The position numbers and the translations under genes are program-made. A stretch of DNA of 64,000 bases. Source: Patescibacteria group bacterium. GTDB lineage: Bacteria > Patescibacteriota > Minisyncoccia > Phycocordibacterales > CAIRYW01. The notes below the pieces were generated by a model. The model did not search any database, was not told the origin of the DNA, and worked only from the letters and a program-made list of their open reading frames with translations. Position 1 is the first letter of the stretch. Every line of letters starts with the position of its first letter. This document shows, piece after piece, positions 1-64,000 of the stretch. The DNA lies in the NCBI GenBank assembly GCA_040389185.1, contig JAZKAJ010000019.1:15523-79522 (forward strand), given 5' to 3'.

Positions 1-153
1 ATACCATATTTGTCTCCAATAGCTTCGAGAGTTTGTTTTGCAGGATCTGTTCCTAGTCCATACCGGCTAACAAGTACTTGTCGTGCTCTCTCTGGGAGTG
101 CCTGAAGGAGCTTTTTTGTGACTATTTTTGGCTTAAATGAAAGATTTGGCATA
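1..153 (-). CDS. partial CDS, N-terminal 51 codons; sigma-70 region-4-like HTH motif (LPERARQVLVSRYGL...TLEAIG); gene continues beyond the window start
   Basis: ATG at 153 on the minus strand with an open frame running to position 1. The motif resembles a sigma-factor region 4 HTH. Confidence 0.3.
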
Positions 154-219
154 ATTTGTTTGGTTTATATACTACTTTTTATCATTATTATGGTATAAAG
201 TCAAGCTTTTCAACAATTC

Positions 220-3105
220 CTAAATAACTATATTTATCAAGCGATTTTTGACCACAATCACCCGCTTTATTTGACTCTTCCCCACAAATTCGGCTACTTT
301 TGGATTTTCGAGAGCCAGATCCTTTGCTGCCTCGTCGTCAATATCTCTGTCAATAGAGAGTTCAGCTTTTATTTTTCCGTTCACTTGCACTACGACTGTT
401 ACCTTTTCTGATTTGAGATACTCTTCTTTGTATGTTGGCCACTTCCCTTTAAATATTGTTTGTTTATTTCCAAGATTTTTCCAAATCTCTTCTGTCATAT
501 GGGGGGCAAAGACCGAAAGAAGAACGAGGAATGATTCGTAACTTTTCTTTGTAATCGATTTTGATTCGTAGACTGTGTTTACAAATATCATCATTGTAGA
601 AACTGCGGTGTTAAAAGAAAATGTTTCAATATCCTCACCTACTTTTTTGATTGTTTTATGGAGTGTTACTGTCACTTCCTCATTTTCTTTCTTTGAAATA
701 AAATCCTGCATCGCCCATACTCGCTCGAGAAATCTTCTTGTACCTACAATACCTTTATCATTCCATGCCACCTGCGCTCCGTGAGGTCCAAGAAACATCA
801 TATAAAGTCTTGTGGTATCTGCTCCGTAGATTTTGATTACATCATCAGGGTTCACTACATTACCCCGACTCTTACTCATCTTTTCTCCGTCAGGACCCAA
901 AATAATTCCATGAGGCACTCGTTTTTTGTATGGTTCTTTGACTGACACCAACTTTCGATCATAAAGAAATAGGTTCCAGAATCGAGAATAGAGAAGGTGA
1001 AGTGTTGTATGTTCCATTCCTCCAAAATAAAGATCAACAGGTGACCAATATTTTTGAGCTTTAAGACTTGAGACTTCTTTTTTATTTTTTGCATCCATAT
1101 ATCGAAGCCAGTACCAAGAACTTCCCGCCCACTGTGGCATTGTGTTTGTTTCTCGTTTTGCCTTACCTTTACACTTGGGACATTTTACGTTGACCCATTT
1201 GTCGATTGCAGCGAGCGGAGATTCTCCTGTACCTGTCGGTTCATAGTTTTTGACCTCTGGAAGCTTCACTGGAAGATCTTTGTCGGCTACAGGTACAATT
1301 CCACATTTTGGACAATGTACAAGCGGAATCGGTTCACCCCAATATCGCTGTCGTGAAAATACCCAGTCTCGAAGTTTGTATTTTGTAACTGTCTTTCCGT
1401 TTACAAATTCAACAATTTTATTTTTAGCTTCAGTTGTTGTAAGTCCATTGAACTTATCTGAATTTACAAGGAGACCTTCTTCTGTAATAGGTTTATCTTT
1501 TTCAAATCGCTCAAAGATAAGGTCCATTTCTGCATGGTTGAAGAATGTTTTTTTAAGATCTTGTGCAGGTACCCAAATGAGTGAATGCTTCTCCTCCTCT
1601 TCAGCAGTAATTTCATTTTGAAGAGGTGAGGTAAGCTCACAAAGCATAGTCCATGTATGCGCCACTCTGTTTACATCTTTGTGAGCTGCAAAGAAATGAG
1701 ATTCTACCGGTCCAACAATTGTTCGGACAAATTTCAAATCCTGAAATCCTGTTTCTTCTTTTATTTCTCGAAGAGCTGCTTCTTCTGGAGTCTCACCTTC
1801 TTCGATTCCACCAGTTACAAAAGTAGTCCACGGCTGCTGTTTCCATTTGAGTGTGAGATATGAGTCAGCTTTTGGATCTCGAAGAATTGCAATAACCCCT
1901 TTTCTAAAAGTTATTTCTTTACCAACTCGGTGAGGGTTGCCATTGTCTACTCTCTTTGGAGCAATGACATTTTTAATTTCAAGATGATACTTCTTTGCAA
2001 ACTCAAAATCTCTCTCGTCATGTGCAGGTACTGCCATAATAGCCCCAGTACCATATCCGCCAAGCACATAATCAGCCACGAACATTGGAATTTCTTCACC
2101 GTTTGCAGGATTAATGGCTTTTACACCCTTGAGTTCGACTCCTGTTTTTTCTTTATCGAGTGCACTTCGCTCAATATCTGTCTTTGCTTTAACTTTTTCG
2201 AGATATGCTTTGACCTCTTCTTTGTTTTCCAAAACATCATGATTGTTATCGGTCGCCAAAGTCACCCAGAGATGCTCAGGGGCAAGCACAAGATAAGTCA
2301 CACCAAAAAGTGTATCTGCTCGAGTAGTGAACGCTTTAATATGCGCACCTTTACCGTCCGGACCTTTGTTTAGGTTGGCACTTGGATCTTTTATAAATCT
2401 CAAATCAAAATCGATTTCTGCCCCTTCAGATTTACCGATCCAATTCTCTTGCTGGATTTTCACTGGTTCTGGCCATTCTGGAAGATCTGTGAGTCCTTCG
2501 AGAAGCTTTTCTGCATAGTCTGTGATCTTTAGATACCACTGTCTGAGATTTTTCTTCTCGACTGTCGTTCCACATCGTTCACACTTTCCATCAATCACCT
2601 CTTCGTTCGCAAGACCAGTCTTGTCTTTTGGACACCAATTTACTTCTCCAAACTTTTCGTATGCGAGTCCTGTTTTATAGAATTCGAGAAAAAGTTTCTG
2701 AGTCCATTTGTAATATTCTGGATCAGTAGTATTTATTTCCCGAGACCAGTCGTACCCAGTGCCCCATGAAAGAAGCTGTTTTTTTGCATTTGCTATATTT
2801 TTTGCTGTTGAAACTTTTGGATGGACTTTGTTTTTGATTGCAAAGTTTTCTGCCGGAAGTCCGAATGCATCCCATCCAATTGGATACATTGCATTAAATC
2901 CACGGAGTTTAAAATATTTTGTTGTGACATCTCCAGCAATAAAAGGTCGCATATGACCCATATGAAGTCCTGCTCCAGATGGGAAGGGAAATTCTACCAA
3001 AACCAGCTTTTTCTTTCCGTTATTGTTTTTTACTTCAAACGTTTTCTTTTTTAACCATTCAGCCTGCCATGCTTTTTCTATTTTTTTAGGATCGTAATTT
3101 TTCAT
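220..3105 (-). CDS. leuS: leucyl-tRNA synthetase (961 aa) carrying an embedded Nudix domain (about residues 398-535)
   Basis: HMGH and KMSKS class I signatures are present. The editing region has TTRADT and AVPAHD, and the anticodon-binding C-terminus is present. A Nudix box GGIEEGETPEEAALREIKEETGF lies at nt 1744-1812. Confidence 0.95.
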   Translation of the reverse strand: MKNYDPKKIEKAWQAEWLKKKTFEVKNNNGKKKLVLVEFPFPSGAGLHMGHMRPFIAGDVTTKYFKLRGFNAMYPIGWDAFGLPAENFAIKNKVHPKVSTAKNIANAKKQLLSWGTGYDWSREINTTDPEYYKWTQKLFLEFYKTGLAYEKFGEVNWCPKDKTGLANEEVIDGKCERCGTTVEKKNLRQWYLKITDYAEKLLEGLTDLPEWPEPVKIQQENWIGKSEGAEIDFDLRFIKDPSANLNKGPDGKGAHIKAFTTRADTLFGVTYLVLAPEHLWVTLATDNNHDVLENKEEVKAYLEKVKAKTDIERSALDKEKTGVELKGVKAINPANGEEIPMFVADYVLGGYGTGAIMAVPAHDERDFEFAKKYHLEIKNVIAPKRVDNGNPHRVGKEITFRKGVIAILRDPKADSYLTLKWKQQPWTTFVTGGIEEGETPEEAALREIKEETGFQDLKFVRTIVGPVESHFFAAHKDVNRVAHTWTMLCELTSPLQNEITAEEEEKHSLIWVPAQDLKKTFFNHAEMDLIFERFEKDKPITEEGLLVNSDKFNGLTTTEAKNKIVEFVNGKTVTKYKLRDWVFSRQRYWGEPIPLVHCPKCGIVPVADKDLPVKLPEVKNYEPTGTGESPLAAIDKWVNVKCPKCKGKAKRETNTMPQWAGSSWYWLRYMDAKNKKEVSSLKAQKYWSPVDLYFGGMEHTTLHLLYSRFWNLFLYDRKLVSVKEPYKKRVPHGIILGPDGEKMSKSRGNVVNPDDVIKIYGADTTRLYMMFLGPHGAQVAWNDKGIVGTRRFLERVWAMQDFISKKENEEVTVTLHKTIKKVGEDIETFSFNTAVSTMMIFVNTVYESKSITKKSYESFLVLLSVFAPHMTEEIWKNLGNKQTIFKGKWPTYKEEYLKSEKVTVVVQVNGKIKAELSIDRDIDDEAAKDLALENPKVAEFVGKSQIKRVIVVKNRLINIVI

Positions 3106-3335
3106 TTTTTAATATTATATTTATTGAATTTTAACATCTTAACGTAGTCAAAATATTATTTGGAAAGACTTCGCAGGCGGGTAGCCGAGACCGAGCAAAA
3201 TTTCAACAGAAATTTATGCGGGCTTTCCAAATAGTGTTTTGCGGAGTCTTTTTTGGGTCGTATACTGCCGGTTTTTTTGGATTTCATTTTAAAATATTCG
3301 TGATTGATTTGGTGTATTATACAACAAAATATAAG

Positions 3336-3376
3336 AAAAGCGAAGCACGCCATTCTGGCGTGCTTCGCTTGTTTTG
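3336..3376 (-). terminator. rho-independent terminator hairpin (agcgaagcacgcca/tggcgtgcttcgct), with a T-run on the minus strand
   Basis: Perfect 14-bp inverted repeat downstream of the 3388..4299 gene. Confidence 0.6.
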
Positions 3377-3387
3377 TCTCAAGAGCG

Positions 3388-4299
3388 CTATTTTGTATTA
3401 ATCAGAGGATATTTTTGTGGATCAATGTTTCGCGCAAAACAAGTTCTCTCCGCACCATGCTGCCAACTTTCATCACCATTCATTGCATACACGGCTTTTA
3501 CCTGATTATTATCTGATACAGTTTTGAAATCTGCACATACTTCAAAAGATAACTTTCCAGTTGTTCTGTATTCATACCCTTTCAAAGTCTCTGGATCAAG
3601 TGGAATCATATTGCCTGAAAGAGGATCCACCATATCACTCAAAACTCCTGGCAACACTCCCTTTTGTTGATAGTAATTCACAACCTGATATTGCAGATTG
3701 CTTAGATCATTCACTCTTTGTGAGTCAAAGTTAACATCGCGCTGATGCTTTGGCGAACCAATCATCACAAATCCAATAATAATTGAAAGTAGAACTATGA
3801 TAGATACTGTCGTTGCCCAGACCTTTGATCTCTTTGGATCTTCGTTGAAGTATCCTTTAAGATCCTTGAGGCAATATGTAAATATTGCGCCCGCGACCAC
3901 GAATACAGAAAGCACCTTGAGAAGAAATCCTGTTGTAAAGTCGAGTCCCGCAAGGAATGAATTAATAAGAACGATCGCATCACCTGCAATTGTTGCCCCA
4001 GTTAAAGCAAGTGTGAAATAAATAATCCACTTTCGAAGCTTACCTTCTTTGAATTCAATATTTTCTGTAATGAAATTTCGATATACTCGACTAAGCCAGA
4101 TAAAGAGCGGAAATACGACAATGAGTGTTGAGATGGAGAATCTAATGGCAGAAGTATCTGGGTAATAGTCTAATACTTGAGGAAATACATTGTTGATAAC
4201 AGAGAAAAGAAATACCAAGAAACTAATCGCAGAGATATAGAGTGTTGCGAAGATGCCGATTTGAATAAAGAAATTCTTTGGGGCTTGTGAGGACTGCAT
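3388..4299 (-). CDS. multi-pass membrane protein with a C-terminal soluble domain (DUF5671-like family common in Patescibacteria; assignment by recall)
   Basis: 303-aa ORF with four or more hydrophobic helices and then a hydrophilic tail. Confidence 0.6.
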   Translation of the reverse strand: MQSSQAPKNFFIQIGIFATLYISAISFLVFLFSVINNVFPQVLDYYPDTSAIRFSISTLIVVFPLFIWLSRVYRNFITENIEFKEGKLRKWIIYFTLALTGATIAGDAIVLINSFLAGLDFTTGFLLKVLSVFVVAGAIFTYCLKDLKGYFNEDPKRSKVWATTVSIIVLLSIIIGFVMIGSPKHQRDVNFDSQRVNDLSNLQYQVVNYYQQKGVLPGVLSDMVDPLSGNMIPLDPETLKGYEYRTTGKLSFEVCADFKTVSDNNQVKAVYAMNGDESWQHGAERTCFARNIDPQKYPLINTK

Positions 4300-4375
4300 A
4301 AATAATTAAGTAATTAGTAATAATGTAACTAATATAAATTATATAATGGAAATCTATATATAGAAAGACAACGAA

Positions 4376-4467
4376 TTTCCCCTCCCCTTGAGACGAAGGG
4401 GAGGTTGGGAGGGGTTTGAGTTTAATATCAGAACACCCCTCAGCCCCCCCCTTCATCTGAAGTGGGG
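4376..4467. repeat. GC-rich palindromic intergenic repeat, copy 1 (cccctcccc..ggggagg hairpin plus the core ggggaggttgggaggggtttgagttt)
   Basis: The 26-nt core is shared with 24704-24730. Both copies lie between two tandem minus-strand genes. Confidence 0.6.
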
Positions 4468-4487
4468 ATGAAATGCAAAATCAATAA

Positions 4488-4880
4488 TTATGAATTTTGA
4501 CGCAATGCAATTTTCAAAACAGGAATTATACCTTTTTGATGAAATCCCAATTCAAGTTTTTCAATCTCATCTATTGTCATCCATTGCATTGCTAGACCCT
4601 CATTAAGTTTTGGCTCTTGAGTTGAATTAATTTTACAAACATAAACTTTATCAGCTCCATCATTATAATCCATCAGATAATTACATTGATCGAGTTTTAA
4701 ATTCAAATCATATTCTTCTTTAATTTCTCTTAGCAGAGTTGTTTCATAATCTTCACCTTCTTCAGTTTCTCCGCCTGGCAAACACCACATAAACGGAAAT
4801 CGTTTACAGTTCCCATCTCGCTGCTGCATAAGAATCTTTTTATCACGAACCAAAGCAAAGATTACTCCAGTTTTTTGCAT
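4488..4880 (-). CDS. Nudix hydrolase (MutT-like)
   Basis: Nudix box GGETEEGEDYETTLLREIKEEYDL. Confidence 0.8.
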   Translation of the reverse strand: MQKTGVIFALVRDKKILMQQRDGNCKRFPFMWCLPGGETEEGEDYETTLLREIKEEYDLNLKLDQCNYLMDYNDGADKVYVCKINSTQEPKLNEGLAMQWMTIDEIEKLELGFHQKGIIPVLKIALRQNS

Positions 4881-4883
4881 ATT

Positions 4884-5981
4884 TTATACTCTAAATTCCA
4901 TCACATCCCCGTCCTTCACTATATATTCCTTCCCTTCTGTTCGGAGCCACCCTTTTTCTCGAGCATTACCGAAGCTTCCCGCTTCGAGTAGTTTGTTCCA
5001 CTCGATTACTTCTGCTCGAATGAATTTATCTTTAAAGTCGTTGTGAATTGCGGTTCCTGCAATAGGTGCTGTTGAATTCTTGGCGATAGTCCATGCCCGC
5101 GTCTCTACTTCTCCTGTCGTAAAGAATGTCTCAAGTCCCAAAAGGTCGTAACCTTTTTTAATGAGTGTATTGATACCGTCATCATTTGATCCGAGTTCAC
5201 TTCGAAACATTGCTTTTTCTTCTCCTTCGAAATCCTTGAGTTCATGCTCAACACCTGCATCCACGATACAATATCCTGCCTTTGAAGTTTTAATAAAATC
5301 CATGAGTTTGTTCCATCGCTCATCTTTCATTTCATCAAGGTTTGTTCCACCTGCTTTTTTGTTGAGTACATACATGATCGGTTTGAGTGTAAGAAGCGCC
5401 AAACTTTTGAGTGAGAATCTTTCTTCATCTGTAAGTTCTGCGTCGGTTGCGAGCTGACCATTTGCAAGAACCTTCAACACCTTGTCGAGAGTTTCTTTGA
5501 CTTTAATTGCTTCTTTGTCTCCTCGCTTCACATCCTTTTCAATAGTTCCGATTCTTTTTGATACTGTTTCATGATCTGCGAGCACGAGTTCGAGATTGAT
5601 GACGCCGATATCTGATACAGGATCGATCTTGCCATCCACGTGGATCACATTACCGTCTTCAAAGATTCTAACAACTTCACAAATCGCATCCACCTCTCGA
5701 ATATGAGAGAGGAACTTGTTACCAAGACCTTCCCCTTCTGATGCACCTTTAACGAGTCCTGCAATATCTACAAATTCTACGATTGCCGGAACTGTTTTTT
5801 GGGTTTTTGAAAATGCTGCGAGTTTGTAGAGTCGTTCATCAGGCACCGGTACAACACCTACAGATGGATCTATAGTACAGAAAGGATAATTCTCGGCAGG
5901 CACAGACTTTTTAGTGAGTGCATTAAAGAGTGTTGATTTACCGACGTTTGGGAGACCTACGATTCCAATTGAAATTTGCAT
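4884..5981 (-). CDS. ychF: ribosome-binding ATPase YchF (Obg-family GTPase with a TGS domain)
   Basis: [16 protein letters not shown]-loop and a C-terminal TGS-like segment; 365 aa. Confidence 0.9.
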
Positions 5982-6261
5982 CGGTTTAATATAGCAAACA
6001 AATAGATTGTTTCAAAGCAATTTGATATGATTTTAGCGATGAAAAATACATTCCACCCTGTTCTTTCAGTTCGTGTTCAAAGTGTCACGGCACCTTGCCC
6101 AGAGGAATGGCTCCGCCATATTTTGGAAGGATTTCCAGCAAAGACCTTTCACCGGCTTGCATCTCCAGTGGTCGATCTCACGACACAACGCCAATTGTTC
6201 ATCAGGTAATCTGAAATACGATAACCGCCAGTCTTGCAATAATGCGGGACTGGATTTTATT

Positions 6262-6741
6262 TTAGATTTCTTCCTTCGCGTGTTCCAAAGTAAGAATCAA
6301 ACGAGGCTCACCATTATCAAAATAATTTTCTTTTGTTTCACCTTTTTTAAATCCAGCCGATTCATAAAGTGCAACAGCGGCAGTATTATCAGGGTGAGTT
6401 ACAAGCCAGACTTTTATTGCATTTTTTAGATCATCTAAATCTAAAACTTGCGAAAGTGCGAACTTTCCTATTCCTTGACCCTGATATTTTTGATCTATAG
6501 TGAAAGTATTAAGGTATATACTTCCATCTTCATCTTTTCTATAAGATACAGCACCCACCGTCTCTCCGTTATGTCTTATCATAAGCACAGGACCTCGGGA
6601 CATTTCCTTTTCGAAATCAGTTACTGGAACATACGTTCTACCTGCTACCTCTTGTCCAATTCTAAGAAATGTTTCTTTGTCATTGGCAGTTGCCGCTTCC
6701 AATATTGGCATTTCTCTTATCTGTTCTTTTCCCTCTGTCAT
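6262..6741 (-). CDS. GNAT family N-acetyltransferase
   Basis: Q/RxxGxG/A-type motif QGQGIGKFAL; 159 aa. Confidence 0.7.
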   Translation of the reverse strand: MTEGKEQIREMPILEAATANDKETFLRIGQEVAGRTYVPVTDFEKEMSRGPVLMIRHNGETVGAVSYRKDEDGSIYLNTFTIDQKYQGQGIGKFALSQVLDLDDLKNAIKVWLVTHPDNTAAVALYESAGFKKGETKENYFDNGEPRLILTLEHAKEEI

Positions 6742-6756
6742 TTTAAATGTTTAAAA

Positions 6757-7662
6757 TTATTTCAAATACTTCTCAATATTCTTCAAATGCTCCGCATAAG
6801 TTTTTGAACAATATATTTGTCCTTTACTATGAAGATAATAAATACAATCAGTCTTTTGAGGATTCAAAGCTGCAGTTATTGCAGCGAGCCCTGGATTTGC
6901 GATTGGAGATGGTGGAAGTCCTTTATTTTGATATGTATTATATGGTGAATCTAATTTTTTGTCTTTTGATAGAACATCTGGCCACCAATCACCTTCCACA
7001 CCTTTCACATATTGGAGTGTCGCATCCATCTGAAGTGGCATACCTGCAAAAAGTCTGTTCCAAATAATCCCAGAAATGAGATTCATATCACTCTTGCCAG
7101 CCGCTTCTCGCTGAATTATTGATGCAATAGCAAGTACTCGATCGGTGCTAATCGTGCTTGTTGATATTCCACTTTTAACTTCAGCATAATTTTTGGCAAA
7201 TCTTTCATTCATCATTTGTTTGACCTCGGCGCCACTTGCATCTCGAGGAATGAGATAGACATCAGGATAATATTTGCCTTCAAATTTGTTTTGTCTAAAT
7301 TCATCATGCCCAAGAAAATCAGCAGTGTCAGTCGCATCCCATGCAAATTTATCATCAAGCGCAGACTCTATTTCCTCTTTCCGAAGCCCCTCTGCTACTT
7401 TGACATATCGCACTGTTGGATTGGCAAGCGCCTCATAAAATTCAGGATGAGAAAAATTATCGATAACATCAGCTACAAATTTCATTGTACTTTTATTGGA
7501 AAGTGTAAATGCAACACTAAAACCAATAAGTGTTGTGAAGAGGATTATGAAAACTACCTTAAAATGGAAACGAAATTTCATATTCTGATTATATGACATT
7601 TCCTTCCAAAAGAACACAATATTTGATACAGTAGTAATATTAAAACTAAAAGAAAAGATCAA
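6757..7662 (-). CDS. mltG: endolytic murein transglycosylase MltG/YceG family
   Basis: C-terminal SPYNTYQNKGLPPSPIANPG...YYLH motif and an N-terminal TM anchor. The true start may be an internal Met. Confidence 0.75.
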   Translation of the reverse strand: MIFSFSFNITTVSNIVFFWKEMSYNQNMKFRFHFKVVFIILFTTLIGFSVAFTLSNKSTMKFVADVIDNFSHPEFYEALANPTVRYVKVAEGLRKEEIESALDDKFAWDATDTADFLGHDEFRQNKFEGKYYPDVYLIPRDASGAEVKQMMNERFAKNYAEVKSGISTSTISTDRVLAIASIIQREAAGKSDMNLISGIIWNRLFAGMPLQMDATLQYVKGVEGDWWPDVLSKDKKLDSPYNTYQNKGLPPSPIANPGLAAITAALNPQKTDCIYYLHSKGQIYCSKTYAEHLKNIEKYLK

Positions 7663-7883
7663 TGTTCAAAGATTTTATAATGCGCAAAATGCTCGATAGA
7701 CAGCTCAAAGATGTTCCAGAAGACCAAAAGGAGAAGATAATGAAGCTTATTACAGAAAAGCCGGAATTATTCCAAAAGATCGCTCTCGAAGCACAGGAAA
7801 AAATGAAGCAAGGTAAAAGTCAGATGGATGCGATGATGGAAGTTGCAAAAGCTCACCAAGATGAATTAAAAGGTATACTATAA
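7662..7883 (+). CDS. small hypothetical protein (73 aa, helical, Lys/Glu-rich)
   Basis: ORF; its 3' end is duplicated in the remnant at 8990-9063. Confidence 0.5.
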   Translation: MFKDFIMRKMLDRQLKDVPEDQKEKIMKLITEKPELFQKIALEAQEKMKQGKSQMDAMMEVAKAHQDELKGIL

Positions 7884-7885
7884 AA

Positions 7886-8863
7886 ATGAAAATCAAAAAG
7901 AAGATTCTTTTGGGACTTATTGCACTAATTATTATTTGTCTTGTTTTTGTATATATCCCAAGAAGTATAAAACTAAATCCAACAGAATTAAGTGCCAATT
8001 GGAGTGACTATGAATTTCCAGAAGCTGGTTTTTCTTTTAAGTATCCAAAAGATGTCTTAGCAATATCAACAGAATTCTCACAACAGTCTGATTTACCAGG
8101 AGCACTTACTCTCAGAAAAGATGTTGCTGAACTTACATTTAAACCCCTGCAAAATACCAATATTACTTTAAATGAGTTTTCAAAAATTTTTTTTGCAAAC
8201 AACGAACACTGTAATTCGGTTACAAAAAAATACACCATAAATGATTCAATAGATGCAGAAGGTTTTGAGTGTGTTCAGGCTGAACTTGGAGCAAAAAACG
8301 AGACAACGTGGACAGTTATTATACTTAAAACCACTAATACCGCTTATGGTATTGCTTACAACAGCAATTCAGATAATCAGACCGAAAAAATATTTAAAGA
8401 AATCATTGCAAATTTTAAACCAATTCCAGTCACAAAAAAAGATGGTATAAAATACACTGATCCGGACAATTTGTTTACTCTAAACTATCCTGAGCATGGA
8501 TGGAAGATAATTGCAGGAAGAAGTCCAGTTTATTTTCCTGAGGGAAATGAAGACAGTATTGATGTTAATCTCTTTTCTACAGATTTAAAAACTGTAAGTA
8601 TTATGGCTATTAAAAATACTACTCTAGAAAAATATGAAAAATTTCAAAGAGGATCTATAGTAAACTGTGGACCAAAAAGTGAGTATTTTTTAAGCAAAAT
8701 GACTGGGTTAAAATGTACATACCAAGATGAAGATACTTACTTCTTTGAAAAAAATAATAATTTGTACTTTATAAAAATAGGAATTTTTCCACCTTCCGAT
8801 AAAGTAGATTTAGAAAATGACCCGGAAATAAAAAGCATATTGAATCATTTTATTATTCTTTAA
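7886..8863 (+). CDS. hypothetical membrane-anchored or secreted protein (325 aa)
   Basis: N-terminal TM/signal anchor (ILLGLIALIIICLVFVYI) and an internal two-module architecture. Confidence 0.6.
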   Translation: MKIKKKILLGLIALIIICLVFVYIPRSIKLNPTELSANWSDYEFPEAGFSFKYPKDVLAISTEFSQQSDLPGALTLRKDVAELTFKPLQNTNITLNEFSKIFFANNEHCNSVTKKYTINDSIDAEGFECVQAELGAKNETTWTVIILKTTNTAYGIAYNSNSDNQTEKIFKEIIANFKPIPVTKKDGIKYTDPDNLFTLNYPEHGWKIIAGRSPVYFPEGNEDSIDVNLFSTDLKTVSIMAIKNTTLEKYEKFQRGSIVNCGPKSEYFLSKMTGLKCTYQDEDTYFFEKNNNLYFIKIGIFPPSDKVDLENDPEIKSILNHFIIL

Positions 8864-8880
8864 TTATATAATCATTAAAA

Positions 8881-9063
8881 AACATGTCAGATATAAAAAC
8901 ATAGATCTCAAAGTTGAAGGTAAAAAGCGGATAGAATGGGCAGAGACCGCAAACCTTATGATCACACTTGAAGCTCAAGTGACGACAAACAAGACAAAAG
9001 CCAAATGGATGCAATGATGGAAGTTGAAAAGGCTCACCAGGATGAGCTTAAAGGAATTATGTA
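8881..9063 (+). pseudogene. mosaic remnant: the first ~58 nt of ahcY (stop at the 7th codon), then a second ahcY-like fragment, then the last ~65 nt of gene 7662..7883 in a different frame
   Basis: Direct sequence comparison with 9559-9617, 9715-9750 and 7820-7883 in this window. Confidence 0.7.
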
Positions 9064-9175
9064 GAAAGTGATGAACAAATCCAAAAAAGAGCAGCACCTT
9101 TCTGGTGTTGCTCTTTTTGACAATAAAAAATCCCAGTTCTTTTTAAAACGGGGATTTCATCGTTCATGATGAGAT

Positions 9176-9481
9176 TCAGAGCCATGCTCCTGTAAGAATA
9201 TCTTGCCAGAGTACACGGCTTGCACAATAGGTCCCATCCCAAAACGGTGCACATTCTGATCCACTACCGACATCACTAAAAGCATATGTACCCCAAGCTG
9301 AGTTGCGCTCCTCATTATGGCAAATAGCTCGAGACTCATCCTCTTTTAAGCGCAAGTTCTCGACTAAAAACTGTCGAGCCCTCTTTGCCCACGCAAGATC
9401 ATCGAACTGAAGGTAGGCGACACCATCACGAAGTTCATCATCATGATGAACAATAATAAAATAAAGAGCAAACTTGTTCAT
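9176..9481 (-). CDS. hypothetical protein (101 aa, Trp/Cys-containing, atypical composition)
   Basis: ORF only. Confidence 0.4.
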   Translation of the reverse strand: MNKFALYFIIVHHDDELRDGVAYLQFDDLAWAKRARQFLVENLRLKEDESRAICHNEERNSAWGTYAFSDVGSGSECAPFWDGTYCASRVLWQDILTGAWL

Positions 9482-9483
9482 AA

Positions 9484-10815
<1,332 letters not shown>

Positions 10816-10856
10816 ATTTGTAATCAAATTTAGAAGTATCCAAATAAAATTAAAAT

Positions 10857-10886
10857 GCACCGCGACCTCATATTGAAGTGCGGTGC
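10857..10886. terminator. bidirectional hairpin gcaccgc..gcggtgc; the T-run lies on the minus-strand side
   Basis: 7-bp GC stem. The same stem sequence recurs after atpB at 15985. Confidence 0.5.
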
Positions 10887-10892
10887 AAACCC

Positions 10893-11183
10893 TTAACAAT
10901 CAACAGTGCTCTCGTCGAGCAGGCGAGGCCTTGCAACTGGCCACAGATGGAAAGGAACAGAAGTGTCCAAGGACCCGACGTTTTTGAAATTTTCTCGAAT
11001 TTGTGCCTGGCGGCTTAGAGAACCCGAACACGTCTGTGTTGCAAAGAGATGACGATCTTTACCTGGTCCAGCCCCACTTAGTGGACTTGTGTGCTGCCTT
11101 GTAAACTCGTCATATAGACGAGCCGAGTTTGATCTTGAGACTTCTTCTCCACATCTGTCACAAATAAATGAGGTAGTATTCAT
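10893..11183 (-). CDS. ORF with Ser/Arg/Gly/Pro-rich composition atypical for this genome; possibly a non-coding structured RNA instead
   Basis: A roughly 48% GC island in an otherwise ~35% GC genome. The ORF is open on the minus strand and ends at the terminator hairpin. Confidence 0.25.
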   Translation of the reverse strand: MNTTSFICDRCGEEVSRSNSARLYDEFTRQHTSPLSGAGPGKDRHLFATQTCSGSLSRQAQIRENFKNVGSLDTSVPFHLWPVARPRLLDESTVDC

Positions 11184-11225
11184 ATCTAATTTGTATTTAA
11201 CCACGATTATTGGTACTATGCAAGA

Positions 11226-12176
11226 ATGCAAAAAAATAAAAAACACCCCTCAATTTTAGTTTCCGGCTCACTAGTTTTTGATACCATCTTTGAACTTCAA
11301 AGCGCGATCAAGGATCAGGTCAGAATTGAAAATGGAATCGCAGGTAAACAAAACCTCATGTTCACCGCAAAAGAAAAGCAGGTTTATTTTGGGGGGACTG
11401 GAGGAAATATTTGTTATGGACTTGGACTTTTAAAGCAATCTTCATTTGCACTCTCAGCAGTTGGTAAAGACTTTGCAAGCTATAGTGCATGGCTTGAAAT
11501 GAGCAATGCTGAATTTCGAGGAAAGATAGATGAAGCAGGCTTTACAGCAACTTTTTTTGGAATGACAGATACTAGCAAAGATCAGCTAGGAATTTTTCAA
11601 GGAGGATCATACAACAAACATGTCGCTTCCCTATCGTTAACATCAAATTTTTCGAACAAAGAATTAGAACAAATCAAGTGTGCAATCTTTTCTCCAGGGA
11701 CTGCCAAAAGTATTGCAAAACAAATAGCGGAATTTAGAAAAATAAATTCCGAAGCTTTTACAATCTTTGATCCAGGACAGATGCTCGCAATCGATTTCAC
11801 ACCCGAACTTCTTATAAAGTCTCTCAAAAATTCAGACATACTTATATTGAACGATACGGAATTTTCATACCTCAAAAATTCTTTTGGAATTGATATAGAA
11901 AAAATATTTAGTCTCGGTGTGTCATACATTATTGAAACTAAAGGTGCGGACGGAAGTATCCTTTACGAAAAAGAAGACGAGAGTATCAGAGAAACAAAAA
12001 TAAAATCTCCCAAAGTAAAGAAAGTACTTGATCCAACAGGCGCCGGAGATGCATATCGCGCTGGAATTATGTATGGAATAGTAAACGATCTTGATATAAA
12101 AGAATCGATGACTCTCGCATCAAAACTTGGAGCAGAATGTGTAAAACATCGAGGCGGACAAACCTATTCAATATAA
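11226..12176 (+). CDS. PfkB-family nucleoside/sugar kinase (adenosine kinase-like; adjacent to ahcY)
   Basis: DPTGAGDAYRAGIMYG signature near the C-terminus; 316 aa. Confidence 0.75.
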   Translation: MQKNKKHPSILVSGSLVFDTIFELQSAIKDQVRIENGIAGKQNLMFTAKEKQVYFGGTGGNICYGLGLLKQSSFALSAVGKDFASYSAWLEMSNAEFRGKIDEAGFTATFFGMTDTSKDQLGIFQGGSYNKHVASLSLTSNFSNKELEQIKCAIFSPGTAKSIAKQIAEFRKINSEAFTIFDPGQMLAIDFTPELLIKSLKNSDILILNDTEFSYLKNSFGIDIEKIFSLGVSYIIETKGADGSILYEKEDESIRETKIKSPKVKKVLDPTGAGDAYRAGIMYGIVNDLDIKESMTLASKLGAECVKHRGGQTYSI

Positions 12177-12196
12177 TTATTTTTGGTAAATAAATC

Positions 12197-12232
12197 TTGT
12201 AATTATCCACACGGGTGTAGAAATAATTACAA
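12197..12232. promoter_or_regulatory. imperfect 36-bp palindrome ttgtaattat-ccacacgggtgtagaa-ataattacaa; terminator or operator
   Basis: Shares the half-site gtgtagaaa(t)aattaca with the 12735-12766 palindrome. Confidence 0.45.
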
Positions 12233-12252
12233 TATTTATTTATAATAGTATT

Positions 12253-12738
12253 ATGTCTCTTATTCTTGATATTCTAAATGAAATGTGGGATGCAACCTTA
12301 AACTACAAAGGTGTAACAGTGAATTTCTTTGGAGTACCATATTTTAAAACTAAGAAGCAGTCATCGCTTAGAGTCACTTTGTCCAGATTAGAAAAGAAGA
12401 AATTAATCCAGAAAAACAATAATGGCTGGGAAATACTGGAAGCTGGTAAAAAGTATCTGAACGAGCATAATAATCTTATTAAACTTCAATCCCCTTTTGA
12501 TAAATCATCTCCAAAAAATTTGATATTAATGTTTGATATTCCAGAGGATATGCGACAAATGAGAGACTGGTTAAGAGATCAACTAAAGATTTATGGATAT
12601 AAAATGGTGCAACAAAGTGTTTGGGTTGGGCCATCACCACTACCTCAAGAATTTAAAAAGATTATAAATGATTTAGGTATGAAGAAAAATATTAAGACAT
12701 TTAAATTAGCTTCACCCTACAAACAAAAAATAATGTAA
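12253..12738 (+). CDS. winged-helix plus Cas2/VapD-like domain protein (PaaX-like small regulator?)
   Basis: N-terminal wHTH (LRVTLSRLEKKKLIQKNNNGWEILEAGKKYL). The C-terminal LILMFDIPEDMRQMRDWLRDQLKIYGYKMVQQSVWVG matches the Cas2 pattern (V.V.YD....R.R..L...L...G.RVQ.SVF). Confidence 0.5.
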   Translation: MSLILDILNEMWDATLNYKGVTVNFFGVPYFKTKKQSSLRVTLSRLEKKKLIQKNNNGWEILEAGKKYLNEHNNLIKLQSPFDKSSPKNLILMFDIPEDMRQMRDWLRDQLKIYGYKMVQQSVWVGPSPLPQEFKKIINDLGMKKNIKTFKLASPYKQKIM

Positions 12739-12766
12739 TTTTCTACACGGCCGTGTAGAAAATTAC
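12735..12766. terminator. perfect 32-bp palindrome gtaattttctacacgg/ccgtgtagaaaattac followed by a T-rich run
   Basis: Overlaps the stop codon of 12253..12738. Confidence 0.55.
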
Positions 12767-12788
12767 ATTATTTTATTTATTGCTATAG

Positions 12789-13247
12789 CTAGATTATTTT
12801 AATAAGTGCAAGAGCGGCTTCGATGCCTTTATTTGTTGCACCACTTGAACGAATTTTCGCCTGTTCAAGATTGTTTACAGTAAGAATTGCATTTGTGATT
12901 GGAAGATCGTGCTTCAACATCACATCCATAATTCCTCGAGTTGATTCGTTTGAGATCTGGTAGTAATGGTCTGTATCTCCTTTGATGACGCATCCGATTG
13001 CGATGATACCTTTGTATTTTTTAGTTTTGGCCAATCTTTGACAGAGAAGTGGTATTTCAAATGCACCAGGCACATTCACAATTACGATGTTTGCTTCTTT
13101 TGTTCCATGAAATTTTAACTCTTCAATCGCACCATCTCGCATTGGAAATGTGATGTCACTGTTGTATTCAGACACAACAATTGCAATTTTTACTTTCGAT
13201 AAATCTTTAGCTTTATTCATCCCCTTTTTTTGCTCTCCTCGTTGCAT
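12789..13247 (-). CDS. ribH: 6,7-dimethyl-8-ribityllumazine synthase
   Basis: KIAIVVSEYNSDIT...GAFEIP...IAIGCVIKGDTDHY motifs. Confidence 0.85.
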   Translation of the reverse strand: MQRGEQKKGMNKAKDLSKVKIAIVVSEYNSDITFPMRDGAIEELKFHGTKEANIVIVNVPGAFEIPLLCQRLAKTKKYKGIIAIGCVIKGDTDHYYQISNESTRGIMDVMLKHDLPITNAILTVNNLEQAKIRSSGATNKGIEAALALIKII

Positions 13248-13266
13248 ATTATTTTTGATTTTTGAT

Positions 13267-13851
13267 TTATAATTTTTGATTTCCCAATATATATTTTCCC
13301 ATCACATCCACCTCAACATTTACACTGTCTCCGAGTGTGAGTTCACCAAGATTTGTATGTTCTAAAGTATACGGTATCAAAGAAATATTAAAAGATTTTG
13401 AATTGCGTGCTGACACTGTGAGTGACACTCCATTTACCGCAACAGATCCCTTATAGACTACATATTTAAGAAATTCTTTTGGAATACTAATCTCAAAAAA
13501 TCGAGAATCGCCTTGTTTTGTAATGGTTTTTATCGTACCCACCGTATCAATATGACCGTATACAAAGTGTCCATCTAAAGTATCCCCGAGTCGCAAACTT
13601 GGCTCAAGATTCATCTTCCCTCCAACACCCCATGTACCCACATTTGTTTTACTCAAAGTCTCCTTCATGTATCCAACCTTGAACTCATTTTTTGTAAATG
13701 AGATCACTGTTGAGCAAACCCCGTTTATAGAAATACTTGCACCTTTTTTAATATCAAACTTTTTTGGCAATTCAAAACTAACAACGAGAATTTCATTTTC
13801 TTTTTTGACACTTTTTATCTTTGCAGTTTTTTGTATGATTCCAGTAAACAT
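13267..13851 (-). CDS. ribE: riboflavin synthase alpha subunit
   Basis: MFTGII N-terminus and duplicated GxSIxxNGVCSTV / SxAVNGVSLTV barrel halves. Confidence 0.85.
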   Translation of the reverse strand: MFTGIIQKTAKIKSVKKENEILVVSFELPKKFDIKKGASISINGVCSTVISFTKNEFKVGYMKETLSKTNVGTWGVGGKMNLEPSLRLGDTLDGHFVYGHIDTVGTIKTITKQGDSRFFEISIPKEFLKYVVYKGSVAVNGVSLTVSARNSKSFNISLIPYTLEHTNLGELTLGDSVNVEVDVMGKYILGNQKL

Positions 13852-13892
13852 TTATCGGAGAATTTTTTATCTATTAAAAAGTGTGGATGAAT

Positions 13893-14237
13893 TTATTTGT
13901 GACCAAAAAGAATTGCCCATGCATCCATAGTATCTTTTTCTATTTTTTCTTTAAGTAATCCTATATCAGAAAATTCTTCGTCATCTCGTATCTTTTCTAA
14001 CACCTCAACCTTAATCGTCTTTCCATAAATATTTTTTTTGAAATCAAGGATGTGTGCCTCCAATATCTCCTTTCGTTTTTTTCCCACATAGAGTACCGCA
14101 TCAAGAATCTCCTTACCCAGAACAACTCTCCCAGCATAAATTCCTGGCAATACATTATCTTTATTGTTTATATTCGCTGTCGGGAATCCTAATTTTGTTG
14201 CACTTTTATCTCCTTTGAGTACTTTTCCTTCAGTCAT
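13893..14237 (-). CDS. riboflavin kinase (monofunctional flavokinase domain)
   Basis: LGFPTANI...G.Y...HILDF....YG signature; 114 aa. Confidence 0.7.
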   Translation of the reverse strand: MTEGKVLKGDKSATKLGFPTANINNKDNVLPGIYAGRVVLGKEILDAVLYVGKKRKEILEAHILDFKKNIYGKTIKVEVLEKIRDDEEFSDIGLLKEKIEKDTMDAWAILFGHK

Positions 14238-14251
14238 TTTGGTTAAAACAG

Positions 14252-14791
14252 TTATTTTTTAATACTATTTATTTCTTTCATTAAATGCTCGAGTGATTTC
14301 TGAATACTTTCAACCGTTGCCTTGATTTCTTTATCTCTCTTTTCTTCAACAGTATCCCCTTCTTCAATATCATCAACATCCTCTTGGATTTCGTCGATAT
14401 CTTCTTGAATCTCATCCACGTCTGTTTGAATTTCTCCCACATCAGTCTGGATTTCATCAATGTCCTCTTGAATTTCATCAATGTCCTCTCCGACTTTTAA
14501 GAGATTTTCTGTATTTCTGTTGACTGTAAGCTGAATAAGAATCGCAAGATAGATTGCTTCAAGAGATACTACCGTTGTAAGAAAAAGAAGCATATGGTCT
14601 ATCTCACCAAATATCCACCCGAAAAGAAAGCAGACAATAAAAAATATTGTGTGAAATATTATTGACGCCGGTGAGCCAATCCATTTGGTCACCCGGAGTG
14701 ATAGAGCTTCAAATACAGACTCCGGTTTTGCCTTCTGTTCATTTGGAGTATGTTTGTGACGAGGTTTTGACATTTCCCTATAATACCACAA
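14252..14791 (-). CDS. DUF1003-like membrane protein with an acidic heptad-repeat C-terminal region
   Basis: Two TM helices, then (E/T)D(I/V)DEIQ repeated about six times. Confidence 0.55.
   Translation of the reverse strand: MWYYREMSKPRHKHTPNEQKAKPESVFEALSLRVTKWIGSPASIIFHTIFFIVCFLFGWIFGEIDHMLLFLTTVVSLEAIYLAILIQLTVNRNTENLLKVGEDIDEIQEDIDEIQTDVGEIQTDVDEIQEDIDEIQEDVDDIEEGDTVEEKRDKEIKATVESIQKSLEHLMKEINSIKK
14358..14497. repeat. 21-bp tandem repeat (about 6.5 copies) inside the CDS, encoding EDIDEIQ-type heptads
   Basis: Periodic ttgaat(c/t)tcatc(c/a)a(c/t)gtc units visible in the sequence. Confidence 0.7.
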
Positions 14792-14830
14792 AACATTGCG
14801 AAATATAGGGTTTTAATTTATAATCACAAC

Positions 14831-15091
14831 GTGGAAAATAACGATAAAGAACCAATAAAACCAAGCGCTTTTGAGACAAAAGAACCAATGACAACTGCCG
14901 AACTCGTCTCCTTTGCATCTGAAGTTGGATTTTCTATCGCCCTACCACTTGCCGGATTTGCGGTTGTAGGACACTTACTTGATAACAACTTAGGGACTGG
15001 AAAAACATTCCTCATTGTCGGACTCCTTCTTTCAATCATCTCTACAAGTGTCATTATTTATAATAAAGTTAAAGGATTTTTAATTAAATAG
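14831..15091 (+). CDS. AtpZ/AtpI-like small membrane protein preceding the atp operon
   Basis: Two TM helices, immediately upstream of atpB. Confidence 0.45.
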   Translation: MENNDKEPIKPSAFETKEPMTTAELVSFASEVGFSIALPLAGFAVVGHLLDNNLGTGKTFLIVGLLLSIISTSVIIYNKVKGFLIK

Positions 15092-15220
15092 CCATGAATC
15101 CCGTTAGAAGCCGCGGTCACGATTTAATAGGAAGCTGTAGTATAATATGAAAATGAAGCAAAAAAATTACAAATTTAATCTAAGTAGTAGCGAGATGATC
15201 GCGACCTGCTTCTAAACGGG

Positions 15221-15967
15221 ATGAATATTTCAATTTCAGCAGAACCTGTATTCCACATAGGATCACTTGCATTCACCAACGCATTTATGACAAATCTTCT
15301 TGTGATTTGTATCATTTTGGTTTTAGCTATCACTTTTTTCAAAAAAATAAAAAAGGTTCCAGGACGATTCCAGGCACTTGGAGAGATTGTTATGGAAGAG
15401 TTTATAAAGTTTATGACAACTTTTGCAGGCTCAGAAGCACGAGTTCGACAATTCCTACCCCTCGTTGCAACAATATTTTGTCTCGTACTTGCTTCAAACT
15501 GGATTGGGACAATACCAGGATTTGAATCGATTGGATTTTATGAAATGGAAAACGGACACGAAATATTTGTACCACTCTTTCGAACTGCAAACTCAGATCT
15601 TAATATGACATTAGCACTGGCCATTATTGTGGTGATAGGATCACACATTGTTGGGCTCACAACCCTGAAAGGCAGGCACTTCAAAAAATTCCTTGTAAAC
15701 CCTTTTAAACACCCTATTGGATTCTTTGTTGGAATTCTTGAAATTGTGGGAGAGTTTTCTCGACTTATCTCCCTCACATTCCGACTTTTCGGTAACATTT
15801 TTGCAGGATCAGTTTTGATGCTTATTATGACCACTCTGGCGCCATATATTGTGCCTGTACCTTTTTTGGGACTTGAGATCTTCCTTGGATTCATCCAGGC
15901 GCTCGTATTTGCGGTTCTTGCCATGATGTTTATGGCAAGCTCGATGGAGATGCACACAGAGCATTAA
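15221..15967 (+). CDS. atpB: F0F1 ATP synthase subunit a
   Basis: LTFRLFGNIFAGSVLM conserved Arg-helix. Confidence 0.9.
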   Translation: MNISISAEPVFHIGSLAFTNAFMTNLLVICIILVLAITFFKKIKKVPGRFQALGEIVMEEFIKFMTTFAGSEARVRQFLPLVATIFCLVLASNWIGTIPGFESIGFYEMENGHEIFVPLFRTANSDLNMTLALAIIVVIGSHIVGLTTLKGRHFKKFLVNPFKHPIGFFVGILEIVGEFSRLISLTFRLFGNIFAGSVLMLIMTTLAPYIVPVPFLGLEIFLGFIQALVFAVLAMMFMASSMEMHTEH

Positions 15968-15984
15968 AATTTTAAAATGCGATT

Positions 15985-16017
15985 GCACCGCACCTTTAGG
16001 CGCGGTGCTATTTTTTA
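15985..16017 (+). terminator. rho-independent terminator gcaccgcacc..ggcgcggtgc plus T6
   Basis: GC hairpin and T-run after atpB. Confidence 0.6.
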
Positions 16018-16114
16018 TGCAATAAATATGCCGAATTATCAATCCCCTCTTTCCTTTTGTTTTAGTGTGTTTTTTGGTATTATAGCGTGCATAAAGGGCT
16101 CAAAAGCTCAATAA

Positions 16115-16399
<285 letters not shown>

Positions 16400-16543
16400 T
16401 TAAAACAATTAATTTATAAAATTTCGTTGCATTTCTTAAATTCAGATTTCTCCGTAGTACAATTAGTACAACTACAAAATCCGAATCAGAACTGCTTAGA
16501 AATTTTGTAAATTCTCTTGTTTTAATAGTAATTTTAATTATTT

Positions 16544-17062
16544 ATGGAATCATTTATCCAGTCGTTCGGAATAGAATGGAAGCTACTCATCGCCCAAATG
16601 ATAAACTTTGGGATTTTGGCTTTTATCTTGTTTAAACTTCTCTACAAACCATTGCTTAAGGTTTTGGACGAACGAACAGCAATGGTAAAAGATGCTGCAG
16701 AAAAATCTTCATCTATTGAAGCGAAGCTTGAAGAAATAAAACAACTTGAAGAAAAAGTTCTTGCGGAAGCTCGAGCTAATGGCGCAAAGCTTTTGAAGGA
16801 TGCAGAAATTTCTGCAAAAGAACTTCGAAATAAGCTTGAGATCGATGCTCACAACCATGCTGAAAAAATAGTGAAAGTTGCCGAAGAGAGACTTATGGCA
16901 GATCAAAGTAAGAGAGATGCTGAAATTCGAAAAGAGATAGTCTCTGTTGTTGCAACTGCTATCGAAGCAACTGTTGGAAAGTACTTGGATGCAAATGCAA
17001 AGCAAAAACTTAGCGATGAAGCAACAAAAGAAACTCTTAAGGTAGAATCATTCATAAAATAA
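16544..17062 (+). CDS. atpF: F0F1 ATP synthase subunit b
   Basis: N-terminal TM plus a long charged helix; position in the operon. Confidence 0.8.
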   Translation: MESFIQSFGIEWKLLIAQMINFGILAFILFKLLYKPLLKVLDERTAMVKDAAEKSSSIEAKLEEIKQLEEKVLAEARANGAKLLKDAEISAKELRNKLEIDAHNHAEKIVKVAEERLMADQSKRDAEIRKEIVSVVATAIEATVGKYLDANAKQKLSDEATKETLKVESFIK

Positions 17063-17431
17063 ATGAAATTATCACTCAAACAATATGCGAAAGTTCTAGA
17101 TCAGGCACTCGCCGGGTCTAAAAGTGATGTTGAATCAAAGCAAATTGTAAGTGAATTCATCGAATCTGTTACCAAAGATGCAAAGCTCTCAAAAATAAAC
17201 GAGATACTCGCGCACTTTGGTAACCTCTGGGACACCCGCCACAATGTCTTGAATGCCGAAGTTCAAACTGCCGATGGCGAAGAAATATCTCTTCCACACG
17301 AAATCAAAGGAAAGAAACTTGTTGTAAAGACAAGATCAAACCCGAGTATTATCGGTGGAAGTATCATAAAGATCGGAGATTACATTATCGATAACAGTGT
17401 TTTATCAAAAATAAATACACTTCGTAAGTAA
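17063..17431 (+). CDS. atpH: F0F1 ATP synthase subunit delta (short, 122 aa)
   Basis: Operon position and an OSCP-like C-terminus. Confidence 0.65.
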   Translation: MKLSLKQYAKVLDQALAGSKSDVESKQIVSEFIESVTKDAKLSKINEILAHFGNLWDTRHNVLNAEVQTADGEEISLPHEIKGKKLVVKTRSNPSIIGGSIIKIGDYIIDNSVLSKINTLRK

Positions 17432-17517
17432 AAGCATTTTTGCAAACGCAAGCTCTTAAAATAATTTAAAAGTTAGCGTTTGCAAAAAAAAATAAATTAT
17501 TAACACAACACACAATT

Positions 17518-19050
17518 ATGAACAACAAAGAATCAATCATCGACACAATAAAACGAGAAATCACTGGAATCAAAAGTGATGCAAAGGTCGCACACACAGG
17601 ACGAGTAACAAAACTTTCTGACGGAGTAGTTACAATTTCTGGACTTGGAAATGTAGCATACAACGAAATGCTCGACTTCATCGATTCAAAAGGAATGACA
17701 ATTCAAGGAGTTGCCCTGAACCTTGAAGAAGATTCTGTTGGTGCGATTCTCTTAGGTGATGGTGCTCACATCAAGGAAGGTGGTGTTGTAAACAGTACAG
17801 GACGAATCCTTTCTGTAAACATTGATGATTCTGTGATTGGACGGGTACTCGGAGGACTTGGAACTTCAAAGGATGGAGGACCTGAAATAAGTTCTAGTAA
17901 TGCAAAGGCATATCCTCTTGAAAAAATCGCTCCTGGAGTTATTACACGAGAAGGTGTTAACCAGCCAATGCACACAGGTATCAAAGCGATTGATGCGATG
18001 ATCCCGATTGGTCGTGGACAGCGACAGCTCATTATCGGTGACCGACAGACTGGAAAGACAGCGATTGCAATCGATGCAATCATTCATCAGAAACGAGAAA
18101 AAGTTCCAACTATTTGTGTGTATGTTGCGATCGGTCAAAAAGAATCAAAAGTTGCACAGCTCGTAGAAAGATTAAAAAAAGAAGGTGCAATGGATTACAC
18201 AGTCATTGTTTCAGCTTCTGCTTCTGATCCTGCTGCGCTCCAGTACTTGGCTCCATTTACAGGTTGTACTATTGCAGAATATTTTATGGCACAAGGAAAA
18301 GATGTTCTCGTAATTTACGATGATCTCTCAAAACACGCATGGGCATACAGACAGATTTCACTTCTTCTCAAACGACCGCCAGGACGAGAAGCATATCCTG
18401 GAGACGTATTCTACCTACACTCACGACTTCTTGAACGAGCAGGACGATTGTCAAAAGAATACGGAGGTGGATCTATTACCGCTCTCCCTATTATCGAAAC
18501 ACAGCTTGGAGATATTTCTGCATACATTCCAACAAACGTAATCTCAATTACAGACGGACAGGTATTTTTGGAAACTGAACTTTTCTTTAAAGGTATTAGG
18601 CCAGCTATTAACGTTGGACTTTCTGTGTCTCGAGTGGGATCATCAGCTCAAACAAAAGCAATGAAGAAAGTTTCTGGAGGTATGAAACTTGATCTTGCAC
18701 AGTACCGTTCTCTTGAAGCATTCGCACAGTTCGGATCGGACTTGGATCCAGCTACAAAGCGACAGCTTGATCGAGGTTCACGACTTACAGAACTTTTGAA
18801 GCAGTCACAGTTTGCAGGTCAATCATTTGAAGAACAAGCGATCGCAATCTATGCGGTATCAAAGGGATACACTGACAAAGTGGAAGTATCAAAGCTTCGA
18901 GAATACGAAGCTAAGCTTATCCAGCACCTTCGAACAAGTCACAAAGACATTATCGAAAGTGTTCACAAAGAAAACCAGATGATTGAAGCAACAGAAAATT
19001 CTTTGAAGGAAATTCTTGCGGATTTTACCACAAATTATTTTAATAAATAA
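17518..19050 (+). CDS. atpA: F0F1 ATP synthase subunit alpha
   Basis: GDRQTGKTAIAIDAI P-loop. Confidence 0.95.
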   Translation: MNNKESIIDTIKREITGIKSDAKVAHTGRVTKLSDGVVTISGLGNVAYNEMLDFIDSKGMTIQGVALNLEEDSVGAILLGDGAHIKEGGVVNSTGRILSVNIDDSVIGRVLGGLGTSKDGGPEISSSNAKAYPLEKIAPGVITREGVNQPMHTGIKAIDAMIPIGRGQRQLIIGDRQTGKTAIAIDAIIHQKREKVPTICVYVAIGQKESKVAQLVERLKKEGAMDYTVIVSASASDPAALQYLAPFTGCTIAEYFMAQGKDVLVIYDDLSKHAWAYRQISLLLKRPPGREAYPGDVFYLHSRLLERAGRLSKEYGGGSITALPIIETQLGDISAYIPTNVISITDGQVFLETELFFKGIRPAINVGLSVSRVGSSAQTKAMKKVSGGMKLDLAQYRSLEAFAQFGSDLDPATKRQLDRGSRLTELLKQSQFAGQSFEEQAIAIYAVSKGYTDKVEVSKLREYEAKLIQHLRTSHKDIIESVHKENQMIEATENSLKEILADFTTNYFNK

Positions 19051-19090
19051 TTTGTATCTCTTAAATATTTAAACTTTTAAATTTATTACT

Positions 19091-20023
19091 ATGGCCGGAG
19101 CAAGAGCAATCAAAAGCAGAATAAAATCAACAAAAAACATCCAGCAAATCACAAAAGCGATGCAGGCTGTTTCTGCTGTCAAAATGCGAAAGAGTGAGTC
19201 TATTGCTATTAGTGGCCGACTCTATGCGCTCCACGCACTCAATATTTTGAAGAAAATCGAAAAGAGTACAGCGATGGACATCAAACTTCTCTCCCCTCTT
19301 TTTGATTCAAAAATCAAATCAGATTCTGAATGTCTCGTTGTTATCACTTCAGACAAAGGTCTTGCTGGTGCATTCAACTCAAATGTAATCAAAAAATCAG
19401 ATACTCTTATCACAAAATCAAAGTACAAGACAGATATTGTTGCTGTTGGTAAAAAAGGTCGAGATTTCTTTGCTCGAAAAGGACTCCATGTAGTTAAAGG
19501 TTTTGAAGGTGCGGGGGATTTTGGAAGTATTGCAGAAGCAAAAGAAATTTCTGATTTTGTTATCAATCTTTTTATTGAAAAGAAATATTCAAAGATCGAT
19601 ATTGTATATACAAACTTTATTTCAGCTCTCAAGCAAGAAGTTGTTGTACGACCACTTCTCCCTCTTCACAAAGAAACTCTTGAACAAGTGGTGGCGAACA
19701 TTATCCCTGAAACTGGAAAGTATTCTGATATCAAATCCGTTTTCAAAGATAATGCTCTCTACTCTTTTGAACCGAGCCCAGAGACAATTGTCCACGAGCT
19801 CGTTCCAAAATTAGTTGAGCTCGAGATTTATCACAGTATTCTCGAAGCCAATGCTTCAGAACACTCGGCCAGAATGGTGGCAATGAAAAATGCCTCCGAA
19901 AATGCGAAAGAAATGATAAGTACACTGACTATCAAATACAACAAAGAAAGACAGGCACAGATCACGAAGGAACTTATCGAAATCACATCAGGCAAAAACG
20001 CATTAGAAGCAGCAAACGAATAA
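19091..20023 (+). CDS. atpG: F0F1 ATP synthase subunit gamma
   Basis: MAGARAIKSRIKS N-terminus and a C-terminal helix. Confidence 0.9.
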   Translation: MAGARAIKSRIKSTKNIQQITKAMQAVSAVKMRKSESIAISGRLYALHALNILKKIEKSTAMDIKLLSPLFDSKIKSDSECLVVITSDKGLAGAFNSNVIKKSDTLITKSKYKTDIVAVGKKGRDFFARKGLHVVKGFEGAGDFGSIAEAKEISDFVINLFIEKKYSKIDIVYTNFISALKQEVVVRPLLPLHKETLEQVVANIIPETGKYSDIKSVFKDNALYSFEPSPETIVHELVPKLVELEIYHSILEANASEHSARMVAMKNASENAKEMISTLTIKYNKERQAQITKELIEITSGKNALEAANE

Positions 20024-20043
20024 AATTAATAAATTATAAATAA

Positions 20044-21450
<1,407 letters not shown>

Positions 21451-21561
21451 TTATCAATAACCAAATACCAAATCACAAACAATAACCAATCATCGAATTT
21501 TTAAATAATTGAAAATTAGAATTTGTTTGATTATTGGAGCTTGTAGTTTGGACATTATTTC

Positions 21562-21783
21562 ATGGAAATCAAGATTTATTCACTCGAAGGGACAAAATAT
21601 GAAGGCAACGTGCCACAGGTATCAATGCCTGCAACAGATGGTGTGATTACAGTACTTCCACATCACGTAGCACTCATCACAACTCTTAAGGCTGGAGAAA
21701 TAAAATTCAAAGATCAGATTATTTCTATAAATGGAGGATTTGCTGAAGTTGGAAATAATAAGGTGGTGGTACTTATAAACTAG
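21562..21783 (+). CDS. atpC: F0F1 ATP synthase subunit epsilon (beta-sandwich only, 73 aa)
   Basis: Operon position and N-terminal domain pattern. Confidence 0.7.
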   Translation: MEIKIYSLEGTKYEGNVPQVSMPATDGVITVLPHHVALITTLKAGEIKFKDQIISINGGFAEVGNNKVVVLIN

Positions 21784-21796
21784 AATACAAACAAAA

Positions 21797-21824
21797 AAAC
21801 ACCCCGGTCGGGGTGTTTTTTTGT
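21797..21824. terminator. bidirectional terminator aaacaccccg gtc ggggtgttttttt
   Basis: Hairpin with A-run and T-run flanks, lying between convergent genes. Confidence 0.8.
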
Positions 21825-21831
21825 TTGTACT

Positions 21832-22569
21832 TTATTTCACACTAAAGTTTGCTTTGACTGTCGCAGTGATCTTCTTTTTAATAACAGAGGTATCATATGA
21901 ACCGCTGTCATCATAGTTAACGCTATTCTCTGCCGTTACCTGGAATACTCCAGAAGAAAGTGAAGTGATTTTACCTATATTTGCACCACCCGCATCTGCA
22001 ACGCTTTTGGCTCGTTCGAGCGCATTCTTTGTCGCTTCACTTAGCATATCAGCTCGGATATTCTTAAGATTATTGTAGTAATACTCAACATACTGATTGT
22101 AATCAATGTTTGAGAGATTTGTTGTTATATCTTTTGATAGCTGATCAATAGTTTTGATATCACTACTTTCAACAACAATAGTTTGGCTTAAAGTATAGCT
22201 TGTTATACCGAGCGCACAGTTCTCATACCCTTGTGATGAGAGTGCACAGTGCTGCATATTATTAAGAGTTCCGAGAGTTATTTGTGTTGTAGCGATATTA
22301 TGAGCATTGAGATAATCTTCAATTTTCTTCACAGCAGAATTCACCTGCGGAGTTCCCGCTTCAATTGTCTTTGAATCTACGTTAACTGTGATTTGCCATT
22401 TTGCAGTATCACTATCTACCACACGTTCCGCTGAACCCGTGACCGCGATAGAATCACCCTTGTTTGCAAAAGCTTTGGCGCTATAATTTAAAACAATACT
22501 GGTAATTACGATAGCAAGACCAATAATAAATGCTGGGGCAATAAGTTGATTCTTTTTTATGTTTTCCAT
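21832..22569 (-). CDS. SIMPL/DUF541-like secreted protein (N-terminal TM anchor)
   Basis: Domain pattern by recall; 245 aa. Confidence 0.4.
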   Translation of the reverse strand: MENIKKNQLIAPAFIIGLAIVITSIVLNYSAKAFANKGDSIAVTGSAERVVDSDTAKWQITVNVDSKTIEAGTPQVNSAVKKIEDYLNAHNIATTQITLGTLNNMQHCALSSQGYENCALGITSYTLSQTIVVESSDIKTIDQLSKDITTNLSNIDYNQYVEYYYNNLKNIRADMLSEATKNALERAKSVADAGGANIGKITSLSSGVFQVTAENSVNYDDSGSYDTSVIKKKITATVKANFSVK

Positions 22570-22590
22570 ATTAATTAATATTTTTAATAA

Positions 22591-22995
22591 TTACTTTCCC
22601 CTTATTCCTCCGAGTTTTAGTCTTTGTTCAATTTCAGCATTCTTCTCTCTTTTTGCTCTTCTACACTCCTGAAGAAATAAATTAAGGGCATCATTATAGT
22701 TCTCGATCTGAGCTGGACCCCAATTCAACGAATTTCCAATCCCCCAAGCAAATTCAACCGCTTCCAAATCTTGCCTTACATGCGCAGCGGTGCGGGCTTG
22801 ATGAAATAGATCAAATTCTCGATGCAATTCACGACGATAAGCGGGCCACTCTTCAACCGTAGGAATATGCGGATGACCTTCTTCAACCTCACGAAGAATT
22901 GGTTCTTCAAATGGTGTATCACCAGCAACAGGATCAACTGAAACAACTTCTAAGTTTTCTTGCAATAGTGCTACTGGATTAGTTTCTGATTCCAT
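22591..22995 (-). CDS. hypothetical protein (134 aa; composition less K/I-rich than neighbours)
   Basis: ORF only. Confidence 0.4.
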   Translation of the reverse strand: MESETNPVALLQENLEVVSVDPVAGDTPFEEPILREVEEGHPHIPTVEEWPAYRRELHREFDLFHQARTAAHVRQDLEAVEFAWGIGNSLNWGPAQIENYNDALNLFLQECRRAKREKNAEIEQRLKLGGIRGK

Positions 22996-22999
22996 ACCG

Positions 23000-23701
23000 T
23001 TATTGTATCAAACTCCCCACAAATTCCTTACCTTCAAGATAATTTTCAAGCTCACCTAGTTTCTTTCCATTAATGATTGCCACCTCAAGTCCAATACTTT
23101 CCGACTCTTTACTCGCTACAGGATCAAAGGGACTTGAGAGTCCCGGTGTCCATTTTTTTGGGATTAACTTTCGGAATTCTTTCCAAGTAATTCGTTCTAT
23201 TTTTGTCGCATCTGGGTTTGTTTTTGGATCTGCGGTATAGACATAGTCAATATTGGAAAGATTAATAAGTTTTTTGGCTTTAAATCTTTTTGCGAGGAGC
23301 ACCGCATCATGATCTGAACTAAATCCAGGTTTCCATCCACCTGCCACTATCACACTCTTTTTGAACACAAACTTTTCAAGTGGACTCTGAATGATATGAT
23401 CTTCTGCTTTTGAACCCAGCACAGCTTTGACCAAACGAGCATTCAAGCGTGTTGCATCAATACCAATCCAATCCGCATCAGCAACAGATCCACCAAGCGA
23501 ATTAGCCGCATGTTGATATTTACGACAGACTTTGCCTCCACCAGTAATGATAATAAATTTTTTACCTTTCTTTATCCCGCGAAGTATTAGATCTTTCAAA
23601 GATGAAAGAAAAACAGTATCAATCTCTTCCGGAACGATCATTGAACCTCCTACAGATACCACAACCACCTCTTCCTTTGACTTTTTTGCTGTTTTTTTCA
23701 T
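23000..23701 (-). CDS. pyrH: UMP kinase, archaeal type (amino-acid kinase fold)
   Basis: VSVGGS, IITGGGK.CRKY, GGWKPG.SSD, NIDYVYTADPKTNPDA motifs; 233 aa. Confidence 0.7.
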   Translation of the reverse strand: MKKTAKKSKEEVVVVSVGGSMIVPEEIDTVFLSSLKDLILRGIKKGKKFIIITGGGKVCRKYQHAANSLGGSVADADWIGIDATRLNARLVKAVLGSKAEDHIIQSPLEKFVFKKSVIVAGGWKPGFSSDHDAVLLAKRFKAKKLINLSNIDYVYTADPKTNPDATKIERITWKEFRKLIPKKWTPGLSSPFDPVASKESESIGLEVAIINGKKLGELENYLEGKEFVGSLIQ

Positions 23702-23787
23702 CTTTTATTTAAATTATTTGTTCTTCACACTATACCAAAAAACCTTAATTTTTGCCATTTTACAGCCCTATTGGAGTTTAGAATGGA

Positions 23788-24060
23788 ATGGTACAATTAG
23801 AACATATGCAAGAAAATCAAACACTCGGTGACGGGCAAGACATCATTAGTAATACACCAGAAATCGACCCTCGACAAAAATATGTTGAGATACGTAAAAG
23901 AATGGATGAAGTTACCTCTGAAATTAAAATGGCTGCTCAGGCAGAAGTTAAAGATATAGGAAGACTCGATGATCTTTATGCATTATTAGGAAGTCTCGGA
24001 AAAGAGCTTCATGAAATTGAATTAGACACTTTAGAAAGAGACAAATTAGAACTTGAATAG
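23788..24060 (+). CDS. hypothetical small protein (90 aa)
   Basis: ORF only. Confidence 0.35.
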   Translation: MVQLEHMQENQTLGDGQDIISNTPEIDPRQKYVEIRKRMDEVTSEIKMAAQAEVKDIGRLDDLYALLGSLGKELHEIELDTLERDKLELE

Positions 24061-24061
24061 A

Positions 24062-24637
24062 CTAGATTTTAATAGCACCCATTCGAATAATCTTCGTCTC
24101 TCCATTTTCGATCTCTACAATAGTTGATGGAACAATTGGCAGATCCCCTTTGTCCATATAAAAATCTACACTGGCTCCAAAATATTTTTGTGCCTGATTG
24201 ATGTTTTTTGATGGTCTGTCTCCTTCAGTGTTGGCACTTGGCGCCACGATCGGTCCTGTTGCAGAAATAAACTCACGAAGTTTCTTATCTTTAGGTAGCC
24301 TAAACGCGAGCTTGTTTGTCCCACGATGGAGATACTCAAACTTTTTTTGTTTGCATGGCAATATGACACTCACTTTGTTTGGCCAAAGTTTTTTGAGTTT
24401 TTTTTCCAGTTCAGTATCAATTTTAATATTAAATATATTTAGATCAGAAATTTTTGAGATAAGAATAATGAGAGGTTTGGATGGAGTTCTCTTTCGCACA
24501 ACATAGATTCGCTCTACTGCTTTTTTATTAAGTGCACTCCCAACAATCCCATACATAGTATCTGTCGGCATTACTCCAATTCCTCTTGCTTTAATTGTCT
24601 CAATTATTTCTTTCATAATTATAATTAATTCAAACAC
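24062..24637 (-). CDS. tsaC: L-threonylcarbamoyladenylate synthase (YrdC/TsaC family)
   Basis: VMPTDTMYG, RLPKD, APSANTEG motifs. Confidence 0.85.
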   Translation of the reverse strand: MFELIIIMKEIIETIKARGIGVMPTDTMYGIVGSALNKKAVERIYVVRKRTPSKPLIILISKISDLNIFNIKIDTELEKKLKKLWPNKVSVILPCKQKKFEYLHRGTNKLAFRLPKDKKLREFISATGPIVAPSANTEGDRPSKNINQAQKYFGASVDFYMDKGDLPIVPSTIVEIENGETKIIRMGAIKI

Positions 24638-24730
24638 CCCTCAAATCCCCTCTTTATCCAAAGAGGGGAAGCTAATCCGTATTTCCCCTCCCCTTTGTCC
24701 AAAGGGGAGGCTGGGAGGGGTTTGAGTTTT
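24633..24730. repeat. GC-rich palindromic intergenic repeat, copy 2 (two hairpins plus the core ggggaggctgggaggggtttgagtttt)
   Basis: Shares modules with 4376-4467. Confidence 0.6.
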
Positions 24731-24746
24731 GAATTTATTTCATTCA

Positions 24747-26028
24747 TTAGAGTTTCGCGATTAATTCCTCAATCTCCATTGTTGTACTTTCCATCCCCAT
24801 TCCACCCGCCACAATTCGTAGTATTGGCTCAGTATTTGACGATCTGATATTAACCCAAAACTCATTAAAGACAAATGTGAGTCCATCTCGCCTATCAATT
24901 CGATTTGCCCTTTTTCCTAAAGATTTTTCGACTTCAGTATAAATCACCGCCATATCTTTGCCTTCTGTTTTGATTTCTTTTGTGGTTACTATATGCTCTC
25001 CAAATTCTTTTTGCCATTCTGAAAGATTCTTTTCCATCTTTGAAATAGAATTCAAGAATGTAATCGCAGCAAATATTCCAGAATCAGCATTAAAGAACTC
25101 TTTAAAATAATAGTGTCCAGAATATTCCGCTCCAAAGTCCGCATTTTGACCTCTGAGCGTCTCTTTGATGAAATATGCACCAATTCTCGATGGTACCATT
25201 TGCTCCTCTGGAACAAGCTTCAAAAGCCTCACAGACTGATATACAAGTTCATCGAGAATGTAGGGTGGATTAAATTCGCTCTTCAGAAGCCCTACTACAA
25301 AACATGCAGGAATCATCTCTCCTCTATCATCCAAAAAGAATGCACGGTCTGCATCAGCATCAAACATTAGACCGAGATCTGCACCATTTTCAAGTATCGC
25401 TTTTTTACACTGTAGACTCGCCCCATCAAGTAATGGATTTGGTCCATGGGCTTTAAAATCAGCGTCAATCTCATCGTTTATAACAATCGCATTCACGTTT
25501 GTCTCTGCAAATAAGTCTTTTATTATCATTCCTGCAGGACCATTGGATACATCAAAAATTACTTTGAGAGGCTTACTCACATTTAACTTTTTCTTCAAAA
25601 AATCTATATAAGTATTTTTATAATCCATTTGTTTCAATAACCTTGAGTAATTCGATACCACTAAAAGGCAGCGCTTTTTCTTTGACCGCTTTGACTCCAC
25701 TGTATTCTTTTGGATTATGAGATGCGGTGATCATTACACCCCCTGAAGCCTTGAAGTGATTAACAAGAAAATAAAACATCGGGGTCGTCGAAAGACCAAC
25801 AGAAATTATTTCAAATTTTTTGTTCAAAGTTTCACCGTACGAAACGATTTCCTTTTCGAGAGTTGCTGTTAGCTCTTCGCCACCATGTCGTCCATCTCGA
25901 GCAACAACGATACTTCCAGATGGAAGAAGTATTGCGAGCGCATGGGCAATTACCGTCACAGCCTCAACATTTACATCTCTAGGATATATTCCACGAACAT
26001 CATAAGCTTTAAATATCTTTTTATTCAT
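24747..26028 (-). pseudogene. phosphoglucosamine/phosphomannomutase (alpha-D-phosphohexomutase) interrupted by a single-nucleotide frameshift near 25620-25650
   Basis: The N-terminal ORF 25618..26028 has TASHNP. The C-terminal ORF 24747..25700 has the domain II-IV pattern. The two overlap in different frames around LLK. Confidence 0.6.
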
Positions 26029-26146
26029 CCCCGTTTCGAAGCAGGTCGCGGTCGGTCCGCTTCTGCTCGGTTTAATTTATAAACGTTTTTTCTGTTCATA
26101 TTAGATTTATATTTAATTCAAATCGTGACCGCGGCTTCGAACGGGG
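26029..26146. mobile_element. MITE-like hairpin element B (variant termini ccccgtttcgaagc / gcttcgaacgggg)
   Basis: Inverted termini related to the family TIR. It abuts the ATG of the phosphohexomutase gene. Confidence 0.5.
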
Positions 26147-26407
26147 TCATCCCGTTCGAAACAGGAAGCGCTTTAATCTTGCTTTAAGATAACACTTACC
26201 TCTTCCAGATTTTAAATATAATTCTCTCGATCGAGCATCATCTTCGTTAATTGAGGCTTCATAATATACGAGTATAAACGGGCCTCTGCCTTTTGTCCAA
26301 GTCGATTCACCATTTTGATGTTGTTTAAAGCGCTTCCGTAGATCCTTTGTAAATCCAGTATAAAACTTACCATCTTTGGTACTCATTATTATGTAAGTGT
26401 AGAACAT
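26147..26407 (-). CDS. GIY-YIG nuclease domain protein (86 aa; YhbQ/COG2827-like)
   Basis: FYTYIIMS...GKFYTGFTKDLRKRFKQH...E...R.RELYLKSGRGK motif set. Confidence 0.65.
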   Translation of the reverse strand: MFYTYIIMSTKDGKFYTGFTKDLRKRFKQHQNGESTWTKGRGPFILVYYEASINEDDARSRELYLKSGRGKCYLKARLKRFLFRTG

Positions 26408-26429
26408 AACTGAGGGGTTTCGAACGGGA
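26150..26429. mobile_element. 280-bp element A with perfect 13-bp TIRs (tcccgttcgaaac / gtttcgaacggga) carrying only a GIY-YIG gene
   Basis: TIRs read directly. The left TIR encodes the C-terminal residues FLFRTG* of the nuclease. Confidence 0.6.
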
Positions 26430-26837
26430 TTAATTCCCAGGGCAAGGTGCGAATTCACAATTTGGTCCCTGTCGCCCGATATAAGATCCATCAGGACACT
26501 GTTTTGCTTCCATAGTACAAGCCACTTGATCTCCTGGTTCATCTGCAGAATGAGGTGGCGCCACTGGGTCAGGTTGACTTGGATCATAGGGAGTTTCTGT
26601 AACAGGAGTAGGATATGTATATTCGTTTCCCTCAGGCAGAGGATACGCTTTGAAATTTCCGTTAGTTGGAACAGTAATATTCATTGGTGGTCGAGGAGAA
26701 ATATCTACCGGAATGTTTCCATTATTACTATTAAAAAACGGCCTATGAAATACAACTGGCCAGAGCCAGATGATGAGATACACAATGAATATGATACCAA
26801 TGATTTGCCATATTTTGTCGTTTTCTTTCATGTTCAT
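26430..26837 (-). CDS. secreted or membrane-anchored Pro-rich protein with a Cys-rich C-terminus (135 aa)
   Basis: N-terminal TM; C-terminal CTMEAKQCPDGSY..CEFAPCPGN. Confidence 0.5.
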   Translation of the reverse strand: MNMKENDKIWQIIGIIFIVYLIIWLWPVVFHRPFFNSNNGNIPVDISPRPPMNITVPTNGNFKAYPLPEGNEYTYPTPVTETPYDPSQPDPVAPPHSADEPGDQVACTMEAKQCPDGSYIGRQGPNCEFAPCPGN

Positions 26838-26931
26838 ATTTTATCATAGGGGTAAGAAGTTATAAACTGCTTTGCATATTTTATATATATGCTATATTGA
26901 AAAAAGAAATTACCACCCCACCCTCCACACT

Positions 26932-27408
26932 ATGAAAGACCAGCTACTTGACCACCTTAATGAACACCTCCCGGCCTACGGCCTTTTTGTGCTAATTCTC
27001 CTCATTCTGATAGCAACAGGAATTGCATTCCCATTTGTAGCAGAATGGGCAGGCCTGCCCAAATGGCGCTGGCACAGAACGCAGCAAGATGAAAAGCAAT
27101 TCGGTAAACCCTTTATCCTGAAACCAGGGGAAGACAAAAACTATGAGTATTCCGATGGAACGCTCACTGTCTGGTTTACAGGGGTGAATGAGGGGATCCT
27201 ACTCATCGTTCTCACCTTCATCTTCAAAGAGAAGAGACCTGAAAAGGAAAGAAAGGGTAAAGATGACGACGGCACTATAGCAATATGTCACCGTCTCCAA
27301 CTACACCCAGGGGCAACGATTGTACCCAATCGCCTTCCCGCACAACACCACCTATCAGTTCTCTGTGAAAAGATTGGGAATGAATATCAATTCAAACTCA
27401 GCCCCTAA
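26932..27408 (+). CDS. hypothetical membrane protein
   Basis: ORF with two hydrophobic helices, followed by a terminator. Confidence 0.45.
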   Translation: MKDQLLDHLNEHLPAYGLFVLILLILIATGIAFPFVAEWAGLPKWRWHRTQQDEKQFGKPFILKPGEDKNYEYSDGTLTVWFTGVNEGILLIVLTFIFKEKRPEKERKGKDDDGTIAICHRLQLHPGATIVPNRLPAQHHLSVLCEKIGNEYQFKLSP

Positions 27409-27435
27409 ACGGATGAAGTTCATTCAAGGACCATG

Positions 27436-27476
27436 AAACCCGCGACCCATTCAATTGGTGGCGCGGGTTTTTATTT
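27436..27476 (+). terminator. hairpin aaacccgcg..cgcgggttt plus T-run
   Basis: 9-bp GC stem. Confidence 0.7.
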
Positions 27477-27502
27477 TATAGAAATTTTATTCAGCTATAA
27501 AT

Positions 27503-28135
27503 TTACAATCCAAAATGAAGATCCATCTGGTCTTGGTAATATTTTCGTACTTCAACATTCTTTATCTGATCACTTACATAATTAGAATGCCAATCCCTTT
27601 CTTTTCTTTGGCTTACTATTCTATTTGGATCTGTCACAATCTCCCCAATATCAGTCAGAATGATCTTACCCTCACTATTTAATCCAAAATTCACTGCGAT
27701 CTTGAAACTAAGATCAATAAATCCAAGCTCCATCATCTTTTTGTTTAATATTATAAATTCATCAACCAGTTTTTTGGCTTTTTCTGTATCCAAGTTATTC
27801 AATAGTTTCTGAAGTGGTACAACTTTGTCTTGAGTATAATCAAAGTTTGGCAGGAGTTCTGGATTACCAATGAGATCTTTCGGTATTTTATTTTGTCTCA
27901 ATATTTCAAATGACCGAGTCACTTCTGCCACCATTCGTTTTGATTCTTTATGGATATCGAGAAAAGACATCTCAGAATTAAATCCGATATGAAAAAATCT
28001 GTTCAAAGGAGATCTAAATTTCTTGTAGACTCTTCCGTTTCCCATATCGTATACAACATGTTGCCATCCACCGCCAAGTTTTTTCATATTCATAATTATA
28101 TTAAATATGACACACATCTGCATCATTCTTTCCAC
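27503..28135 (-). CDS. hypothetical protein with a possible atypical kinase-like fold (Gly-rich loop LGGGWQHVVYD, VYKK, DLSFK..N, ILTDIGE)
   Basis: Motif resemblance only. The likely start is an internal Met near 28087. First gene of a minus-strand operon with the Nudix array. Confidence 0.4.
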   Translation of the reverse strand: MERMMQMCVIFNIIMNMKKLGGGWQHVVYDMGNGRVYKKFRSPLNRFFHIGFNSEMSFLDIHKESKRMVAEVTRSFEILRQNKIPKDLIGNPELLPNFDYTQDKVVPLQKLLNNLDTEKAKKLVDEFIILNKKMMELGFIDLSFKIAVNFGLNSEGKIILTDIGEIVTDPNRIVSQRKERDWHSNYVSDQIKNVEVRKYYQDQMDLHFGL

Positions 28136-28148
28136 AGAATAAGGGGTT

Positions 28149-28679
28149 TTATTTTAAATAATTAGATAGTAGTTCATATTCTTCCGAACGTGGCTGAAGA
28201 TCTGTTTTTCCATCTTTAACCCATTTTTTGAAAGTGTCCAGGGATATATATTCCACCTTTTCCACTTCACCGTCACTAAATCTGAAATCTTCAATTTTTA
28301 AATCTGTTTTTAGGAGATAAATATCGTTAAATTGATTATCAATAAATGTACCACCATTTAGAATAGAACAGTTGATCACTGTACTTATAAACTTAAGATC
28401 ATCTTTCTCAATAACAATACCTAATTCTTCTTCTGATTCACGAACGGCACTTTCCAAACTTTCTTCTCCTGCAGAAATGTGTCCCGCAACAGATACATCC
28501 CATGTATTTGGATACGAGATCTTATCTTTTGATCGGAGCTGAAAAAGAATTTCATTTTTAAAATTAACGAGCCATACATGCACCGTTCGGTGCCAAAGTC
28601 CCAGAACATGGACCTCATCCTTAGATTTAATCAAACCAGTCTTATTCCCCTTTTCATCTAACACATCTAAGTATTCCAT
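28149..28679 (-). CDS. Nudix hydrolase
   Basis: GHISAGEESLESAVRESEEELG Nudix box. Confidence 0.8.
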   Translation of the reverse strand: MEYLDVLDEKGNKTGLIKSKDEVHVLGLWHRTVHVWLVNFKNEILFQLRSKDKISYPNTWDVSVAGHISAGEESLESAVRESEEELGIVIEKDDLKFISTVINCSILNGGTFIDNQFNDIYLLKTDLKIEDFRFSDGEVEKVEYISLDTFKKWVKDGKTDLQPRSEEYELLSNYLK

Positions 28680-28682
28680 AAT

Positions 28683-29174
28683 TTATCTTTCAATATTAAT
28701 ATATCTGCCAAATGTTGGAATAAAGTCTGACGGAGAATCCTTGTACCAAGTTCTTAATTCCTCAATATTTACCCAGCGAATTTCGGCCACTTCATTATCC
28801 TGTTTTTTGAACGCTTCAATTGACTTATCTACTACAACTAGAAAAGTAGTCGAGAAATACTTGTGACTTGTTTCTCTATACTCATGTGATACAAATTTTA
28901 TATCAGATTCAGAGATAATAAGACCTATCTCTTCTTCTGCCTCCTTTATGATATTAGATTCATATGTCTCCCCCTCCTCCACCGTTCCCGCAACTGCAGG
29001 ACCCCATTTGCCCGGATCTGTCTTTTTACTCATTACCCTTTGGGCAATGAGCATTTCGTTTTTTGAATTAAGTATTACAAGCCCTGATACTCTACCAATT
29101 TCAGATGGAAGTCTTTCGTTTCGAGGTCTGTAGCCGATTATCTCGTCTTTTTCGTTTACAATGATTACGTTCAT
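28683..29174 (-). CDS. Nudix hydrolase (paralog of 29179..29673)
   Basis: AGTVEEGETYESNIIKEAEEEIGL. Confidence 0.8.
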   Translation of the reverse strand: MNVIIVNEKDEIIGYRPRNERLPSEIGRVSGLVILNSKNEMLIAQRVMSKKTDPGKWGPAVAGTVEEGETYESNIIKEAEEEIGLIISESDIKFVSHEYRETSHKYFSTTFLVVVDKSIEAFKKQDNEVAEIRWVNIEELRTWYKDSPSDFIPTFGRYINIER

Positions 29175-29178
29175 ATGC

Positions 29179-29673
29179 TTATTTTTTTATATTAACATAA
29201 TACCCAAAAGTTGGAATGAAATCTTCAGGGGTGTTTTTGTACCATTCTCGAAGTTCATTCATATTTACCCAACGAATCTCTTCCACTTCTTCATCCTCCT
29301 TTTTGAATTCCGTTATTGGCTTATCAGCAATAACTGAAAATACAGTTGAGAAGTATTTAAAACTTGTTTCTTGGTATGTATGTAATACAAACTTTAAATC
29401 TGATTCCTTGATACAAAGTCCGATTTCCTCTTGTGCTTCTTTGACTATATTTGATTCATAAGTTTCACCTTCTTCAACTGTACCAGCAACAGCCAGATCC
29501 CACTTACCTGGATCATTCTTTTTGGTCATCACCCTCTTTCCCAGAAGCATTTCATTGTTTGAATTAAAAATCACGAGCCCTGCAACCCTGCTGATATCTG
29601 TGGGTAATTTCTCATTTCGAGGTTTGTATTCAATTATTTCATCCTTTTCATTAACAATGATTACATTAGGCAT
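29179..29673 (-). CDS. Nudix hydrolase (paralog of 28683..29174)
   Basis: AGTVEEGETYESNIVKEAQEEIGL; about 70% identical to its neighbour. Confidence 0.8.
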   Translation of the reverse strand: MPNVIIVNEKDEIIEYKPRNEKLPTDISRVAGLVIFNSNNEMLLGKRVMTKKNDPGKWDLAVAGTVEEGETYESNIVKEAQEEIGLCIKESDLKFVLHTYQETSFKYFSTVFSVIADKPITEFKKEDEEVEEIRWVNMNELREWYKNTPEDFIPTFGYYVNIKK

Positions 29674-29706
29674 CTTTCAATTATAGCAGAATGCGTTGGA
29701 TTTATT

Positions 29707-29746
29707 AAAAAAATACCCTAGGCTGATGCTCAGGGTATTTTTTTAA
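29707..29746. terminator. bidirectional terminator aaaaaataccctagg...cagggtattttttt
   Basis: Hairpin flanked by A-run and T-run. Confidence 0.6.
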
Positions 29747-29764
29747 AAAACTATTTCTAATAAC

Positions 29765-29950
29765 TTATTTCACCTCTGGGGCAGCGTCCCAATTCTTATG
29801 AAACTCAGTTTCCCATTCCTCGTGCTCAGTCTCTGTCATATTGGACATCTTCTCAGCAACCTCAGGATGTGACTTCATAACATGTTCAGTCATTTTTTTT
29901 TGCCATATCGCTGCTCGTTTCTGCACAGATCTCCATATCACAATCTCCAC
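29765..29950 (-). CDS. small hypothetical protein (61 aa, His/Glu/Trp-rich)
   Basis: ORF only. Confidence 0.35.
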   Translation of the reverse strand: MEIVIWRSVQKRAAIWQKKMTEHVMKSHPEVAEKMSNMTETEHEEWETEFHKNWDAAPEVK

Positions 29951-30032
29951 CCATCTCTCTACAAGTCATTGTTTTCATAATTATCTTTATATTTAGCTTA
30001 TATAAAGAAAAGACGGTCCAGGGTATTAAATA

Positions 30033-30536
30033 TTAAATTGACGCTTTATAAAAAGGTTCTGTGCCGTACTTTTCTTTGTATCTCTGCATTATTTCTTGTT
30101 GATAAGTACTAAGCTTGTCTTCTGGAATATTTTCCAGCTTCGTAAAGAAAAGTCTTGAACACTTGTCTGGTTCTTGTATAGTTGGTATGCCAGAAATAAG
30201 TCGGCAAAGATAGATTGGCAAAACCCACCAGAAATTTGGATCTTTTGTACTCGGACGAATTATAACAGTAAACAATGTGTCGATAGACACCTCAATATCT
30301 CCTACTTCTTCTTTTATTTCTCTCTGCAAAGTCTCGTACAAATCAGTCTCACCTTCATCAACAGCACCACCCACTCCTTCGAGTGTTCCCGGTTCACTTC
30401 GTACTTTTTGTCCACGCTCTTGGAGTAAGAGTTCACCATTTTCATTGAAAATAAGAGCAGCCACAGCTACTCCGTAGTTTATTGGAGCGTTCTCTTGCGA
30501 GGATACATAGCTTCTTAATTCATCTATAAATTGCAT
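30033..30536 (-). CDS. Nudix hydrolase
   Basis: GGAVDEGETDLYETLQREIKEEVG. Confidence 0.8.
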   Translation of the reverse strand: MQFIDELRSYVSSQENAPINYGVAVAALIFNENGELLLQERGQKVRSEPGTLEGVGGAVDEGETDLYETLQREIKEEVGDIEVSIDTLFTVIIRPSTKDPNFWWVLPIYLCRLISGIPTIQEPDKCSRLFFTKLENIPEDKLSTYQQEIMQRYKEKYGTEPFYKASI

Positions 30537-30550
30537 ACTTTCTATATATT

Positions 30551-31042
30551 TTAAGAGTTTAAATCACAAACCTTAGTTTTTTTATCCAAATCTTCTTGAT
30601 CAAGAAGATAAATTCCGTGTTTGCCTGGAAGTGTGTAAATCGTTGTGTGCGGTACAGGAGGTAAAATATTTAATCCAAATTTTTTATTTACTAAATCATA
30701 AAAATCAGAAATATTTGAAGATTTACACATAACAACGACAGATTTTCGATCGTTACCCTCAACATATCTGTATTCATCACCAAATTCAACCTCTATATCA
30801 TTATTGATCAAAAATTCTGTGAGCATTCCCTGAATATCATCTTCAGTTAAGCTAAGTTCATACTTCTCATTAATTTCATTAACAGGAAAAAGACTTATGT
30901 GATAAATATCTTTCAGTACAAGTTCAACGCCTTTAATGGAAAGTTTCTCTGGATACTCTCTTGGCAAATCAGTCTTTTCAATCCTAAGTGCCAGGGTTTT
31001 ATTTTGACTAAAGAAACATTTTTCTGAATTAAAGATAGGCAT
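30551..31042 (-). CDS. hypothetical protein (163 aa)
   Basis: ORF packed into the operon. Confidence 0.45.
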   Translation of the reverse strand: MPIFNSEKCFFSQNKTLALRIEKTDLPREYPEKLSIKGVELVLKDIYHISLFPVNEINEKYELSLTEDDIQGMLTEFLINNDIEVEFGDEYRYVEGNDRKSVVVMCKSSNISDFYDLVNKKFGLNILPPVPHTTIYTLPGKHGIYLLDQEDLDKKTKVCDLNS

Positions 31043-31054
31043 AATAGAAAATAT

Positions 31055-31567
31055 TTATACTTCCAAGTTTGGATCGAAAATCATTTTATAGTGAGTATCC
31101 GTTTCTTCTTCTTTAATTTCTTTAAACCCCGATCTGTCATATAGCCTCTTAGCATCATTATTTTTCAAAACTTGAAGTCTCAATAACTTGTTTTCTGTTA
31201 TTGCTCTTTGAATTATTTGCTTTAAAATCCTAGTACCAATTCCTTTACCTTCAAATTTGGGAGATATGACCAGTTCATCAAGCAGAAGATGATCACCTTC
31301 ATATTCAACATTACAATAACCAACTTCAGTACCGTCAGCTAATATGATTTGATAAGTAGCAGGCGCCCAACAATTTCTAAAAAATTCATCCTGTTTTGCC
31401 ACGTCCCAACCAAATCTTGACTTACTCACAACATCTTCATACGCATCATGATGCGTCTTTAATGCAAATTCGTAATCCGCTTCCGTTGCAGGACGAGTGG
31501 TTAGTACATTTTCTACACTTTCATCTTGAATTAATGGCTGACCATCTAGTGTTTGTTTCATAATCAA
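31055..31567 (-). CDS. GNAT family N-acetyltransferase
   Basis: EGKGIGTRILKQII motif A. Confidence 0.7.
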   Translation of the reverse strand: MIMKQTLDGQPLIQDESVENVLTTRPATEADYEFALKTHHDAYEDVVSKSRFGWDVAKQDEFFRNCWAPATYQIILADGTEVGYCNVEYEGDHLLLDELVISPKFEGKGIGTRILKQIIQRAITENKLLRLQVLKNNDAKRLYDRSGFKEIKEEETDTHYKMIFDPNLEV

Positions 31568-31741
31568 ATTATATCATAGGACCTAATTCATATTCCCACC
31601 CTGCCTGCCATTTAAATGGAGTAGAGGTGGATTGTTCAAGAGGTATGTTTTGATATAGAAATCAAGTGCATACTGGGTGGCTCGATGACCGATTATCATA
31701 ATCTTTCTCGGCAAGGGGTCCAACCCCTTGCTGTACCCTAA

Positions 31742-32509
31742 CTAATCGGCTTTGGTTGAAAAATCCCCTTTTTCAAATTGAATCTTACGATTAGGAGTCA
31801 TACTTTTTGAAAGATAGGATACCAAGTTTTCAGCAATCTCCTTACACTCCCCAGTTAGTTCAATATATAACATTGAGCCACGCAAATCAGCGAATTCCCA
31901 TTGAAAACCCAATAGACCATTCTCACTGACAACCAATTTAACTAATTCAGAAATATTCTTTTCTGCTTCTCCTTGATTTTTCACTAAAAGATGTCTAATA
32001 GATTTCAAATAAAAGAGTAGTATTTGATCAGATGTTTCTTGAAAAATATTTTTCTTTAACTTTGGCTGATTTTGAGACATTTGAATATAATCATCAAATG
32101 TTTCGAAGTCGCCAATAAATAATAAAGCTTCGCATAAATTACTAAATACTGTTGGATCAGGACGTATATAAAAAGCTTCTTTCCATTTATGAAAAGCTTT
32201 TAAATAATGGTTTGATCTCATTTCGCTTAACCCAGCCTCATCAAGGCTTATAAATCTTGTCTCAACAAGTTGCCTAAGTCCAAAATATGCAGCAAAAACT
32301 GCCAGAAACAAAGTTGCGCCTTGAACCAAAAGATTTAGAACGGATAACTGATCATTTACAGTAACAATGATCCCTGTTTCAAATAGGAGTAACCAACCGA
32401 TTATCACAAAAATAAATAGTCCCAATATTATAGTAGCCCAAAACCTTGTATTGAATGAAGGATAACCGAATAATTCTTCCCACAAATCTTTCTTAACTTT
32501 TTTAGACAT
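31742..32509 (-). CDS. hypothetical membrane protein (two N-terminal TM helices, helical-repeat C-terminus)
   Basis: ORF only. Confidence 0.45.
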   Translation of the reverse strand: MSKKVKKDLWEELFGYPSFNTRFWATIILGLFIFVIIGWLLLFETGIIVTVNDQLSVLNLLVQGATLFLAVFAAYFGLRQLVETRFISLDEAGLSEMRSNHYLKAFHKWKEAFYIRPDPTVFSNLCEALLFIGDFETFDDYIQMSQNQPKLKKNIFQETSDQILLFYLKSIRHLLVKNQGEAEKNISELVKLVVSENGLLGFQWEFADLRGSMLYIELTGECKEIAENLVSYLSKSMTPNRKIQFEKGDFSTKAD

Positions 32510-32516
32510 GAATTAT

Positions 32517-32738
32517 TTAATTAAATTCAAAGACAACAACACCCCTACCAATTGCCGCTATTCTTTCCAAACTGACGGGCAATAATTTTTGTGCATTTCT
32601 AATATATAACTTTGCGCCAGATGAAACAGCCAAACTAGCAAACCGATCAAGGCTCATTGGTAAATAATACGATGCATCGACTGATACACTACCACCAATT
32701 GATATTATTCTTTCTATACTCTGTGGTAAAAGTGACAT
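32517..32738 (-). CDS. hypothetical protein with an internal duplication (LPQSIERIISIGGSVSV / LPVSLERIAAIGRGVVV)
   Basis: ORF only. Confidence 0.35.
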   Translation of the reverse strand: MSLLPQSIERIISIGGSVSVDASYYLPMSLDRFASLAVSSGAKLYIRNAQKLLPVSLERIAAIGRGVVVFEFN

Positions 32739-32881
32739 AATTATGATTTATTATTTTTACTTCTAAATTTTGGATGCAGTTCGAGGCGTGGACGAGCGAC
32801 AACGACCAAGGTGTACTCAGATGTACTCTGCGGGAGTGTCGCGAGTCCACAACGAAGAAATGCGCCGAAATTTAAAGTAAA

Positions 32882-33883
32882 CTATTCTGCCTTCTTATGG
32901 CTTCCACTTGCTGAAGAATCCACCTCATAACTTGTGTTTTGAGACTCAAAGAAGTTCACGAGCTCATACACATCCGTCGCACCTGCCATCCACTTCGCAG
33001 GATTAGTCACTCCAAATTGTTTTTCAAGTCCAAGCTCTTCGAGTCGTCGGTCCGCTACATACTGCACATACTGGTTCACGTAGTCCGCATTCAAACCGAG
33101 AATTCCTGTTGGGAAAAGATCTTTGTTGTAAGCGTTTTCAAGTGCCACGCCTTCGATAACGATACTTTTAATCTCAGCTGCAAATTCTTCTGTCAAAAGG
33201 TCTGCATTCTCCTCGAGCACATTGTGAATGAGGTTGATACCGAATTTGAGGTGAAGAGATTCATCTCGAAGTACCCAGTTGATCATTGAACCGAAGTTTC
33301 GGAGCTGGTTTCGCTGTCGGAATGAAAGAGCCACAAGAAATCCTGAGTAGAACCAAATTCCTTCCATCACAATATTGTACGCAACAAGGTTTCGAATAAA
33401 ATCCTTCTTCCCTTCTGTTGTTTCAATATCAAGTCTGTCATCAGTCATTCGAGTGAGATATTTCATCACGAATGCTTCTTTCGCTTTCATTGATTCTACT
33501 TCGAGGTGTACATTGTAAATAGTCTCTCGGTCAAATGGGAATGTTTCAAGCACATATTCAAACGCTACACAATGGTTTGCCTCCTCCCACATTTGCTTTG
33601 CAAGATACAAGTGACACTCAGGAGATTTGAGGTATGGATACACACCGAGAGCGAGCACACGGTTCACAATGAGTTCTCCAGGGTTGAAGAATGCCATAAC
33701 GAACTTCACCGCATGCCGTTCATCCTCTGTCATTTTTTCGAAGTCTGCAAGGTCTTCCTTGAGCGCAATTTCGTGTGGGAACCATGTGTTTCGTACAGCC
33801 TGGTTGTAGAGATCATACGCCCATTGATATCGTAGCGGGTGCAGGTTTACATCTTCTGGTGACGGTTTTCCGATGAGAGTCAT
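32882..33883 (-). CDS. nrdB: ribonucleotide reductase class I beta subunit (R2)
   Basis: Di-iron ligand pattern (EEANH..., E..H); 333 aa; adjacent to nrdA. Confidence 0.8.
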   Translation of the reverse strand: MTLIGKPSPEDVNLHPLRYQWAYDLYNQAVRNTWFPHEIALKEDLADFEKMTEDERHAVKFVMAFFNPGELIVNRVLALGVYPYLKSPECHLYLAKQMWEEANHCVAFEYVLETFPFDRETIYNVHLEVESMKAKEAFVMKYLTRMTDDRLDIETTEGKKDFIRNLVAYNIVMEGIWFYSGFLVALSFRQRNQLRNFGSMINWVLRDESLHLKFGINLIHNVLEENADLLTEEFAAEIKSIVIEGVALENAYNKDLFPTGILGLNADYVNQYVQYVADRRLEELGLEKQFGVTNPAKWMAGATDVYELVNFFESQNTSYEVDSSASGSHKKAE

Positions 33884-34006
33884 AAAGGATAATTTTTAAT
33901 TTTATAATTCTAAATTTTTAAACCTAATTTCAAAGTCTTAATTTTAGGTCTAGAAATGATAGCATTTCACCTACAAAATTACAAAATTTGAAATTGAAAA
34001 TTCTGT

Positions 34007-36811
34007 CTACTGACAACTGTCACACTGAGCAAGCTCTGCAGGGTCTGTAGGACATGTCTTTGCTCCTGCGAAGATTACTTTAGGTTTTGCTTTAACCTCT
34101 GAGAATCCTCCTCGAGAAACTTCTGAAAATCCGCCTCGTGGTGCCTCGTAAGCTGGCGCTGTGTTTCGTACTGGCTCATTGATTGATCGAAGTCGATCGA
34201 TATCAAGTGAAGGCTGGATTGATGCTGGAACAGAGACAGGTTCTGGTGCTACGTATGCCATTTGTGGAACATGTTGTGGAGCCGGTGCATATACGGGAGC
34301 CGCATGTTGAACAGGTGCTACATGTGCGTGAGCAACAGGCTGTGCAATCGGCTCTGGCTCTACTGTCATTGTGATTGGTGCAGAGTCTGCCAAGAGTTCT
34401 GATTCGTCAGACATTTTTACTTCTGCTGTTTTTTTCAAAGCTCCGAATCCTACCTTTCCTGTCATTGAAGACTTGTTTACATTCACAGTACTTTGTTCTG
34501 CTGTGTGTCGAGGCTTCATGTGGAGGTAGTATGTACTCTTCACACCTTTCTCCCACGCTGTCATATAGATCTTCATTGTCTCATCGATGTCTCGTGTATC
34601 GAGATACATATTTCGAGAGATCGCCTGATCCATCCACTTCTGAGCTCGTGCTGCGACTTCGATAAATGCGTACGCTGAAGTTGTAAATGAAGTTTTGTAG
34701 ATTGCTTTGATGTGATCTGGAATTTCTGTGATACCTGAAATATCTCCCTGGAATTCTACAATTTTTTCTTTTACTTCTTCCCAGAGTCCAAGGTTCTTCA
34801 AATCTTTTACAAGGTTATGGTTGATGTCGAGATATTTTCCAGAAATCTTGTTTCGAGAGAACACCTGTGCGAATCGTGGATCAACTCCAGGAGTTGTCGC
34901 TGCAATGAGTCCAATGTTTGCGTTCGGTGCTGTCGCAAGAAGTGTTGCATTTCGCATTCCCTTCTTTACCTTTGCTCGAAGCACATCCCAGTTGAGTCCT
35001 TTGTGTTTGCTTTCTCGTGAGACTGTGACTTTGACTCCTCGATCCTTCTCCATCACATCAAGAGTATCAAATGGCACCATTCCTTTTGACCATCCTGATC
35101 CTTCGAAGTGTTTATAGCTTCCTCTTGTGACTGCGAGATTCGCACTTTCGTCGTATGACATGTAGCTTATGAATTCAAAAATTCTGTCGATGAAGTCATA
35201 TGCAGGAGCACTCTCGTATGGAAGTCCCATTTTCTCGAGCGCATCTGCAACACCCATCACTCCAAGTCCTACCGCTCGGTTCTCACTGTCAGATTTGACT
35301 GCTTCTGGTACCGGAAGAACGTTGATGTCAATAAGGTTGTCAAGCTGTCGGATCGCAAGTCGTACTGATTCTTCGAGTTTACCCCAATTGATTTCTTTGT
35401 TTACTACGTGAACTGCGAGGTTCAAAGATGCAAGGTTACATACCGCGATATTGTCTTTGTCCTGTGGAAGACAGATTTCTGTACAGAGGTTCGACATGTG
35501 AATTGTCCCTGTATTGTTGTTCATTGCTCGGAGATTAATATTGTCTTTCCAGGTAATCCAAGGATGTGCTGTTGTCTGAAGAGAAATAAGCATCTTTCGG
35601 AAAAGTTCTGTTGCAGGCACTTGCTTGAATACTCTGAGTTTCCCTGCCTTACCTAGTTCTACATATTCTGTATATCGAAGACTAAATGCATTACCATAAA
35701 GTTCACAGAGGTCCGGTGTTTCTGCAGGGTCAAACATATACCACGGAGCATTACTTTTTACCCGCTTCATGAATTCGTCAGAAATAAACGCTGCGGTGTT
35801 CGCAGTTCTCATTCGAAGATAGTCATCTCCCGCATTGTGCTTCCAATCGATAAAGTCTGGGAAATCACAGTGCCAGTTCTCCATATAGAATGCGAGCGCA
35901 CCCTTTTTCTTGCCACCTCGCTGAATAGCTCGGATCGCTGTGTCGATAATTTTTGCAAAAGGAGTAGGTCCTGTTGATACACCATTGTTTGATTTGAGTG
36001 GAGATCCTGTTGCTCGAAGTTTTGTTACTGATGCGCCGATTCCTCCTGATCCTTTTGAAAGAAGCATCACGTCTGCAACAGATTTTGCAATGTTAGTCAT
36101 ATCATCTTGGATCTCAAGAAGAAAACAGTTTGAAAGTGCTGGGCTTACTGTACCAGCACCAAGGTTTGTAGATCCTCCAGCAATGTATTCAAATCGAGAC
36201 ATCTTGTTGTAAAATCTTTTTGCCCACATTGTAGGATTCTCTTCGTTGTAAGAAAGTCCCATCGCAACTCGCATAAAGAAATACTGAGGAGTTTCCCTTG
36301 GAGTCTGATCCATATTTTTGAGTGCATATCTGTTTTCAAAAGTTGAAAGTCCTGCGTACTGGAAAAGTTCGTCTCTTTCAATGTTTAGAGCCTTTGAAAG
36401 TTCTTTGAGATCAAATTTTTCTACCATCCGTGGATCGAGCTTGCCATCTGCAACACTTTTTTTGATGAACTCGACAAATCCTGCCTGATGTTTGAGATCG
36501 AGATCATCATCATTGTCCTTGTCATACTCGCCCACCACCTTTCGGTAGATGGTTTTGAGCAAGAGCCGAGTCGCCACTTTGTCATAAGCAATATCATCCT
36601 TCACGTTTTGAAGCGCGGCATTGATGGTCGCCTGGTCCATCTCGTCTGTTGTGATGCCGTCATAGAGTGTAAGCTCTGTTTCTGTGGCGATCTGTGTCAC
36701 CATCGAGATTGGATCCATAAGTCCCTGACATGCTCGCTCGATAGACTTGTTGATCTTGTCCGCGTTGAAAGGAACTTTTGTACCGTCAAACTTTGTAATT
36801 GATATGCTCAT
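34007..36811 (-). CDS. nrdA: ribonucleotide reductase class Ia alpha subunit with an ATP-cone and a long low-complexity C-terminal extension
   Basis: N-terminal ATP-cone (VPFNADKINKSIERAC), catalytic core, C-terminal CPTDPAELAQCDSCQ pair; 934 aa. Confidence 0.9.
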   Translation of the reverse strand: MSISITKFDGTKVPFNADKINKSIERACQGLMDPISMVTQIATETELTLYDGITTDEMDQATINAALQNVKDDIAYDKVATRLLLKTIYRKVVGEYDKDNDDDLDLKHQAGFVEFIKKSVADGKLDPRMVEKFDLKELSKALNIERDELFQYAGLSTFENRYALKNMDQTPRETPQYFFMRVAMGLSYNEENPTMWAKRFYNKMSRFEYIAGGSTNLGAGTVSPALSNCFLLEIQDDMTNIAKSVADVMLLSKGSGGIGASVTKLRATGSPLKSNNGVSTGPTPFAKIIDTAIRAIQRGGKKKGALAFYMENWHCDFPDFIDWKHNAGDDYLRMRTANTAAFISDEFMKRVKSNAPWYMFDPAETPDLCELYGNAFSLRYTEYVELGKAGKLRVFKQVPATELFRKMLISLQTTAHPWITWKDNINLRAMNNNTGTIHMSNLCTEICLPQDKDNIAVCNLASLNLAVHVVNKEINWGKLEESVRLAIRQLDNLIDINVLPVPEAVKSDSENRAVGLGVMGVADALEKMGLPYESAPAYDFIDRIFEFISYMSYDESANLAVTRGSYKHFEGSGWSKGMVPFDTLDVMEKDRGVKVTVSRESKHKGLNWDVLRAKVKKGMRNATLLATAPNANIGLIAATTPGVDPRFAQVFSRNKISGKYLDINHNLVKDLKNLGLWEEVKEKIVEFQGDISGITEIPDHIKAIYKTSFTTSAYAFIEVAARAQKWMDQAISRNMYLDTRDIDETMKIYMTAWEKGVKSTYYLHMKPRHTAEQSTVNVNKSSMTGKVGFGALKKTAEVKMSDESELLADSAPITMTVEPEPIAQPVAHAHVAPVQHAAPVYAPAPQHVPQMAYVAPEPVSVPASIQPSLDIDRLRSINEPVRNTAPAYEAPRGGFSEVSRGGFSEVKAKPKVIFAGAKTCPTDPAELAQCDSCQ

Positions 36812-37106
36812 TTTTTTATTAATATTTTATTCATCCGGAGTCATGTAAAAAGACGATAACAAATTTGAGAATTACGATCGCCTGTTTAAATAACTTCGAA
36901 AAGTACTTTTAATGTGATTCGCTTACTATTTTACCTTAAAAAAAAGTGGATTGCATAGTGGAAATCGATCAAAATGACCATTCCGACACAAAACAAAACT
37001 CGCTTCAAGTGAACCGCCAAAGGAGGCTTAATTTGCGGTTCGATTCGAGGCATGAAAATAAAAAATAAAAGTCAAGAAGGAAGAAGTTGTGCTCAATAAT
37101 AACTCA

Positions 37107-37145
37107 AAATGCACCGAAGCTTCGCTTCGGTGCATTTTCTTTTCA
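37107..37145. terminator. hairpin gcaccgaag cttcg cttcggtgc plus T-run
   Basis: 9-bp stem. Confidence 0.7.
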
Positions 37146-37179
37146 TTATTACTCACTACTCATTACTTTTGACTTAAAA

Positions 37180-38592
37180 TTATTCTCTCGGATCAAAGAT
37201 TGAATCATCAAATTCATCACCTCTAATTAATTTTGATATTTTTGAACCGCCATAGATCGAAGTCATAATTCCAACTCCATTACATCCGAGGTTGTACATC
37301 AAAATCTTGTTCTTTGGCTCAAAACCAATCACTCTCATGCTCGTTGGCGTATAGCACATAATACCGTGCCACTGAAACTTGTATTCCATATCCTTTTTTT
37401 CTTCTCGAGGGATCGTTTTTTTGACAAAATCGTCTATAATCTTGCCCTTTTCTTCTGAAAATTTGCCCTGCCTGTCATAATTTTGAGTTTCAGCAATGAT
37501 TTCTTCAGGCCCACCAATACAAACAAGATTATGAGTCTGATTATCTTCGAGTTCATACGGCCGCCGAGTCATATAGACATACGGAGTTGCAGTGTATGCA
37601 TCATTACCAGAATCATTACTCTCTCCCTGATCATAATATCCGAGCGCAGTTGGAGGATTTTTTATATCTTCAACATACGCGGCCATATATCCGATGTCAC
37701 CATTTACCATATGATGAAACTTTACATCAATATCATCCCCAGATTTGTTGAGGATATGAATTCTTTCAAATCCATTCGTACAGAGTACAACTTTTTTTGC
37801 ACTGACGACATATTTCTGTTCTGGTGTGCCATCTTTTTTGTTCGTCGAAACACGAAGTATTGCGTTCTCTTCATTTAATTCTGCAATCTGCACTGTAGTA
37901 TGCTCAAAAAGAGAAAACCTCTTTTTGTATTCTGTGAGGAGATACCCTGCGATTTCTTCGGAGAGAAGTGCGCTGTTCACACAACCTTTTTTTGTAGCGA
38001 TCGCTGCCACATAGCTCGTATCTTTGGTTTCAAGAAGTGAAAGAATATCTACCTGAGGAACTATTTCATAAAGTCCTCGATATTCTTTTGGGATTTGATC
38101 CAAGTGCTCAAAATTATCTGCAACATAAATACAATATACTTGCACACCCGCCTCTATTCGAAATGCATTAGCTTTAATCTCCTCAATAATATGAGAGATC
38201 GATTTATAACCATTGTAACCCATAAAAGAAGAGAACGGAGTGTTGAGTTTGGCATTTTGATAGAGTTCTTCCAGAAGCACCCAGGCAGATTTGGCAGATT
38301 CTTCTGCATCCACCGCTTTCTCTAGGCCATATTCTCGAACAAGGTCTGTAAATTCTCTTTCAAATTCGGCAACGATCTGTCCCGCGTTGTGTCCTGTGGC
38401 TCCGTGAGCCACTTTGTTACCTTCAATCAAAGTCACTTTCCTCTCTGTGTTCTTCAAAGTAAAGTATGCAGTCATAATACCTGCTATACCACCGCCCACG
38501 ATCACCACATCAGTATCAAGATCTGAAGAAATAATATCAACTGGGCGGGTTCGCTTGAGCTGATAGAGCCACGGGGACATGTTTGGATTCAT
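37180..38592 (-). CDS. FAD-dependent oxidoreductase (DAO-like)
   Basis: DVVIVGGGIAGIMTAY Rossmann dinucleotide motif; 470 aa. Confidence 0.65.
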   Translation of the reverse strand: MNPNMSPWLYQLKRTRPVDIISSDLDTDVVIVGGGIAGIMTAYFTLKNTERKVTLIEGNKVAHGATGHNAGQIVAEFEREFTDLVREYGLEKAVDAEESAKSAWVLLEELYQNAKLNTPFSSFMGYNGYKSISHIIEEIKANAFRIEAGVQVYCIYVADNFEHLDQIPKEYRGLYEIVPQVDILSLLETKDTSYVAAIATKKGCVNSALLSEEIAGYLLTEYKKRFSLFEHTTVQIAELNEENAILRVSTNKKDGTPEQKYVVSAKKVVLCTNGFERIHILNKSGDDIDVKFHHMVNGDIGYMAAYVEDIKNPPTALGYYDQGESNDSGNDAYTATPYVYMTRRPYELEDNQTHNLVCIGGPEEIIAETQNYDRQGKFSEEKGKIIDDFVKKTIPREEKKDMEYKFQWHGIMCYTPTSMRVIGFEPKNKILMYNLGCNGVGIMTSIYGGSKISKLIRGDEFDDSIFDPRE

Positions 38593-38630
38593 ATTGTTTC
38601 CATTTTACCAGAAAATGAAACAAGGGGCAA

Positions 38631-38672
38631 AAACAATGCTGGGCCGCATAAGCGGCCCAGCATTGTTTTTTA
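38631..38672. terminator. hairpin aaacaatgctgggccgc ataa gcggcccagcattgttt plus T-run
   Basis: 17-bp perfect stem. Confidence 0.8.
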
Positions 38673-38689
38673 CAATTTTTGTTTCTCTA

Positions 38690-39583
38690 CTAGTATCCTA
38701 GATTCACTGCACCACCAACATTTACATTTGCATTACCTGCACCAGTGTTTGCATTCGCACCAGTATTCACATTTGTATTTGCTCCCGCGTTTGTTGTTGT
38801 AGTTCCATTTGTAGATTCCTGTGCTGAGCTATTTTCAGAGTAAGTCTTCCCTCCAAGCATAAACTTTACAGAACCCAAAAGTGATCCATCTACTTTGAGG
38901 TCAGTTCCAGTTGTAAGACTGAAATTTGATCGAGAAGTTCCATCAATGTCCACCCCAACACTCACTGAAGAATCTTTCATTCCCCCTGTAGATTCTACTT
39001 CATTTGAATCTCCAACTGCTACCTCTGCACCACTGTGTGATTCGGCATTAACAACTGGCGCAAAAACATATTTGTTATCAGATGTTGAATGAAGCGATTT
39101 GTCAGCAAGGAAATCAAGTCTTAGGTTAGTATTACCTTCTTTCTGTACATTGACCGCCATATTCATAACCACCTGATTTGAAGGAGAGTATGCCTTAACA
39201 TCACCATTTGTCTTTGTCTTTACAACAGTATCTCCGAGAGTTACTCGAACCCTGTCATAGGTACCCGCAACCACCTTTGCCTTTGCATAGAGCTCAGTCT
39301 TGCCCTCAGAATTCAAAGTCAAAAGATTATAAGATTTCGAATCAGATGAAGCAGTCACCCAACCTTGTGTTGCGCTATGTACTTCCACTTTCTTTACCTC
39401 CATGTTTACTTCATTTACATTACTTATGTCTGCAGTCGCATCCGTAATACCGACATAGAGCGATCCCCCTTTATCATCCTGCATCGCTCTTTCATTTTGA
39501 TACCAAAAGACTCCACCGATAGCAAGGATCACGATGACCGCTCCTATTATTACTCCTCCAAGATTGCCATTATTATTGTCCAT
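38690..39583 (-). CDS. DUF4382-like secreted protein (N-terminal TM anchor, Asn/Thr/Gly-rich tail)
   Basis: Domain pattern by recall. Confidence 0.45.
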   Translation of the reverse strand: MDNNNGNLGGVIIGAVIVILAIGGVFWYQNERAMQDDKGGSLYVGITDATADISNVNEVNMEVKKVEVHSATQGWVTASSDSKSYNLLTLNSEGKTELYAKAKVVAGTYDRVRVTLGDTVVKTKTNGDVKAYSPSNQVVMNMAVNVQKEGNTNLRLDFLADKSLHSTSDNKYVFAPVVNAESHSGAEVAVGDSNEVESTGGMKDSSVSVGVDIDGTSRSNFSLTTGTDLKVDGSLLGSVKFMLGGKTYSENSSAQESTNGTTTTNAGANTNVNTGANANTGAGNANVNVGGAVNLGY

Positions 39584-39624
39584 AGAATTTTATTTTTTTA
39601 TAATTTTATACTTCCTATCTTACA

Positions 39625-39777
39625 CTATCTTACAGGATTTTCTCCTTTAATAATTCGAATAAGAAATACAATGATCGCAATCACAAGAAGGATGTGAATA
39701 AATCCTCCCAAGACATGAAAGCCCAAGAATCCAATAAGCCACAAAAGCACTAATACCGTAGCAATTGTTGTTAACAT
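39625..39777 (-). CDS. lmo0937-family small membrane protein (50 aa; MLTTIATVLVLLWLIGFLGFHVLGGFIHILLVIAIIVFLIRIIKGENPVR)
   Basis: Translated by hand. Below the ORF-track size cutoff, but matches the family's conserved LW..GF.GFH..GG.IH.LLVIAII pattern. Confidence 0.55.
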   Translation of the reverse strand: MLTTIATVLVLLWLIGFLGFHVLGGFIHILLVIAIIVFLIRIIKGENPVR

Positions 39778-40017
39778 AAAATTTTATGATTAATTAATAG
39801 TATTCATCAAATTCGGATGCACATCTCGTTGCTTGCACCCTTCTTTAATGTCACATATCCCCAAACCGAGTCCTGTCTAGAAATATGTTCTATAGTTGTA
39901 GACGCGCAGGATTACAATATATTTCAACTCCAAAAGATAGTTTGCATTTCTTTATCTAAAAGGTAATATGTTTTTTAGACCAACCCGCTTCAGAAACCCC
40001 AAACATGCTCACTCAGT

Positions 40018-40251
40018 ATGTATATTCATAATCTCACTCCTGATGACTGCTTACCCGAGGGCACAGTCGAAATCAACATCATTATCTGGGACAGTGTCAA
40101 AGAGGAGCTTGTAACAGAGTTCTTTATAAACTTTCATCGCAATCGAACCATAAGAGAACTGGCTCGCCAAACACCTTACAAAGGCGAAATATCAGTTAGA
40201 GGACTCCATACCAACAGGAAACTTTTGGTACTCGATCAGATATCTCGATGA
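40018..40251 (+). CDS. hypothetical protein (77 aa)
   Basis: ORF followed by a terminator. Confidence 0.4.
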   Translation: MYIHNLTPDDCLPEGTVEINIIIWDSVKEELVTEFFINFHRNRTIRELARQTPYKGEISVRGLHTNRKLLVLDQISR

Positions 40252-40263
40252 TTCATCTTTCTT

Positions 40264-40298
40264 CCGCCTCAACCCCACCAGGTTGAGGCAGTTTTTAT
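40264..40298 (+). terminator. hairpin gcctcaacc ccacca ggttgaggc plus T-run
   Basis: 9-bp stem. Confidence 0.7.
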
Positions 40299-40327
40299 TA
40301 AATTTTCATATCCTTAAATATTTAAAT

Positions 40328-40657
40328 TTACAGATAATTGACTAGATCTCGATCCTTTCTCTCCTTTTCTTTAGCTTTTACAAACAGTATTTCCTGAATT
40401 TCTTTATAAAACTCTTCAGGATTTTTATCGTACACTTCTTTAGATAGAAATCTATCTCTTATTTTCATATCTGGATCATTATATAATTCTGCAAAAATAG
40501 TTCCAAAATATTTTACCCAATCTTCTTCACTTATTTTTAAAAATTTGCACCCATATTCCATAACACCTCTTTCAAGCCCTAACTTCACTTCAAGATCATC
40601 TGCAGGCCTTCCTGTCTCTACTACGAGACTTTGCTGTTTTGTTTCTTCAATACTCAT
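40328..40657 (-). CDS. hypothetical protein (109 aa)
   Basis: ORF only. Confidence 0.4.
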   Translation of the reverse strand: MSIEETKQQSLVVETGRPADDLEVKLGLERGVMEYGCKFLKISEEDWVKYFGTIFAELYNDPDMKIRDRFLSKEVYDKNPEEFYKEIQEILFVKAKEKERKDRDLVNYL

Positions 40658-40682
40658 AAGATAAGTATATCAAGAAACAATC

Positions 40683-40719
40683 AAAACAAAACCGCCCTTT
40701 CGGGCGGTTTTGTTTTGTT
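40683..40719. terminator. bidirectional terminator aaaacaaaaccgccc tttc gggcggttttgtttt
   Basis: Perfect 15-bp stem with A and T flanks. Confidence 0.8.
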
Positions 40720-40725
40720 AATAAT

Positions 40726-41139
40726 TTACTTAAACCACTGACTCTGCCATCCCTTCATCATCTCAATCTCTTTTGTTTGAGCCGCAATAATGTCGTTTGC
40801 AAGCTTTATAAGCTCCGGTCGCTTTGATGTCGCGAGTACTTGCTTTGCCATTACTACCGCACCTTCGTGATGTACTATCATCTGCGCCAAGAATTCTTTG
40901 TCGAATGCATCTCCAGTTTTTCCCTCAAGTGATGCTGTCATTCCCCTCATCATTGAATCCATACCCATGCCGACATTATTCATCATTGTTCCGTCTGACA
41001 TACGATGTGTGGCTTGACCATTTCGTGCGTACCCATCATCATCTCCCCGTCTCTCATCACCTCTTCCTGTCCATAGACCCATAGCAATAAGTCCGATACA
41101 AATCCCTACAATTCCATAGATAATATTTTGATTTTTCAT
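40726..41139 (-). CDS. DUF305 domain protein (metal/copper-associated four-helix bundle)
   Basis: FDKEFLAQMIVHHEGAVVMA...ANDIIAAQTKEIEMMKGW pattern; N-terminal TM. Confidence 0.7.
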   Translation of the reverse strand: MKNQNIIYGIVGICIGLIAMGLWTGRGDERRGDDDGYARNGQATHRMSDGTMMNNVGMGMDSMMRGMTASLEGKTGDAFDKEFLAQMIVHHEGAVVMAKQVLATSKRPELIKLANDIIAAQTKEIEMMKGWQSQWFK

Positions 41140-41179
41140 TTTTTATTTTATTAGATAGATAATTAAAAGTGAGTTTTAA

Positions 41180-41551
41180 TTATGGAATCTTGGGATGTAA
41201 TACCCCTGTCGCAAACAGCATTTCAAAATACGAGATGTATTTTCTTCTTTCACGGCGCAGTCTCGAGAGATACAGAGTTACAAACAAGGACAAGTCCGCA
41301 ACAACAAATAGTTTTGAGAAATTTTGAAGACCGATTGATAAAACAAAAATTGTGAGTGTTGCAAGAGCAAATGTTCTCCATGCTTTCATGTGATCAAAAG
41401 GTGTCATGGTACACATGGAATGTTCACCCTCTGCAAACGGGCAGTACTCCATAGGCATATCCATTTCTGCCATTTGGATAAAGTGAAGTGGAGCAGAGAA
41501 TATAAGGCCGATGTATGAAATAAGAATTGTGAGAGTAAAAAGGAGTTTCAT
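41180..41551 (-). CDS. hypothetical membrane protein with a Met/Cys-rich segment (MAEMDMPMEYCPF..HSMCTM)
   Basis: ORF; possible metal-binding motif. Confidence 0.45.
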   Translation of the reverse strand: MKLLFTLTILISYIGLIFSAPLHFIQMAEMDMPMEYCPFAEGEHSMCTMTPFDHMKAWRTFALATLTIFVLSIGLQNFSKLFVVADLSLFVTLYLSRLRRERRKYISYFEMLFATGVLHPKIP

Positions 41552-41673
41552 AAGTTGATTATATCAAAAATTATTTTATCTGAAAGTAAAAATACTTAAA
41601 TAAAAAACCGCATTGCAAATGCCAAAATATTTACAAAATCAATATTTTATTGTAATGTGTTGGTAGCCTACTT

Positions 41674-42012
41674 ATGTACACCCTTGCACTCATTATCTTC
41701 GCCGTTGTAGTCTACATCTTCAGGAAAAAAGTCGATCGTTACGACTACCTCACAGTCCTTCGGACAACCGAATGGAAATCGGGTCAAACAATCCGTAAGG
41801 AAGTCATGCGAACCTTTCGTGTATGGATTTCTCTCGGAAATGTATACATTGCGATGCGTCACCTTGAAGCTGAGGGGCTTGCCGAGCGCAGAGAGCTGAA
41901 GAAAAAGGAACGACCTGTCCGCGAGTTTCGACTTACTCCAGGTGGATTGCATCATAAAAACAAGCAATCTATTCACCCCTACCAAGGAACAGGACAACAA
42001 GCGACCTGCTGA
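41674..42012 (+). CDS. PadR-family transcriptional regulator
   Basis: GNVYIAMRHLEAEGLAERRE...RPVREFRLTPGG matches the PadR recognition-helix and wing pattern. Confidence 0.6.
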   Translation: MYTLALIIFAVVVYIFRKKVDRYDYLTVLRTTEWKSGQTIRKEVMRTFRVWISLGNVYIAMRHLEAEGLAERRELKKKERPVREFRLTPGGLHHKNKQSIHPYQGTGQQATC

Positions 42013-42057
42013 ATACAACAAACGCTAAGCCAAGATGAAAACATCTTGGCTTTTTTA

Positions 42058-43101
42058 TTACAAAGACTTCATATCTATCACAAATCTGTATCGCACATCG
42101 CCTTTAAGAACTCTCTCGTACGCTTCATCTATTTTGTCGATTGTTGTCATTTCTATATCAGAAACAATATTATGTTCTGCACAGTAGTCGAGCATTTCTT
42201 GAGTTTCTTTGATTCCACCTACGAGCGATCCGGAGAGACTTCTTCTTTTACCTATCAGTCCAAAGACATTTATCTCCGCTGGCTCTGGTGGCACGCCAAG
42301 ACAGATCATATTTCCGTTTGTTTTAAGTAGTCCAAGACAGAGATTGTAATCATGGGGTGCAGAAACGGTATCAATAATGAAATCGTAAGCACAAGAAAGT
42401 CTTTGAACATTTTCTGGAATTGATATTACTTCAAAATGATGAGCTCCGAGCCTTTTTGCATCTGCATCTTTGTCGTTTGACCGACTGAGCACCGTCACTT
42501 CAGCTCCGAATGATACTGCGAGTTTGAGTGCCATGTGTCCCAATCCTCCGAGTCCAACAATTCCCACCTTATGACCCTTGCCCACTCTCCAATGTTTAAG
42601 TGGTGAGTATGTTGTAATTCCAGCACAGAGAAGTGGTGCAACTGCATTTATATTTTCTTTGTGAGTGATCTTGAGTACAAAATCTTTATCCACAATGATT
42701 TGTTTTGAGTATCCTCCATATGTTGTTCCTCCACTCACTTTGTCTGGCGCGTCATAAGTACTTGTTGCACCATTTAGACAATATGATTCTTCGTGATTCT
42801 GACAATTCTCGCAAGTACGACATGAATCAACAAAACATCCGACGCCTACGGTGTCGCCTATTTTAAAATTATTTACTTCATTTCCAATTTCTATTACTTT
42901 TCCAATTATTTCGTGACCCGGCACACATGGATACACAGTCCCCGGCCATTCGTTTCGAGCGGTATGGATGTCAGAGTGACAGATTCCACAATACAATATC
43001 TCGATTGAGACATCTTGAGGACGAACTTCACGCCGCTCGATTGTGAGGGGTGAGAAGGGAGAGGTTGGGGATGTGACGGCGTAAGATTTTGTTTGTTTCA
43101 T
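42058..43101 (-). CDS. zinc-dependent alcohol dehydrogenase (cinnamyl/aryl-ADH-like)
   Basis: CGICHSDIH, GHEIIGKV, GLGGLGHMALK motifs. The start was moved to an internal Met, since the ORF's N-terminal extension is non-homologous. Confidence 0.8.
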   Translation of the reverse strand: MKQTKSYAVTSPTSPFSPLTIERREVRPQDVSIEILYCGICHSDIHTARNEWPGTVYPCVPGHEIIGKVIEIGNEVNNFKIGDTVGVGCFVDSCRTCENCQNHEESYCLNGATSTYDAPDKVSGGTTYGGYSKQIIVDKDFVLKITHKENINAVAPLLCAGITTYSPLKHWRVGKGHKVGIVGLGGLGHMALKLAVSFGAEVTVLSRSNDKDADAKRLGAHHFEVISIPENVQRLSCAYDFIIDTVSAPHDYNLCLGLLKTNGNMICLGVPPEPAEINVFGLIGKRRSLSGSLVGGIKETQEMLDYCAEHNIVSDIEMTTIDKIDEAYERVLKGDVRYRFVIDMKSL

Positions 43102-43537
43102 GAGGGTAAGTATAGAATAAAACAAAGAAATTAGGAATTTAAAAAATAAAAAACCACCTCCCGAGACAACGCTCGAGTCAGGTGGTACGGTCAAGTTATG
43201 CGTTACTGATACCGCTCTGTTATTCCACCTTTTTAAAGGGTGCACAGAGAAGGAACACAATAATCCAACACAAAGAGTTTGATGTATTACTATGTTGTGG
43301 AAGAAACAATCCCATCAGGGCAATGCCAATGCCCAAAAGAACGAGTAGCCATTTAATATTCATGAAAAACCTCCTAGGATAGTTTGATATTACGATTCTG
43401 GTCGATTTTGTCAACCGCCTCAATCGTTCGAATCTGGTGAGGTCCACCCTAGCGGAATTTCGACCGCGACCAAATTTTGAGAAATAAAAAACCACCTACC
43501 TTTTCAGGCAAGTGGCAGGCGTTTTAAGTAAGCCAAA

Positions 43538-43957
43538 TTAAGAAGCGGGTTGCTGTTTTTTGATGACCCAAACCAGACCTTCAGTCAATAAGATTGGCGT
43601 ACCCACATTAATCATGAAGGCAACGATCGCAATCATCACTCTCTTGTCTGTTGTTACATCAAGCCAAAAGGCCCAAGGAACCGCGGTCGCCGTAATAATT
43701 ACGATCACCATAGTTATAGCAATCACCCAGTAAATAAGAGAGTACTTTTGTTGCGTTGACACCTTCCCACCCCCATTCAGTCTTTCAGACAACTCTGACG
43801 AAAGAAAAAAACAAAAGAATGAGATCATTGCGGCAACATGGGTTTTTGACAAAAACATTGCAGCAATGCCGACTTGAGTGGCATATAGCACAAAGACGAT
43901 GGCGCAGATGGTTACGGCAATCCCGGAGCCAAGAGCGATTTTTTCAAGTTTTTTCAT
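43538..43957 (-). CDS. hypothetical membrane protein (139 aa, four TM helices)
   Basis: ORF only. Confidence 0.45.
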   Translation of the reverse strand: MKKLEKIALGSGIAVTICAIVFVLYATQVGIAAMFLSKTHVAAMISFFCFFLSSELSERLNGGGKVSTQQKYSLIYWVIAITMVIVIITATAVPWAFWLDVTTDKRVMIAIVAFMINVGTPILLTEGLVWVIKKQQPAS

Positions 43958-44227
43958 GATATTAGAAGTTTGGATTTGAACTGACAGACAATAATCCTTA
44001 GCAAACCTAAGAGATTGATTACAGCCTTTCTCTCAAATCCAATCCAACTTACCTTTTAAAGAACTTTCTCATTCATTCAAAGAAATAACATATTTTATGC
44101 AAGTAGTCAATTTATATACTTTATAATTTTGTGGTCACAAATATTTTTCCTGACGGAAAAATTTCGCGACCCCGCCTCGCGGTTTTTGCCTTTCGGAGTA
44201 CCTCAAACAAAAACATCGCTGTGACTT

Positions 44228-44279
44228 CCACATAAATACAAAAACTCCCCAACTAAGGGGAGTTTTTGTATTTATGTGG
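44228..44279 (-). terminator. 23-bp perfect hairpin immediately 3' of tRNA-Ala (ccacataaatacaaaaactcccc / ggggagtttttgtatttatgtgg)
   Basis: Read directly. Overlaps the last 3 nt of the tRNA. Confidence 0.7.
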
Positions 44280-44349
44280 ACCCTACCAGATTCGAACTGG
44301 TGACCTCCTCATTGCAAATGAGGCGCTCTACCAACTAAGCTAAGGGCCC
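44277..44349 (-). tRNA. tRNA-Ala (anticodon UGC); G3:U70 present; CCA not encoded
   Basis: Cloverleaf folded by hand: GGGCCCT acceptor, anticodon loop TTTGCAA, T-arm CCAGTTCGAATCTGG; 73 nt. Confidence 0.85.
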
Positions 44350-44578
44350 ATATTTAATTTTCTTTACCTAACTGACTCCGATCAGAACTTGTATCTTTTG
44401 CCTCATTTGTGCAAATGAGTGTCACAAATAATTTTCTACTGAAAATTTTCGCGACCCCGCCTTAGTACCTTCGTACTTCCGGCCTTGCAAAATGGGTCCC
44501 TACCCTTTTTTCACTCTACAACTAAGCTTAAGGGCCTTTCTATGAACATTTCGGCTACAAAATGTTCATAGAAATATA

Positions 44579-45568
44579 CTATTTTTTGGCTTTTAGTGCA
44601 AGTGTGATCAGATGATCGAGGAGTTCGGGGTATGATGAGCCGATAGCCTTCATAGCCTTAGGTACAAGGGAGTTTGGAGTTAAGCCTGGCAAAGTATTAA
44701 TCTCAAGGCAGTAAATACCTCTTTTTGGATGGATTATGAAATCTGTTCGAGAATAGTGTCTTGCGTTAATAGATTTATGAGCAAGCTGTGCTAGTCTTTG
44801 AATCTCTGCAGATTCTTCTTTTGTAAAATTACCTGGGCAGATCTCTATTTCAGAATTTGTGTCACTGTATTTTTCTGCAAAATCAAAGAATTCATGCCCT
44901 TTTCGAGGTGCAATTTCTATCGGTAACAAGTTATACACTTCTTCACCACGAAAACCTTCAAGCACACCAGCAGTTGCTTCCTTGCCTTTGATGAATTCTT
45001 CAACGAGCACTTTGTCAGATACTTCAAAACATTTTCGAAGCGCCTCTTCAATCTGCTCTACTGTTCCAGCAATACTTGTCGCTACAGACGATCCTCCTGA
45101 GACAGGCTTTAGCACTGATGGTTGTGGAAATGTTTTGTAGAGGTCGATTGCAGTTTGCTCTGGTACATACTCTTCTTTTGTAACTACTCTGTGGACTGGA
45201 GTTTTGATGCCTGCATTTACGAAATGTTTTTTGGCCAAGACCTTGTTCATCCCTATCGCTGATGCGAGCGACCCAGAGCCTGTGAATGGCACATGGAGCT
45301 GTTCGAGAAGTCTCTGCACTGTTCCATCCTCACCGTATTCTCCATGCATCGCGATGAATGCAACATCAGCTCTTTTGTCGAGATGCTTTGGATCAAAAGG
45401 TACTCCGTGGATATGCCAGACTCCTTTTTTGTCGATTAAAACATCTATCGCCTCGTATTTTTCTCCGAGATTTTGGAGTACTCCTGCACCCGTTTTAAGT
45501 GACACATCATATTCACTTGATGGTCCTCCACGAAGTACTGCTACTTTTATTTTCTTTTGAGTTTTCAT
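44579..45568 (-). CDS. ddl: D-alanine--D-alanine ligase
   Basis: ATP-grasp; GGPSSEYDVSLKTG, HGEYGEDGTVQ motifs. Confidence 0.85.
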   Translation of the reverse strand: MKTQKKIKVAVLRGGPSSEYDVSLKTGAGVLQNLGEKYEAIDVLIDKKGVWHIHGVPFDPKHLDKRADVAFIAMHGEYGEDGTVQRLLEQLHVPFTGSGSLASAIGMNKVLAKKHFVNAGIKTPVHRVVTKEEYVPEQTAIDLYKTFPQPSVLKPVSGGSSVATSIAGTVEQIEEALRKCFEVSDKVLVEEFIKGKEATAGVLEGFRGEEVYNLLPIEIAPRKGHEFFDFAEKYSDTNSEIEICPGNFTKEESAEIQRLAQLAHKSINARHYSRTDFIIHPKRGIYCLEINTLPGLTPNSLVPKAMKAIGSSYPELLDHLITLALKAKK

Positions 45569-45713
45569 GGAGTAGTGAAAAATGACATCGCTTTAAAAAG
45601 CGACCTTATTTTTATAATTATTATCTATTAAGTTTATTGGTGTAAAATTTTCTTTCATATCCATTGTTTCAATAATGTCATTTTCTACTACCTCCATTCA
45701 TTAATTAATTATA

Positions 45714-46985
45714 TTATACCAAAAAATTCTTTCTTCGCATTTTTTTGTGATATCCGATTGCAAATCTATGAGCCTCGGCATTTGAAAGGAGTATTTCTTT
45801 TCGGTATTTCATTCCAAGTGTTTGATCTCCGAGCACATCTTTTGGCTGATGTCGTTCGTCTTTGAGTACTGAGACTACAGGGATCGAGAGATTGGCTTTA
45901 TCAATAATTGTATTCATGACATTCAACTGTGCAACGCCTCCATCCACTACAATCAAATTTGGCATCTGCCATTCAGGATGGGTCAGACGACGTTCAAGCA
46001 CTTCTGCAAGTGCTTTTGTATCATTTGAACTATCCACAGTTTTAATTTTAAACTTTCTGTATTCGTTTTTGTCTGCCACACCATTTGTAACGACAGTCAT
46101 CACTCCTACCATGTTTTTGCCTGACATATGCGCGATATCGTATGACTCAATACGAAAACCTAGACCCAATCCTGCATTATTTCGAAGAAGTGAGTCCTCT
46201 TTGATGAGTGAGACATCATTGATGTGTTGTAGTGCGTATATTTTATCCCGAAGAATCTTTGCAGCTTCAAATTTCTGTTCCTTAGCAAGATCAGTCATAT
46301 CATCTTCAAGATCCTTTACCACAGATTTAATATCCCCTGAAAGGAATTTCTCAATTCTTCTTATTCGTATTGCGTAACAATGCTTATCGAGAACACCAAT
46401 ACACGTCCCCGGACAAAGTCCGATCGAGTAGTTAAAACATGGTCGCTTTGAATTGAGATGGCATTTTTCATCGCGATATGGAAATATTTTTCGAATAATC
46501 TTCAACGCTTCTTTAAGTTGCATTCCATTTATGAATGGACCGAAGACTGTTTTGATCTTTATATCTTTATACTTTGGATTTACTTCTCCTCCGTTTTTGA
46601 CATTCTGAATCTGAAGTACATCTCTTTTGCGAATGATCATAATCCGTGGGAAATCTTCTTTGGTGATGACAACACAATTAAAACTCTTGTCATCCTTTTC
46701 TTTTGTATTGAAAGTTGGTTTGAATTTCTTGATGAGGTCAGCTTCGAGGAGGAGCGCTTCGAGCACCGACTGCGTCTCTCGGAAATCAATCTGAGTCGCT
46801 TCATCTACCATTTTGACCAAGAGCTTGCCTCGAGTATCTATTAAGTCAGGCGAGAAATAGCTCCTCACTCGGTCAGTGAGAGATGTTGCCTTGCCTATGT
46901 ATAGGATTTTCTTTTGATTATTTAAGAAAAAATATACTCCAGGTGTGTCAGGAAGTTTTTGTTTTTTGAAATGTTCGAGATTCAT
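45714..46985 (-). CDS. uvrC: excinuclease ABC subunit C, short form lacking the C-terminal (HhH)2 domain
   Basis: N-terminal GIY-YIG (PGVYFF...ILYIGKA), Cys-rich segment, RNase H-like endonuclease domain ending HRFAIGYHKK; 423 aa. Confidence 0.75.
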   Translation of the reverse strand: MNLEHFKKQKLPDTPGVYFFLNNQKKILYIGKATSLTDRVRSYFSPDLIDTRGKLLVKMVDEATQIDFRETQSVLEALLLEADLIKKFKPTFNTKEKDDKSFNCVVITKEDFPRIMIIRKRDVLQIQNVKNGGEVNPKYKDIKIKTVFGPFINGMQLKEALKIIRKIFPYRDEKCHLNSKRPCFNYSIGLCPGTCIGVLDKHCYAIRIRRIEKFLSGDIKSVVKDLEDDMTDLAKEQKFEAAKILRDKIYALQHINDVSLIKEDSLLRNNAGLGLGFRIESYDIAHMSGKNMVGVMTVVTNGVADKNEYRKFKIKTVDSSNDTKALAEVLERRLTHPEWQMPNLIVVDGGVAQLNVMNTIIDKANLSIPVVSVLKDERHQPKDVLGDQTLGMKYRKEILLSNAEAHRFAIGYHKKMRRKNFLV

Positions 46986-46991
46986 TTATTA

Positions 46992-47690
46992 TTATTTAAC
47001 TTTTCTTAATACCAGTAAGTGGCAGCAAGTTTTAGGATGCGAAGGATCCATTGGAATTCTCTCCGGTAATTCTTTCTGCTCTTCGAGGAGGAATCCTGCT
47101 GATTCGGCGGCAGAAATAGTATTTTGGAGTGGTCTAAATATATCATAAGAAGTCCATGATTCTCGTACAGTTTTTGTAGTAACAACTCCATCCCTAATTT
47201 CCATTATATCAATACTAAGCAGATCAGCTCTCGGACCAATATTATATGATTTATCACCAATAATAAGATAGAACAATCCCTTTAAATTTAGAAATGAATT
47301 TATCTTATTAAAAGCCTCCTGCAAATCAAAAATATGCTCAAAAACCATTACTGCAATACAAACATCTACAGAAACAGGGCTCACATAATTTTGAAGCGTA
47401 TTCTTTTGAACATTCACACCTTTGTAATTCGATTGAACAAAATCGATATTTTTTTGAGATGGATCAAAACCATAAATCTCGGACGCACCCATTTCTTTTA
47501 GGAGTTTGAACAATTGTCCAATACCACATCCAATATCCAGAACTTTTTTATCCTTTAGGCTTGTTATTATTGATTGCAGATGGGATTGAAAATATTGTCT
47601 TGATGGAGAGTCTTCTCTACCAACTTCACTCCAGTTAACTTCAGGAGAATCATATTGAGCTGGATCAGTTGCTAGTTTCAAATAATCCAT
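46992..47690 (-). CDS. class I SAM-dependent methyltransferase
   Basis: VLDIGCGIGQL motif I. Confidence 0.65.
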   Translation of the reverse strand: MDYLKLATDPAQYDSPEVNWSEVGREDSPSRQYFQSHLQSIITSLKDKKVLDIGCGIGQLFKLLKEMGASEIYGFDPSQKNIDFVQSNYKGVNVQKNTLQNYVSPVSVDVCIAVMVFEHIFDLQEAFNKINSFLNLKGLFYLIIGDKSYNIGPRADLLSIDIMEIRDGVVTTKTVRESWTSYDIFRPLQNTISAAESAGFLLEEQKELPERIPMDPSHPKTCCHLLVLRKVK

Positions 47691-47698
47691 AAATATAC

Positions 47699-48559
47699 TT
47701 AATCAAGGAAATTGAAGAATTTGAGTTTATCTGTCACCACTTTTTGGACTGCTTCAAGAGATGGTTTGAGCATTTTGTATGGCGCCACTTCCCCTGGATT
47801 TTCTTCTACAACTTTCACAAGTGCGTCATGGAAGGCAACGCGAATTTCTGTATTGATGTGTACGATCGCCACTCCATTTTTGATTGCATCCTGAATGTCT
47901 TCTTTGCTGTTGCCTGATGCTCCATGAAGTACGAGAGGAACGTTTGTTGCTTTTGAAATCTCCCCTACTCGTTCGATATTGAGCCGAGGATCAGGAATAT
48001 CTTTGAGCATTCCGTGGATATTTCCTACTGCAGGAGCAAATAAATCAACTCCAGTCTCGCGGACGAATTTTTGTGCATCCGCAACACTTGTGAGTTCTAC
48101 TCCATCTGGCACTGCATCAAGAATCTTTGAAGATTGTCCGATGTATCCAAGCTCTGCTTCAACCAGCACTTCTCGTCCACAATTCTTTGCATATTCAACA
48201 CACTGTTTTGCAATGATGATGTTTTCATCAAGTGACAACTTCGCTCCATCAAAGATCACAGAATCATACCCTGCATCAATCGCTTCTTTTACTCGGTCGA
48301 ACGAATATGTGTGATCAGCATTGAGAAATATTGGATAATCATTTTCTTCTCGAAGAGATTTTACGAGAGCCACCGCTTCGTGGACACCAACGAAATCTCG
48401 TTCTCCTTCTGAAACTCCGATAATAACGGGAAGTTTAAGTGCCTTTGCTGCGTTGAATATCGCGTGAAGTGCCTCCAGGTTTGAAATATTAAAATGACCT
48501 ATTGCCACACCCTTTTCTTTCGCTTCAATAATGTATTGTTTTAATGATTTTATTTGCAT
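47699..48559 (-). CDS. fba: class II fructose-bisphosphate aldolase family
   Basis: GHFNISNLE...PVIIGVSEGE, HGASG zinc-ligand pattern; 286 aa. Confidence 0.7.
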   Translation of the reverse strand: MQIKSLKQYIIEAKEKGVAIGHFNISNLEALHAIFNAAKALKLPVIIGVSEGERDFVGVHEAVALVKSLREENDYPIFLNADHTYSFDRVKEAIDAGYDSVIFDGAKLSLDENIIIAKQCVEYAKNCGREVLVEAELGYIGQSSKILDAVPDGVELTSVADAQKFVRETGVDLFAPAVGNIHGMLKDIPDPRLNIERVGEISKATNVPLVLHGASGNSKEDIQDAIKNGVAIVHINTEIRVAFHDALVKVVEENPGEVAPYKMLKPSLEAVQKVVTDKLKFFNFLD

Positions 48560-48808
48560 TGCTAGATTATATCACCCATTTGCCTATTTTATAAAGAGGA
48601 GTAGCATTATATACAGAAACAACCCAACCACCAACCATGGAAGATAGCCGTGTCAAAAAGCTTCCAGACTACCCAGATTGGGTATATGGATTTATATATT
48701 TTCTTTTTTTACTCTTCGCATTGGTGTCGTATCCATTTCGAACAGTATGTTCAATACTCACCCTGAAATAAAGGTGGGTTTTTATTATTTATTTGATATA
48801 CTTTATCC

Positions 48809-49810
48809 ATGATATTTTTTAAACCACAATACGACATCGTCGCCATCGGAGACACCGTCACCGATGCTTTTATTAAACTTAAAGAGGCACACCTTACTTG
48901 CAAACTTAACAGTCATGAATGTGAGATTTGTATGAAATACGGAGACAAGATCCCATATGACTTCGTTGAAGTCTGTCCTGCTGTAGGAAATAGTGCAAAT
49001 GCTGCAGTTTCATTTAGCCGACTTGGGCTCAAATCAGCAATTATCACAGACCTCGGCAATGATACAAATGGTACGGAAGCGGTAGAGACTTTCAAAGCCA
49101 ATAATGTTGGAACAGATTATGTAAAACTCCACAACGGCAAAAAAACCAACTACCACTATGTGCTCTGGTATGATGTTGACCGAACTATTCTCATCAAACA
49201 CGAAACATTTGAAAGACATATTCCTGCAATGAAAACTCCAAAGTGGGTCTATCTTTCATCCCTCGGACAAGACAGCCTCCCGTTCCATAAAGAAGTAGCA
49301 CAATATCTCAAAACAAATCCTGAGATCAAACTCGCATTCCAACCTGGGACATTCCAAATGCAATTCGGCACCGAAGAACTTAAAGATATTTATGCGCGAA
49401 CAGAAGTCTCGATCTGCAACCTTGAAGAGTCACAAAGAATTCTAAAGACTGAAGAAAAAGATATCAAAGTGTTACTCGCGGGTATGCGGAAGCTTGGACC
49501 AAATATTGTACTCATTACAGATGGCCCAAACGGCGCATATGCATCGTATGATGACAAGAATCTTTATATGCCTCTCTATCCCGATACAAAGCCTCCATAC
49601 GAGAGAACAGGGGCCGGAGATGCTTTTGCATCAACATTTGTTGCCGCAATCGCACAGGGCAAGACCGTGGAAGAAGCACTTACTTGGGCACCAATCAATT
49701 CCATGTCAGTTGTTCAAAGTATCGGTGCACAAAAAGGCCTTCTTGATCAAAGATCTATACAATTCTTTTTGGATAAAGCAAAAGAGGACTATAAGGTGAA
49801 GAGTATATAA
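48809..49810 (+). CDS. PfkB-family sugar kinase
   Basis: GAGDAFASTFVAAI signature; 333 aa. Confidence 0.7.
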   Translation: MIFFKPQYDIVAIGDTVTDAFIKLKEAHLTCKLNSHECEICMKYGDKIPYDFVEVCPAVGNSANAAVSFSRLGLKSAIITDLGNDTNGTEAVETFKANNVGTDYVKLHNGKKTNYHYVLWYDVDRTILIKHETFERHIPAMKTPKWVYLSSLGQDSLPFHKEVAQYLKTNPEIKLAFQPGTFQMQFGTEELKDIYARTEVSICNLEESQRILKTEEKDIKVLLAGMRKLGPNIVLITDGPNGAYASYDDKNLYMPLYPDTKPPYERTGAGDAFASTFVAAIAQGKTVEEALTWAPINSMSVVQSIGAQKGLLDQRSIQFFLDKAKEDYKVKSI

Positions 49811-49815
49811 TCAAT

Positions 49816-50226
49816 ATGTCGCAAGAAGATTTGATAATATTAAATCAGAATTCGGGAGCAGAAAATTATAATATACTGCTCAATGTGGCAGACGATAAAC
49901 TAGTCAAACTAAAAAGAGAACTTGTTACTAGTCATTTTCCAAAATTTTTACCTGCGTTTGAGATACAGAATCAAATTGAAATGTTGGATTCTCAAAAAAC
50001 ACAACTTCCACGTGATGAATCTTATGATTTTAAGATTTCACAAATTGAATCGGCACTAACTCAATTGGTATCAATTCAACATCAGATGTATGCCGAAGCG
50101 GGTGTAGATATATTGAATCCAGGTAACAGCTCTGAATATTTAGATTATCTTGCTGCCACGAAAGGAATTGACCGTAGATTTTTGAAAACACTCCCTCCTA
50201 GTGAGGAAGAAATTAAACAAAATTAA
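49816..50226 (+). CDS. hypothetical protein (136 aa)
   Basis: ORF only. Confidence 0.4.
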   Translation: MSQEDLIILNQNSGAENYNILLNVADDKLVKLKRELVTSHFPKFLPAFEIQNQIEMLDSQKTQLPRDESYDFKISQIESALTQLVSIQHQMYAEAGVDILNPGNSSEYLDYLAATKGIDRRFLKTLPPSEEEIKQN

Positions 50227-50235
50227 TATAAATTT

Positions 50236-50646
50236 ATGTGCCATCGACTGCCCGAATTTGGAGAACCTTCAGACGAAACAAACCCTTTAGGAAGATTAAC
50301 TCCAGACCTTATGCATAAAGCTGAGTTAGGTGCATTATTGAGCAGATTTGCTGGAATACACGAATTTACCCAAACATTCCCTCATCTCTCTTTATCAAAA
50401 GAAAATATTGAAGCCCAGCAAAATTTTGTATTACAAAATTACAAACTTGATATTGAAATGCTTCAAAAACTACAGGGAAAAGAAGTGTTAGACAATATTG
50501 AATTACAATCAATAGAATCCCTAGAGAAAGATATGGATGATCTAAGACAAAAAGGAAAATGGCTGCAACAAGCACATAATGAATTTGATATTTTCAATGC
50601 AGCAAAAGAAAGTATAGAATCGCATTATGGAAACAACAGACACTAA
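50236..50646 (+). CDS. hypothetical protein (136 aa)
   Basis: ORF only. Confidence 0.4.
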   Translation: MCHRLPEFGEPSDETNPLGRLTPDLMHKAELGALLSRFAGIHEFTQTFPHLSLSKENIEAQQNFVLQNYKLDIEMLQKLQGKEVLDNIELQSIESLEKDMDDLRQKGKWLQQAHNEFDIFNAAKESIESHYGNNRH

Positions 50647-50864
50647 CTAAACTTCACAAATCTCGGCACCATTTCCCCATTCACTTCCACTATCTCAGTA
50701 AAATTACTCAAAGGTCTCGCCCATATTTTGGCGAGATCGTTTTCATATAATGTTTCGTAAATCACGAGATCTTCAAGAGTCTCACTGTCTTTTGCAATAG
50801 CAAGTATTTTGTATGTACCGCCCTTCTTGCTGTGTTTATAGATATCTCCAACTTTGATTTCCAT
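50643..50864 (-). CDS. DUF1653 domain protein
   Basis: YKHSKKGGTYKIL..A..SE....VIYE.LY......WARP..NF pattern. Confidence 0.6.
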   Translation of the reverse strand: MEIKVGDIYKHSKKGGTYKILAIAKDSETLEDLVIYETLYENDLAKIWARPLSNFTEIVEVNGEMVPRFVKFS

Positions 50865-50970
50865 CCCGATTAGAAAAATTAAGTAATTACTAATGTTTAA
50901 ATAAATTTGTTTATCACCGCCACATTCTCGTTTGAAATAGATATTTATCTTTTTCTAACGGGACTTTGTA

Positions 50971-51117
50971 TTATTTCTTTGGTTCTATTTTCTTATAACA
51001 CTGTTTACAAATATGAAATTTCTTTACCTCCGACTTTTTGTTTGGAGGACTAAGTAGTATCCCACCAAAATCAGTTAATACTTTCTTGCAGTAATCACAT
51101 TTAGGAGATATAGACAT
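50971..51117 (-). CDS. small zinc-ribbon protein (48 aa; CDYC...CKQC)
   Basis: Translated by hand; two CxxC pairs. Confidence 0.35.
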   Translation of the reverse strand: MSISPKCDYCKKVLTDFGGILLSPPNKKSEVKKFHICKQCYKKIEPKK

Positions 51118-51164
51118 GTGTTTTTTTATTAATTAATACTGGAGTTCCCGCACAACTTTTTTGC

Positions 51165-52160
51165 TTATTTTCTACTAATTACTTTTATTACAGCTTTTTC
51201 TATAAATTTCTCTGTCATCTCATAGTGCTCTAAAAGTTGTTCGGGAGTCCCTGACTGGCCAAATAGATTCTTCACACCCACAAATTCAATCGGTACAATA
51301 TAATTCTGTGCGAGACACTCTGCCACGGCTGATCCCATTCCACCAGCGATCTGATGCTCTTCAACAGTGACGACAGCTCCGGCTCTATGCGCCACTTCTA
51401 CAATAGTCTGCACATCAAACGGTTTAATCGTTGCAAGATTAACCACAATTGATCCAACATCCTTCTTCTCCAATTCTGAAGCGACAGCAAGAGCCTTGTG
51501 TACGAGCGCACCTGTCGCAATAATCGCAACTTTTGGTTTCACACTTTCAAAAAATATTTGAGCTTTACCTACTATAAATGGCGTATCCGAAGTTGTGATG
51601 ATCGGAGTCTTTTCTCGTGCAAGTCTCAAATACACAGGAGTTTTAATATCGTCTTTAAGTATTGCTTGCGTTGCTTTTTTGGCTTCAATCGCATCACAGG
51701 GAGATATGACTGTCATGTTTGGAATTACACGTGTGATGGCAATATCTTCAATCGCTTGATGTGTTCCACCATCAGGTCCAACAGAGACTCCGGCATGCGA
51801 ACCTGCAATAATAACCTTCCGGTTGTTGTAACAAATAGTGGTACGGATCTGCTCCCAATTTCTTCCTGGAGAAAACATTGCATATGAAGAGATTACAGGC
51901 ACCTTGCCCATTGCAGCCATTCCAGACGCAACAGATGCAAGGTTTTGTTCTGCAACTCCAATCTCCACAAATCGATTCGGGAATTTATTTTTGAAATCAA
52001 GCATCTTTGTAGATTCTGTAAGATCTGCACAAAGAGCAACGATTCGTTCATCTTTTTCTGCAGACAATACCAATCCTTCTCCAAAACCATTTCTAATTGG
52101 AGTCTGTTCAACATCTTTGTCGAAAATTTTACTATTTAGTTTTTGATTTGGATTTAACAT
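51165..52160 (-). CDS. transketolase, C-terminal subunit (pyrimidine-binding and C-terminal domains)
   Basis: Split-transketolase architecture; 331 aa. Confidence 0.8.
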   Translation of the reverse strand: MLNPNQKLNSKIFDKDVEQTPIRNGFGEGLVLSAEKDERIVALCADLTESTKMLDFKNKFPNRFVEIGVAEQNLASVASGMAAMGKVPVISSYAMFSPGRNWEQIRTTICYNNRKVIIAGSHAGVSVGPDGGTHQAIEDIAITRVIPNMTVISPCDAIEAKKATQAILKDDIKTPVYLRLAREKTPIITTSDTPFIVGKAQIFFESVKPKVAIIATGALVHKALAVASELEKKDVGSIVVNLATIKPFDVQTIVEVAHRAGAVVTVEEHQIAGGMGSAVAECLAQNYIVPIEFVGVKNLFGQSGTPEQLLEHYEMTEKFIEKAVIKVISRK

Positions 52161-52179
52161 TTAATAAATTATATCACAG

Positions 52180-52560
52180 CTACTTATTCTTCTCTCGGTA
52201 TTCCTTTTTTATTTTCCAATAAAGTTCTGTTCCGGGGGTTGCTCCGCTTTCTTTAAAAAGTTTTGCGGGATATTTTTTATTTACTTTTTTAAGCTTTTCT
52301 TTTGTTGCCTTCTCAAGATCAAATCCAAGCCTATCCGCTATATCTAGGCAATAGATGAATACATCAGCAACTTCTGATTGGATTTCTAAGAATTTACCTT
52401 TGTCCATTCTCACTTCCTCAGGCGTTGGACTGCCCCACTGAAAATGTTCAAGAAGCTCAGATGCTTCAATAGATAAAGCTTTTGCCAAATCGGCTGGAGG
52501 TAATTTGTCCCACCCTCTTGCTTTGAGATATGTATGAATTGTATTCTGAAGCTTAAACAT
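52180..52560 (-). CDS. MazG-like nucleotide pyrophosphohydrolase
   Basis: EASELLEHF...EVADVFIYCLDIADRLGFDLE EExxE/D motif set. Confidence 0.7.
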   Translation of the reverse strand: MFKLQNTIHTYLKARGWDKLPPADLAKALSIEASELLEHFQWGSPTPEEVRMDKGKFLEIQSEVADVFIYCLDIADRLGFDLEKATKEKLKKVNKKYPAKLFKESGATPGTELYWKIKKEYREKNK

Positions 52561-52570
52561 TTCCTTATAT

Positions 52571-53179
52571 TTATCGATTCTTATTTGTCCAAATTGAATT
52601 CCACCAATCAGACGGATTCATATCAAATATTGTCTTGCCTAATTTTTTTGCTGATTCAGTCTTTAGATATTGTATTTGAGCACATCCTTTCTTTTTATCC
52701 TTCCCTTTGCCTTCGAGCCATATTTTTGCCTCTTTGTTGCCTTGCCAATCGTATTCTTTGAGAAGGAGCACCTGATCAAGCATATCAGCATCTTTTGCAA
52801 TGACAGATTCCTTCGAATCTCTCTTTTCATATTCTTTGACCAAGTCACTGAAGTCAGAGATCGGCAGATTATCGAGCTGATCCTTTCTGATCTCTTCATC
52901 ATAGATCTTTACATATCGCTTGTGCACCCAGTTATGATCACCACTGCGCACTTCTGCTATGTCGTGCAAAAGACACATCATCACCACTTTCATCGGATCA
53001 ACACCTTCTTCTTTGGCAAGAAAATATCCAATCATCGCCACACGATACGAGTGAGTTGCAATGTTATCTGTCATATCATCAGAAAGAAGCGTCTGCCTGT
53101 GCATTCGAGGAAGCTTTCGCATAGTTCCTACTTCGTAGAGAAATTCGGCTATCTTTTTGTTTGTATTATCTTTTTTCAT
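52571..53179 (-). CDS. HD-domain phosphohydrolase (YfbR-like 5'-deoxynucleotidase family)
   Basis: H...HD...E (LLHDIAEVRSGD) motifs. The start was moved to an internal Met to avoid overlap with the upstream Nudix gene. Confidence 0.65.
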   Translation of the reverse strand: MKKDNTNKKIAEFLYEVGTMRKLPRMHRQTLLSDDMTDNIATHSYRVAMIGYFLAKEEGVDPMKVVMMCLLHDIAEVRSGDHNWVHKRYVKIYDEEIRKDQLDNLPISDFSDLVKEYEKRDSKESVIAKDADMLDQVLLLKEYDWQGNKEAKIWLEGKGKDKKKGCAQIQYLKTESAKKLGKTIFDMNPSDWWNSIWTNKNR

Positions 53180-53190
53180 AAAAATCAAAA

Positions 53191-53655
53191 CTATTCTGAT
53201 AATTCTTTCAAGGCTTCTATTGCATAAAATTTTACATTGGGCACTAAGTCCATCTTTTCTAGATCTTCGAGCGTTGCCCAGACACAATCATCACTCCGGT
53301 CGCCTTCATATTGTGCATTAATTGTATCACTTTTTGACCTTGCAAAATAAACGAGCGGGATGTGCTCGTGAGTTGGACTTATTCTATTTCTGCCCATATA
53401 TCTTGGACCAATAAGCTCATGATAGAGTGGATCGTTTGTTTGATATTCTCCTTTGTTTCCTACAAGCTCAATTTCGAGCCCAACCTCTTCTCGTACCTCA
53501 CGGATTGCTGCCTGATTTGGGTCTTCGTCAAGTTCAATATGTCCCCCAACAGAAAGCCAAATACCAAGCTTGTCATGTTTCCGTAAAAGCACTTTGTTTT
53601 TGTGAACAATGAATGTCTCTACTGTAAAATCGATTTTCTCGTGAATATGAGGCAT
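53191..53655 (-). CDS. Nudix hydrolase
   Basis: GGHIELDEDPNQAAIREVREEVGL. Confidence 0.8.
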   Translation of the reverse strand: MPHIHEKIDFTVETFIVHKNKVLLRKHDKLGIWLSVGGHIELDEDPNQAAIREVREEVGLEIELVGNKGEYQTNDPLYHELIGPRYMGRNRISPTHEHIPLVYFARSKSDTINAQYEGDRSDDCVWATLEDLEKMDLVPNVKFYAIEALKELSE

Positions 53656-53690
53656 AGAGGTAGAATTTTTAATTTTATAATTTTAAATTT

Positions 53691-54059
53691 TTAAGAATTA
53701 AGGATAATTTCGTCTTCTGGTTTCCAGGCTGGATCTACAATACAAATAAATTCCAAATCTATATTATCAATATTTTTAATTTTTTGTTCTGCAAATGGTG
53801 GAATATAAATGATATCACCCTCTGAAACTTCTTTTTCCTCACCATCAATATACATCAGACCCTTTCCTTTCAAAATATAATAAACTTCAGAAGTTTTTAA
53901 TTTATGCGCCAATGAAATATTCCCCGGAGCAATCGTTGCGTGAGCAAAACTATATCTCAGATCTAACTCTTTATCTTTTAGTGGATTAAAAAGCTCTCGA
54001 AGCTTAGTACCATCTCCAGCAACAAATTCACTACAATTTTTAAGAGATCTTATAAACAT
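53691..54059 (-). CDS. cupin-domain protein
   Basis: G...Y.DGEEKEVSEGDIIYIP two-motif cupin pattern. Confidence 0.6.
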   Translation of the reverse strand: MFIRSLKNCSEFVAGDGTKLRELFNPLKDKELDLRYSFAHATIAPGNISLAHKLKTSEVYYILKGKGLMYIDGEEKEVSEGDIIYIPPFAEQKIKNIDNIDLEFICIVDPAWKPEDEIILNS

Positions 54060-54061
54060 AC

Positions 54062-54928
54062 TTATTCGTGTTCGGCCCTAATCTTTCCTCCAAGCGTTCG
54101 AAGTTCTTTGAGAGCCATAATTCCCTCTTCTTTGTTATGTATATATCCATGGAATTCATATTTGCCTTCAAATTCCTTCACACCTTTTCCTGGAACAGTC
54201 TTTGCAATAATTGCAGATGGTTTATCTGTTACTGTGTAGGCTTTTTCTATTGCATCTACAATTTCTTTTATATTATTTCCATCGATCGTTTGCACATTAA
54301 ATCCAAACGATTCGATTCGCATATCAAGTGGTGAGAGCGGCATGATATCATCTGTAAATCCATCAATCTGAATATTATTTCTATCAGTGATTACAATAAG
54401 ATTGTGTAGTTTTTCTTTGCCCGCAAGCATCATAGCCTCCCAGTTTTGCCCTTCATCGAGTTCTCCATCTCCCGTGAGACAGAAGAATTTCTTTGTTGAT
54501 GTCTTGTTATCAATCCTCTCTGCAATAGCCATTCCTACAGCCTGTGAGAGCCCACTACCAAGTGGTCCCGAGCTATTCTCGAGTATTGGCAAGAACTCAC
54601 GATGTGGATGTCCCTGGAGTCTTGAGCCGAACTTCCGTAGAGTCTTTAGTTCTTCAAGTGGAAAATATCCGGAATGAGCAAGTGCCGCATAATACACTGG
54701 ACAAATATGCCCGTTTGAGAGAATTAGTCGATCACGATCATCCCACTCTGGATTCTTTGGATCATGCTTCAGTATGTGAAAAAAGAGAGTTGAGAAAACA
54801 TCTGACATACCAAGTGGTCCCGCAGTATGACCCGATCCTGCAGAGAGAAGCATTTCGATAATAGACTCGCGAATATTATTCGCTTTTGCTTTCAGGAACT
54901 CTAATTTTTCTTCAGTCAATTTTTCCAT
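54062..54928 (-). CDS. transketolase, N-terminal subunit (TPP-binding)
   Basis: GHTAGPLGMSDV, GDGELDEGQNWEAMMLA motifs; 288 aa. Confidence 0.85.
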   Translation of the reverse strand: MEKLTEEKLEFLKAKANNIRESIIEMLLSAGSGHTAGPLGMSDVFSTLFFHILKHDPKNPEWDDRDRLILSNGHICPVYYAALAHSGYFPLEELKTLRKFGSRLQGHPHREFLPILENSSGPLGSGLSQAVGMAIAERIDNKTSTKKFFCLTGDGELDEGQNWEAMMLAGKEKLHNLIVITDRNNIQIDGFTDDIMPLSPLDMRIESFGFNVQTIDGNNIKEIVDAIEKAYTVTDKPSAIIAKTVPGKGVKEFEGKYEFHGYIHNKEEGIMALKELRTLGGKIRAEHE

Positions 54929-54970
54929 TTATTTTTGTATTTTACTTTTGACTTGCGACTTTTCACTATT

Positions 54971-55660
54971 TTAAATCGAATCCTTTACCTCTCGTATTGC
55001 GTCAACCGGGCTCACACTATTTAATATATATGAACCCACAACAAATCTAGTTGCCCCAGCATCATAAGCATCACCTACACTTTCTGGAGTTACTCCACCA
55101 TCAATAGCTATTGGCATCGTAGGAAGCTCGGTTTTGAGCCACTTTATTTTTGCGAGGACTCTTTCATCAAATTTTTGTCCTTGGAATCCAAGGTGTTCTA
55201 TCGCAACAAACATAATAAAGTCTGCGTATGGAAGCAATTCCTGAACTCTTTCAACACCCGTTTGAAGCTTAAATGCAATTCCTACTTGGACCAATCCTTC
55301 TGTTCGAAGCTGATCAAGAAGCAGTCTGTCTTCATCAAGATCGATTGTTTCTGCATGAATGATGATTTTGCTTGCACCAAGCTTAATAATATCCGGAATA
55401 AGAGCAAATGGGTTTTTAACCATCAAGTGAAATTCAAAATCAAAATCCTCCCAGAAAGGCATTCCTCTTTCTTCATTCAATATCTCCTCATAATTAAGGT
55501 CGGGTTTGCCGAGTGGCCATGTAGCCTCTTGAGTAAAAAGACCATCGCAAATATCGATATGTACTGTGTCAGATACACCTTTAATAATCTCGAGTTTGGT
55601 CTCAAGGTCTTTGAAGTATTTTGGGATTATAGCTGGAATAATTTCAATTGATTCGTCCAT
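54971..55660 (-). CDS. rpe: ribulose-phosphate 3-epimerase family
   Basis: HIDICDG, HLMV, HAE, IDGG pattern; 229 aa. Confidence 0.6.
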   Translation of the reverse strand: MDESIEIIPAIIPKYFKDLETKLEIIKGVSDTVHIDICDGLFTQEATWPLGKPDLNYEEILNEERGMPFWEDFDFEFHLMVKNPFALIPDIIKLGASKIIIHAETIDLDEDRLLLDQLRTEGLVQVGIAFKLQTGVERVQELLPYADFIMFVAIEHLGFQGQKFDERVLAKIKWLKTELPTMPIAIDGGVTPESVGDAYDAGATRFVVGSYILNSVSPVDAIREVKDSI

Positions 55661-55668
55661 GTATTTTC

Positions 55669-56118
55669 TTAATTATTTAAATTTTCTATTTTATCTATTC
55701 GTCTCTGATGTCGTTCGTCTCCAGAGAATGGAGTGTCTATCCAGAGCTTGAGAGCTTGTTTTGCCTCATCAATACTCACAAATCGAGCACCAAGAGACAG
55801 TACATTAGCATCATTATGCTCTCGTGACAATTTTACAATGTCCATGTTTCCTCCATACCAAAGTGCCGCACGCACATTCGGAAATCTGTTAGCCACAATT
55901 GCCTCTCCTTGTCCTGAGCCCCCGATCACAACTCCTTTTGCACTCGGGTCCTGACTAACCTCGCGCGCAGCAAGTGAGATAAAGTCTGGATAGTCATCAA
56001 GCGCTTCAAATGTAGTGTTACCTTTATCTATTGCGTCAAATCCGAGTGTTTTTACATATTCAACAAGCGCGTTTTTGAATTCAAAGCCTGCATGATCACT
56101 TGCGAAAAAAATTTTCAT
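55669..56118 (-). CDS. rpiB: ribose-5-phosphate isomerase B
   Basis: MKIFFASDHAGFEFKN N-terminus; 149 aa. Confidence 0.8.
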   Translation of the reverse strand: MKIFFASDHAGFEFKNALVEYVKTLGFDAIDKGNTTFEALDDYPDFISLAAREVSQDPSAKGVVIGGSGQGEAIVANRFPNVRAALWYGGNMDIVKLSREHNDANVLSLGARFVSIDEAKQALKLWIDTPFSGDERHQRRIDKIENLNN

Positions 56119-56130
56119 AATAAGTAATTA

Positions 56131-57195
56131 TTATACGTAACGCGGAGTTTCTGGACCGCTATCTTTGACTGGAGTTTGCCCTGCTTTTAACACATGGAGA
56201 ATAAGTGAGTGTGTATACCCAATCTCATTGTCATACCACGCGCACACCTTAACCAGGTTATCATCCACCACTCGAGTAAGACCGAGGTCCGCAATAGATG
56301 CATATACTGACCCTACAATATCTGAAGAGACAAGCTCATCTTTTGTTATAGCAAACGTTTCTTTCCATCTCGCTTCGTTTGCGGCAGTTGTAAGAATCTG
56401 ATTTATTTCTTCTACAGTAGTTTTTCTTTTTGTGAGAATTGTTATATCTGCAATTGATCCTGCGACAACAGGTACACGCATTGAGATACCATCAAACTTC
56501 CCAATAAGCTGAGGTAATGCTTTCGCTACAGCGAGAGCTGCACCTGTTGATGTTGGCACAATATTTTGTGCCGCTGCGCGACCTTCTTTCCAATCCTTTG
56601 GTTTTGGACCATCAACAAGTGACTGACTTGCAGTATATGCATGAACAGTTGAGAGAATTGCTTTTTCAATACCGATTGCTTCATCAATAATTGCCATCAC
56701 AGGACTTGATGCATTTGTAGTACAAGAGGCATTTGACGTAATAGGAGAATCTCCAAACTGATTTTCGTTGATACCCATAAGAATTGTTGGAACCTTTGGA
56801 CTTCCCGCTTCATCTTTTGCAGGAGCTGAGATCACCACACGTTTTGCTCCAGCTGTAATATGACCCGAAGCTTTTGTGTAGCTTGTGAAAAATCCGGTTG
56901 ATTCAACAACCACATCAATTCCAAGGTCTTTCCAAGGCAAGCTTGCAGGATCTTTTTCACTGAAATACTGTACTTTTTTACCAGCAATCGTCAGCGACTT
57001 TTTGTCAGCCGCAACTTCAATAGCAAAACCACTTTTTCCATACGCACTATCAAACTTCATTAAGTAGGCAATGTTATCGATATCACCCAAGTCATTGAGT
57101 GCCACAACTTCAATATCAGGCACCCCAAGGGCTACTTTATAAAAAGCTCTTCCAATTCTACCTGCGCCATTAATGGCAACTTTTATTTTATTCAT
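56131..57195 (-). CDS. gap: glyceraldehyde-3-phosphate dehydrogenase
   Basis: INGAGRIGR, SNASCTTN active-site region. Confidence 0.85.
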   Translation of the reverse strand: MNKIKVAINGAGRIGRAFYKVALGVPDIEVVALNDLGDIDNIAYLMKFDSAYGKSGFAIEVAADKKSLTIAGKKVQYFSEKDPASLPWKDLGIDVVVESTGFFTSYTKASGHITAGAKRVVISAPAKDEAGSPKVPTILMGINENQFGDSPITSNASCTTNASSPVMAIIDEAIGIEKAILSTVHAYTASQSLVDGPKPKDWKEGRAAAQNIVPTSTGAALAVAKALPQLIGKFDGISMRVPVVAGSIADITILTKRKTTVEEINQILTTAANEARWKETFAITKDELVSSDIVGSVYASIADLGLTRVVDDNLVKVCAWYDNEIGYTHSLILHVLKAGQTPVKDSGPETPRYV

Positions 57196-57384
57196 CCTGT
57201 TCTAAATAGGAGAGGCTTTAGCAATCCCAATATTTTATTTAATAAATTGATAATGGTTATTTTCTAGCTTATACTGCACTAAAACTAAGCGCTTCCGAAA
57301 TATTTAGGATTTAAACTGTTTATCAATCCTATAGTCACACATTTAATAATGTAACTTCGGACAACTGTGGGATTTCGAACGGGA
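57195..57384. mobile_element. MITE-like element C (degenerate left terminus tcctgttctaaat, perfect right terminus atttcgaacggga); about 90% similar to element D
   Basis: Aligned by eye to 62455-62643. Its left end abuts the gap start codon. Confidence 0.55.
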
Positions 57385-57440
57385 GACGCTCCAATAATTA
57401 TACCTTAAAATACTTTGGGCACAAATATTTTGAGGAGAAT

Positions 57441-58919
57441 TTATGCAAGAATACTTAACATTATTTCCTTGAAAAGTTGAGGGTTTCCAGAACCTTTACT
57501 TTCTTTCATACAAAGACCAACAAGAGAGTTCAAAACCGCCACTTTCCCAGCTCGATATTCAGCAACAATAGCATGATTATCGCTCATAACTTTTTCTACA
57601 ATTATTTTGAGTGCTTCGGGATCATTCTTTTGAATAAGCCCCCTTTCGTCAGCAATTTTTTCTGGATCTCCACCTTCTTTAAAGAGTATTGCAAGAATGT
57701 CTTTTGCTCCACGACTTGAGAGTTTCCCATCGCGAACCATGAGCATCATTTTTCCAAATGCGCTTGGAAATACTTGCCCTGGTTCTGCAATATTATTATT
57801 TTTCATCAGTCCCGCAAGGTCAGAAACGATATAGTTTGAAGCGAGCTTCACACATTCTTTATCATCACAAAAATTCTCTATAGTCTGTTCGAAGAAATCA
57901 GAAAGAGGTTTGTTATCAACATAAAACTCAATGTCTTCCGCTTTGATACCATACTCCTTTTCGTATCTTTCTCTTTTTCCACTTGGCAGTTCCGCCATTT
58001 CTTTTCGAAGTTCAATTTCGGCAAATTCTGGAATCTCTGAAATATAGAGCTTTGGAATATCTGGCTCTGGAAAATATCGGTAGTCATGAGAATCCTCTTT
58101 CTTCCGCTGTGAAAAAGTCTTGCCCGTACTTTCATCGAACCCCCGAGTTTCTTGTGCGATAGTTTCACCATTTTCAAGGACTCCAATATGTCGCTCGATT
58201 TCATAGACACATGCTCGCTCCACAGATCTGAATGAGTTTAGGTTTTTGACCTCAACCTTTGTTCCGAGTTTGTTTGGGTCTTTTGATACAGAAATATTCG
58301 CCTCTACTCGCATCTCACCTTTTTCCATGTTTGCATCCGATGCGCCGAGATATTGAAGGATAAGCTGGAATTCTTTTGCAAAAACACTCGCCTCTGCTCC
58401 TGAATGCATGACAGGTTCAGTCACAAGTTCCATAAGAGGAAGTGACGACCGATTGTAATCCACAAGTGAATAATCACCAGTGTCATGTGATGATTTTGCA
58501 GTGTCTTCTTCAAGATGGATTCGAGTGAGCAAAATATCACGTGTGACATCAACTCCATTTTCTTTTATTTTTACTTTGATTTTTCCTCCAGAAACGAATG
58601 GATATTTGTACTGACTGATCTGGTATCCTTTTGGAATGTCTGGATAGAAATAGTTCTTTCGGTCAAATTCTGAGAAGTCTGCGAGAGTCCCCTCTACTGC
58701 AAGACCAACTTTGAGCGTGTGCTTTACCGCCTCTTTGTTTGGTACTGGAAGCGTACCTGGATGACCCATACAGATAGGACATATATTCACATTAGGATTT
58801 TTCTCCTCCGGATCGTTCTTACAAGGACAAAACATCTTACTCTTTGTTTTGAGCTCTGCATGTATCTCTAATCCTATAGTTGGTATGTATTCGTTCATAT
58901 TTTTATATTCCTTACCCAC
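57441..58919 (-). CDS. gatB: Asp-tRNA(Asn)/Glu-tRNA(Gln) amidotransferase subunit B
   Basis: GLEIHAELKTKSKMFC, HPGTLP motifs; 492 aa. Confidence 0.9.
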   Translation of the reverse strand: MGKEYKNMNEYIPTIGLEIHAELKTKSKMFCPCKNDPEEKNPNVNICPICMGHPGTLPVPNKEAVKHTLKVGLAVEGTLADFSEFDRKNYFYPDIPKGYQISQYKYPFVSGGKIKVKIKENGVDVTRDILLTRIHLEEDTAKSSHDTGDYSLVDYNRSSLPLMELVTEPVMHSGAEASVFAKEFQLILQYLGASDANMEKGEMRVEANISVSKDPNKLGTKVEVKNLNSFRSVERACVYEIERHIGVLENGETIAQETRGFDESTGKTFSQRKKEDSHDYRYFPEPDIPKLYISEIPEFAEIELRKEMAELPSGKRERYEKEYGIKAEDIEFYVDNKPLSDFFEQTIENFCDDKECVKLASNYIVSDLAGLMKNNNIAEPGQVFPSAFGKMMLMVRDGKLSSRGAKDILAILFKEGGDPEKIADERGLIQKNDPEALKIIVEKVMSDNHAIVAEYRAGKVAVLNSLVGLCMKESKGSGNPQLFKEIMLSILA

Positions 58920-58953
58920 TTGAAATTTGTAGTGTAGTCAAATTTCACTTGAG

Positions 58954-58984
58954 TTGCATAATTGTGCAAATATAGTAGCATAAA
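58954..58984 (+). promoter_or_regulatory. promoter-like motif gttgcataattgtgcaaatatagtagcataaa (copy 1)
   Basis: Near-identical 31-nt motif recurs at 59282-59312. Each copy is about 35 nt upstream of a small plus-strand ORF. Confidence 0.4.
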
Positions 58985-59018
58985 TTTTGAAGCTACGAAA
59001 CCTTGCACCTTACGTGAT

Positions 59019-59189
59019 ATGCCTACACTTTACATACCAGCACTTGGACCAATCTTCCCTCAACAATTCCACGGTCGTGAATTACATCCAGACACCTGCT
59101 TCTTTCAAATCCCCCCACTTCATCCAAAAGCTTTAGAATGGGCACGCATTTTTGTGGAAAACCGGGCACCAAAAAATGCTGAAGAGTAG
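59019..59189 (+). CDS. hypothetical small Pro/Phe-rich protein (56 aa from ATG; the ORF track starts at a TTG at 58962)
   Basis: ORF bracketed by the promoter-like motif and a terminator. Confidence 0.3.
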   Translation: MPTLYIPALGPIFPQQFHGRELHPDTCFFQIPPLHPKALEWARIFVENRAPKNAEE

Positions 59190-59201
59190 TCGAATCAGCA
59201 T

Positions 59202-59236
59202 CCCACACGTTGCTCATAAGCTAGTGTGGTTTTTTA
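59202..59236 (+). terminator. hairpin ccacac..gtgtgg plus T6
   Basis: Read directly. Confidence 0.55.
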
Positions 59237-59281
59237 TTTCAACTAATTCCTAAAAATATCTAATATGGAAAACTGTTCCGG

Positions 59282-59312
59282 TTGCATATTTATACAAATG
59301 TAGTAGCATAAA
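59282..59312 (+). promoter_or_regulatory. promoter-like motif gttgcatatttatacaaatgtagtagcataaa (copy 2)
   Basis: See 58954-58984. Confidence 0.4.
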
Positions 59313-59348
59313 AATGAACCTAAACAAAAACACTTTACCCCTGTTCTT

Positions 59349-59564
59349 ATGACCCCCTGTGACTACCATGGCTGCGAAAGTGAAGGAACTCATACCATTC
59401 TTTGTATGGGAAGTTACTGCGAGACTCACTTCGACTTAATCAAACGGCGAGAAAACGATCATGATGATGACGACGATGACAATGACGATGATTTCGAAGA
59501 TTCCGAAGAAGACAATGATGATGAGGAAGATGAGGAGGGCGAGGATGATGATGAAGGAAAATAA
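59349..59564 (+). CDS. small Cys/His zinc-binding protein with a poly-acidic (D/E) tail
   Basis: CDYHGCE...CMGSYCETH followed by about 40 residues of D/E. Confidence 0.5.
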   Translation: MTPCDYHGCESEGTHTILCMGSYCETHFDLIKRRENDHDDDDDDNDDDFEDSEEDNDDEEDEEGEDDDEGK

Positions 59565-59585
59565 TCCCATATCATACTCTTATCA

Positions 59586-59626
59586 CACACCGCACACCTC
59601 TTTATGGTTAAGTGCGGTTTTTTATT
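59586..59626 (+). terminator. hairpin accgcac..gtgcggt plus T7
   Basis: Read directly. Confidence 0.65.
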
Positions 59627-59630
59627 TCTT

Positions 59631-59673
59631 GTCCAGCACTAAATAAATTCTTGAAATTTATTTAGTGCTGGAC
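59631..59673. terminator. perfect palindrome gtccagcactaaataaat tcttgaa atttatttagtgctggac overlapping the obg stop codon
   Basis: 18-bp stem. Confidence 0.6.
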
Positions 59674-60653
59674 TTGTTGAAAGTCGAGGTAAGATAGCTT
59701 GAAAGGTGTTTCAATGCTTCTGTGTCATAAACAGACACTGTCATTACTTTTTTACCAGCCCAAATGCCTTTTCCTTTTATAAGTTTTTCATATTTTGCCG
59801 AAAGCTCCTCAGGAGTAAGTAGGTCTGATTTTGTAATGAGAATTATTTCTTCTTTTTCAGTCAGCGTTTTATCTGATTCTCCCAATTCTTTTCTGATTGT
59901 TTGATATACTTCTTTGAAATCTTCATTCTCAGCAGAAATACAATGAAGGATCGCTCGAGTTCTCTTAATATGTCGAAGAAATTTGTATCCAAGTCCTCGT
60001 CCTTCTGATGCACCTTCAATAAGTCCTGGAATGTCTGCGAGTATCACACCGAAGAGGTCCCCAAGATTTGGCTCGATAGTCGTAAAGGCATAAGCACCCA
60101 CTTTTGCATGCGCTCGAGTAAGTGCGTTCAATAGTGATGATTTACCTGCATTTGGAAGCCCTACAAGACCTATGTCAGCAACGATCTGAAGTTCAATGTA
60201 GAATTCTGCTTCTTCACCAATTGCACCTGGGGTGAATTCTTCAGGAGAACGATTGATTGAACTTTTGAAAAACTCATTTCCCACCCCACCTCGTCCACCC
60301 TTCAAAATCATTTTTGTTTCTTCACGGTTTACAAGAGAAAATACTTCTCCGGTGTCGAGATTTTTGACCACAGTTCCAACCGGAAGTTCAATATAGAGAT
60401 CGATACCATCCTTTCCATGCATACTGTTTTTTGCTCCCGGTTCACCATTTTCTGCCCAGAATTTCTTCTTTGTTTTGTATCTCTGAAGAATCGAAAGGTC
60501 ACTCACCGCTTTGATGAATACATCGCCACCTCGCCCTCCGTTACCTCCTGATGGACCAGAAAACTCTTTTCCTTTCTCATGTCTCCATCTGACGACTCCG
60601 TCGCCTCCTTTACCCGCTTTCGCACTAACTGTTAGTTCGTCGATGAATGACAT
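59658..60653 (-). CDS. obg: GTPase Obg
   Basis: Gly-rich Obg fold (GKGGDGVV..GGNGGRGGDV), then the G-domain (GLPNAGKSSL). Confidence 0.9.
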   Translation of the reverse strand: MSFIDELTVSAKAGKGGDGVVRWRHEKGKEFSGPSGGNGGRGGDVFIKAVSDLSILQRYKTKKKFWAENGEPGAKNSMHGKDGIDLYIELPVGTVVKNLDTGEVFSLVNREETKMILKGGRGGVGNEFFKSSINRSPEEFTPGAIGEEAEFYIELQIVADIGLVGLPNAGKSSLLNALTRAHAKVGAYAFTTIEPNLGDLFGVILADIPGLIEGASEGRGLGYKFLRHIKRTRAILHCISAENEDFKEVYQTIRKELGESDKTLTEKEEIILITKSDLLTPEELSAKYEKLIKGKGIWAGKKVMTVSVYDTEALKHLSSYLTSTFNKSSTK

Positions 60654-60749
60654 ATGTTTAAGTTATGAGTTAATAGTTTAAATACTGTTGTAGTATAACA
60701 CAAAAGTTGCTTGGGACCTACGGTACCAAGCAACTTTTGTGAATCTATT

Positions 60750-64000: not shown

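Follow-up and report, generated by a model that had tools for sequence, protein, structure and literature searches.

The window (the whole stretch of DNA analysed, 64 kb in length) carries, at the junction between a gene for a PfkB-family kinase and ribH, a small gene whose protein product has a winged-helix region at the N terminus and a Cas2-like domain at the C terminus, and this gene is bracketed by two long and similar palindromes (Table 1). The genes around it encode AdoHcy hydrolase, the PfkB-family kinase (adenosine kinase according to JGI), RibH, RibE and a flavokinase. The open reading frame contains exactly the C-terminal segment quoted in a preliminary description of this DNA, and NCBI labels it ‘CRISPR-associated endonuclease Cas2’. 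No second paralogue was detected in the window by tblastn and by a profile search of all open reading frames.

Table 1. Coordinates of the gene, its domains and the associated DNA elements in the window.
Feature	Position	Strand	Remarks
Upstream imperfect 56-bp palindrome, proposed operator	12187–12242		Lies 11 nt past the pfkB stop codon
Promoter-like site	12218–12246	+	-35 TAGAAA at 12218–12223, 17-nt spacer, -10 TATAAT at 12241–12246
Gene of short PaaX-like protein (winged helix and Cas2-like domain)	12253–12738	+	161 aa; open reading frame, profile and fold matches
N-terminal region, aa 1–75	12253–12477	+	AlphaFold2 model and weak profile matches
Cas2-like / PaaX_M domain, aa 88–153	12514–12711	+	Pfam PF20803 and PF09827, profile alignment, fold matches
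Downstream perfect 48-bp palindrome, proposed second binding site and bidirectional intrinsic terminator	12727–12774		24 + 24 nt, no spacer

In the AlphaFold2 model (mean pLDDT 85), the N-terminal region has the helix and beta-hairpin wing topology: helix 1, a hairpin with the conserved motif NYKGxxVNxFGxP, a putative recognition helix (aa 36–48), a wing (aa 52–61) and a further helix (aa 63–73). Profile matches of this region are weak (HTH_45, CggR_N, MksE and S19e), and none of the Pfam winged-helix models reaches its cut-off with the 161-aa protein. The C-terminal domain has the order beta-alpha-beta-beta-alpha-beta and bears the motif QxSVWxGPSPLP; among the families it matches PaaX_M best (E 3.3e-16; 59.6 bits, cut-off 24). 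The two Cas2 models are barely passed, and over aa 90–143 only: CRISPR_Cas2 with 24.7 bits (cut-off 23.8) and TIGR01573 with 29.9 bits (cut-off 24.5). Positions 34–140 of the PaaX model TIGR02277 align with aa 36–143 at 24.6 bits, as against an equivalog cut-off of 264.55, and PaaX_C gives no match, the protein ending at aa 161. Searches of the PDB with the single protein sequence returned noise only, and a profile search gave weak matches to Cas2 and S19e; profile alignment with type II-A Cas2 pairs ‘MILMFDMP...IMHQFSVY’ with ‘LLVMFDIP...IMIQKSVW’. Foldseek placed VapD (3ui3, HP0315) at the top (probability 0.99, E 0.024), along with PaaX (8a39, probability 0.97), the PaaX-like Rv0674 structure 3kfw and many Cas2 chains. 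Asp95, which ends strand 1, corresponds in position to the strand-1 Asp of Cas2 and is conserved in 90% or more of the family members. The preliminary description claimed a winged helix and a ferredoxin-like domain of Cas2/VapD type with an Asp after the first strand; the searches with family models and Foldseek support this reading, the winged helix being a predicted one. Beyond these two domains none was found, and domain searches of the protein detected no HUH, transposase or recombinase domain. At E ≤ 1e-3 the family comprises 4330 clusters (50% identity), and most of the 150 best matches are 150–185 aa long, which indicates a two-domain protein family. The gene diverges faster than its neighbours (63% identity versus 83% for PfkB in one genome pair).

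Both palindromes were seen previously in shorter form. The 36-bp imperfect palindrome given at 12197–12232 is real and forms the core of the longer upstream element, and the perfect 32-bp palindrome given at 12735–12766 is likewise part of the longer downstream one. The upstream element is centred at about 12214, some 39 nt 5' of the ATG; its outer 20-nt arms are 95% complementary, its inner part reads CACAC-GG-GTGT(AG), and its sequence is identical at an orthologous locus (L001, 86% identity). The downstream element covers the stop codon of the gene (12736–12738), ends 14 nt before the stop codon of the convergent ribH, and carries a run of A at its left side and a run of T at its right. As had been claimed, the two are alike: they share 76% identity over 49 nt, and their best ungapped 36-mer match (27/36) was reached by none of 500 shuffles (mean 19.8, maximum 26). 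Folded as RNA, the downstream palindrome gives -26.1 and -26.7 kcal/mol on the two strands (z of -9.4 and -8.6), and the upstream one -15.7 kcal/mol (z = -3). On both strands, the downstream element looks like a terminator, with a stem and a T-run just past the convergent stop codons, and it is predicted to be a bidirectional intrinsic terminator of the textbook type. A terminator motif common throughout the genome was rejected within the window, since the 64 kb contain no third copy, even with 12 mismatches allowed in 36, and the other hairpins are unrelated, G+C-tipped terminators.

The promoter-like site scored best in the scan (10/12), and its -35 hexamer sits within the right arm of the upstream palindrome. 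Only six nucleotides separate the -10 hexamer from the start codon (TATAAT-N6-ATG), a distance that implies a leaderless mRNA, and we infer that transcription of the gene starts at a leaderless position. The arrangement recurs among 73 related loci in Paceibacteria, the sample used to compare flanks: a -10-like hexamer ends 6–8 nt before the ATG in 55 of the 73 genes (57 if gaps of up to 9 nt are admitted), and a Shine–Dalgarno-like motif is found in none. In 22 of 41 family loci the centre of the upstream palindrome lies 43–47 nt before the ATG, and the conserved right-arm TTTGT falls at the expected -35 position. The geometry of a palindrome laid over the promoter of its own gene fits a PaaX-like operator and makes this element a putative binding site.

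The family has 377 loci in reference genomes, and its cassette is met at no fewer than eight conserved positions among housekeeping genes. Strong palindromes in the 73 related loci are 26-fold more frequent at the ends of the gene than elsewhere (4.4 versus 0.17 per kb). The upstream and downstream copies resemble each other more within a locus than between loci (best 24-mer match, median 20/24 versus 16/24), and so do the variable outer arms (5.7 versus 2.9 of 8 positions matching, p = 6e-19). Two orthologous loci, L001 and L003, retain both sites with sequences changed in parallel; the downstream arms carry compensatory changes in L001, and in L003 the sequence is different but again paired. 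Paralogues within one genome have different palindromes each, and a core ACAAAnTCTGC-4 nt-GCAGAnTTTGT is common to paralogues with only ~45% protein identity; the palindromes of the window have a divergent core and are missed by the family weight matrix. The outer arms differ freely between loci yet stay self-complementary, even at one orthologous position inside MiaA. Length is even in 79 of 80 sites, so that the centre falls between two bases, and the central 4-mer is self-complementary in 43 of 79 sites, versus ~6% by chance. Arm mismatches show no bias of G-T over A-C, the bias looked for as a sign of wobble pairing in an RNA hairpin. Many upstream sites lie between divergent genes and can have no terminator role there. 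Mutual information between protein and DNA yields two strong pairs, Arg45 in the putative recognition helix with half-site base -12 (z = 9) and E98 with base -2, both of which are confounded by phylogeny and serve as a hint only. A subfamily of 125–131 aa has neither recognition helix nor wing but keeps both palindromes; the winged helix is therefore not the sole reader of these sites, if it is a reader at all. The notion that short proteins go with short palindromes, the outer half-sites being read by the winged helix, fits L086 and L087, fails for L088, L185 and L186, and was rejected. No description of this gene–palindrome arrangement was found in searches of the literature on PaaX/Cas2, on winged-helix Cas2-like proteins or on palindromes of Patescibacteria.

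The genes of the family occupy stable, vertically inherited positions, with several paralogues per genome; their neighbours in the 73 related loci are housekeeping genes, and in many synteny groups both neighbours are encoded on the opposite strand. The preliminary description had considered a cassette, possibly mobile. At the pfkB/ribH junction the palindrome–gene–palindrome unit is present in forward orientation in the window, L001 and L003, absent in the more distant relatives L183 and L184, and inverted in L187, in line with the cassette part of that idea. Recent insertion of a mobile cassette is unsupported, since the synteny ahcY-pfkB-X-ribH is kept down to 63% protein identity; an older gain, loss or inversion at this junction is supported. 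The junction spacers of L182 and L188 have no Rfam match and cannot be aligned with each other. No relatives were found on viral contigs, and a phage origin was rejected on this ground. No small partner gene lay within or beside the cassette, no antitoxin-like partner was present in any context inspected, and paa genes were absent from every context seen.

Copies of the palindrome also occur away from the gene. When metagenomes were scanned for one core, 71 family-type sites had no such gene nearby (‘orphans’) and 48 adjoined one; the flanks of genome loci contain two orphans in ~440 kb. On three contigs (L105, L149 and L040) orphans share outer arms with the gene-linked sites of the same contig. 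As for their placement, 14 orphans lie between genes in (+|+) order, nine between (-|-) genes and five between convergent genes; none lies between divergent genes. The orphan copies are located at the 3' ends of genes or inside genes and never in divergent promoter regions, so that they do not make up a classical operator regulon. Some 20 orphans are inserted in frame (..TNSAMAEFV..) into genes of relatives that remain intact, those of MiaA, ArgRS, PGK and reverse transcriptase. These intragenic copies have the same position in all contigs, which points to few old events and not to ongoing spread. A common terminator motif unrelated to the gene, the outcome that the preliminary description had set against its own proposal, is touched on by the orphans in relatives but not borne out, since 97 of 99 family-type palindromes, in a sampling centred on the gene, lie at its ends.

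These results are best explained by a short repressor of PaaX type that binds the palindromes flanking its own gene, the downstream one doubling as a bidirectional terminator; as read from sequence, the probability of this explanation is put at about 0.5. A leaderless mRNA would be made from the TATAAT-N6-ATG promoter, the -35 element of which is covered by the right arm of the upstream palindrome. The Cas2-like domain would serve for dimerisation, and the dimer would bind the two cognate palindromes that bracket the gene. Bound at the upstream site it would obstruct the promoter of its own gene, in the manner of PaaX at Px. The downstream palindrome, between convergent genes, would act both as a bidirectional intrinsic terminator and as a second binding site, the latter being either a roadblock or a looping partner of the promoter site. 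Palindrome, gene and palindrome would then make up a separate unit, a cassette that came to lie at many places in the genomes of Paceibacteria. The link between protein and DNA is drawn from position and co-variation. Among the three options of the preliminary description, the PaaX-type regulator or self-regulated cassette is the one that fits best, in view of the palindrome over the gene's own -35 element and of the locus-by-locus co-variation. Family-wide recurrence, the terminator role, the missing ligand domain and the orphan copies are points that it had not seen. Freely varying, self-complementary outer arms are more typical of selection on pairing, or of hairpin correction by template switching, than of fixed protein contact, and they count against a repressor. 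So do the short subfamily that keeps its palindromes without recognition helix and wing, the placement of the orphans and the divergent core of the window's own palindromes; the only regulated target put forward is the gene itself.

Comparison with PaaX helps to define what such a regulator would be. The Cas2-like domain of PaaX is a dimerisation module. We take PDB 8A39 to be the structure of the phenylacetyl-CoA-responsive repressor of E. coli W/Pseudomonas, and 3L09 and 3KFW to be PaaX-like structures. In both proteins the Cas2-like domain (PF20803) follows an N-terminal region, a winged helix in PaaX and a predicted one here, and the span of the family palindromes (34–48 bp) is similar to that of the PaaX operator, which consists of widely spaced inverted repeats, TGATTC-N27-GAATCA, spanning ~39 bp (PMC9493321). 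At Px, its own promoter, PaaX acts as a repressor that gets in the way of RNA polymerase (PMC9493321). Unlike PaaX, the protein described here is half the size and has no PaaX_C ligand domain, so that there is probably no CoA-thioester inducer; it also differs in having no paa genes nearby, several paralogues per genome, a predicted leaderless mRNA and, as putative sites, continuous palindromes at both ends of the gene. The conclusion drawn here is of a putative regulator without the ligand domain of PaaX and without a link to CRISPR. Compared with ordinary bidirectional intrinsic terminators, the downstream element has the long stem, the A/T runs and the location 0–14 nt from two stop codons, but it is a perfect 48-bp dyad without an unpaired centre, it has its sequence in common with the palindrome over the promoter of the gene, and the sequence type is conserved across the protein family.

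In a different reading, both palindromes are terminators or insulators only: they would shield a small, often antisense-embedded gene, their likeness would stem from duplication or gene conversion, and the protein would act elsewhere. Both elements do lie just past stop codons (the upstream one after pfkB, the downstream one after the gene itself and ribH), both have A/T runs and fold well, the orphans avoid divergent intergenic regions, both neighbours run antisense to the gene in many synteny groups, the arms vary in a compensatory manner, and the subfamily without a recognition helix keeps its palindromes. This reading is nevertheless judged rather improbable. The ordinary terminators of the window and of relatives are unrelated in sequence; a hairpin alone needs no core conserved across paralogues of ~45% identity, and the self-complementary centres, the near-universal even length, the mismatches without wobble bias, the fixed distance of the upstream site from the ATG and the many sites in divergent intergenic regions also speak against it. 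Palindromes at eight or more unrelated positions of one gene family are also left unexplained. The orphans, for their part, recall REP sequences and their RAYT genes, which occupy stable chromosomal positions. Here the palindromes would be DNA elements of a small family, able to propagate themselves or to recombine, and the protein their dedicated enzyme or partner, recognising the hairpin or duplex and cutting it with its Cas2-like domain, so that palindromes spread and the cassette inserts, inverts or excises. As with REP/RAYT (REPINs), the gene has its own class of palindrome on either side, one per paralogue, at stable, vertically inherited positions; as with REP/RAYT and the Rickettsia palindromic elements, extra copies are found at gene 3' ends and, in some 20 cases, in frame inside intact genes of relatives. 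The excess of gene-less over gene-adjoining sites in the metagenome scan, the outer arms shared on one contig, the three states of the pfkB/ribH junction and the retained Asp95 agree with this. Against it stand tiny copy numbers (two in the window, two orphans in the flanks; probably a handful per genome, unlike the hundreds of REP), intragenic copies that record few old events and show no evidence of recent spread, a protein that is no HUH/Y1 transposase, has no recombinase domain and is at most a putative nuclease, the dimerisation role of the corresponding domain in PaaX, and viral contigs without relatives. We regard such elements as unlikely, if still to be reckoned with. Stated more specifically, the short winged-helix Cas2-like proteins of Paceibacteria might be dedicated partners of palindromic elements that form a family not described before, which they would nick or recombine by means of the Cas2-like domain, where the strand-1 Asp is retained, the palindromes seeding gene 3' ends and in-frame loops of MiaA, ArgRS and PGK as the cassette inserts, inverts and excises; in this form the proposal is doubtful.

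The domain itself suggests a self-limiting toxin, in which a putative RNase or DNase of Cas2/VapD type would be autorepressed by the winged helix, the gene alone making up a module for addiction or stress. In favour of this, Foldseek ranks VapD HP0315 first, the family conserves the strand-1 Asp and the QxSVW motif in the same way as Cas2, a predicted leaderless promoter beneath a palindrome suggests tight control, and the gene evolves faster than its neighbours. Yet the contexts inspected hold no antitoxin-like partner gene, and these are stable, multi-copy, vertically inherited genes that sit among housekeeping genes of very small genomes. Moreover, PaaX_M, the closer family, is not known to comprise nucleases, and a toxin is considered very unlikely. 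The same fold invites the names under which databases carry the family. With Cas2 (especially that of type II-A) and VapD, the domain shares the ferredoxin-like fold, the Asp ending strand 1 and the strand motif Q-x-S-V-(F/W/Y), the trusted cut-offs of both Cas2 models are passed, and NCBI and JGI label members as Cas2 or PaaX. However, neither Cas2 nor VapD has the winged-helix fusion, and no Cas1, array or VapX partner is present; the protein is nearer to PaaX_M than to Cas2 in sequence and, at 161 aa with its N-terminal region, differs from the stand-alone Cas2 of ~90–110 aa. As had been reported, the window has no CRISPR-like direct repeats, and none of 29 other open reading frames tested matches a Cas model; an orphan Cas2 of a CRISPR system was rejected accordingly. 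In the inspected called-gene contexts of relatives, too, there is neither an array nor a cas gene. A phenylacetyl-CoA-responsive PaaX of a paa operon fares no better, with a score far below the equivalog cut-off, no PaaX_C, and adenosine kinase and riboflavin genes in place of paa genes alongside. A genuine Cas2 (solitary adaptation module) or a canonical PaaX is hardly credible here; within the limits of what sequence context can tell, both have been refuted.

Members of this large family (4330 clusters) are automatically labelled as Cas2 by some sources in genomes without CRISPR, and such mislabelling makes CRISPR components seem more numerous in Patescibacteria than they are. Transcription factors are few in these bacteria. 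A self-contained, multi-copy regulator cassette of ~600 bp, with its own leaderless promoter, operator and terminator, would be among the few regulatory modules of these organisms that can be read from sequence. One type of palindrome is met at the gene's own promoter, at its own terminator, at the 3' ends of other genes and in frame inside essential genes, and this distribution, together with the absence and inversion of the cassette, makes the origin and upkeep of palindromic elements directly testable. If the proteins should prove to be partners of such elements, they would amount to a counterpart of REP/RAYT without HUH, related to the Cas2 lineage but free-living and at work on palindromic repeats. 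The cassette bears on the role of the PaaX/Cas2/VapD fold before or outside CRISPR.

The nearest family of the 161-aa protein is PaaX and not Cas2 proper. In Pfam, PaaX_M (the 'PaaX central Cas2-like domain') matches residues 91–153 with an E-value of 3.3e-16, while the CRISPR_Cas2 and TIGR01573 cut-offs are exceeded only narrowly. Positions 34–140 of the PaaX equivalog model align with residues 36–143, with a score of 24.6 bits where the cut-off is 264.6; the profile search found no PaaX_C domain in the protein. An AlphaFold2 model (pLDDT 85) presents a helix-hairpin-helix-wing-helix followed by a beta-alpha-beta-beta-alpha-beta domain; its top PDB matches are VapD HP0315, E. coli PaaX (8a39), many Cas2 structures and Rv0674, all with weak E-values (0.02–0.1), yet forming a coherent list. 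The family profile pairs 'LLVMFDIP...IMIQKSVW' with 'MILMFDMP...IMHQFSVY' of type II-A Cas2, which aligns Asp95, conserved in at least 90% of family members, with the strand-1 aspartate of Cas2. The winged helix and Cas2/VapD-like domain proposed in the preliminary description are thus borne out, as is its statement that CRISPR arrays and cas genes are missing: none was found in the 64-kb window.

In the window, an AdoHcy hydrolase gene precedes the kinase gene that lies upstream of the cassette, and ribE and a flavokinase gene follow ribH. Between the window and a Taylorbacteria relative, identity is 83% for the PfkB kinase versus 63% for the short PaaX-like protein; the cassette gene is diverging much more rapidly than the genes around it. 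Beside the flavokinase gene, at a position kept in the close relative L003, is a 179-aa ORF whose N-terminal half is hydrophobic and which carries the acidic tandem motif DIDEIQ(E/T)DV.. about five times. Both palindromes reported earlier are real, and their true extents are longer than first described. They are 76% identical over 49 nt, a likeness reached by 0 of 500 shuffles; no third copy exists in the 64-kb window, the remaining hairpins of which are ordinary G+C-tipped terminators unrelated in sequence. Two convergent genes have their stop codons 0–14 nt from the downstream palindrome, which is terminator-like on both strands (-26 kcal/mol, z about -9 on each) and probably acts as a bidirectional terminator as well. 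The upstream palindrome lies 11 nt past the pfkB stop codon, folds more weakly (-15.7 kcal/mol), and may also terminate pfkB transcription.

Coordinates of the cassette, its surroundings and related features (window positions unless a compared locus is named)
Feature	Position	Strand	Remarks
PfkB-family kinase gene	11226-12176	+	upstream of the 161-aa gene; homologues named adenosine kinase by JGI
Upstream palindrome	12187-12242		outer arms 20 nt, 95% complementary; inner core imperfect
-35 TAGAAA	12218-12223		inside right arm of upstream palindrome; part of best promoter-like match in window
-10 TATAAT	12241-12246		17-nt spacer after -35; then 6 nt to ATG
Short PaaX-like gene	12253-12738	+	161 aa
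Downstream palindrome	12727-12774		perfect, 48 bp; overlaps stop codon; A-run on one side, T-run on the other
ribH	12789-13247	-	convergent with the 161-aa gene
179-aa ORF	14252-14791	-	
Inverted repeat	44227-44280		perfect, 24+24 nt; terminator-like, GGGGAG tip; abuts tRNA gene (4-nt overlap)
tRNA gene	44277-44349	-	sole tRNA gene found in window
125-131-aa subfamily members	L086:2501-2896, L087:2501-2878, L088:2501-2887, L185:601-987, L186:601-993		
Intact gene with in-frame palindrome	L113:5397-6422, L149:2881-4611, L141:2691-3830, L094:3115-4218		about 16 more metagenome loci

Homologues some 160 aa long are plentiful in Paceibacteria (Nomura-, Zambryski-, Taylor- and Campbellbacteria), with 98 matches in a word-indexed search, 377 loci in a reference-genome scan and 4330 clusters at 50% identity in an exhaustive search. 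Among 73 non-redundant loci, on which the palindrome statistics rest, the density of strong palindromes is 4.4 per kb around the ends of the gene versus 0.17 per kb elsewhere. A weight matrix derived from the family palindrome sites themselves matches 49 times upstream, 48 times downstream and only twice elsewhere in about 480 kb of gene-centred sampling. The consensus half-site, read towards the centre, is A-rich...ACAAA(T/C)TCTGC(G/C)A; 79 of 80 sites are of even length, and the central tetranucleotide is self-complementary in 43 of 79 (GATC, CATG, GGCC). In the orthologue group of the window the core is a variant, (C/T)ACG(G/A)CCGT(G/A), whose centre is longer and which scores nothing with the family matrix. 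The best upstream–downstream 24-mer match has a median of 20/24 within a locus versus 16/24 across loci, and the variable outer arms, outside the common core, agree at 5.7/8 versus 2.9/8 positions (p = 6e-19); the paired palindromes of one locus are, as judged from these comparisons, cognate. Of the assemblies behind the best 80 loci, ten carry two or three paralogues, each of them with a palindrome variant of its own. Arm mismatches are not biased to G-T over A-C (23 vs 25 upstream, 19 vs 21 downstream), and thus nothing points to an RNA hairpin being selected for on a single strand. At the contig end L067:3464-3588 the downstream palindrome is seemingly lengthened to 53-nt arms, most likely a fold-back assembly artefact and not biology.

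Family genes occupy at least eight distinct conserved positions amid housekeeping genes, for example next to RNase H/ComEC and RecJ, ProRS and RseP, Tmk/ArgRS, PheS/T, IleRS and RecO, ValRS/TsaD, or a MurF-like gene with PBP2, and in several synteny groups are antisense to both neighbours. The order ahcY-pfkB-cassette gene, convergent with ribH-ribE-flavokinase, is common to the window and its two closest relatives, both of which keep both palindromes: L001 (86% identity) has compensatory changes in the downstream arms, and L003 (63%) a different core, TTGTCACGACCGTGACAA, common to its two palindromes. The YceG-AhcY-PfkB/ribH-ribE-flavokinase neighbourhood is also kept where PfkB is 48–57% identical, with a different junction. 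In the relatives L183 and L184, the convergent genes pfkB and ribH overlap, with neither cassette nor palindrome; L182:3434-3820 has a G+C-rich, structured-looking spacer of 388 bp, and in L188:2470-2964 the spacer measures about 495 bp and contains an unrelated 153-aa ORF that has no family match. These spacers have no Rfam match and cannot be aligned to each other. In L187 (PfkB 65% identical), a family member (2528-3010, minus strand) lies at this junction too, but reversed; it likewise shows TACAAT-N6-ATG and is bracketed by the matched pair GGTAACATT..GCACCTGC..AATGTTACC, with core GCACCTGC. Its protein is about equidistant from the group of the window and other groups; inversion and independent insertion are equally compatible, and under either, palindrome, gene and palindrome behave as a unit.

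Of the 73 family genes, 55 have a -10-like hexamer that ends 6–8 nt upstream of the ATG, and none is preceded by a Shine-Dalgarno-like motif, which implies leaderless mRNAs. With naive start codons, neighbouring genes (flanks L007–L084) have such a hexamer 4–9 nt before the first ATG in 35% of cases; a Shine-Dalgarno-like motif was seen in only 7%. Many genes of these Paceibacteria may be expressed without a leader. The upstream palindrome is centred 43–47 nt before the ATG at 22 of 41 loci, and 36–39 nt before it in the orthologue group of the window (computed for the window, hand-counted for L003), a distance that puts the TTTGT conserved in the right arm at the expected -35 place. PaaX is a repressor of its own promoter, Px, from which it excludes RNA polymerase; the inverted repeats that it binds have a span of about 39 bp (PMC9493321).

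A subfamily of 125–131 aa is without recognition helix and wing. Its members still have the N-terminal NYKGxxVNxFGxP hairpin, which is highly conserved, as well as the Cas2-like domain, both palindromes and a TATAAT-N6/7-ATG promoter; the recognition helix therefore cannot be the only reader of the palindromes. Two members are convergent with dprA. In a possible division of labour, the NYKG hairpin would recognise the conserved GC-NNNN-GC centre and the variable helix the variable arms; the sole support is that Arg45 covaries with base -12 (z = 9), a signal confounded by phylogeny. The way in which the arms vary freely, yet with compensation, resembles pairing selection or quasi-palindrome template-switch correction, rather than a fixed protein contact.

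Family-type palindromes also occur without a family gene. In metagenome contigs, an exact-pattern scan for one common core, CAAAnTCTGCCATGGCAGAnTTTG, found 87 sites, only 28 of which adjoin a family gene; by weight matrix, 48 are gene-linked and 71 orphan. Intergenic orphans lie at gene 3' ends (14 +|+, 9 -|-, 5 convergent, 0 divergent), frequently with A/T runs. About 20 others lie in frame within intact MiaA, ArgRS, PGK and RVT_1 reverse transcriptase genes as perfect 24–38-bp palindromes with core ACAAACTCTGCCATGGCAGAGTTTGT, contributing ..(D/A)TNSAMAEFV(S/A).. to the protein. The MiaA orphan has an identical position in at least 12 contigs, with outer arms that vary while complementarity is kept; in L105, L149 and L040, orphan arms match those of the family gene on the same contig. 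Such sites, at gene ends and in frame, are unexpected under a simple autoregulator and keep alive a REP/RAYT-like or RPE-like reading, a palindrome-associated nuclease system by analogy, which is nevertheless unlikely: with two orphans in about 440 kb of gene-centred sampling and none in the window, there are few extra sites per genome and not a REP-scale expansion. That the palindromes are terminators or insulators unbound by protein comes next in order and is likewise doubtful, since many upstream sites of family loci lie between divergent genes, where a terminator would serve no purpose. A self-limiting VapD/Cas2-like toxin is improbable, and a true Cas2 or canonical PaaX, given the lack of array, cas genes and PaaX_C and the low equivalog score, very improbable.

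The preferred reading, with a probability of about 0.5, is that of a cassette in which a short PaaX-type repressor containing a Cas2 fold would act on its own leaderless promoter through the overlying upstream palindrome, with the cognate second palindrome doubling as a bidirectional terminator. Promoter geometry and the PaaX precedent at Px are the grounds for autorepression. Against it count the short subfamily, the compensated variation of the arms, and the fact that the sole output identified for the proposed regulator is the gene itself. The searchable literature yielded no account of the paired-palindrome cassette, of its presence, absence or inversion at a conserved junction, or of the in-frame orphans. 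The short PaaX-like family is so far known only as automatic annotation: the identical protein is entered at NCBI as 'CRISPR-associated endonuclease Cas2' because of the two narrowly passed models, and its relatives are variously labelled Cas2, PaaX or 'putative regulator' by JGI and NCBI. As the domain just clears the TIGR01573 and PF09827 cut-offs, the naming of this family as Cas2 is a systematic annotation problem.

Follow-up and report, generated by a model that had tools for sequence, protein, structure and literature searches.

A very small GIY-YIG nuclease unit with base-pairing ends and five gene-less derivatives at start codons: a candidate class of bacterial mobile element

We analyzed a 64,000-nucleotide stretch of DNA from a Patescibacteria group bacterium (assembly GCA_040389185.1, contig JAZKAJ010000019.1), referred to below as the window. 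A short gene encoding a stand-alone GIY-YIG domain lies in it upstream of the PGM gene, enclosed by an inverted repeat and followed by a hairpin. The original prediction described a 280-bp unit with 13-bp perfect inverted repeats, an 86-aa GIY-YIG protein as its only gene and an adjacent 118-bp hairpin at 26029-26146 as a nonautonomous sibling. This description was confirmed with minor corrections. The inverted repeat (P1) is 14 nt long and 100% complementary, one base longer than reported, and with boundaries set at Y-CCCG...CGGG the coding unit is 279 bp. The hairpin is real, its arms carry a 1-nt indel, and its DNA fold has z = -4.4; however, it is not the only sibling, as four further non-coding copies are present in the window. 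The 13-mer terminal motif, with up to 2 mismatches allowed, occurs 9 times in the window against 1.15 expected, and none of 100 shuffles reached 9. The start-codon target, a second helix (P2) located inside the ORF, and the borrowed start and stop codons were not part of the original prediction. The features are as follows.

26151..26429, minus strand: coding unit of 279 bp, reading T-CCCG...CGGG on the minus strand.
26147..26407, minus strand: GIY-YIG nuclease ORF, 86 aa plus stop; the stop TGA (26149-26147) lies outside the unit, in the duplicated target ATGA.
26417..26430, minus strand: P1 5' arm (ATCCCGTTCGAAAC), ending 9 nt upstream of the ATG.
26149..26162, minus strand: P1 3' arm (GTTTCGAACGGGAT), encoding ..LFRTG and the first bases of the stop codon.
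26325..26337, minus strand: P2 5' strand (GGAAGCGCTTTAA), 13 bp, inside codons for LRKRFK.
26164..26176, minus strand: P2 3' strand (TTAAAGCGCTTCC), inside codons for LKRFL and directly next to the P1 3' arm.
26430..26434, minus strand: left flank ATTAA, a decayed copy of the target duplication, overlapping the TAA stop of the upstream 135-aa gene.
26030..26146, minus strand: non-coding hairpin unit of 117 bp (C-CCCG...CGGG), between the coding unit and the PGM start codon.
15099..15220, plus strand: non-coding hairpin unit of 122 bp, between an atpI-like gene (14831-15091) and atpB (ATG at 15221).
50865..50963, minus strand: non-coding hairpin unit of 99 bp, abutting the ATG (50864) of a 73-aa ORF.
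57196..57384, minus strand: non-coding unit of 189 bp, a decayed, internally deleted GIY gene with P1 and P2 remnants, abutting the GAPDH ATG (57195).
62456..62643, minus strand: non-coding unit of 188 bp, a decayed GIY gene filling exactly the gap between the ABC ATPase stop (62646-62644) and the permease ATG (62455).

The window thus holds six copies, one coding and five non-coding, placed directly against the start codons of six genes. A further candidate pair at 51147-51245 has no CCCGTT-type arm and was treated as chance.

The ORF matches the GIY-YIG model PF01541 with E = 1.4e-16 (61 bits against a cut-off of 22.6), and 518 homologues of 86 aa at about 70% identity were found. Residues Y3, Y5, Y16, G18, R24, R26, H30 and E62 are invariant in 32 homologues. 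No conserved Asn follows E62, and the protein is a minimal domain, consisting of the catalytic domain plus one basic helix; by the criterion of PMC1564403 this places it with Slx1-type rather than UvrC- or homing endonuclease-type proteins. Profile comparison with PDB gave 1zg2 (UPF0213) at E = 1.7e-12, 1ywl at 4.2e-05 and SLX1 at 0.0025, while Foldseek ranked 1zg2 first, followed by five Slx1 entries, ahead of I-TevI and UvrC. The protein is under purifying selection, with a median dN/dS of 0.215. No close relatives were detected in viral contigs of IMG/VR, and a search with PADLOC gave only marginal hits.

The same architecture was found in 76 homologous loci from Patescibacteria and a few other phyla, with repeats of 13-16 bp in about 70 of them. 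Both helices are kept through compensatory changes: 95.7% of cells are paired against 86.0% when shuffled, and 196 cells show double changes against 50. None of 500 shuffles reached the observed values, and slid controls paired at 32-48%. Changes on both sides were seen in 11 of 15 P1 pairs. In P2 covariation falls at synonymous third codon positions (AU 44 / GC 27, CG 51 / UA 17, UA 43 / CG 19). The same helices were found de novo, P2 with RNAalifold. It is notable that pairing is strictly Watson-Crick with no excess of G·U: P1 has 973 Watson-Crick, 3 G·T and 6 A·C pairs, and P2 has 797, 15 and 10, respectively. This points to pairing at the level of DNA rather than of the sense mRNA.

We next analyzed the flanks of the units. 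In total, 81 related loci yielded 82 coding and 52 non-coding inverted-repeat pairs. Five or six of 6 flank positions match in 40 of 82 coding units against 14.9 expected, and in 23 of 51 non-coding units against 4.3 expected. Position 6 matches no better than chance, so that a duplication of about 5 bp fits best. The consensus ATGAA was derived from 53 sites with perfect 5-bp repeats (A 46, T 52, G 45, A 41, A 45). About half of the copies, however, lack a clean duplication. In the window the unit at 15099..15220 is flanked by ATGAAT/ATGAAT (15094-15099 and 15221-15226), whereas no recognisable duplication was found at 50865..50963. The 117-bp hairpin is flanked by a perfect 5-bp direct repeat GATGA (26151-26147 and 26029-26025, minus strand), which includes the last G of the coding unit; this hairpin was inserted after the coding unit. 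Once it is removed, the right flank of the coding unit is ATGAA, and the left flank ATTAA matches it at 4 of 5 positions. The TAA at 26430-26432 was not created by a G-to-T change, because empty sites already have AAT TAA.

Three insertion sites of the window are empty in close relatives, whose flanking proteins are 73-91% identical (L numbers denote the related loci compared). The 85%- and 79%-identical relatives (L145, L146-L148) have neither the gene nor the repeats, nor the 117-bp hairpin, between the same two genes upstream of PGM, while the 88% relative (L144) has both the gene and the repeats. The split of PGM is conserved, and a frameshift error was rejected as its cause. At atpI/atpB, empty sites with a single ATGCAT were seen in L152-L155, and empty ABC ATPase/permease junctions were seen in L087 (91% identity), L088 and L089. 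In addition, non-coding copies 94-95% identical to each other, with unrelated flanks, were found within one genome. Nested and tandem insertions, pseudogenised copies and several copies per 20 kb (11 of 80 loci) were also observed. The gene-less derivatives keep the helices; some are decayed genes of about 190 bp and others are hairpins of 66-125 bp. Their arms match the coding arms of the same locus at 0.849 against a null of 0.764 ± 0.014, and one rare variant is shared by the coding copy and three non-coding copies. More distant GIY-YIG paralogues carry their own, different terminal repeats.

Overall, 51 of 82 coding units and 6 of 6 window copies abut a start codon, although only 10% of ATGAA sites in the window are gene starts. 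The right-hand copy of the target, which is usually the start codon of the host gene, keeps the host ORF intact and supplies the stop codon of the nuclease (GGA-TGA, overlapping the host ATG). The left-hand copy, with the host's own ribosome-binding context, is in frame with the nuclease ORF in 22 of 76 units, and in 8 of 76 it is the only start codon available.

These data support the mobile-element reading of the original prediction: the terminal motif is not confined to the two loci first described, and the gene is not conserved at this position in relatives that lack the repeats. We consider it more likely than not that this is one family of very small, target-specific mobile DNA elements. 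The role of the nuclease as the mobilising enzyme is inferred. In this model the nuclease recognises the folded, branched DNA formed by P1 and P2 at the ends of the element, as Slx1 recognises branched DNA, and cuts there; it makes or exploits a 5-bp staggered cut at ATGAA, host repair and ligation complete the insertion, and the hairpin derivatives are acted upon in trans. The start-codon bias would come from the target sequence plus selection, since insertions elsewhere kill genes in these compact genomes and the element has no promoter, stop codon or, in some copies, start codon of its own. No transposition or nuclease activity has been observed. GIY-YIG enzymes hydrolyse DNA and are not known to carry out strand transfer, so integration with a target duplication by this protein alone has no precedent and needs host functions. 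In two window sites the element exactly replaces the intergenic spacer, which simple insertion plus duplication does not explain, and all data come from metagenome-assembled genomes.

The hydrolytic chemistry leaves room for a possible, though less likely, alternative in which the units are mobile but the GIY-YIG protein is cargo or an accessory, for example a maintenance or addiction nuclease that cuts vacated sites so that repair restores the element. Movement would then come from an unlinked transposase or from host replication and repair acting on the hairpin. Hairpin copies are nearly as frequent as coding copies and are sometimes found without a coding copy nearby, and the protein has little beyond its catalytic domain. 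On the other hand, 279 bp leaves no room for another gene, the 3' terminus and P2 are embedded in the ORF and co-vary with it across phyla, non-coding termini track those of the coding copy in the same genome, several GIY-YIG subfamilies each have their own termini, and no transposase with these ends was seen in the window or in about 1.2 Mb of related loci. It is unlikely, but not fully excluded, that a host nuclease, domesticated or never selfish, is bracketed by REP-like repeats that serve the host in, for example, DNA repair at hairpins or operon architecture, with ancient insertions and losses and no current mobility. Purifying selection fits this view, as do orthologous insertions retained between related genomes (L025/L045, L077/L082, window/L144); some of these are old and vertically inherited yet remain constrained (L025/L045, dN/dS 0.05). 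Prokaryotic Slx1-like proteins were also described in a 2006 survey as vertically inherited repair genes (PMC1564403). The target duplications, nested and tandem insertions, near-identical copies at unrelated loci, empty sites, decayed copies and local multiplicity speak against it.

Two further explanations appear very unlikely. The helices could be mRNA structures controlling translation, by sequestering the nuclease start or by bringing the upstream stop or ribosome-binding site next to the downstream ATG. The units do lie inside operons, hairpin copies are always co-directional with the abutted gene (11 of 11), which could mean a constraint at the mRNA level, and in two window sites the stem base juxtaposes the upstream TAA and the downstream ATG. 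However, G·U is not in excess over A·C mismatches and is below 1% of pairs. Rfam 15 detected only tRNA-Ala in the window at gathering scores and nothing at E up to 1 in 25950-26500. ARAGORN likewise found only tRNA-Ala (44276-44349), despite a T-arm resemblance of GTTCGAA. An RNA function does not explain target duplications, empty sites or copies away from start codons, although it may be a secondary adaptation of inserted copies. A free-standing GIY-YIG homing endonuclease gene spreading by double-strand-break repair, with incidental inverted repeats, has only weak similarity to homing-endonuclease models in its favor (TIGR01453, phrog_314 and the PADLOC HEase model). The TIGR01453 score of 28.8 bits is below the curated cut-off of 56.05 and covers only the catalytic core, there is no DNA-binding domain, sequence and structure place the protein with Slx1/UPF0213, and there are dozens of insertion loci with target duplications and non-autonomous derivatives rather than one cognate site. 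A group I intron or IStron was rejected because the units are too small, lie between genes and have direct repeats as flanks.

Among known systems, REP sequences with their RAYT transposase also combine a small nuclease-type gene flanked by inverted hairpin-forming repeats with many scattered gene-less intergenic copies, and REPs appear to be recognised as folded DNA. However, RAYTs are HUH (Y1) enzymes, unrelated to GIY-YIG, while Pfam and NCBIfam gave only GIY-YIG matches here; REPs are 20-40 nt, lie outside the gene and give no target duplication. IS200/IS605 elements, the smallest known autonomous insertion sequences, have ends acting as folded single-stranded DNA and insert at a specific 4-5-nt target, but they use a HUH transposase with a covalent intermediate, have subterminal hairpins instead of terminal repeats that pair with each other, make no target duplication and are 0.6-0.7 kb or larger. 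Bacterial MITEs (Correia, ERIC/IRU, RUP, Nezha and similar) are intergenic deletion derivatives of 100-200 bp with terminal inverted repeats, short target duplications and hairpin potential. Where known, their parents encode DDE transposases of 1 kb or more; here the parent is itself MITE-sized and encodes a GIY-YIG nuclease, and insertion is at start codons and co-directional with the gene. Prokaryotic Slx1-like/YhbQ/UPF0213 proteins (1zg2, 1ywl) and eukaryotic Slx1, which cuts branched DNA, belong to the same clade, but they are regarded as single-copy host repair genes (PMC1564403), and no terminal repeats, multiple copies or insertion polymorphism have been described for them. Homing endonucleases such as I-TevI and Seg proteins share the catalytic fold and a selfish lifestyle, but carry DNA-binding modules, cut one long cognate site and spread by homologous repair, without inverted-repeat ends, target duplications or non-autonomous derivatives. 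An integron cassette is likewise a promoter-less single ORF with an imperfect hairpin recognised as folded DNA and is expressed from host signals; however, attC lies 3' of the ORF, recombination needs IntI at a fixed attI site and makes no target duplication, and the arm order (GTT...AAC) is reversed here, although the integrase was not searched for genome-wide. No Rfam family, IS class or paper in the literature searched matches the element, but as that literature was incomplete, prior description elsewhere cannot be excluded.

We consider it about as likely as not that this is the smallest autonomous transposable element known, at about 0.28 kb, and the founder of a new mechanistic class in which a stand-alone Slx1-like structure-specific nuclease mobilises DNA whose ends fold into a branched structure partly written into its own coding sequence. 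Related GIY-YIG subfamilies with other termini would then form a wider superfamily that has spread between phyla. All described prokaryotic transposable elements use DDE/DEDD, HUH, serine, tyrosine or Cas1-type enzymes; a GIY-YIG-only element would add another chemistry and lower the known size limit for an autonomous element by more than half. It would also give a concrete function and substrate to the Slx1/YhbQ/UPF0213 family, which is widespread and unexplained in bacteria, and covariation at synonymous sites points to a DNA secondary structure conserved within an ORF. In practical terms, copies inflate annotations labelled 'GIY-YIG nuclease' or 'excinuclease ABC subunit C' and cause N-terminally extended gene calls such as MNPVRD..., and a small, structure- and ATGAA-directed nuclease might be useful as a tool. 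Insertion exactly at a start codon, with duplication of that codon and coupling of the element's own translation to the host gene, could explain how it survives in the extremely compact genomes of Patescibacteria.

All features of the original prediction, namely a GIY-YIG gene bracketed by inverted repeats and a neighbouring hairpin, were found to be present. A perfect 14-bp inverted repeat, ATCCCGTTCGAAAC / GTTTCGAACGGGAT, is located at 26149-26162 and 26417-26430. It brackets a minus-strand ORF, 26407..26147, of 86 aa, which matches the GIY-YIG domain (PF01541, E = 1.4e-16). The 5′ arm of the repeat ends 9 nt before the ATG, and the 3′ arm encodes the last residues of the protein (..FLFRTG). 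The neighbouring 118-bp hairpin at 26029-26146 is real. With up to 2 mismatches allowed, the terminal 13-mer occurs 9 times in the window against 1.15 expected, and none of 100 shuffles reached 9. Following these matches we identified four further non-coding units, so that the window holds six:

Units found in the window
15099-15220, plus strand: non-coding unit between an atpI-like gene and atpB
26030-26146, minus strand: non-coding hairpin unit before PGM
26151-26429, minus strand: the coding unit
50865-50963, minus strand: non-coding unit before a 73-aa ORF
57196-57384, minus strand: non-coding unit before GAPDH
62456-62643, minus strand: non-coding unit between an ABC ATPase and its permease

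The two units of about 190 bp are decayed, internally deleted GIY genes, 76% identical to each other, which in translation still read ..VVRSYIL, two stops, SK..IY..LRKRL ... KRFLFRTG. Every one of the six units abuts, at its 3′ end, the start codon of a co-directional gene. A 71-aa ORF ending in a long run of Asp/Glu (..DDDDDDNDDDFEDSEEDNDDEEDEEGEDDDEGK) was also seen in the window, at 59349-59564 on the plus strand.

The protein has 518 homologues, nearly all of them 86 aa long and about 70% identical, and most come from Patescibacteria. We obtained 80 loci from species-representative genomes and six more through one homologue (L numbers below denote loci compared with the window). Almost all show the same architecture, (ATGAA)T-CCCG-N8-10 ... 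ORF ... N8-10-CGGG-ATGA(A). The arm sequences differ between lineages (TTAGAGAT, TACGAAAT, TATGAAAT with CACG, TTCGAAAC, AATGTGAT and others), but the two arms of a unit always change together. A second GIY homologue is present within 20 kb in 11 of 80 loci, and a scan of 81 loci found 82 coding and 52 non-coding inverted-repeat pairs. Decayed coding copies were also seen: the copy at L027 487-784 has an in-frame TAA, whereas those in L019, L051 and L080, at about 10001-10260, have lost the 3′ arm and are directly followed by a hairpin unit.

To test whether pairing is conserved, we aligned 76 coding units and analyzed two helices. P1 pairs the 5′ leader with the last codons; P2 pairs GGAAACGCTTT in codons LRKRF with AAAGCGTTTCC in codons LKRFL and lies directly next to the P1 3′ strand. 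Overall, 95.7% of cells are paired, against 86.0% in shuffles; 17 pairs show changes on both sides, against 9.8; and 196 cells show double changes, against 50. None of 500 shuffles reached the observed values, and partners slid by 1-3 columns pair in only 32-48% of cells. The covarying positions of P2 are synonymous third codon positions (AU 44 / GC 27; CG 51 / UA 17; UA 43 / CG 19), and therefore protein constraint cannot explain them. RNAalifold found the same two helices de novo and nothing else of note. The window unit folds as DNA at -42.6 kcal/mol, against -23.3 ± 3.6 for shuffles (z = -5.4), with P1 and P2 formed. Mismatches show no strand asymmetry: P1 has 973 Watson-Crick, 3 G·T and 6 A·C cells, and P2 has 797, 15 and 10, respectively. 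A sense-strand RNA structure would tolerate G·U far more than A·C. We therefore infer that the constraint is pairing at the DNA level, in a hairpin or cruciform on either strand.

With boundaries set at CCCG...CGGG, the six bases on each side match at 5-6 positions in 40 of 82 coding units (14.9 expected from permuted flanks) and in 23 of 51 non-coding units (4.3 expected). Position 6 matches no better than chance, indicating that the duplication is about 5 bp and that the unit begins with Y (T or C). Variable examples, including ATGAG, ATGTA, ATGGA, ATGCA, ATGAC, GTCAA, GTGAG and GTATG, rule out a fixed element sequence. Reconstruction of 53 distinct pre-insertion sites gave the target A46 T52 G45 A41 A45, out of 53 each, with no strong motif outside it. 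A subtype with C-CCCG...CGGG-G ends (L020 6810-7107, L021, L047, L055, L058, L065, L070, L073, L074, L077, L078, L082, L084) has GTNNN-type flanking repeats and is often not at a start codon. Taking the binning at face value, it is prominent among loci binned as Omnitrophota, Planctomycetota, Desulfobacteraceae and Clostridia, although several carriers are labelled Patescibacteria or Candidatus Saccharibacteria.

Nested and tandem insertions occur. In L044 one hairpin unit is nested inside another (2436-2632 and 2539-2616), with its own short flanking repeat. In L040 a cluster of five hairpin units lies within 2.6 kb (11452-14040), and two of them are 95% identical in opposite orientations. 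In the window, the hairpin 26030-26146 has a perfect 5-bp repeat, GATGA, that includes the last G of the coding unit. The hairpin was therefore inserted later, into the junction between the coding unit and the PGM start codon.

Comparison with relatives identified empty sites for three window insertions:

Occupied and empty insertion sites
atpI/atpB: occupied in the window, ..gccATGAAT[122 bp]ATGAATATTTCAATTTCAGCAGAA; relatives at 75% and 73% AtpB identity are empty, with a single ..ATGCATATATCAATTTCAGCAGAG
135-aa gene/PGM: occupied in the window and L144 (88% PGM identity) by the coding unit plus hairpin, nearly identical in the two; empty in L145 (85%), with a 13-nt spacer, and in L146-L148 (79%), with a 49-nt spacer
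ABC ATPase/permease: occupied in the window; empty in L087 (permease 91% identical), with a 9-nt spacer; L088, L089 and the more distant relatives whose junctions were read (L090, L091, L094, L096, L105, L109, L121, L126) also lack the unit

The atpI/atpB case is a textbook target duplication. Within single genomes, non-coding copies 94-95% identical lie at loci with unrelated flanks (L040, L057). Together these observations show gain and spread of the units. At two window sites (26430-26434 / 26025-26029 and 62644-62646 / 62453-62455), however, the inserted unit or units fill exactly the space from the TAA of the upstream gene to the downstream ATG, whereas empty orthologous sites keep spacers of 9-49 nt. 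The stem base would bring stop and start together in the mRNA, but we cannot explain this exact replacement of the spacer. The phosphoglucomutase/phosphomannomutase gene next to the coding unit and hairpin (window 24747-26028, minus strand) is encoded as two ORFs, domain I of about 137 aa (25618-26028) and domains II-IV of about 293-317 aa. The same split is present in relatives (L144-L147) and in hundreds of Patescibacteria proteins of 135-140 aa, so it is a conserved split gene and not a frameshift error.

Arms of non-coding copies resemble the arms of the coding copy in the same locus more than those of other genomes (0.849, against a null of 0.764 ± 0.014 and a maximum of 0.806 in 2000 trials). 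In L057 the rare variant CCCGAATGTGAT, including its A:A mismatch, is shared by the coding copy and three hairpins. Short hairpins keep P1 plus a GC-rich second helix whose 3′ strand (..CGCGACCT-G-arm) corresponds to the P2 3′ strand of the gene (..GCGCTTCCT-G-arm). Where this asymmetry is visible, hairpins are always co-directional with the abutted gene (11 of 11). More distant GIY-YIG paralogues (40-50% identity; L011 11147-11332, L017 18261-18515, L058 4717-4950, L018 18483-18722) are bracketed by different inverted repeats of their own, for example TTTA/CCCCCACACCAAAT...ATTTGGTGTGGGGG/TTTA in L011, which suggests a wider superfamily of such elements.

By profile search, the nearest solved structures are the UPF0213 proteins BH0048 (1zg2, E = 1.7e-12) and EF2693 (1ywl), followed by SLX1. 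An AlphaFold model (pLDDT 89.6) has the GIY-YIG core plus a long basic C-terminal helix, and its best structural matches are 1zg2 and then five Slx1 entries, ahead of I-TevI and UvrC. Catalytic residues are invariant. Close pairs, including two copies within one genome, have dN/dS of 0.05-0.25 (median 0.215). The group I intron endonuclease model is matched only below its cut-off, and PADLOC and PHROGs give only weak homing-endonuclease hits. The 2006 survey of the superfamily treats prokaryotic Slx1-like proteins as minimal repair nucleases inherited vertically, and derives the selfish GIY-YIG lineages from the UvrC side, not the Slx1 side (PMC1564403).

The data establish a multicopy, insertion-polymorphic DNA unit with paired ends and a target duplication of about 5 bp at ATGAA, which exists in a coding form and as gene-less derivatives and borrows translation signals. 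That the Slx1-type nuclease recognises the folded ends and is the mobilising enzyme, acting also in trans, and that host repair completes integration, is inferred. GIY-YIG enzymes hydrolyse DNA and are not known to join it, some insertions are old yet still under selection, and about half of the copies lack clean duplications. Alternatively, the nuclease could be cargo or an accessory, a domesticated gene flanked by REP-like repeats, or a homing endonuclease, or the helices could be mRNA regulatory structures.

In shape the element is closest to REP/RAYT units and to MITEs with their parent IS, and in its use of folded DNA and a short specific target it is closest to IS200/IS605, but it fails the defining enzyme test of all of these. 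It is not a homing endonuclease gene, an integron cassette or a known RNA family. Our literature searches, which were incomplete and cannot exclude earlier description elsewhere, found no description of a prokaryotic element of this kind bounded by terminal inverted repeats and carrying a GIY-YIG gene. GIY-YIG domain proteins have been listed among genes transferred from Patescibacteria to other bacteria (PMC12455944), in agreement with the copies seen in Omnitrophota, Planctomycetota and other bins. Although the role of the enzyme has not been demonstrated, we consider the element categorically new with respect to the enzyme class and the start-codon-borrowing lifestyle.

Of 82 coding units, 56 are followed directly by ATG, and in 51 of them that ATG opens a co-directional ORF of at least 60 aa; 25 of 52 non-coding units also abut such a start. 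In the window only 31 of 301 ATGAA sites (10%) are gene starts, and start codons are therefore about six-fold over-represented among surviving insertions. The nuclease ORF has no stop codon of its own: its last Gly codon is completed by the A of the duplicated ATGAA and its stop is the following TGA, which therefore overlaps the host start (ATGA). Where the second codon of the host gene does not begin with A, the protein runs on, ending in RTGWNI, RTGCKQ or RTGCI before a stop. The left copy of the ATG is in frame and open into the nuclease ORF in 22 of 76 units, and in 8 of 76 it is the only start codon (MNPVRD..FYTY). This explains the N-terminally extended database entries with MNPVRD.. or MTPVRN..; the mechanically called 146-aa ORF at 26147-26587 (minus strand) arises in the same way, being the GIY ORF read upstream through the P1 arm (..NPVRN..) into the neighbouring gene in another frame. 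We infer that the start-codon bias could come from the target sequence plus selection in very compact genomes. The element has no promoter and no stop codon, sometimes has no start codon, and uses those of the gene it lands on.

Follow-up and report, generated by a model that had tools for sequence, protein, structure and literature searches.

Four Nudix hydrolase genes in a variable slot beside ribonucleotide reductase in a Patescibacteria genome: a local excess of ordinary enzymes with a probable role in nucleotide clean-up

The window, by which we mean the whole stretch of 64,000 nucleotides analysed, carries four Nudix hydrolase genes (N1 to N4) in a slot between the class I ribonucleotide reductase (RNR) and phosphoglucomutase (PGM) genes, and the content of this slot varies among relatives. 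This is a genuine local excess of Nudix genes; they encode enzymes of an ordinary kind, which most likely serve clean-up and salvage of the nucleotide pool and not a new system. The gene group alone is ordinary biology and implies no new mechanism. Our preferred reading, to which we give a probability of about 0.6, is a lineage-specific accretion of house-cleaning or salvage pyrophosphatases, with a likely bias towards pyrimidine (d)NTPs and (d)NDPs, in the variable slot of a Patescibacteria (Paceibacteria/Taylorbacteria-like) genome. The four genes are as follows:

28149..28679, minus strand: N1, 176 aa, YfcD/IDI-like Nudix hydrolase (PF00293 E 1.3e-13, 51.6 bits)
28683..29174, minus strand: N2, 163 aa, IDI-like Lys-box Nudix hydrolase (PF00293 E 6e-20, 72.1 bits)
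29179..29673, minus strand: N3, 164 aa, IDI-like Lys-box Nudix hydrolase (PF00293 E 4e-19, 69.4 bits)
30033..30536, minus strand: N4, 167 aa, generic MutT-like Nudix hydrolase (PF00293 E 6.9e-16, 58.9 bits)

The coordinates and strand given for these genes in the initial annotation were confirmed, and all four products match PF00293, whose gathering threshold is 21.1 bits. A seven-way alignment with the other three Nudix domains of the window showed that every Nudix box retains its catalytic Glu, with G, E, E, E and E invariant and the pattern E...(R/K)E..EE kept in all seven. The canonical box (G x5 E x7 R E U x E E x G U) is found in N1, the gene at 53191 and the insert in LeuS. Lys replaces Arg in N2 and N3 (G x5 E x7 KE x2 EE x G), the N4 box is longer by one inserted residue (G x5 E x8 RE x2 EE x G), and the gene at 4488 has Asp at the final Gly position. 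Judged by sequence, N1 to N4 are genuine Nudix hydrolases with the predicted catalytic residues intact.

The matches of N1, N2 and N3 to E. coli YfcD (2fkb) and D. radiodurans DR_0079 (1q27/2o5f) had E 1e-7 to 3e-14 and covered almost the entire proteins, and all of these proteins combine an N-terminal extension like that of isopentenyl-diphosphate isomerase (IDI) with a functional hydrolase Nudix box. However, identity to YfcD and DR_0079 is low, no equivalog threshold was reached, and the box Arg is replaced by an invariant Lys in N2 and N3. The alignments place N1 to N3 within the IDI-like YfcD/DR0079 clade, but these proteins lack the isomerase Cys and Glu. YfcD and DR0079 themselves have no established physiological substrate. 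A study cited in PMC5158307 (ref 86) reports, by its title, a preference of DR0079 for cytosine (d)NDPs and (d)NTPs; its activity on CDP is weak (kcat/Km 2e4). The best PDB match of N4 was Bartonella MutT (3hhj), and N4 scored under every NCBIfam equivalog cut-off. The best NCBIfam scores were 46.2 bits for YfcD (NF011922, cut-off 152), 40.4 for MutT (TIGR00586, cut-off 97.9) and 38 for NudB (NF006961, cut-off 103), and none of the seven domains reached the MutT, NudI, NudG or NudB cut-offs. Since all of these scores are far under the cut-offs, no specific activity can be transferred.

The remaining Nudix domains lie at three other sites of the window, one of them within a second house-cleaning block:

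1492..1959, minus strand: Nudix domain in LeuS (aa ~383-538; gene 220-3105), nested in the CP1 editing domain
4488..4880, minus strand: stand-alone Nudix gene (PF00293 E 1.7e-15, 57.7 bits), 3 nt downstream of YchF
51165..54928, minus strand: second house-cleaning block (Pfam), flanked by the two parts of a split transketolase, with the following four genes
52180-52560, minus strand: MazG-like gene
52571-53287, minus strand: HD/YfbR-like (HD 5'-nucleotidase-like) gene
53191-53655, minus strand: Nudix gene (PF00293 56.2 bits)
53691-54059, minus strand: cupin gene

With the four cluster genes, these make the seven Nudix domains in 64 kb that had been counted at the outset, and iterated HMM and regular-expression searches of the window found no eighth. 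A search for the remainder of the 82.6-kb contig to which the window belongs yielded only a 5.8-kb Logan contig, identical to the window. The Nudix/HD/MazG block sits inside a pentose-phosphate operon. The LeuS product was matched by NCBIfam leuS_bact in two stretches, and compared with T. thermophilus LeuRS it has 156 aa in place of residues 364-375. This insert scored 66.9 bits with a custom Nudix HMM and contains its canonical box at 1747-1812; the box is kept in 20 of 27 related metagenomic LeuS ORFs, and the searchable literature held nothing relevant on a LeuRS-Nudix fusion. Two adjacent 136-aa ORFs at 49816-50646 showed no mutual similarity and are therefore not paralogs.

The genes and signals around N1 to N4 are as follows:

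27503..28087, minus strand: minimal protein-kinase-like (PKL) fold protein, 194 aa, last gene of the downstream unit
29680..29708, minus strand: sigma-70-like site, TTAATA-17-TATAAT with TG extension
29705..29751, minus strand: predicted intrinsic terminator, hairpin followed by a U-run, between N4/DUF1059 and N3
29765..29978, minus strand: DUF1059-like small gene with a +1 frameshift (one extra A, run 29893-29901)
30551..31042, minus strand: 2H phosphoesterase-superfamily protein, 163 aa, unnamed subfamily, two HxS/T motifs (H48 and H132)
31055..31567, minus strand: GNAT acetyltransferase (Pfam Acetyltransf_1 and Acetyltransf_7, E 1.5e-12), first gene of the upstream unit
32882..36811, minus strand: class I ribonucleotide reductase (beta 32882-33883, alpha 34007-36811), conserved left border of the slot

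These genes had been described as a single operon with spacers of 3-14 nt. The spacing was found between N1 and N2 (3 nt), N2 and N3 (4 nt), N4 and the 2H gene, formerly a hypothetical ORF (14 nt), and the 2H and GNAT genes (12 nt), but N3 and N4 are 359 nt apart. Because this gap holds the frameshifted DUF1059 gene, a strong terminator hairpin and the top promoter-like site, one four-gene operon is unlikely. The kinase-like, 2H and GNAT genes are co-oriented with the cluster as claimed, whereas "upstream" and "downstream" had been swapped relative to transcription, in which GNAT comes first and the kinase-like gene last. The terminator and promoter predicted in the N3-N4 gap favour two transcription units, probably GNAT-2H phosphoesterase-N4-DUF1059 and then N3-N2-N1-PKL kinase. 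In RNA folding the hairpin had a dG of -21.5 kcal/mol (z -4.83), and none of 200 shuffles was equally stable. The sigma-70-like site is the best of the region, a consensus match only, in a scan where shuffled sequence yielded more sites than the real one; its -10 element ends 6 nt 5' of the N3 ATG, which would give a leaderless-like start. A likely GNAT start is the ATG at 31561, with TATAAT 6 nt 5' of it, and on L001 the GNAT gene call is 168 aa. After frame correction the DUF1059-like product (70 aa) scored 24.8 bits with PF06348 (cut-off 21.1), and its ortholog on L088 is intact at 70 aa. In the intergenic regions, a search for riboswitches and sRNAs with Rfam at gathering score found only one tRNA (44277-44349), and in E-value mode, applied to 29600-31800, the only matches were to the terminator hairpin, at the level of chance.

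The RNR genes were identified by Pfam labels on the syntenic genes of L002, L088 and L173 together with DNA matches to the window. In L002 and L088 the same slot holds one Nudix gene, and CYTH and His_Phos_1 genes were found there in relatives.

N2 and N3 share 72% amino acid identity over 162 aa, close to the 70% first estimated. The duplication had also been called recent, which did not hold: synonymous sites are saturated (pS 0.80; dN 0.18) and the two copies have separate orthologs in another species (identity of 87% between N3 and L006_a, and of 77% between N2 and L006_b), so the duplication is old. N1 has orthologs in L088 (61%), L087 (46%) and L005 (62%), and a second species retains the four-gene set. 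The dN/dS values of 0.07-0.14 for N1 to N4 indicate that all are under purifying selection. When two genomes that are close elsewhere are compared, divergence is highest in N1 and N2, at dS ~2 compared to 0.02-0.1 for their immediate neighbours. We rejected diversifying selection as the source of this divergence, given the low dN/dS, the saturated dS and the equally mosaic pattern of the housekeeping genes RNRb and PGM.

To the N2 protein we found 1541 homologs, and the family is present in at least 282 GTDB species representatives of CPR and DPANN. All 20 family-invariant residues are present in both N2 and N3, and the box Lys is invariant. Across CPR the family is a single-copy gene within housekeeping operons. 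Among 80 related loci, the order Tmk-[N2 family]-Dut was found in about a quarter (~20); Tmk is directly upstream in 13 and within four genes in 19, Dut is directly downstream in 17, ArgRS lies within four genes in 21, and SHMT is often upstream. In the lineage of the window the family adjoins class I RNR, and in L172 its neighbours are Upp, Udk, a P-loop kinase and HIT. Other Nudix genes are 4- to 5-fold enriched within 3 kb of N2-family genes, 27 of 31 being co-oriented. When 112 unlabelled neighbours of N2-family genes were scanned with Pfam, no dominant family emerged outside the Tmk/Dut clade, and these neighbours are heterogeneous. With Tmk, Dut, RNR, Upp/Udk/HIT and Nudix/HD/MazG genes in the surroundings, the context points to nucleotide metabolism.

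According to our preferred reading, the enzymes are predicted to hydrolyse the diphosphate bond of nucleoside di- and triphosphate derivatives, with Mg2+ held by the Glu-rich Nudix box. The likeliest substrates of N2 and N3 would be pyrimidine (d)NDPs and (d)NTPs, and both enzymes would work with RNR, Tmk and Dut in trimming or sanitising the dNTP pool, while N1 (YfcD-like) and N4 (MutT-like) would cover other substrates. The block would then be part of a wider phosphohydrolase set (2H, HD and MazG; CYTH, His_Phos or HIT in relatives) with which a symbiont living on scavenged nucleotides may clean up and rebalance what it imports. The CPR group is described as having no nucleotide biosynthesis and as dependent on nucleotides that it scavenges (PMC8080830). 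The proposed role, hydrolysis of non-canonical or excess (d)NTPs and (d)NDPs, is that of MutT, NudG and NudI and of MazG, dUTPase and HD 5'-nucleotidases, and as in such house-cleaning sets there is co-occurrence with Dut, Tmk, MazG-like and HD/YfbR-like genes. The 2H, GNAT and PKL neighbours, which have no obvious role in dNTP sanitation, count against this explanation, as do the weak CDP activity of DR0079 and the limitation of the Tmk/Dut context to about a quarter of the sampled loci. The salvage lifestyle suggested in the initial annotation fits the origin of the DNA, a Patescibacteria MAG, and the nucleotide-metabolism context, but relatives have one Nudix gene in the same slot, so the window appears to be a local hot spot and the lifestyle reading is weakened by the criterion that the annotation itself had set.

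A stronger version of the proposal is possible, which we consider less likely than not: the Lys-box IDI-like N2/N3 family would be a CPR/DPANN signature enzyme for a dedicated pyrimidine deoxynucleotide step, with a Taylorbacteria-like Nudix amplification for scavenged pools added to it. That amplification would comprise the four tandem genes, the Nudix/HD/MazG block in the transketolase operon and the Nudix domain inserted into the editing domain of LeuRS. If our preferred reading of the locus is right, the cluster supplies candidate enzymes for the handling of scavenged nucleotides by CPR/DPANN symbionts that have no de novo synthesis. The uncharacterised N2/N3 family is routinely mis-annotated as isopentenyl-diphosphate isomerase; a corrected annotation and a substrate would improve the metabolic reconstructions of CPR/DPANN lineages.

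For the 2H protein, 156 representatives were found, and H48 and H132 do not vary among 49 sequences (consensus FHVSL and THVTLYT). Its AF2 model has a pLDDT of 94.3, and the top Foldseek matches in PDB and BFVD were 2H phosphodiesterases, at weak scores (E 3e-3 to 0.08, TM 0.3-0.54); these weak fold neighbours include viral phosphodiesterases and Acb1. The two invariant His-x-Ser/Thr motifs are shared with the 2H superfamily (LigT, viral 2',5'-phosphodiesterases, Acb1 and the "Swiss Army Knife" 2H proteins), but the fold match is weak and no Pfam model matched at threshold, LigT_PEase being matched below threshold by 4 of the 49 members. The model of the PKL protein (pLDDT 90.7) matched the AceK kinase domain, Rio2, PRPK/Bud32 and COQ8 at E 2e-5 to 5e-4; PDB matches with E <= 1e-3 numbered 74, and all among the 50 matches listed are kinases. 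Like these kinases it has the PKL fold, a Gly-rich loop, a Lys and two Asp (G7, K22, D125 and D146 invariant; 10 homologs found), but with 194 aa it is much smaller than the known minimal PKL kinases, at 12-18% identity and with no Pfam match.

These neighbours could suggest that Nudix, 2H, PKL and GNAT proteins together process NAD/ADP-ribose or RNA-end metabolites, which we consider rather unlikely. The 2H enzyme would open 2',3'- or 1'',2''-cyclic phosphates (Appr>p, 2',3'-cNMP), the Nudix enzymes would split ADP-ribose-type or capped products, and PKL and GNAT would modify either these products or a partner RNA or protein. Consistent with this, the 2H gene adjoins N4, a 2H homolog in L087 adjoins an inositol-monophosphatase-family (Inositol_P) gene and has a tandem pair of Nudix genes 3 kb away, and the CYTH and His_Phos_1 genes of the relatives' slot would fit. 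However, the linkage of 2H and Nudix genes is inconsistent, as a 2H gene was found in only 3 of the 80 N2-family loci, at a distance of 7-10 kb. No ADP-ribose pyrophosphatase signature was detected, YffH/AdpP and NudF-type NCBIfam matches having E > 1e-4 and lying far under their cut-offs, and the genes most strongly conserved next to the N2 family are Tmk and Dut.

An unusually high Nudix density had been noted, and this proved correct for the window: seven domains in 64 kb correspond to 109/Mb compared to ~13/Mb in CPR DNA, a baseline from two small samples of CPR flanking DNA (12.7/Mb and 13.2/Mb, from only 10 and 2 ORFs, respectively). The Poisson probability of at least seven is 2e-5; with the tandem block counted as one event, four sites remain and P is ~0.01. 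Nothing relevant on Nudix enrichment in CPR was found in the searchable literature, which, as far as it shows, also describes no arrangement of four tandem Nudix copies beside RNR. It is improbable, in our judgement, that the cluster is a chance pile-up from one old tandem duplication and neutral shuffling in a genome of ordinary Nudix content. The single Nudix gene in the slot of L002 and L088, the density that CPR DNA already has, and the two or three Nudix genes within 20 kb in 25 of the 80 related loci are compatible with chance; yet none of the 80 loci has four or more, the four independent sites still give the low P above, all copies are under purifying selection, and the second species has kept the whole set.

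A specialised defence role had also been proposed. The locus would then be an anti-phage or conflict island, and its Nudix, 2H and kinase proteins would break down or alter nucleotide second messengers or exhaust a nucleotide pool upon infection. We regard it as very improbable and rejected a defence system as the main reading. The variable slot, the divergence of N1 and N2 between close genomes and the weak resemblance of the 2H fold to viral phosphodiesterases and Acb1 could be taken in its favour, as could a PADLOC match (PDC-S07, E 1e-11). However, among ten cluster and flanking proteins PADLOC-DB 2.0 gave only PDC-S07 (E 1e-5 to 5e-12), a generic Nudix domain match of ~40 bits, and matches of the other genes had E values of 0.002 or worse. 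A sensor, nuclease, TIR, SIR2 or cyclase partner is lacking, dN/dS is low with RNRb and PGM equally mosaic, and the N2 family is a single-copy gene within housekeeping operons in CPR.

The least probable reading is that N1 to N3 serve isoprenoid metabolism as IDIs or IPP/DMAPP diphosphatases: type-1 IDI (E. coli Idi), with which they share the fold subfamily, is their best NCBIfam and PDB match and JGI labels many homologs "isopentenyl-diphosphate delta-isomerase", but their scores are at most about half of the IDI equivalog cut-offs, and their neighbours are nucleotide and not isoprenoid enzymes. Against NF002995 (cut-off 127) and TIGR02150 (cut-off 105.8), N1 scored 63.5 and 50.9 bits, N2 55.1 and 39.2, and N3 50.4 and 32.5. 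The catalytic residues of the E. coli enzyme, Cys67 and Glu116, are absent: the Cys67 position is Ala in N1 (SVAGH) and in N2 and N3 (AVAGT), and Glu116 is not conserved, the ENEV segment aligning to non-acidic residues. With the cut-offs not reached and these residues missing, an isomerase function of N1 to N3 was rejected. At the position of the hydrolase Nudix box, IDI has RRAxEE (PMC5389931), whereas the window proteins keep the full hydrolase box with (R/K)E x2 EE.

The cluster is real and ordinary in kind: it is an unusually dense, lineage-specific group of new Nudix superfamily members in a variable slot. Six ORFs of the window exceeded the Pfam NUDIX gathering threshold by a wide margin, and the coordinates of the four clustered ones (N1–N4) agreed exactly with the initial annotation.

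Nudix ORFs of the window
28149-28679, minus: N1 (ORF list, Pfam NUDIX)
28683-29174, minus: N2 (ORF list, Pfam NUDIX)
29179-29673, minus: N3 (ORF list, Pfam NUDIX)
30033-30536, minus: N4 (ORF list, Pfam NUDIX)
4488-4880, minus: stand-alone Nudix ORF (Pfam NUDIX)
53191-53655, minus: further Nudix ORF (Pfam NUDIX)

A seventh Nudix box was detected by motif scan and NCBIfam within the 961-aa LeuS ORF (220-3105, minus), so that these searches and Pfam bear out all three additional domains previously noted; iterated HMM and regular expression searches of the window found no eighth. Seven-way alignment showed that the box Gly and all four Glu are invariant across the seven domains, and the earlier reservation that catalytic Glu residues might be missing therefore does not apply. 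The box Arg is replaced by Lys in N2 and N3, and this Lys is invariant throughout the N2/N3 family. The N4 box carries a one-residue insertion, and the box of the 4488 gene lacks the last Gly.

The initial annotation described one tandem four-gene operon with short spacers, a kinase-like ORF upstream and a GNAT gene downstream. We found this orientation to be reversed: transcription runs from GNAT (31055-31567) first, and the kinase-like gene (27503-28087) lies downstream. The N1-N2 (3 nt) and N2-N3 (4 nt) spacers are indeed short, whereas N3 and N4 are separated by 359 nt, which contain a broken gene.

29765-29978, minus: DUF1059-like gene, one extra A in the run 29893-29901 (+1 frameshift)

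With the frameshift corrected, its 70-aa product scored above the Pfam threshold, and an intact 70-aa ortholog occupies the equivalent place in a Taylorbacteria MAG (L088 6383-6595). An assembly error in the homopolymer, pseudogene formation or a programmed shift could each account for the frameshift; in the Logan assembly (SRR26324622), perhaps built from the same reads, a contig identical to window 27529-33320 has the same A-run. Downstream of the DUF1059-like gene, a hairpin (dG -21.5 kcal/mol, z -4.8) is followed by a U-run, which shares nucleotides with the -35 of the top-ranking promoter-like site of the region. The TATAAT of this site ends 6 nt before the N3 ATG (29673-29685, minus), and a similar TATAAT-6 nt-ATG arrangement precedes the likely ATG of GNAT (31561-31573, minus). 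Given this spacing, and since no Shine-Dalgarno-like purine run was seen ahead of most genes here, the N3 and GNAT starts may be leaderless or near-leaderless. Because the N3-N4 gap holds the broken DUF1059 gene, a predicted terminator hairpin and a promoter-like site, the genes would most likely form two units rather than one operon, GNAT-2H-N4-DUF1059 and then N3-N2-N1-kinase-like (2H, 30551-31042). The 174-nt spacer before GNAT (31575-31741, minus) has a higher G+C than its surroundings and begins with a perfect 7-bp GC-rich hairpin, CAAGGGG-TTGGA-CCCCTTG, without a U-run; no Rfam match was found in it.

N2 and N3 are paralogs, as annotated, with 72% protein identity (about 70% had been given) and 71% DNA identity, but a recent duplication is not supported. 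dN is 0.18, and at a pS of 0.80 synonymous sites are saturated. In a neighbour-joining tree, N3 of the window groups with the upstream member of the pair in a second genome (87%) and N2 with the downstream member (77%), so the duplication is older than that split. Both proteins contain all 20 family-invariant residues and therefore probably are both functional.

The genes lie in a slot between class I RNR (RNRa, RNRb) and phosphoglucomutase (PGM), the content of which varies among relatives.

Content of the RNR-PGM slot
GCA_964554765.1: 202-aa gene, CYTH, one N2/N3-like Nudix
Taylorbacteria GCA_028286725.1: ClpP, EEP, DUF2000, DUF1059, one N1-type Nudix (61%), kinase-like
GCA_040384165.1: His_Phos_1, GNAT, 2H, N4, DUF2000, N3, N2, N1, kinase-like
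Window: GNAT, 2H, N4, DUF1059 (frameshifted), N3, N2, N1, kinase-like

The four-gene Nudix set is thus present in at least two species and expanded from one gene within this lineage. We then compared synonymous divergence between window 21800-41300 and GCA_040384165.1 (L005, L006, L173).

dS, window versus GCA_040384165.1
DAO: 0.03
RNRa: 0.19
RNRb: 0.61
GNAT: 0.36
2H: 0.03
N4: 0.62
N3: 0.9-1.1
N2: about 2
N1: about 2
Kinase-like: 0.11
o26872: 0.02
PGM_I: 0.88
SIMPL: 0.04

Adjacent genes ranged from 0.02 to more than 2, and RNRb and PGM_I stood far above their neighbours. Such uneven divergence amounts to a recombination mosaic, most extreme in N1 and N2, and points to frequent homologous recombination between diverged CPR populations. 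Positive selection on the Nudix genes was rejected, since their dN/dS is 0.07-0.14 and dS is uneven across the whole region. PGM itself is called as two ORFs that overlap in the window, domain I (25618-26028, minus) and domains II-IV (24747-25700, minus); the same split in three relatives makes it appear a conserved split gene, not an error.

Scanning one genome for each GTDB species with a sequence pattern recovered 282 relatives of N2/N3. The best 80 of these 282 loci include Paceibacterota, Nomura-, Morani-, Lipton-, Magasanik-, Wolfe-, Komeili- and Veblenbacteria, as well as the DPANN groups Woesearchaeota, Pacearchaeota, Nanobdellota, Nanohaloarchaea and Micrarchaeota. Among these 80 loci, thymidylate kinase is directly upstream in 13 and within four genes in 19, dUTPase is directly downstream in 17, and ArgRS lies within four genes downstream in 21. 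SHMT and a homolog of the 53191 Nudix gene often occur just upstream; the remaining neighbours are mixed (HAD, alpha/beta hydrolases, MazG, CYTH), with no dominant family among them. On a 785-kb contig the family member accompanies Upp, a uridine-kinase-family protein, another Nudix gene, a P-loop kinase and HIT, and in the window's own lineage it adjoins class I RNR. The recurring context is pyrimidine and deoxynucleotide metabolism, which therefore suggests a substrate of this kind for the N2 family. We favour, with a probability of about 0.6, the reading that a scavenging symbiont uses the cluster for cleaning its nucleotide pool and for salvage. That the cluster serves ADP-ribose or RNA-end metabolism instead seems unlikely.

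To evaluate Nudix density, we counted 31 additional Nudix ORFs in the 1.26 Mb surrounding N2-family genes, 27 of them co-oriented with the seed gene. Their density fell with distance, from 59/Mb within 1 kb to 44/Mb between 1 and 3 kb and 12.7/Mb farther out; 55 of the 80 loci had one Nudix gene, 19 had two, six had three and none had four or more. Nudix genes thus tend to cluster in the CPR/DPANN organisms sampled. In a second, small sample the density was 13.2/Mb near LeuS genes that carry the Nudix domain, compared with 3.8/Mb near those that lack it. For reference, the roughly 13 Nudix genes in the 4.6 Mb of E. coli amount to about 3/Mb. The window reaches 109/Mb, and the unusually high density claimed for it is a real local excess against baselines (12.7 and 13.2/Mb) derived from few ORFs. 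The Poisson probability of at least seven genes given 0.81 expected is 2e-5, and about 0.01 for at least four when the tandem block is taken as one event; a chance pile-up of Nudix genes is improbable. That relatives carry a single Nudix gene in this slot points to a local hot spot.

The 163-aa product of the 2H gene has 156 representative homologs, in which H48 and H132 are invariant, each in an H-x-S/T motif. Its predicted model is confident (pLDDT 94.3), and its best fold neighbours in PDB and BFVD are 2H phosphoesterases, with weak scores; we would place it in the 2H superfamily with moderate confidence. The 194-aa protein deserves its label "kinase-like": it is modelled as a minimal protein-kinase-like fold (pLDDT 90.7) matching the AceK kinase domain, Rio2, PRPK and COQ8, and its Gly-loop, Lys and Asp residues are conserved. 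SHMT and FolD flank a distant homolog. A specialised defence role had also been proposed, but defence models matched nothing in the cluster genes beyond generic Nudix, and a defence island is quite improbable.

N4 is a generic MutT-like protein. The best matches of N1, N2 and N3 are type-1 IDI, YfcD and DR_0079, with scores that in every case reach less than half of the NCBIfam equivalog cut-off. All three retain the hydrolase Nudix box, and in alignments the position that we take to be the catalytic Cys of IDI is Ala and the ENEV Glu segment is unconserved. N1-N3 are therefore best described as Nudix hydrolases of an IDI-like type and not as isomerases. The many homologs that JGI calls "isopentenyl-diphosphate isomerase" are probably mis-annotated, and isoprenoid metabolism is a very improbable role despite the IDI match. 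IDI itself has RRAxEE in place of the hydrolase box (PMC5389931). DR_0079, the nearest characterised hydrolase, is reported to prefer cytosine (d)NDP/(d)NTP, with a low kcat/Km, and its physiological substrate is given as unknown (PMC5158307).

The most interesting by-products are the widely conserved, uncharacterised Lys-box family of N2/N3 and a Nudix domain inserted into the editing domain of LeuRS. The latter (about 1492-1959) lies in CP1, some 20 residues past the AHD motif of the editing site, and aligns as 156 aa in place of a 12-aa loop (T. thermophilus LeuRS 364-375). Twenty-seven metagenomic loci matched the whole junction, and in 20 of these a canonical box is retained within a LeuS ORF of 930-1220 aa; a literature search on LeuRS-Nudix fusion found no relevant paper. 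We speculate that this domain might act on Ap4A or adenylate side-products of the synthetase.

The 53191 gene belongs to a second block (51165-54928, minus), whose operon also includes Rpe, RpiB and GAPDH.

54062-54928, minus: transketolase N half
51165-52160, minus: transketolase C half

Four genes lie between the halves, coding for a cupin, a Nudix protein, an HD/YfbR-like 5'-nucleotidase and a MazG-like protein. The block lends additional support to nucleotide house-cleaning or catabolism, which would supply the pentose-phosphate route.

N2 is 100% identical to an NCBI protein of a MAG labelled Patescibacteria group bacterium, encoded on an 82.6-kb contig. Apart from the cluster, the window consists of ordinary CPR chromosome. 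Its genes include LeuS, YchF, MltG-like, AdoHcyase, two PfkB kinases, riboflavin genes, ATP synthase, the split PGM, class I RNR, Ddl, UvrC, FBA, the split transketolase, Rpe, RpiB, GAPDH, GatB, Obg and MYG1. A stand-alone Cas2-like/PaaX_M-domain protein (12253-12738, plus), with no CRISPR array nearby, has homologs beside N2-family genes in 8 of the 80 loci. Near the window end, an AI-2E transporter ORF (63369-63794, minus) matches only the C-terminal 127 of 327 Pfam profile positions and may be truncated or frameshifted.

Follow-up and report, generated by a model that had tools for sequence, protein, structure and literature searches.

Split transketolase operons carry Transketolase_N on one ORF and Transket_pyr plus Transketolase_C on another, co-oriented and within a pentose phosphate pathway (PPP) cluster, and the locus described here shares this layout. 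In CPR/Paceibacterota, the PPP operates without recognisable phosphofructokinase (PFK) and transaldolase, by a mechanism that is a standing question (PMC7143001). These bacteria are uncultivated and of minimal metabolism, and their way of acquiring and using pentoses is likewise a standing question. One known route by which CPR bacteria bring the ribose of nucleotides into central carbon metabolism is the nucleoside (pentose-bisphosphate) pathway of archaea and CPR, which goes with form II/III or III RuBisCO (PMC6389311); the HD-domain nucleotidase YfbR is specific for dNMPs (PMC8475336). The locus, from an ultrasmall bacterium of the CPR/Paceibacterota, comprises known enzyme families in a modest gene-order variant that is apparently undescribed, as no account of accessory genes between split tkt halves, or of transketolase with an HD domain in Patescibacteria, was found in the searchable literature.

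Organisation of the locus

The window, meaning the whole 64,000-nucleotide stretch that was analysed, had been described in an earlier note as carrying four co-oriented genes between tktN and tktC (here called the tkt slot). This was confirmed by an ORF check of the window, which gave six ORFs in the order tktN-cupin-Nudix-HD-MazG-tktC, all on the minus strand and with unchanged coordinates, and the gene identities held as well, every family call lying above the Pfam gathering score. tktN, the N-terminal (ThDP-binding) transketolase subunit (54062..54928; PF00456, 208 bits), is followed by a small cupin of 122 aa (53691..54059; PF07883 Cupin_2, 48 bits, cut-off 27.2), a Nudix hydrolase of 154 aa (53191..53655; PF00293, 56.2 bits, cut-off 21.1), an HD_3/YfbR-like HD-domain phosphohydrolase of 202 aa (52571..53179; PF13023, 86 bits, cut-off 22.5, and PF12917, 42.2 bits, cut-off 25.9), a DCTPP1/RS21-C6-like, MazG-like all-alpha NTP pyrophosphohydrolase of 126 aa (52180..52560; PF12643, 51.7 bits, cut-off 27), and, directly downstream of the latter, tktC, the C-terminal transketolase subunit with pyrimidine-binding and C-terminal domains (51165..52160; PF02779, 132 bits, and PF02780, 93 bits). 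The HD start was corrected from the TTG of the mechanical ORF at 53287, which gives a 97-nt overlap with Nudix, to the ATG at 53179, the actual start, with a 202-aa product; orthologues are 197–207 aa long and cover 95–100% of the 202-aa query.

Upstream of tktN, also on the minus strand, the identities of rpe (ribulose-phosphate 3-epimerase family, 54971..55660; PF00834, 106 bits), rpiB (ribose-5-phosphate isomerase B, 55669..56118; PF02502, 141 bits, and NF004051, 153 bits, cut-off 135), and gap (type I glyceraldehyde-3-phosphate dehydrogenase, 56131..57195; TIGR01534, 368 bits, cut-off 367, with PF00044 and PF02800) were confirmed by profile scores. Spacers from tktN to tktC measure 2, 35, 11, 10, and 19 nt, the cupin beginning 2 nt past the tktN stop; all spacers from gap to tktC are 2–42 nt, and no terminator-like site was found in any of them, matches being confined to coding sequence. 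The spacer upstream of gap is 245 nt, and gap is likely the first gene of the operon. This tight spacing is consistent with a single operon, in which the island would probably be co-transcribed with tkt, rpe, rpiB, and gap.

Downstream of tktC, the minus strand carries a 48-aa CxxC...CxxC zinc-ribbon ORF, read from the sequence (50971..51117), and a DUF1653 protein (50643..50864; PF07866, 72.5 bits), followed by a PfkB-family sugar or nucleoside kinase on the plus strand (48809..49810; PF00294, 105 bits) and, on the minus strand, a class II fructose/ketose-bisphosphate aldolase (fba, 47699..48559; TIGR00167, 237 bits, cut-off 216), which closes the conserved supercluster. The Paceibacterota cluster that houses the island reads gatB–gap–rpiB–rpe–tktN…tktC–(pfkB)–fba. 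The PfkB kinase, which is on the opposite strand to tktC in the window, lies in the tktC–fba interval in 50 of 50 loci. Its best NCBIfam match, ribokinase, fell below threshold (86.5 bits, cut-off 300), and matches bearing on its substrate in NCBIfam or PDB were all far under cut-off or uninformative. DUF1653 is another recurrent small gene, located on either side of tktC (17 matches in 80 loci, 6 inside the tkt slot).

Enzymes that would connect nucleosides to pentose phosphates were searched for in the same regions. Among 308 accessory ORFs of the supercluster, genes for a nucleoside phosphorylase, a nucleoside hydrolase, phosphopentomutase, or DeoC did not recur, none of the window ORFs annotated or read looked like one of these, and neither the cluster nor the window ORFs inspected held AMP phosphorylase, R15P isomerase, or RuBisCO.

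The tktN–tktC junction in related genomes

Split tkt genes had been assumed to be normally adjacent, and this applied to 34 of 75 relatives (halves ≤60 nt apart), whereas in 36 of the 75 the halves were >200 nt apart; 1 to 5 accessory genes separate them in about half of related Paceibacterota. Slot ORFs were co-oriented in 46 of 52 cases, and tenants elsewhere included DUF1653, membrane proteins, a RelB/YafQ toxin–antitoxin pair, a 23S-IVP protein, a methyltransferase, and a 1277-aa surface protein. Insertions of >200 nt were found at 69% of gatB|gap, 56% of gap|rpiB, 48% of tktN|tktC, 15% of rpe|tktN, and 7% of rpiB|rpe junctions, and gap|rpiB is as insertion-tolerant as tktN|tktC. All four island genes together were present in none of 81 other slots (the 75 relatives plus L082, L167, L169, L170, L174, and L176). 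In a single-seed jackhmmer search of 1.36 Mb of related loci, matches to Nudix, HD, and MazG were all inside the slot. Synteny of the tkt halves, proposed earlier as a check, thus gave a mixed picture, with about half of relatives having adjacent halves, yet with HD and MazG repeatedly returning to the slot.

The closest relative is a Ca. Taylorbacteria MAG locus (L001), with backbone proteins at 87–99% aa identity and a tktN 91% identical to that of the window. It also has the best overlap with the window island, consisting of Nudix (92% aa identity) and a divergent MazG (only 59% identical); cupin and HD are absent, and unrelated genes occupy their positions. Homology between the window and this locus stops exactly at gene boundaries, Nudix being the only island gene in common, and the DNA of the zinc-ribbon ORF is 82.5% conserved. 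Slot turnover is fast even between genomes with backbones of such high identity. Mobile-element footprints were considered and rejected, as the only repeats at the island and gene boundaries are short and no more than chance would give, with no integrase at the slot.

Proteins encoded in the island

The HD protein has >1000 Paceibacterota orthologue clusters at E ≤ 1e-20, with 61–89% identity among the 120 matches listed, and is conserved as strongly as transketolase itself across Paceibacterota. H43, H72, D73, E76, D81, and D132 were invariant in 12 orthologues, preserving the H...HD...D metal set (H43, H72, D73, D132) and the HDxxE(x4)D spacing (E76, D81), which we take to be that of the catalytic Glu and substrate-binding Asp of YfbR. 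PDB relatives were AF1432, HDDC2, and YfbR; the score against the YfbR equivalog NF003009 was under the cut-off (34.5 bits, cut-off 122), and HD is therefore not to be filed as YfbR itself. Within a small orthologue sample (n = 10, picked on contig size), HD was in the tktN|tktC slot in 5 and elsewhere in the other half, beside Nudix, LigT-like, or malic-enzyme genes; with L048, the in-slot loci outside the window are L048, L167, L169, L170, L174, and L176. These include lineages with tktN only 61–68% identical, and the junctions can be very tight: L170 and L176 each have an 8-nt overlap of tktN with HD, and at the HD–tktC junction there is a 4-nt overlap in L170 and a gap of 3 nt in L176. In-slot and out-of-slot copies are interleaved on the HD tree, which indicates repeated gain or retention. 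HD is an old, repeatedly retained tenant of the slot, and its persistence across deep divergence with overlapping stop/start codons exceeds what a purely permissive slot would give, hinting at a specific functional tie to transketolase, a point that counts against the reading favoured below and on which that reading is vague.

The MazG-like protein has an intact EXXE...EXXD motif, with E32, E35, E38, E59, E63, and D66 invariant in a three-sequence alignment, and its PDB matches (phmmer) were 4qgp (E = 4.6e-14) and mouse dCTP pyrophosphatase 1 (E = 7e-8). The gene was in the slot in 4 of 6 close orthologues, those in L001, L004, and L082 being 50–61% identical, and was also found beside nth or dus in other genomes. 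Metagenomic loci of the family were on non-CPR-like, mostly higher-GC contigs without tkt linkage in 77 of 80 cases, so that this context is informative for only the three closest of the 80. The DCTPP1-like MazG is a recurrent slot tenant, less often than HD.

The Nudix box GX5EX7REUXEEXGU is intact, as read from the translation (G38...E44...R52 E53...E56 E57...G59 L60). In a search for its substrate subfamily, 0 of 20 NCBIfam matches reached cut-off (best NudB, 38 bits, cut-off 103), and the best PDB match was 3f6a, an uncharacterised Nudix. A multi-seed profile run on 80 loci retrieved 7 Nudix genes, all in PPP-cluster junctions, of which 3 were in the slot (1.9% of bases). Since there are six Nudix genes within the 64-kb window, one in the slot is unremarkable, and enrichment was downgraded as evidence for this reason and because 2 of the 3 slot genes come from the close relative L001.

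Members of the cupin family from distant phyla, DPANN archaea among them, are 60–72% identical. His52, Glu58, and Gln92 are invariant, and the ligand set departs from that of a canonical metal-binding cupin, two His ligands being absent, the second motif-1 position variable, and Gln92 placed at the motif-2 position; in a comparison with type II phosphomannose isomerases, the score against the GMP_PMI equivalog was 30.6 bits, below the cut-off of 373. The gene has a GC of 0.31 and a GC3 of 0.19 and was absent from all 80 tkt-anchored loci, L001 included. It is probably a recent, lineage-specific, compositionally foreign acquisition; it is not a nucleotide enzyme and has no nucleotide link.

Discussion

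The reading we favour, with moderate confidence, is that of an insertion-tolerant tktN|tktC slot in a conserved operon, the four genes being an accreted, lineage-specific set and not a conserved module. It builds on what the sequences show: which genes are present, that their catalytic motifs are intact and their spacers short, that slot content varies, and that HD and MazG recur. The junction would be a long-lived slot of the operon gap-rpiB-rpe-tktN...tktC (then pfkB, fba), accepting small co-oriented genes that are probably part of the operon transcript; HD would be an old retained tenant, MazG a recurrent one, Nudix one common only to the nearest relative, and the cupin a recent unrelated addition. 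Judging from distant characterised relatives, the most likely substrates of the three hydrolases would be nucleotides of the cellular pool, with MazG and Nudix producing (d)NMP from (d)NTP or NDP-X, and HD converting (d)NMP to nucleoside and Pi. The outcome would be pool sanitation and turnover, with the operon position leading to constitutive, stoichiometric expression.

The earlier note had instead seen a coherent salvage module coupled to pentose-phosphate entry. Spelled out as a dedicated pathway, MazG and Nudix would yield NMPs, HD would yield nucleosides, and ribose-5-P would pass through rpiB, rpe, and transketolase to GAPDH. What stands of this proposal is that nucleotide hydrolases recur in the slot: HD and MazG do so, and 7 of 7 Nudix genes from the multi-seed search of 80 loci lie in PPP-cluster junctions, 3 of them in the slot. 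The four-gene unit, in contrast, recurs in 0 of 81 other slots, the nearest relative is without two of its members, half of the HD orthologues are located elsewhere, and the cupin brings no nucleotide link. A PfkB kinase with a sub-threshold ribokinase match is universal beside tktC, nucleotidase-initiated ribose salvage in yeast requires transketolase (PMC4039369), and CPR bacteria have been described as scavengers without nucleotide synthesis (PMC7143001), all in favour of salvage; but the postulated ribose-5-P recycling link lacks its connecting enzymes in the cluster, and the characterised relatives are deoxy-specific, dNMPs being the substrates of YfbR (PMC8475336) and dCTP pyrophosphatase 1 being what the MazG-like protein resembles. 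With no recurrent enzyme for nucleoside cleavage or pentose mutation in the cluster, and with relatives that act on deoxynucleotides, a coupling through ribose-5-P is something that we infer. Deoxyribose is, by established biochemistry, not a transketolase substrate. On balance, a dedicated salvage module is unlikely.

Pure hitch-hiking would reduce the slot to a site of neutral insertion within an operon that is strongly expressed, with recurrence reflecting shared ancestry only, and with HD, MazG, Nudix, and cupin functionally unrelated to transketolase or to each other. The heterogeneous slot content fits such a site, as do the equally permissive gap|rpiB and gatB|gap junctions, the occurrence of HD and MazG outside the slot (next to Nudix, LigT-like, and malic-enzyme genes, or to nth and dus), and the lack of a repeat footprint or defence signature at the slot. 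The behaviour of HD makes this reading decidedly unlikely, since the slot turns over fast and yet HD stays where tktN is 61–68% identical, with overlapping or 3-nt junctions, and since its tree interleaves in-slot with out-of-slot copies.

It is very improbable that HD is a sugar-bisphosphate phosphatase (e.g. a sedoheptulose-1,7- or fructose-1,6-bisphosphatase) and not a nucleotidase, closing, with PfkB and aldolase, a transaldolase-/PFK-independent link between PPP and glycolysis. If true, such an activity would explain CPR central carbon metabolism with its 'missing' enzymes, and some context is in its favour: many CPR genomes are without recognisable PFK, FBPase, and transaldolase and have tkt, rpe, rpi, and aldolase in one operon (PMC7143001), and a sedoheptulose-bisphosphate bypass via kinase and aldolase is known in E. 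coli (cited in PMC4039369). HD is, moreover, conserved as transketolase is across Paceibacterota, nested between the tkt subunit genes. Its HDxxE(x4)D spacing is nevertheless presumably that of YfbR, and half of its orthologues are away from PPP genes. Those characterised HD_3/YfbR-like relatives that were found are nucleotidases or nucleotide-analogue phosphohydrolases (PMC8475336).

Two further ideas, namely damage control of the transketolase cofactor or metabolites (Nudix or HD acting on damaged thiamine diphosphate analogues) and an anti-phage nucleotide-depletion island, carry hardly any credibility. Nudix enzymes hydrolysing damaged thiamine diphosphates exist in other organisms, but nothing ties this Nudix subfamily specifically to thiamine, and although the fast turnover and divergent MazG replacement in L001 resemble defence-island dynamics and Nudix weakly matches the candidate defence family PDC-S07 (34 bits), the slot has no integrase or mobile-element signature, and the defence island was rejected because PADLOC gave no match for MazG, HD, and cupin, three of the four island proteins.

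The gap between the tkt halves is a hot spot of small-gene gain and loss, even between near-identical genomes, to which a highly conserved HD keeps returning, or in which it stays. HD and the universally linked PfkB are two candidate enzymes for missing or scavenging steps. The island also serves as a warning that a gene cluster from one genome should not be read as a functional module.

Comparison with known systems

Of the routes that bring nucleotide ribose into central metabolism, the nucleoside pathway of archaea and CPR proceeds by phosphorolysis, whereas hydrolysis is predicted for the island enzymes. The yeast Phm8 route is alike in that a nucleotidase starts a path whose ribose needs transketolase (PMC4039369), as the salvage reading would have it, but in yeast the genes are not linked and Phm8 is a HAD-family enzyme, whereas the CPR cluster is without identified nucleoside-cleaving and ribose-activating steps. 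With DCTPP1/RS21-C6 and the archaeal 4qgp, the MazG-like protein shares a single-domain, all-alpha architecture of ~120 aa, PF12643, and conserved acidic residues, but it is only distantly similar to characterised members, and its family, which is without tkt linkage outside CPR, is in the slot here. HD resembles E. coli YfbR and human HDDC2 in scoring above the cut-offs of PF13023 and PF12917, in its metal set, and in HDxxE(x4)D, and differs from both in two motifs, an invariant, lineage-specific GDHNW and a WW at the C terminus; its position between the tkt subunit genes is without an E. coli counterpart. Compared with typical split transketolase operons, finally, the two subunit genes are set apart in the window, as they are in about half of related Paceibacterota.

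Genomic organisation of the window

A minus-strand run at 47.7–58.9 kb of the window carries gatB, gap, rpiB, rpe, tktN, the four island genes, tktC, a zinc-ribbon ORF and DUF1653, beyond which lie a plus-strand PfkB-family kinase gene and then a class II aldolase gene. The four small genes, all on the minus strand and matched by Pfam above the gathering score, lie between tktN and tktC, the split transketolase subunit genes, exactly where the earlier note had placed them: Cupin_2 (53691–54059), Nudix (53191–53655), an HD_3/YfbR-like HD phosphohydrolase (202 aa, start 53179), and MazG-like (PF12643; 52180–52560). The sole correction to the earlier gene calls was the HD start, assigned to ATG 53179 and not to an upstream TTG; orthologues are 197–207 aa long and cover 95–100% of the 202-aa query. 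Spacers from tktN to tktC were 2, 35, 11, 10, and 19 nt, and no terminator-like site was found within them; from spacers this short and terminator-free, the natural reading is that the island would be co-transcribed with the transketolase genes.

The zinc-ribbon ORF (48 aa, CxxC...CxxC; 50971–51117, minus strand) lies directly 3' of tktC, with 82.5% DNA conservation in L001, the nearest relative locus. Two successive 136-aa ORFs without a Pfam match (49816–50646, plus strand) occupy a region ~420 nt shorter in L001, another variable spot beside the cluster. Elsewhere in the window, a phosphomannomutase/phosphoglucomutase gene (24747–26028, minus strand) is seemingly split into overlapping ORFs at 25618–26028 and 24747–25700, for which a frameshift or a sequencing error could account, although the split could also be genuine. 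A 71-aa ORF (59349–59564, plus strand) combines an N-terminus rich in Cys and His with an extremely acidic tail rich in Asp and Glu.

Comparison of the transketolase slot across Paceibacterota

A tktN scan of 185,579 species genomes gave 80 Paceibacterota loci (L001–L080, nearest species representatives only), the closest being L001, from a Ca. Taylorbacteria MAG (tktN identity 91%). The backbone gatB–gap–rpiB–rpe–tktN–tktC–…–fba was conserved throughout. Adjacency of the transketolase halves, taken as the norm in the earlier note, holds for the 34 of 75 loci with a distance of ≤60 nt, but 36 of 75 exceed 200 nt, the gap reaching 6.3 kb in L001.

With ORFs in the gaps called mechanically, 46 of 52 were co-oriented with the transketolase genes. 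Slot content was heterogeneous: DUF1653 (6 loci: L014, L018, L032, L034, L035, and L045), Nudix (3 ORFs), MazG-like (2), classical MazG (1), HD (1), several small membrane proteins, a RelB/YafQ toxin–antitoxin pair, a 23S-IVP four-helix protein, a tRNA-binding-domain protein, a methyltransferase, and a 1277-aa Ig-domain surface protein. In a control covering every backbone junction, more than 200 nt were inserted at gatB–gap in 69%, gap–rpiB in 56%, tktN–tktC in 48%, rpe–tktN in 15%, and rpiB–rpe in 7% of cases, showing that the slot, though flanked by two subunit genes of a single enzyme, tolerates insertions as readily as junctions of unrelated genes do and is not reserved for nucleotide-related genes. 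Of the cluster's accessory genes, DUF1653 occurs most often, placed to one side of tktC or the other (window copy 50643–50864, minus strand). In L040, another Paceibacterota genome, the RelB/YafQ pair and classical MazG (PF03819) share the slot (10959–11871), and in the Parcubacteria locus L164 a MazG-like/YgjV/DUF1653 (5761–5988)/cupin cluster lies away from the transketolase genes, a grouping that hints at small genes travelling together as a guild.

The window and L001 backbones share 79–86% DNA identity; homology ends exactly at the tktN stop codon, returns for Nudix only, and then returns exactly at the tktC start. The cupin position is taken in L001 by the giant surface protein, and that of HD and MazG by a PP2C-like ORF, a 59%-identical MazG, and a second Nudix gene. 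The L001 slot (10927–17131) holds the 1277-aa Ig-domain/peptidoglycan-binding protein, the PP2C-like ORF, the divergent MazG, and the second Nudix gene. Since the island differs even in this nearest genome, the four-gene set is not conserved, and all four genes together were found in 0 of 81 other slots examined. They are an accreted, lineage-specific set within a generally permissive slot.

Analysis of the island proteins

The robust pattern is the repeated nesting of a highly conserved YfbR-like HD protein, and less often of a DCTPP1-like MazG, between the two transketolase subunit genes in Paceibacterota genomes. Relatives of the HD protein include AF1432, HDDC2, and YfbR; the catalytic H…HD…D set is kept, plus E76 and D81, and the score against the YfbR equivalog model was 34.5 bits, below the cut-off of 122. 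Orthologues formed more than 1000 clusters at E ≤ 1e-20, with 61–89% identity among the 120 listed, placing HD among the best-conserved proteins of the group, comparable to transketolase itself. Among 10 orthologues picked solely for sufficiently long contigs, 5 (L167, L169, L170, L174, and L176) have HD exactly between tktN and tktC; tktN and HD overlap by 8 nt in L170 and L176, and at the other end of HD there is a 4-nt overlap with tktC in L170 and a 3-nt spacer before tktC in L176. Nudix genes adjoin HD in 2 of the 10, a LigT-like gene in 1, and a malic-enzyme gene precedes it in 2, one such copy lying 1.8 kb upstream of a gap–rpiB–rpe cluster. Twelve HD sequences formed a single orthologous group, and in a neighbour-joining tree in-slot copies were interleaved with out-of-slot copies, so HD gained or lost the slot position more than once. 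Just downstream of one orthologue (L168), a bAvd-like gene lies beside a reverse transcriptase (6754–8132), by appearance a diversity-generating retroelement, followed by a further Nudix gene (8270–8887).

The MazG-like protein was nearest to PDB 4qgp, a pyrophosphatase from an archaeon (E 4.6e-14), and to dCTP pyrophosphatase 1/RS21-C6 (E 7e-8), and retains the acidic EXXE…EXXD residues. Four of its six closest orthologues (49–61% identity) are in the slot (window, L001, L004, and L082), the other two adjoining endonuclease III and tRNA-dihydrouridine synthase genes; no transketolase linkage of the family was seen outside CPR.

The Nudix protein has a canonical Nudix box and fitted no substrate-defined subfamily. 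Five more Nudix genes, including a tandem paralogue pair, lie on the window's minus strand (4488–4880, 28149–28679, 28683–29174, 29179–29673, and 30033–30536), and since six in 64 kb is unusually dense for a small genome, Nudix presence in the slot carries little weight.

The cupin (122 aa) is not a nucleotide enzyme. Members of its ~120-aa family share 60–72% identity even between very distant phyla (P0002–P0120: Patescibacteria, Elusimicrobia, Zixibacteria, cyanobacteria, Bacteroidales, and DPANN archaea of the Diapherotrites), with invariant His52, Glu58, and Gln92 (an H/E/Q site), two canonical His ligands absent, and a C-terminal CIVDPAW..EDE. Homologues elsewhere occupy unrelated contexts, and the window gene is the compositional outlier of the operon (GC3 = 0.19); the family is strongly constrained and probably horizontally mobile.

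Interpretation

The best account, to which we lean slightly, is that nucleotide-pool sanitation and turnover enzymes are co-expressed with a constitutive operon: the island hydrolases would sanitise and turn over the nucleotide pool, expressed via the pentose-phosphate operon. It copes least well with how strongly HD is retained, which may point to a tie of a more specific kind.

The earlier note had proposed a salvage module feeding ribose-5-phosphate into the pentose-phosphate pathway. That nucleotide-pool hydrolases ride in this operon stands, and the slot repeatedly holds HD and MazG; each of the 7 Nudix genes that could be detected across the 80 loci falls in a variable junction of the cluster, 3 of them in the slot, which makes up 1.9% of the sequence. 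A PfkB-family kinase (window 48809–49810, plus strand) sits between tktC and fba in every one of 50 loci from L001–L080, oppositely oriented in 49, and also occurs in L167, L169, L170, L174, and L176; its best match is ribokinase, far sub-threshold (86 bits, cut-off 300), and it could be the kinase through which ribose enters or could stand in for a PFK/S7P kinase in CPR bacteria that lack PFK. The coherent four-gene unit does not stand, however, and no nucleoside phosphorylase/hydrolase, phosphopentomutase or DeoC recurred among 308 accessory cluster ORFs, nor were nucleoside-cleaving enzymes, phosphopentomutase or DeoC recognised among the window ORFs inspected. Deoxyribose is not known to pass through transketolase, and deoxynucleotides are the substrates of the characterised relatives: YfbR is specific for dNMP (PMC8475336), and dCTP pyrophosphatase 1 is the enzyme that the MazG-like protein resembles. 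The salvage reading is rather unlikely; a precedent in its favour is yeast, in which nucleotidase-initiated ribose salvage depends on transketolase (PMC4039369).

That HD is a sugar-bisphosphatase, supplying a missing step in a pathway that lacks transaldolase and PFK, an open problem of CPR metabolism (PMC7143001), is very improbable. Tests for a defence island and for a footprint of insertion supported neither.

Nucleotide-pool sanitation and turnover alongside the pentose-phosphate operon is thus the preferred reading, and the nesting of HD, less often MazG, between split transketolase genes is an apparently undescribed arrangement.
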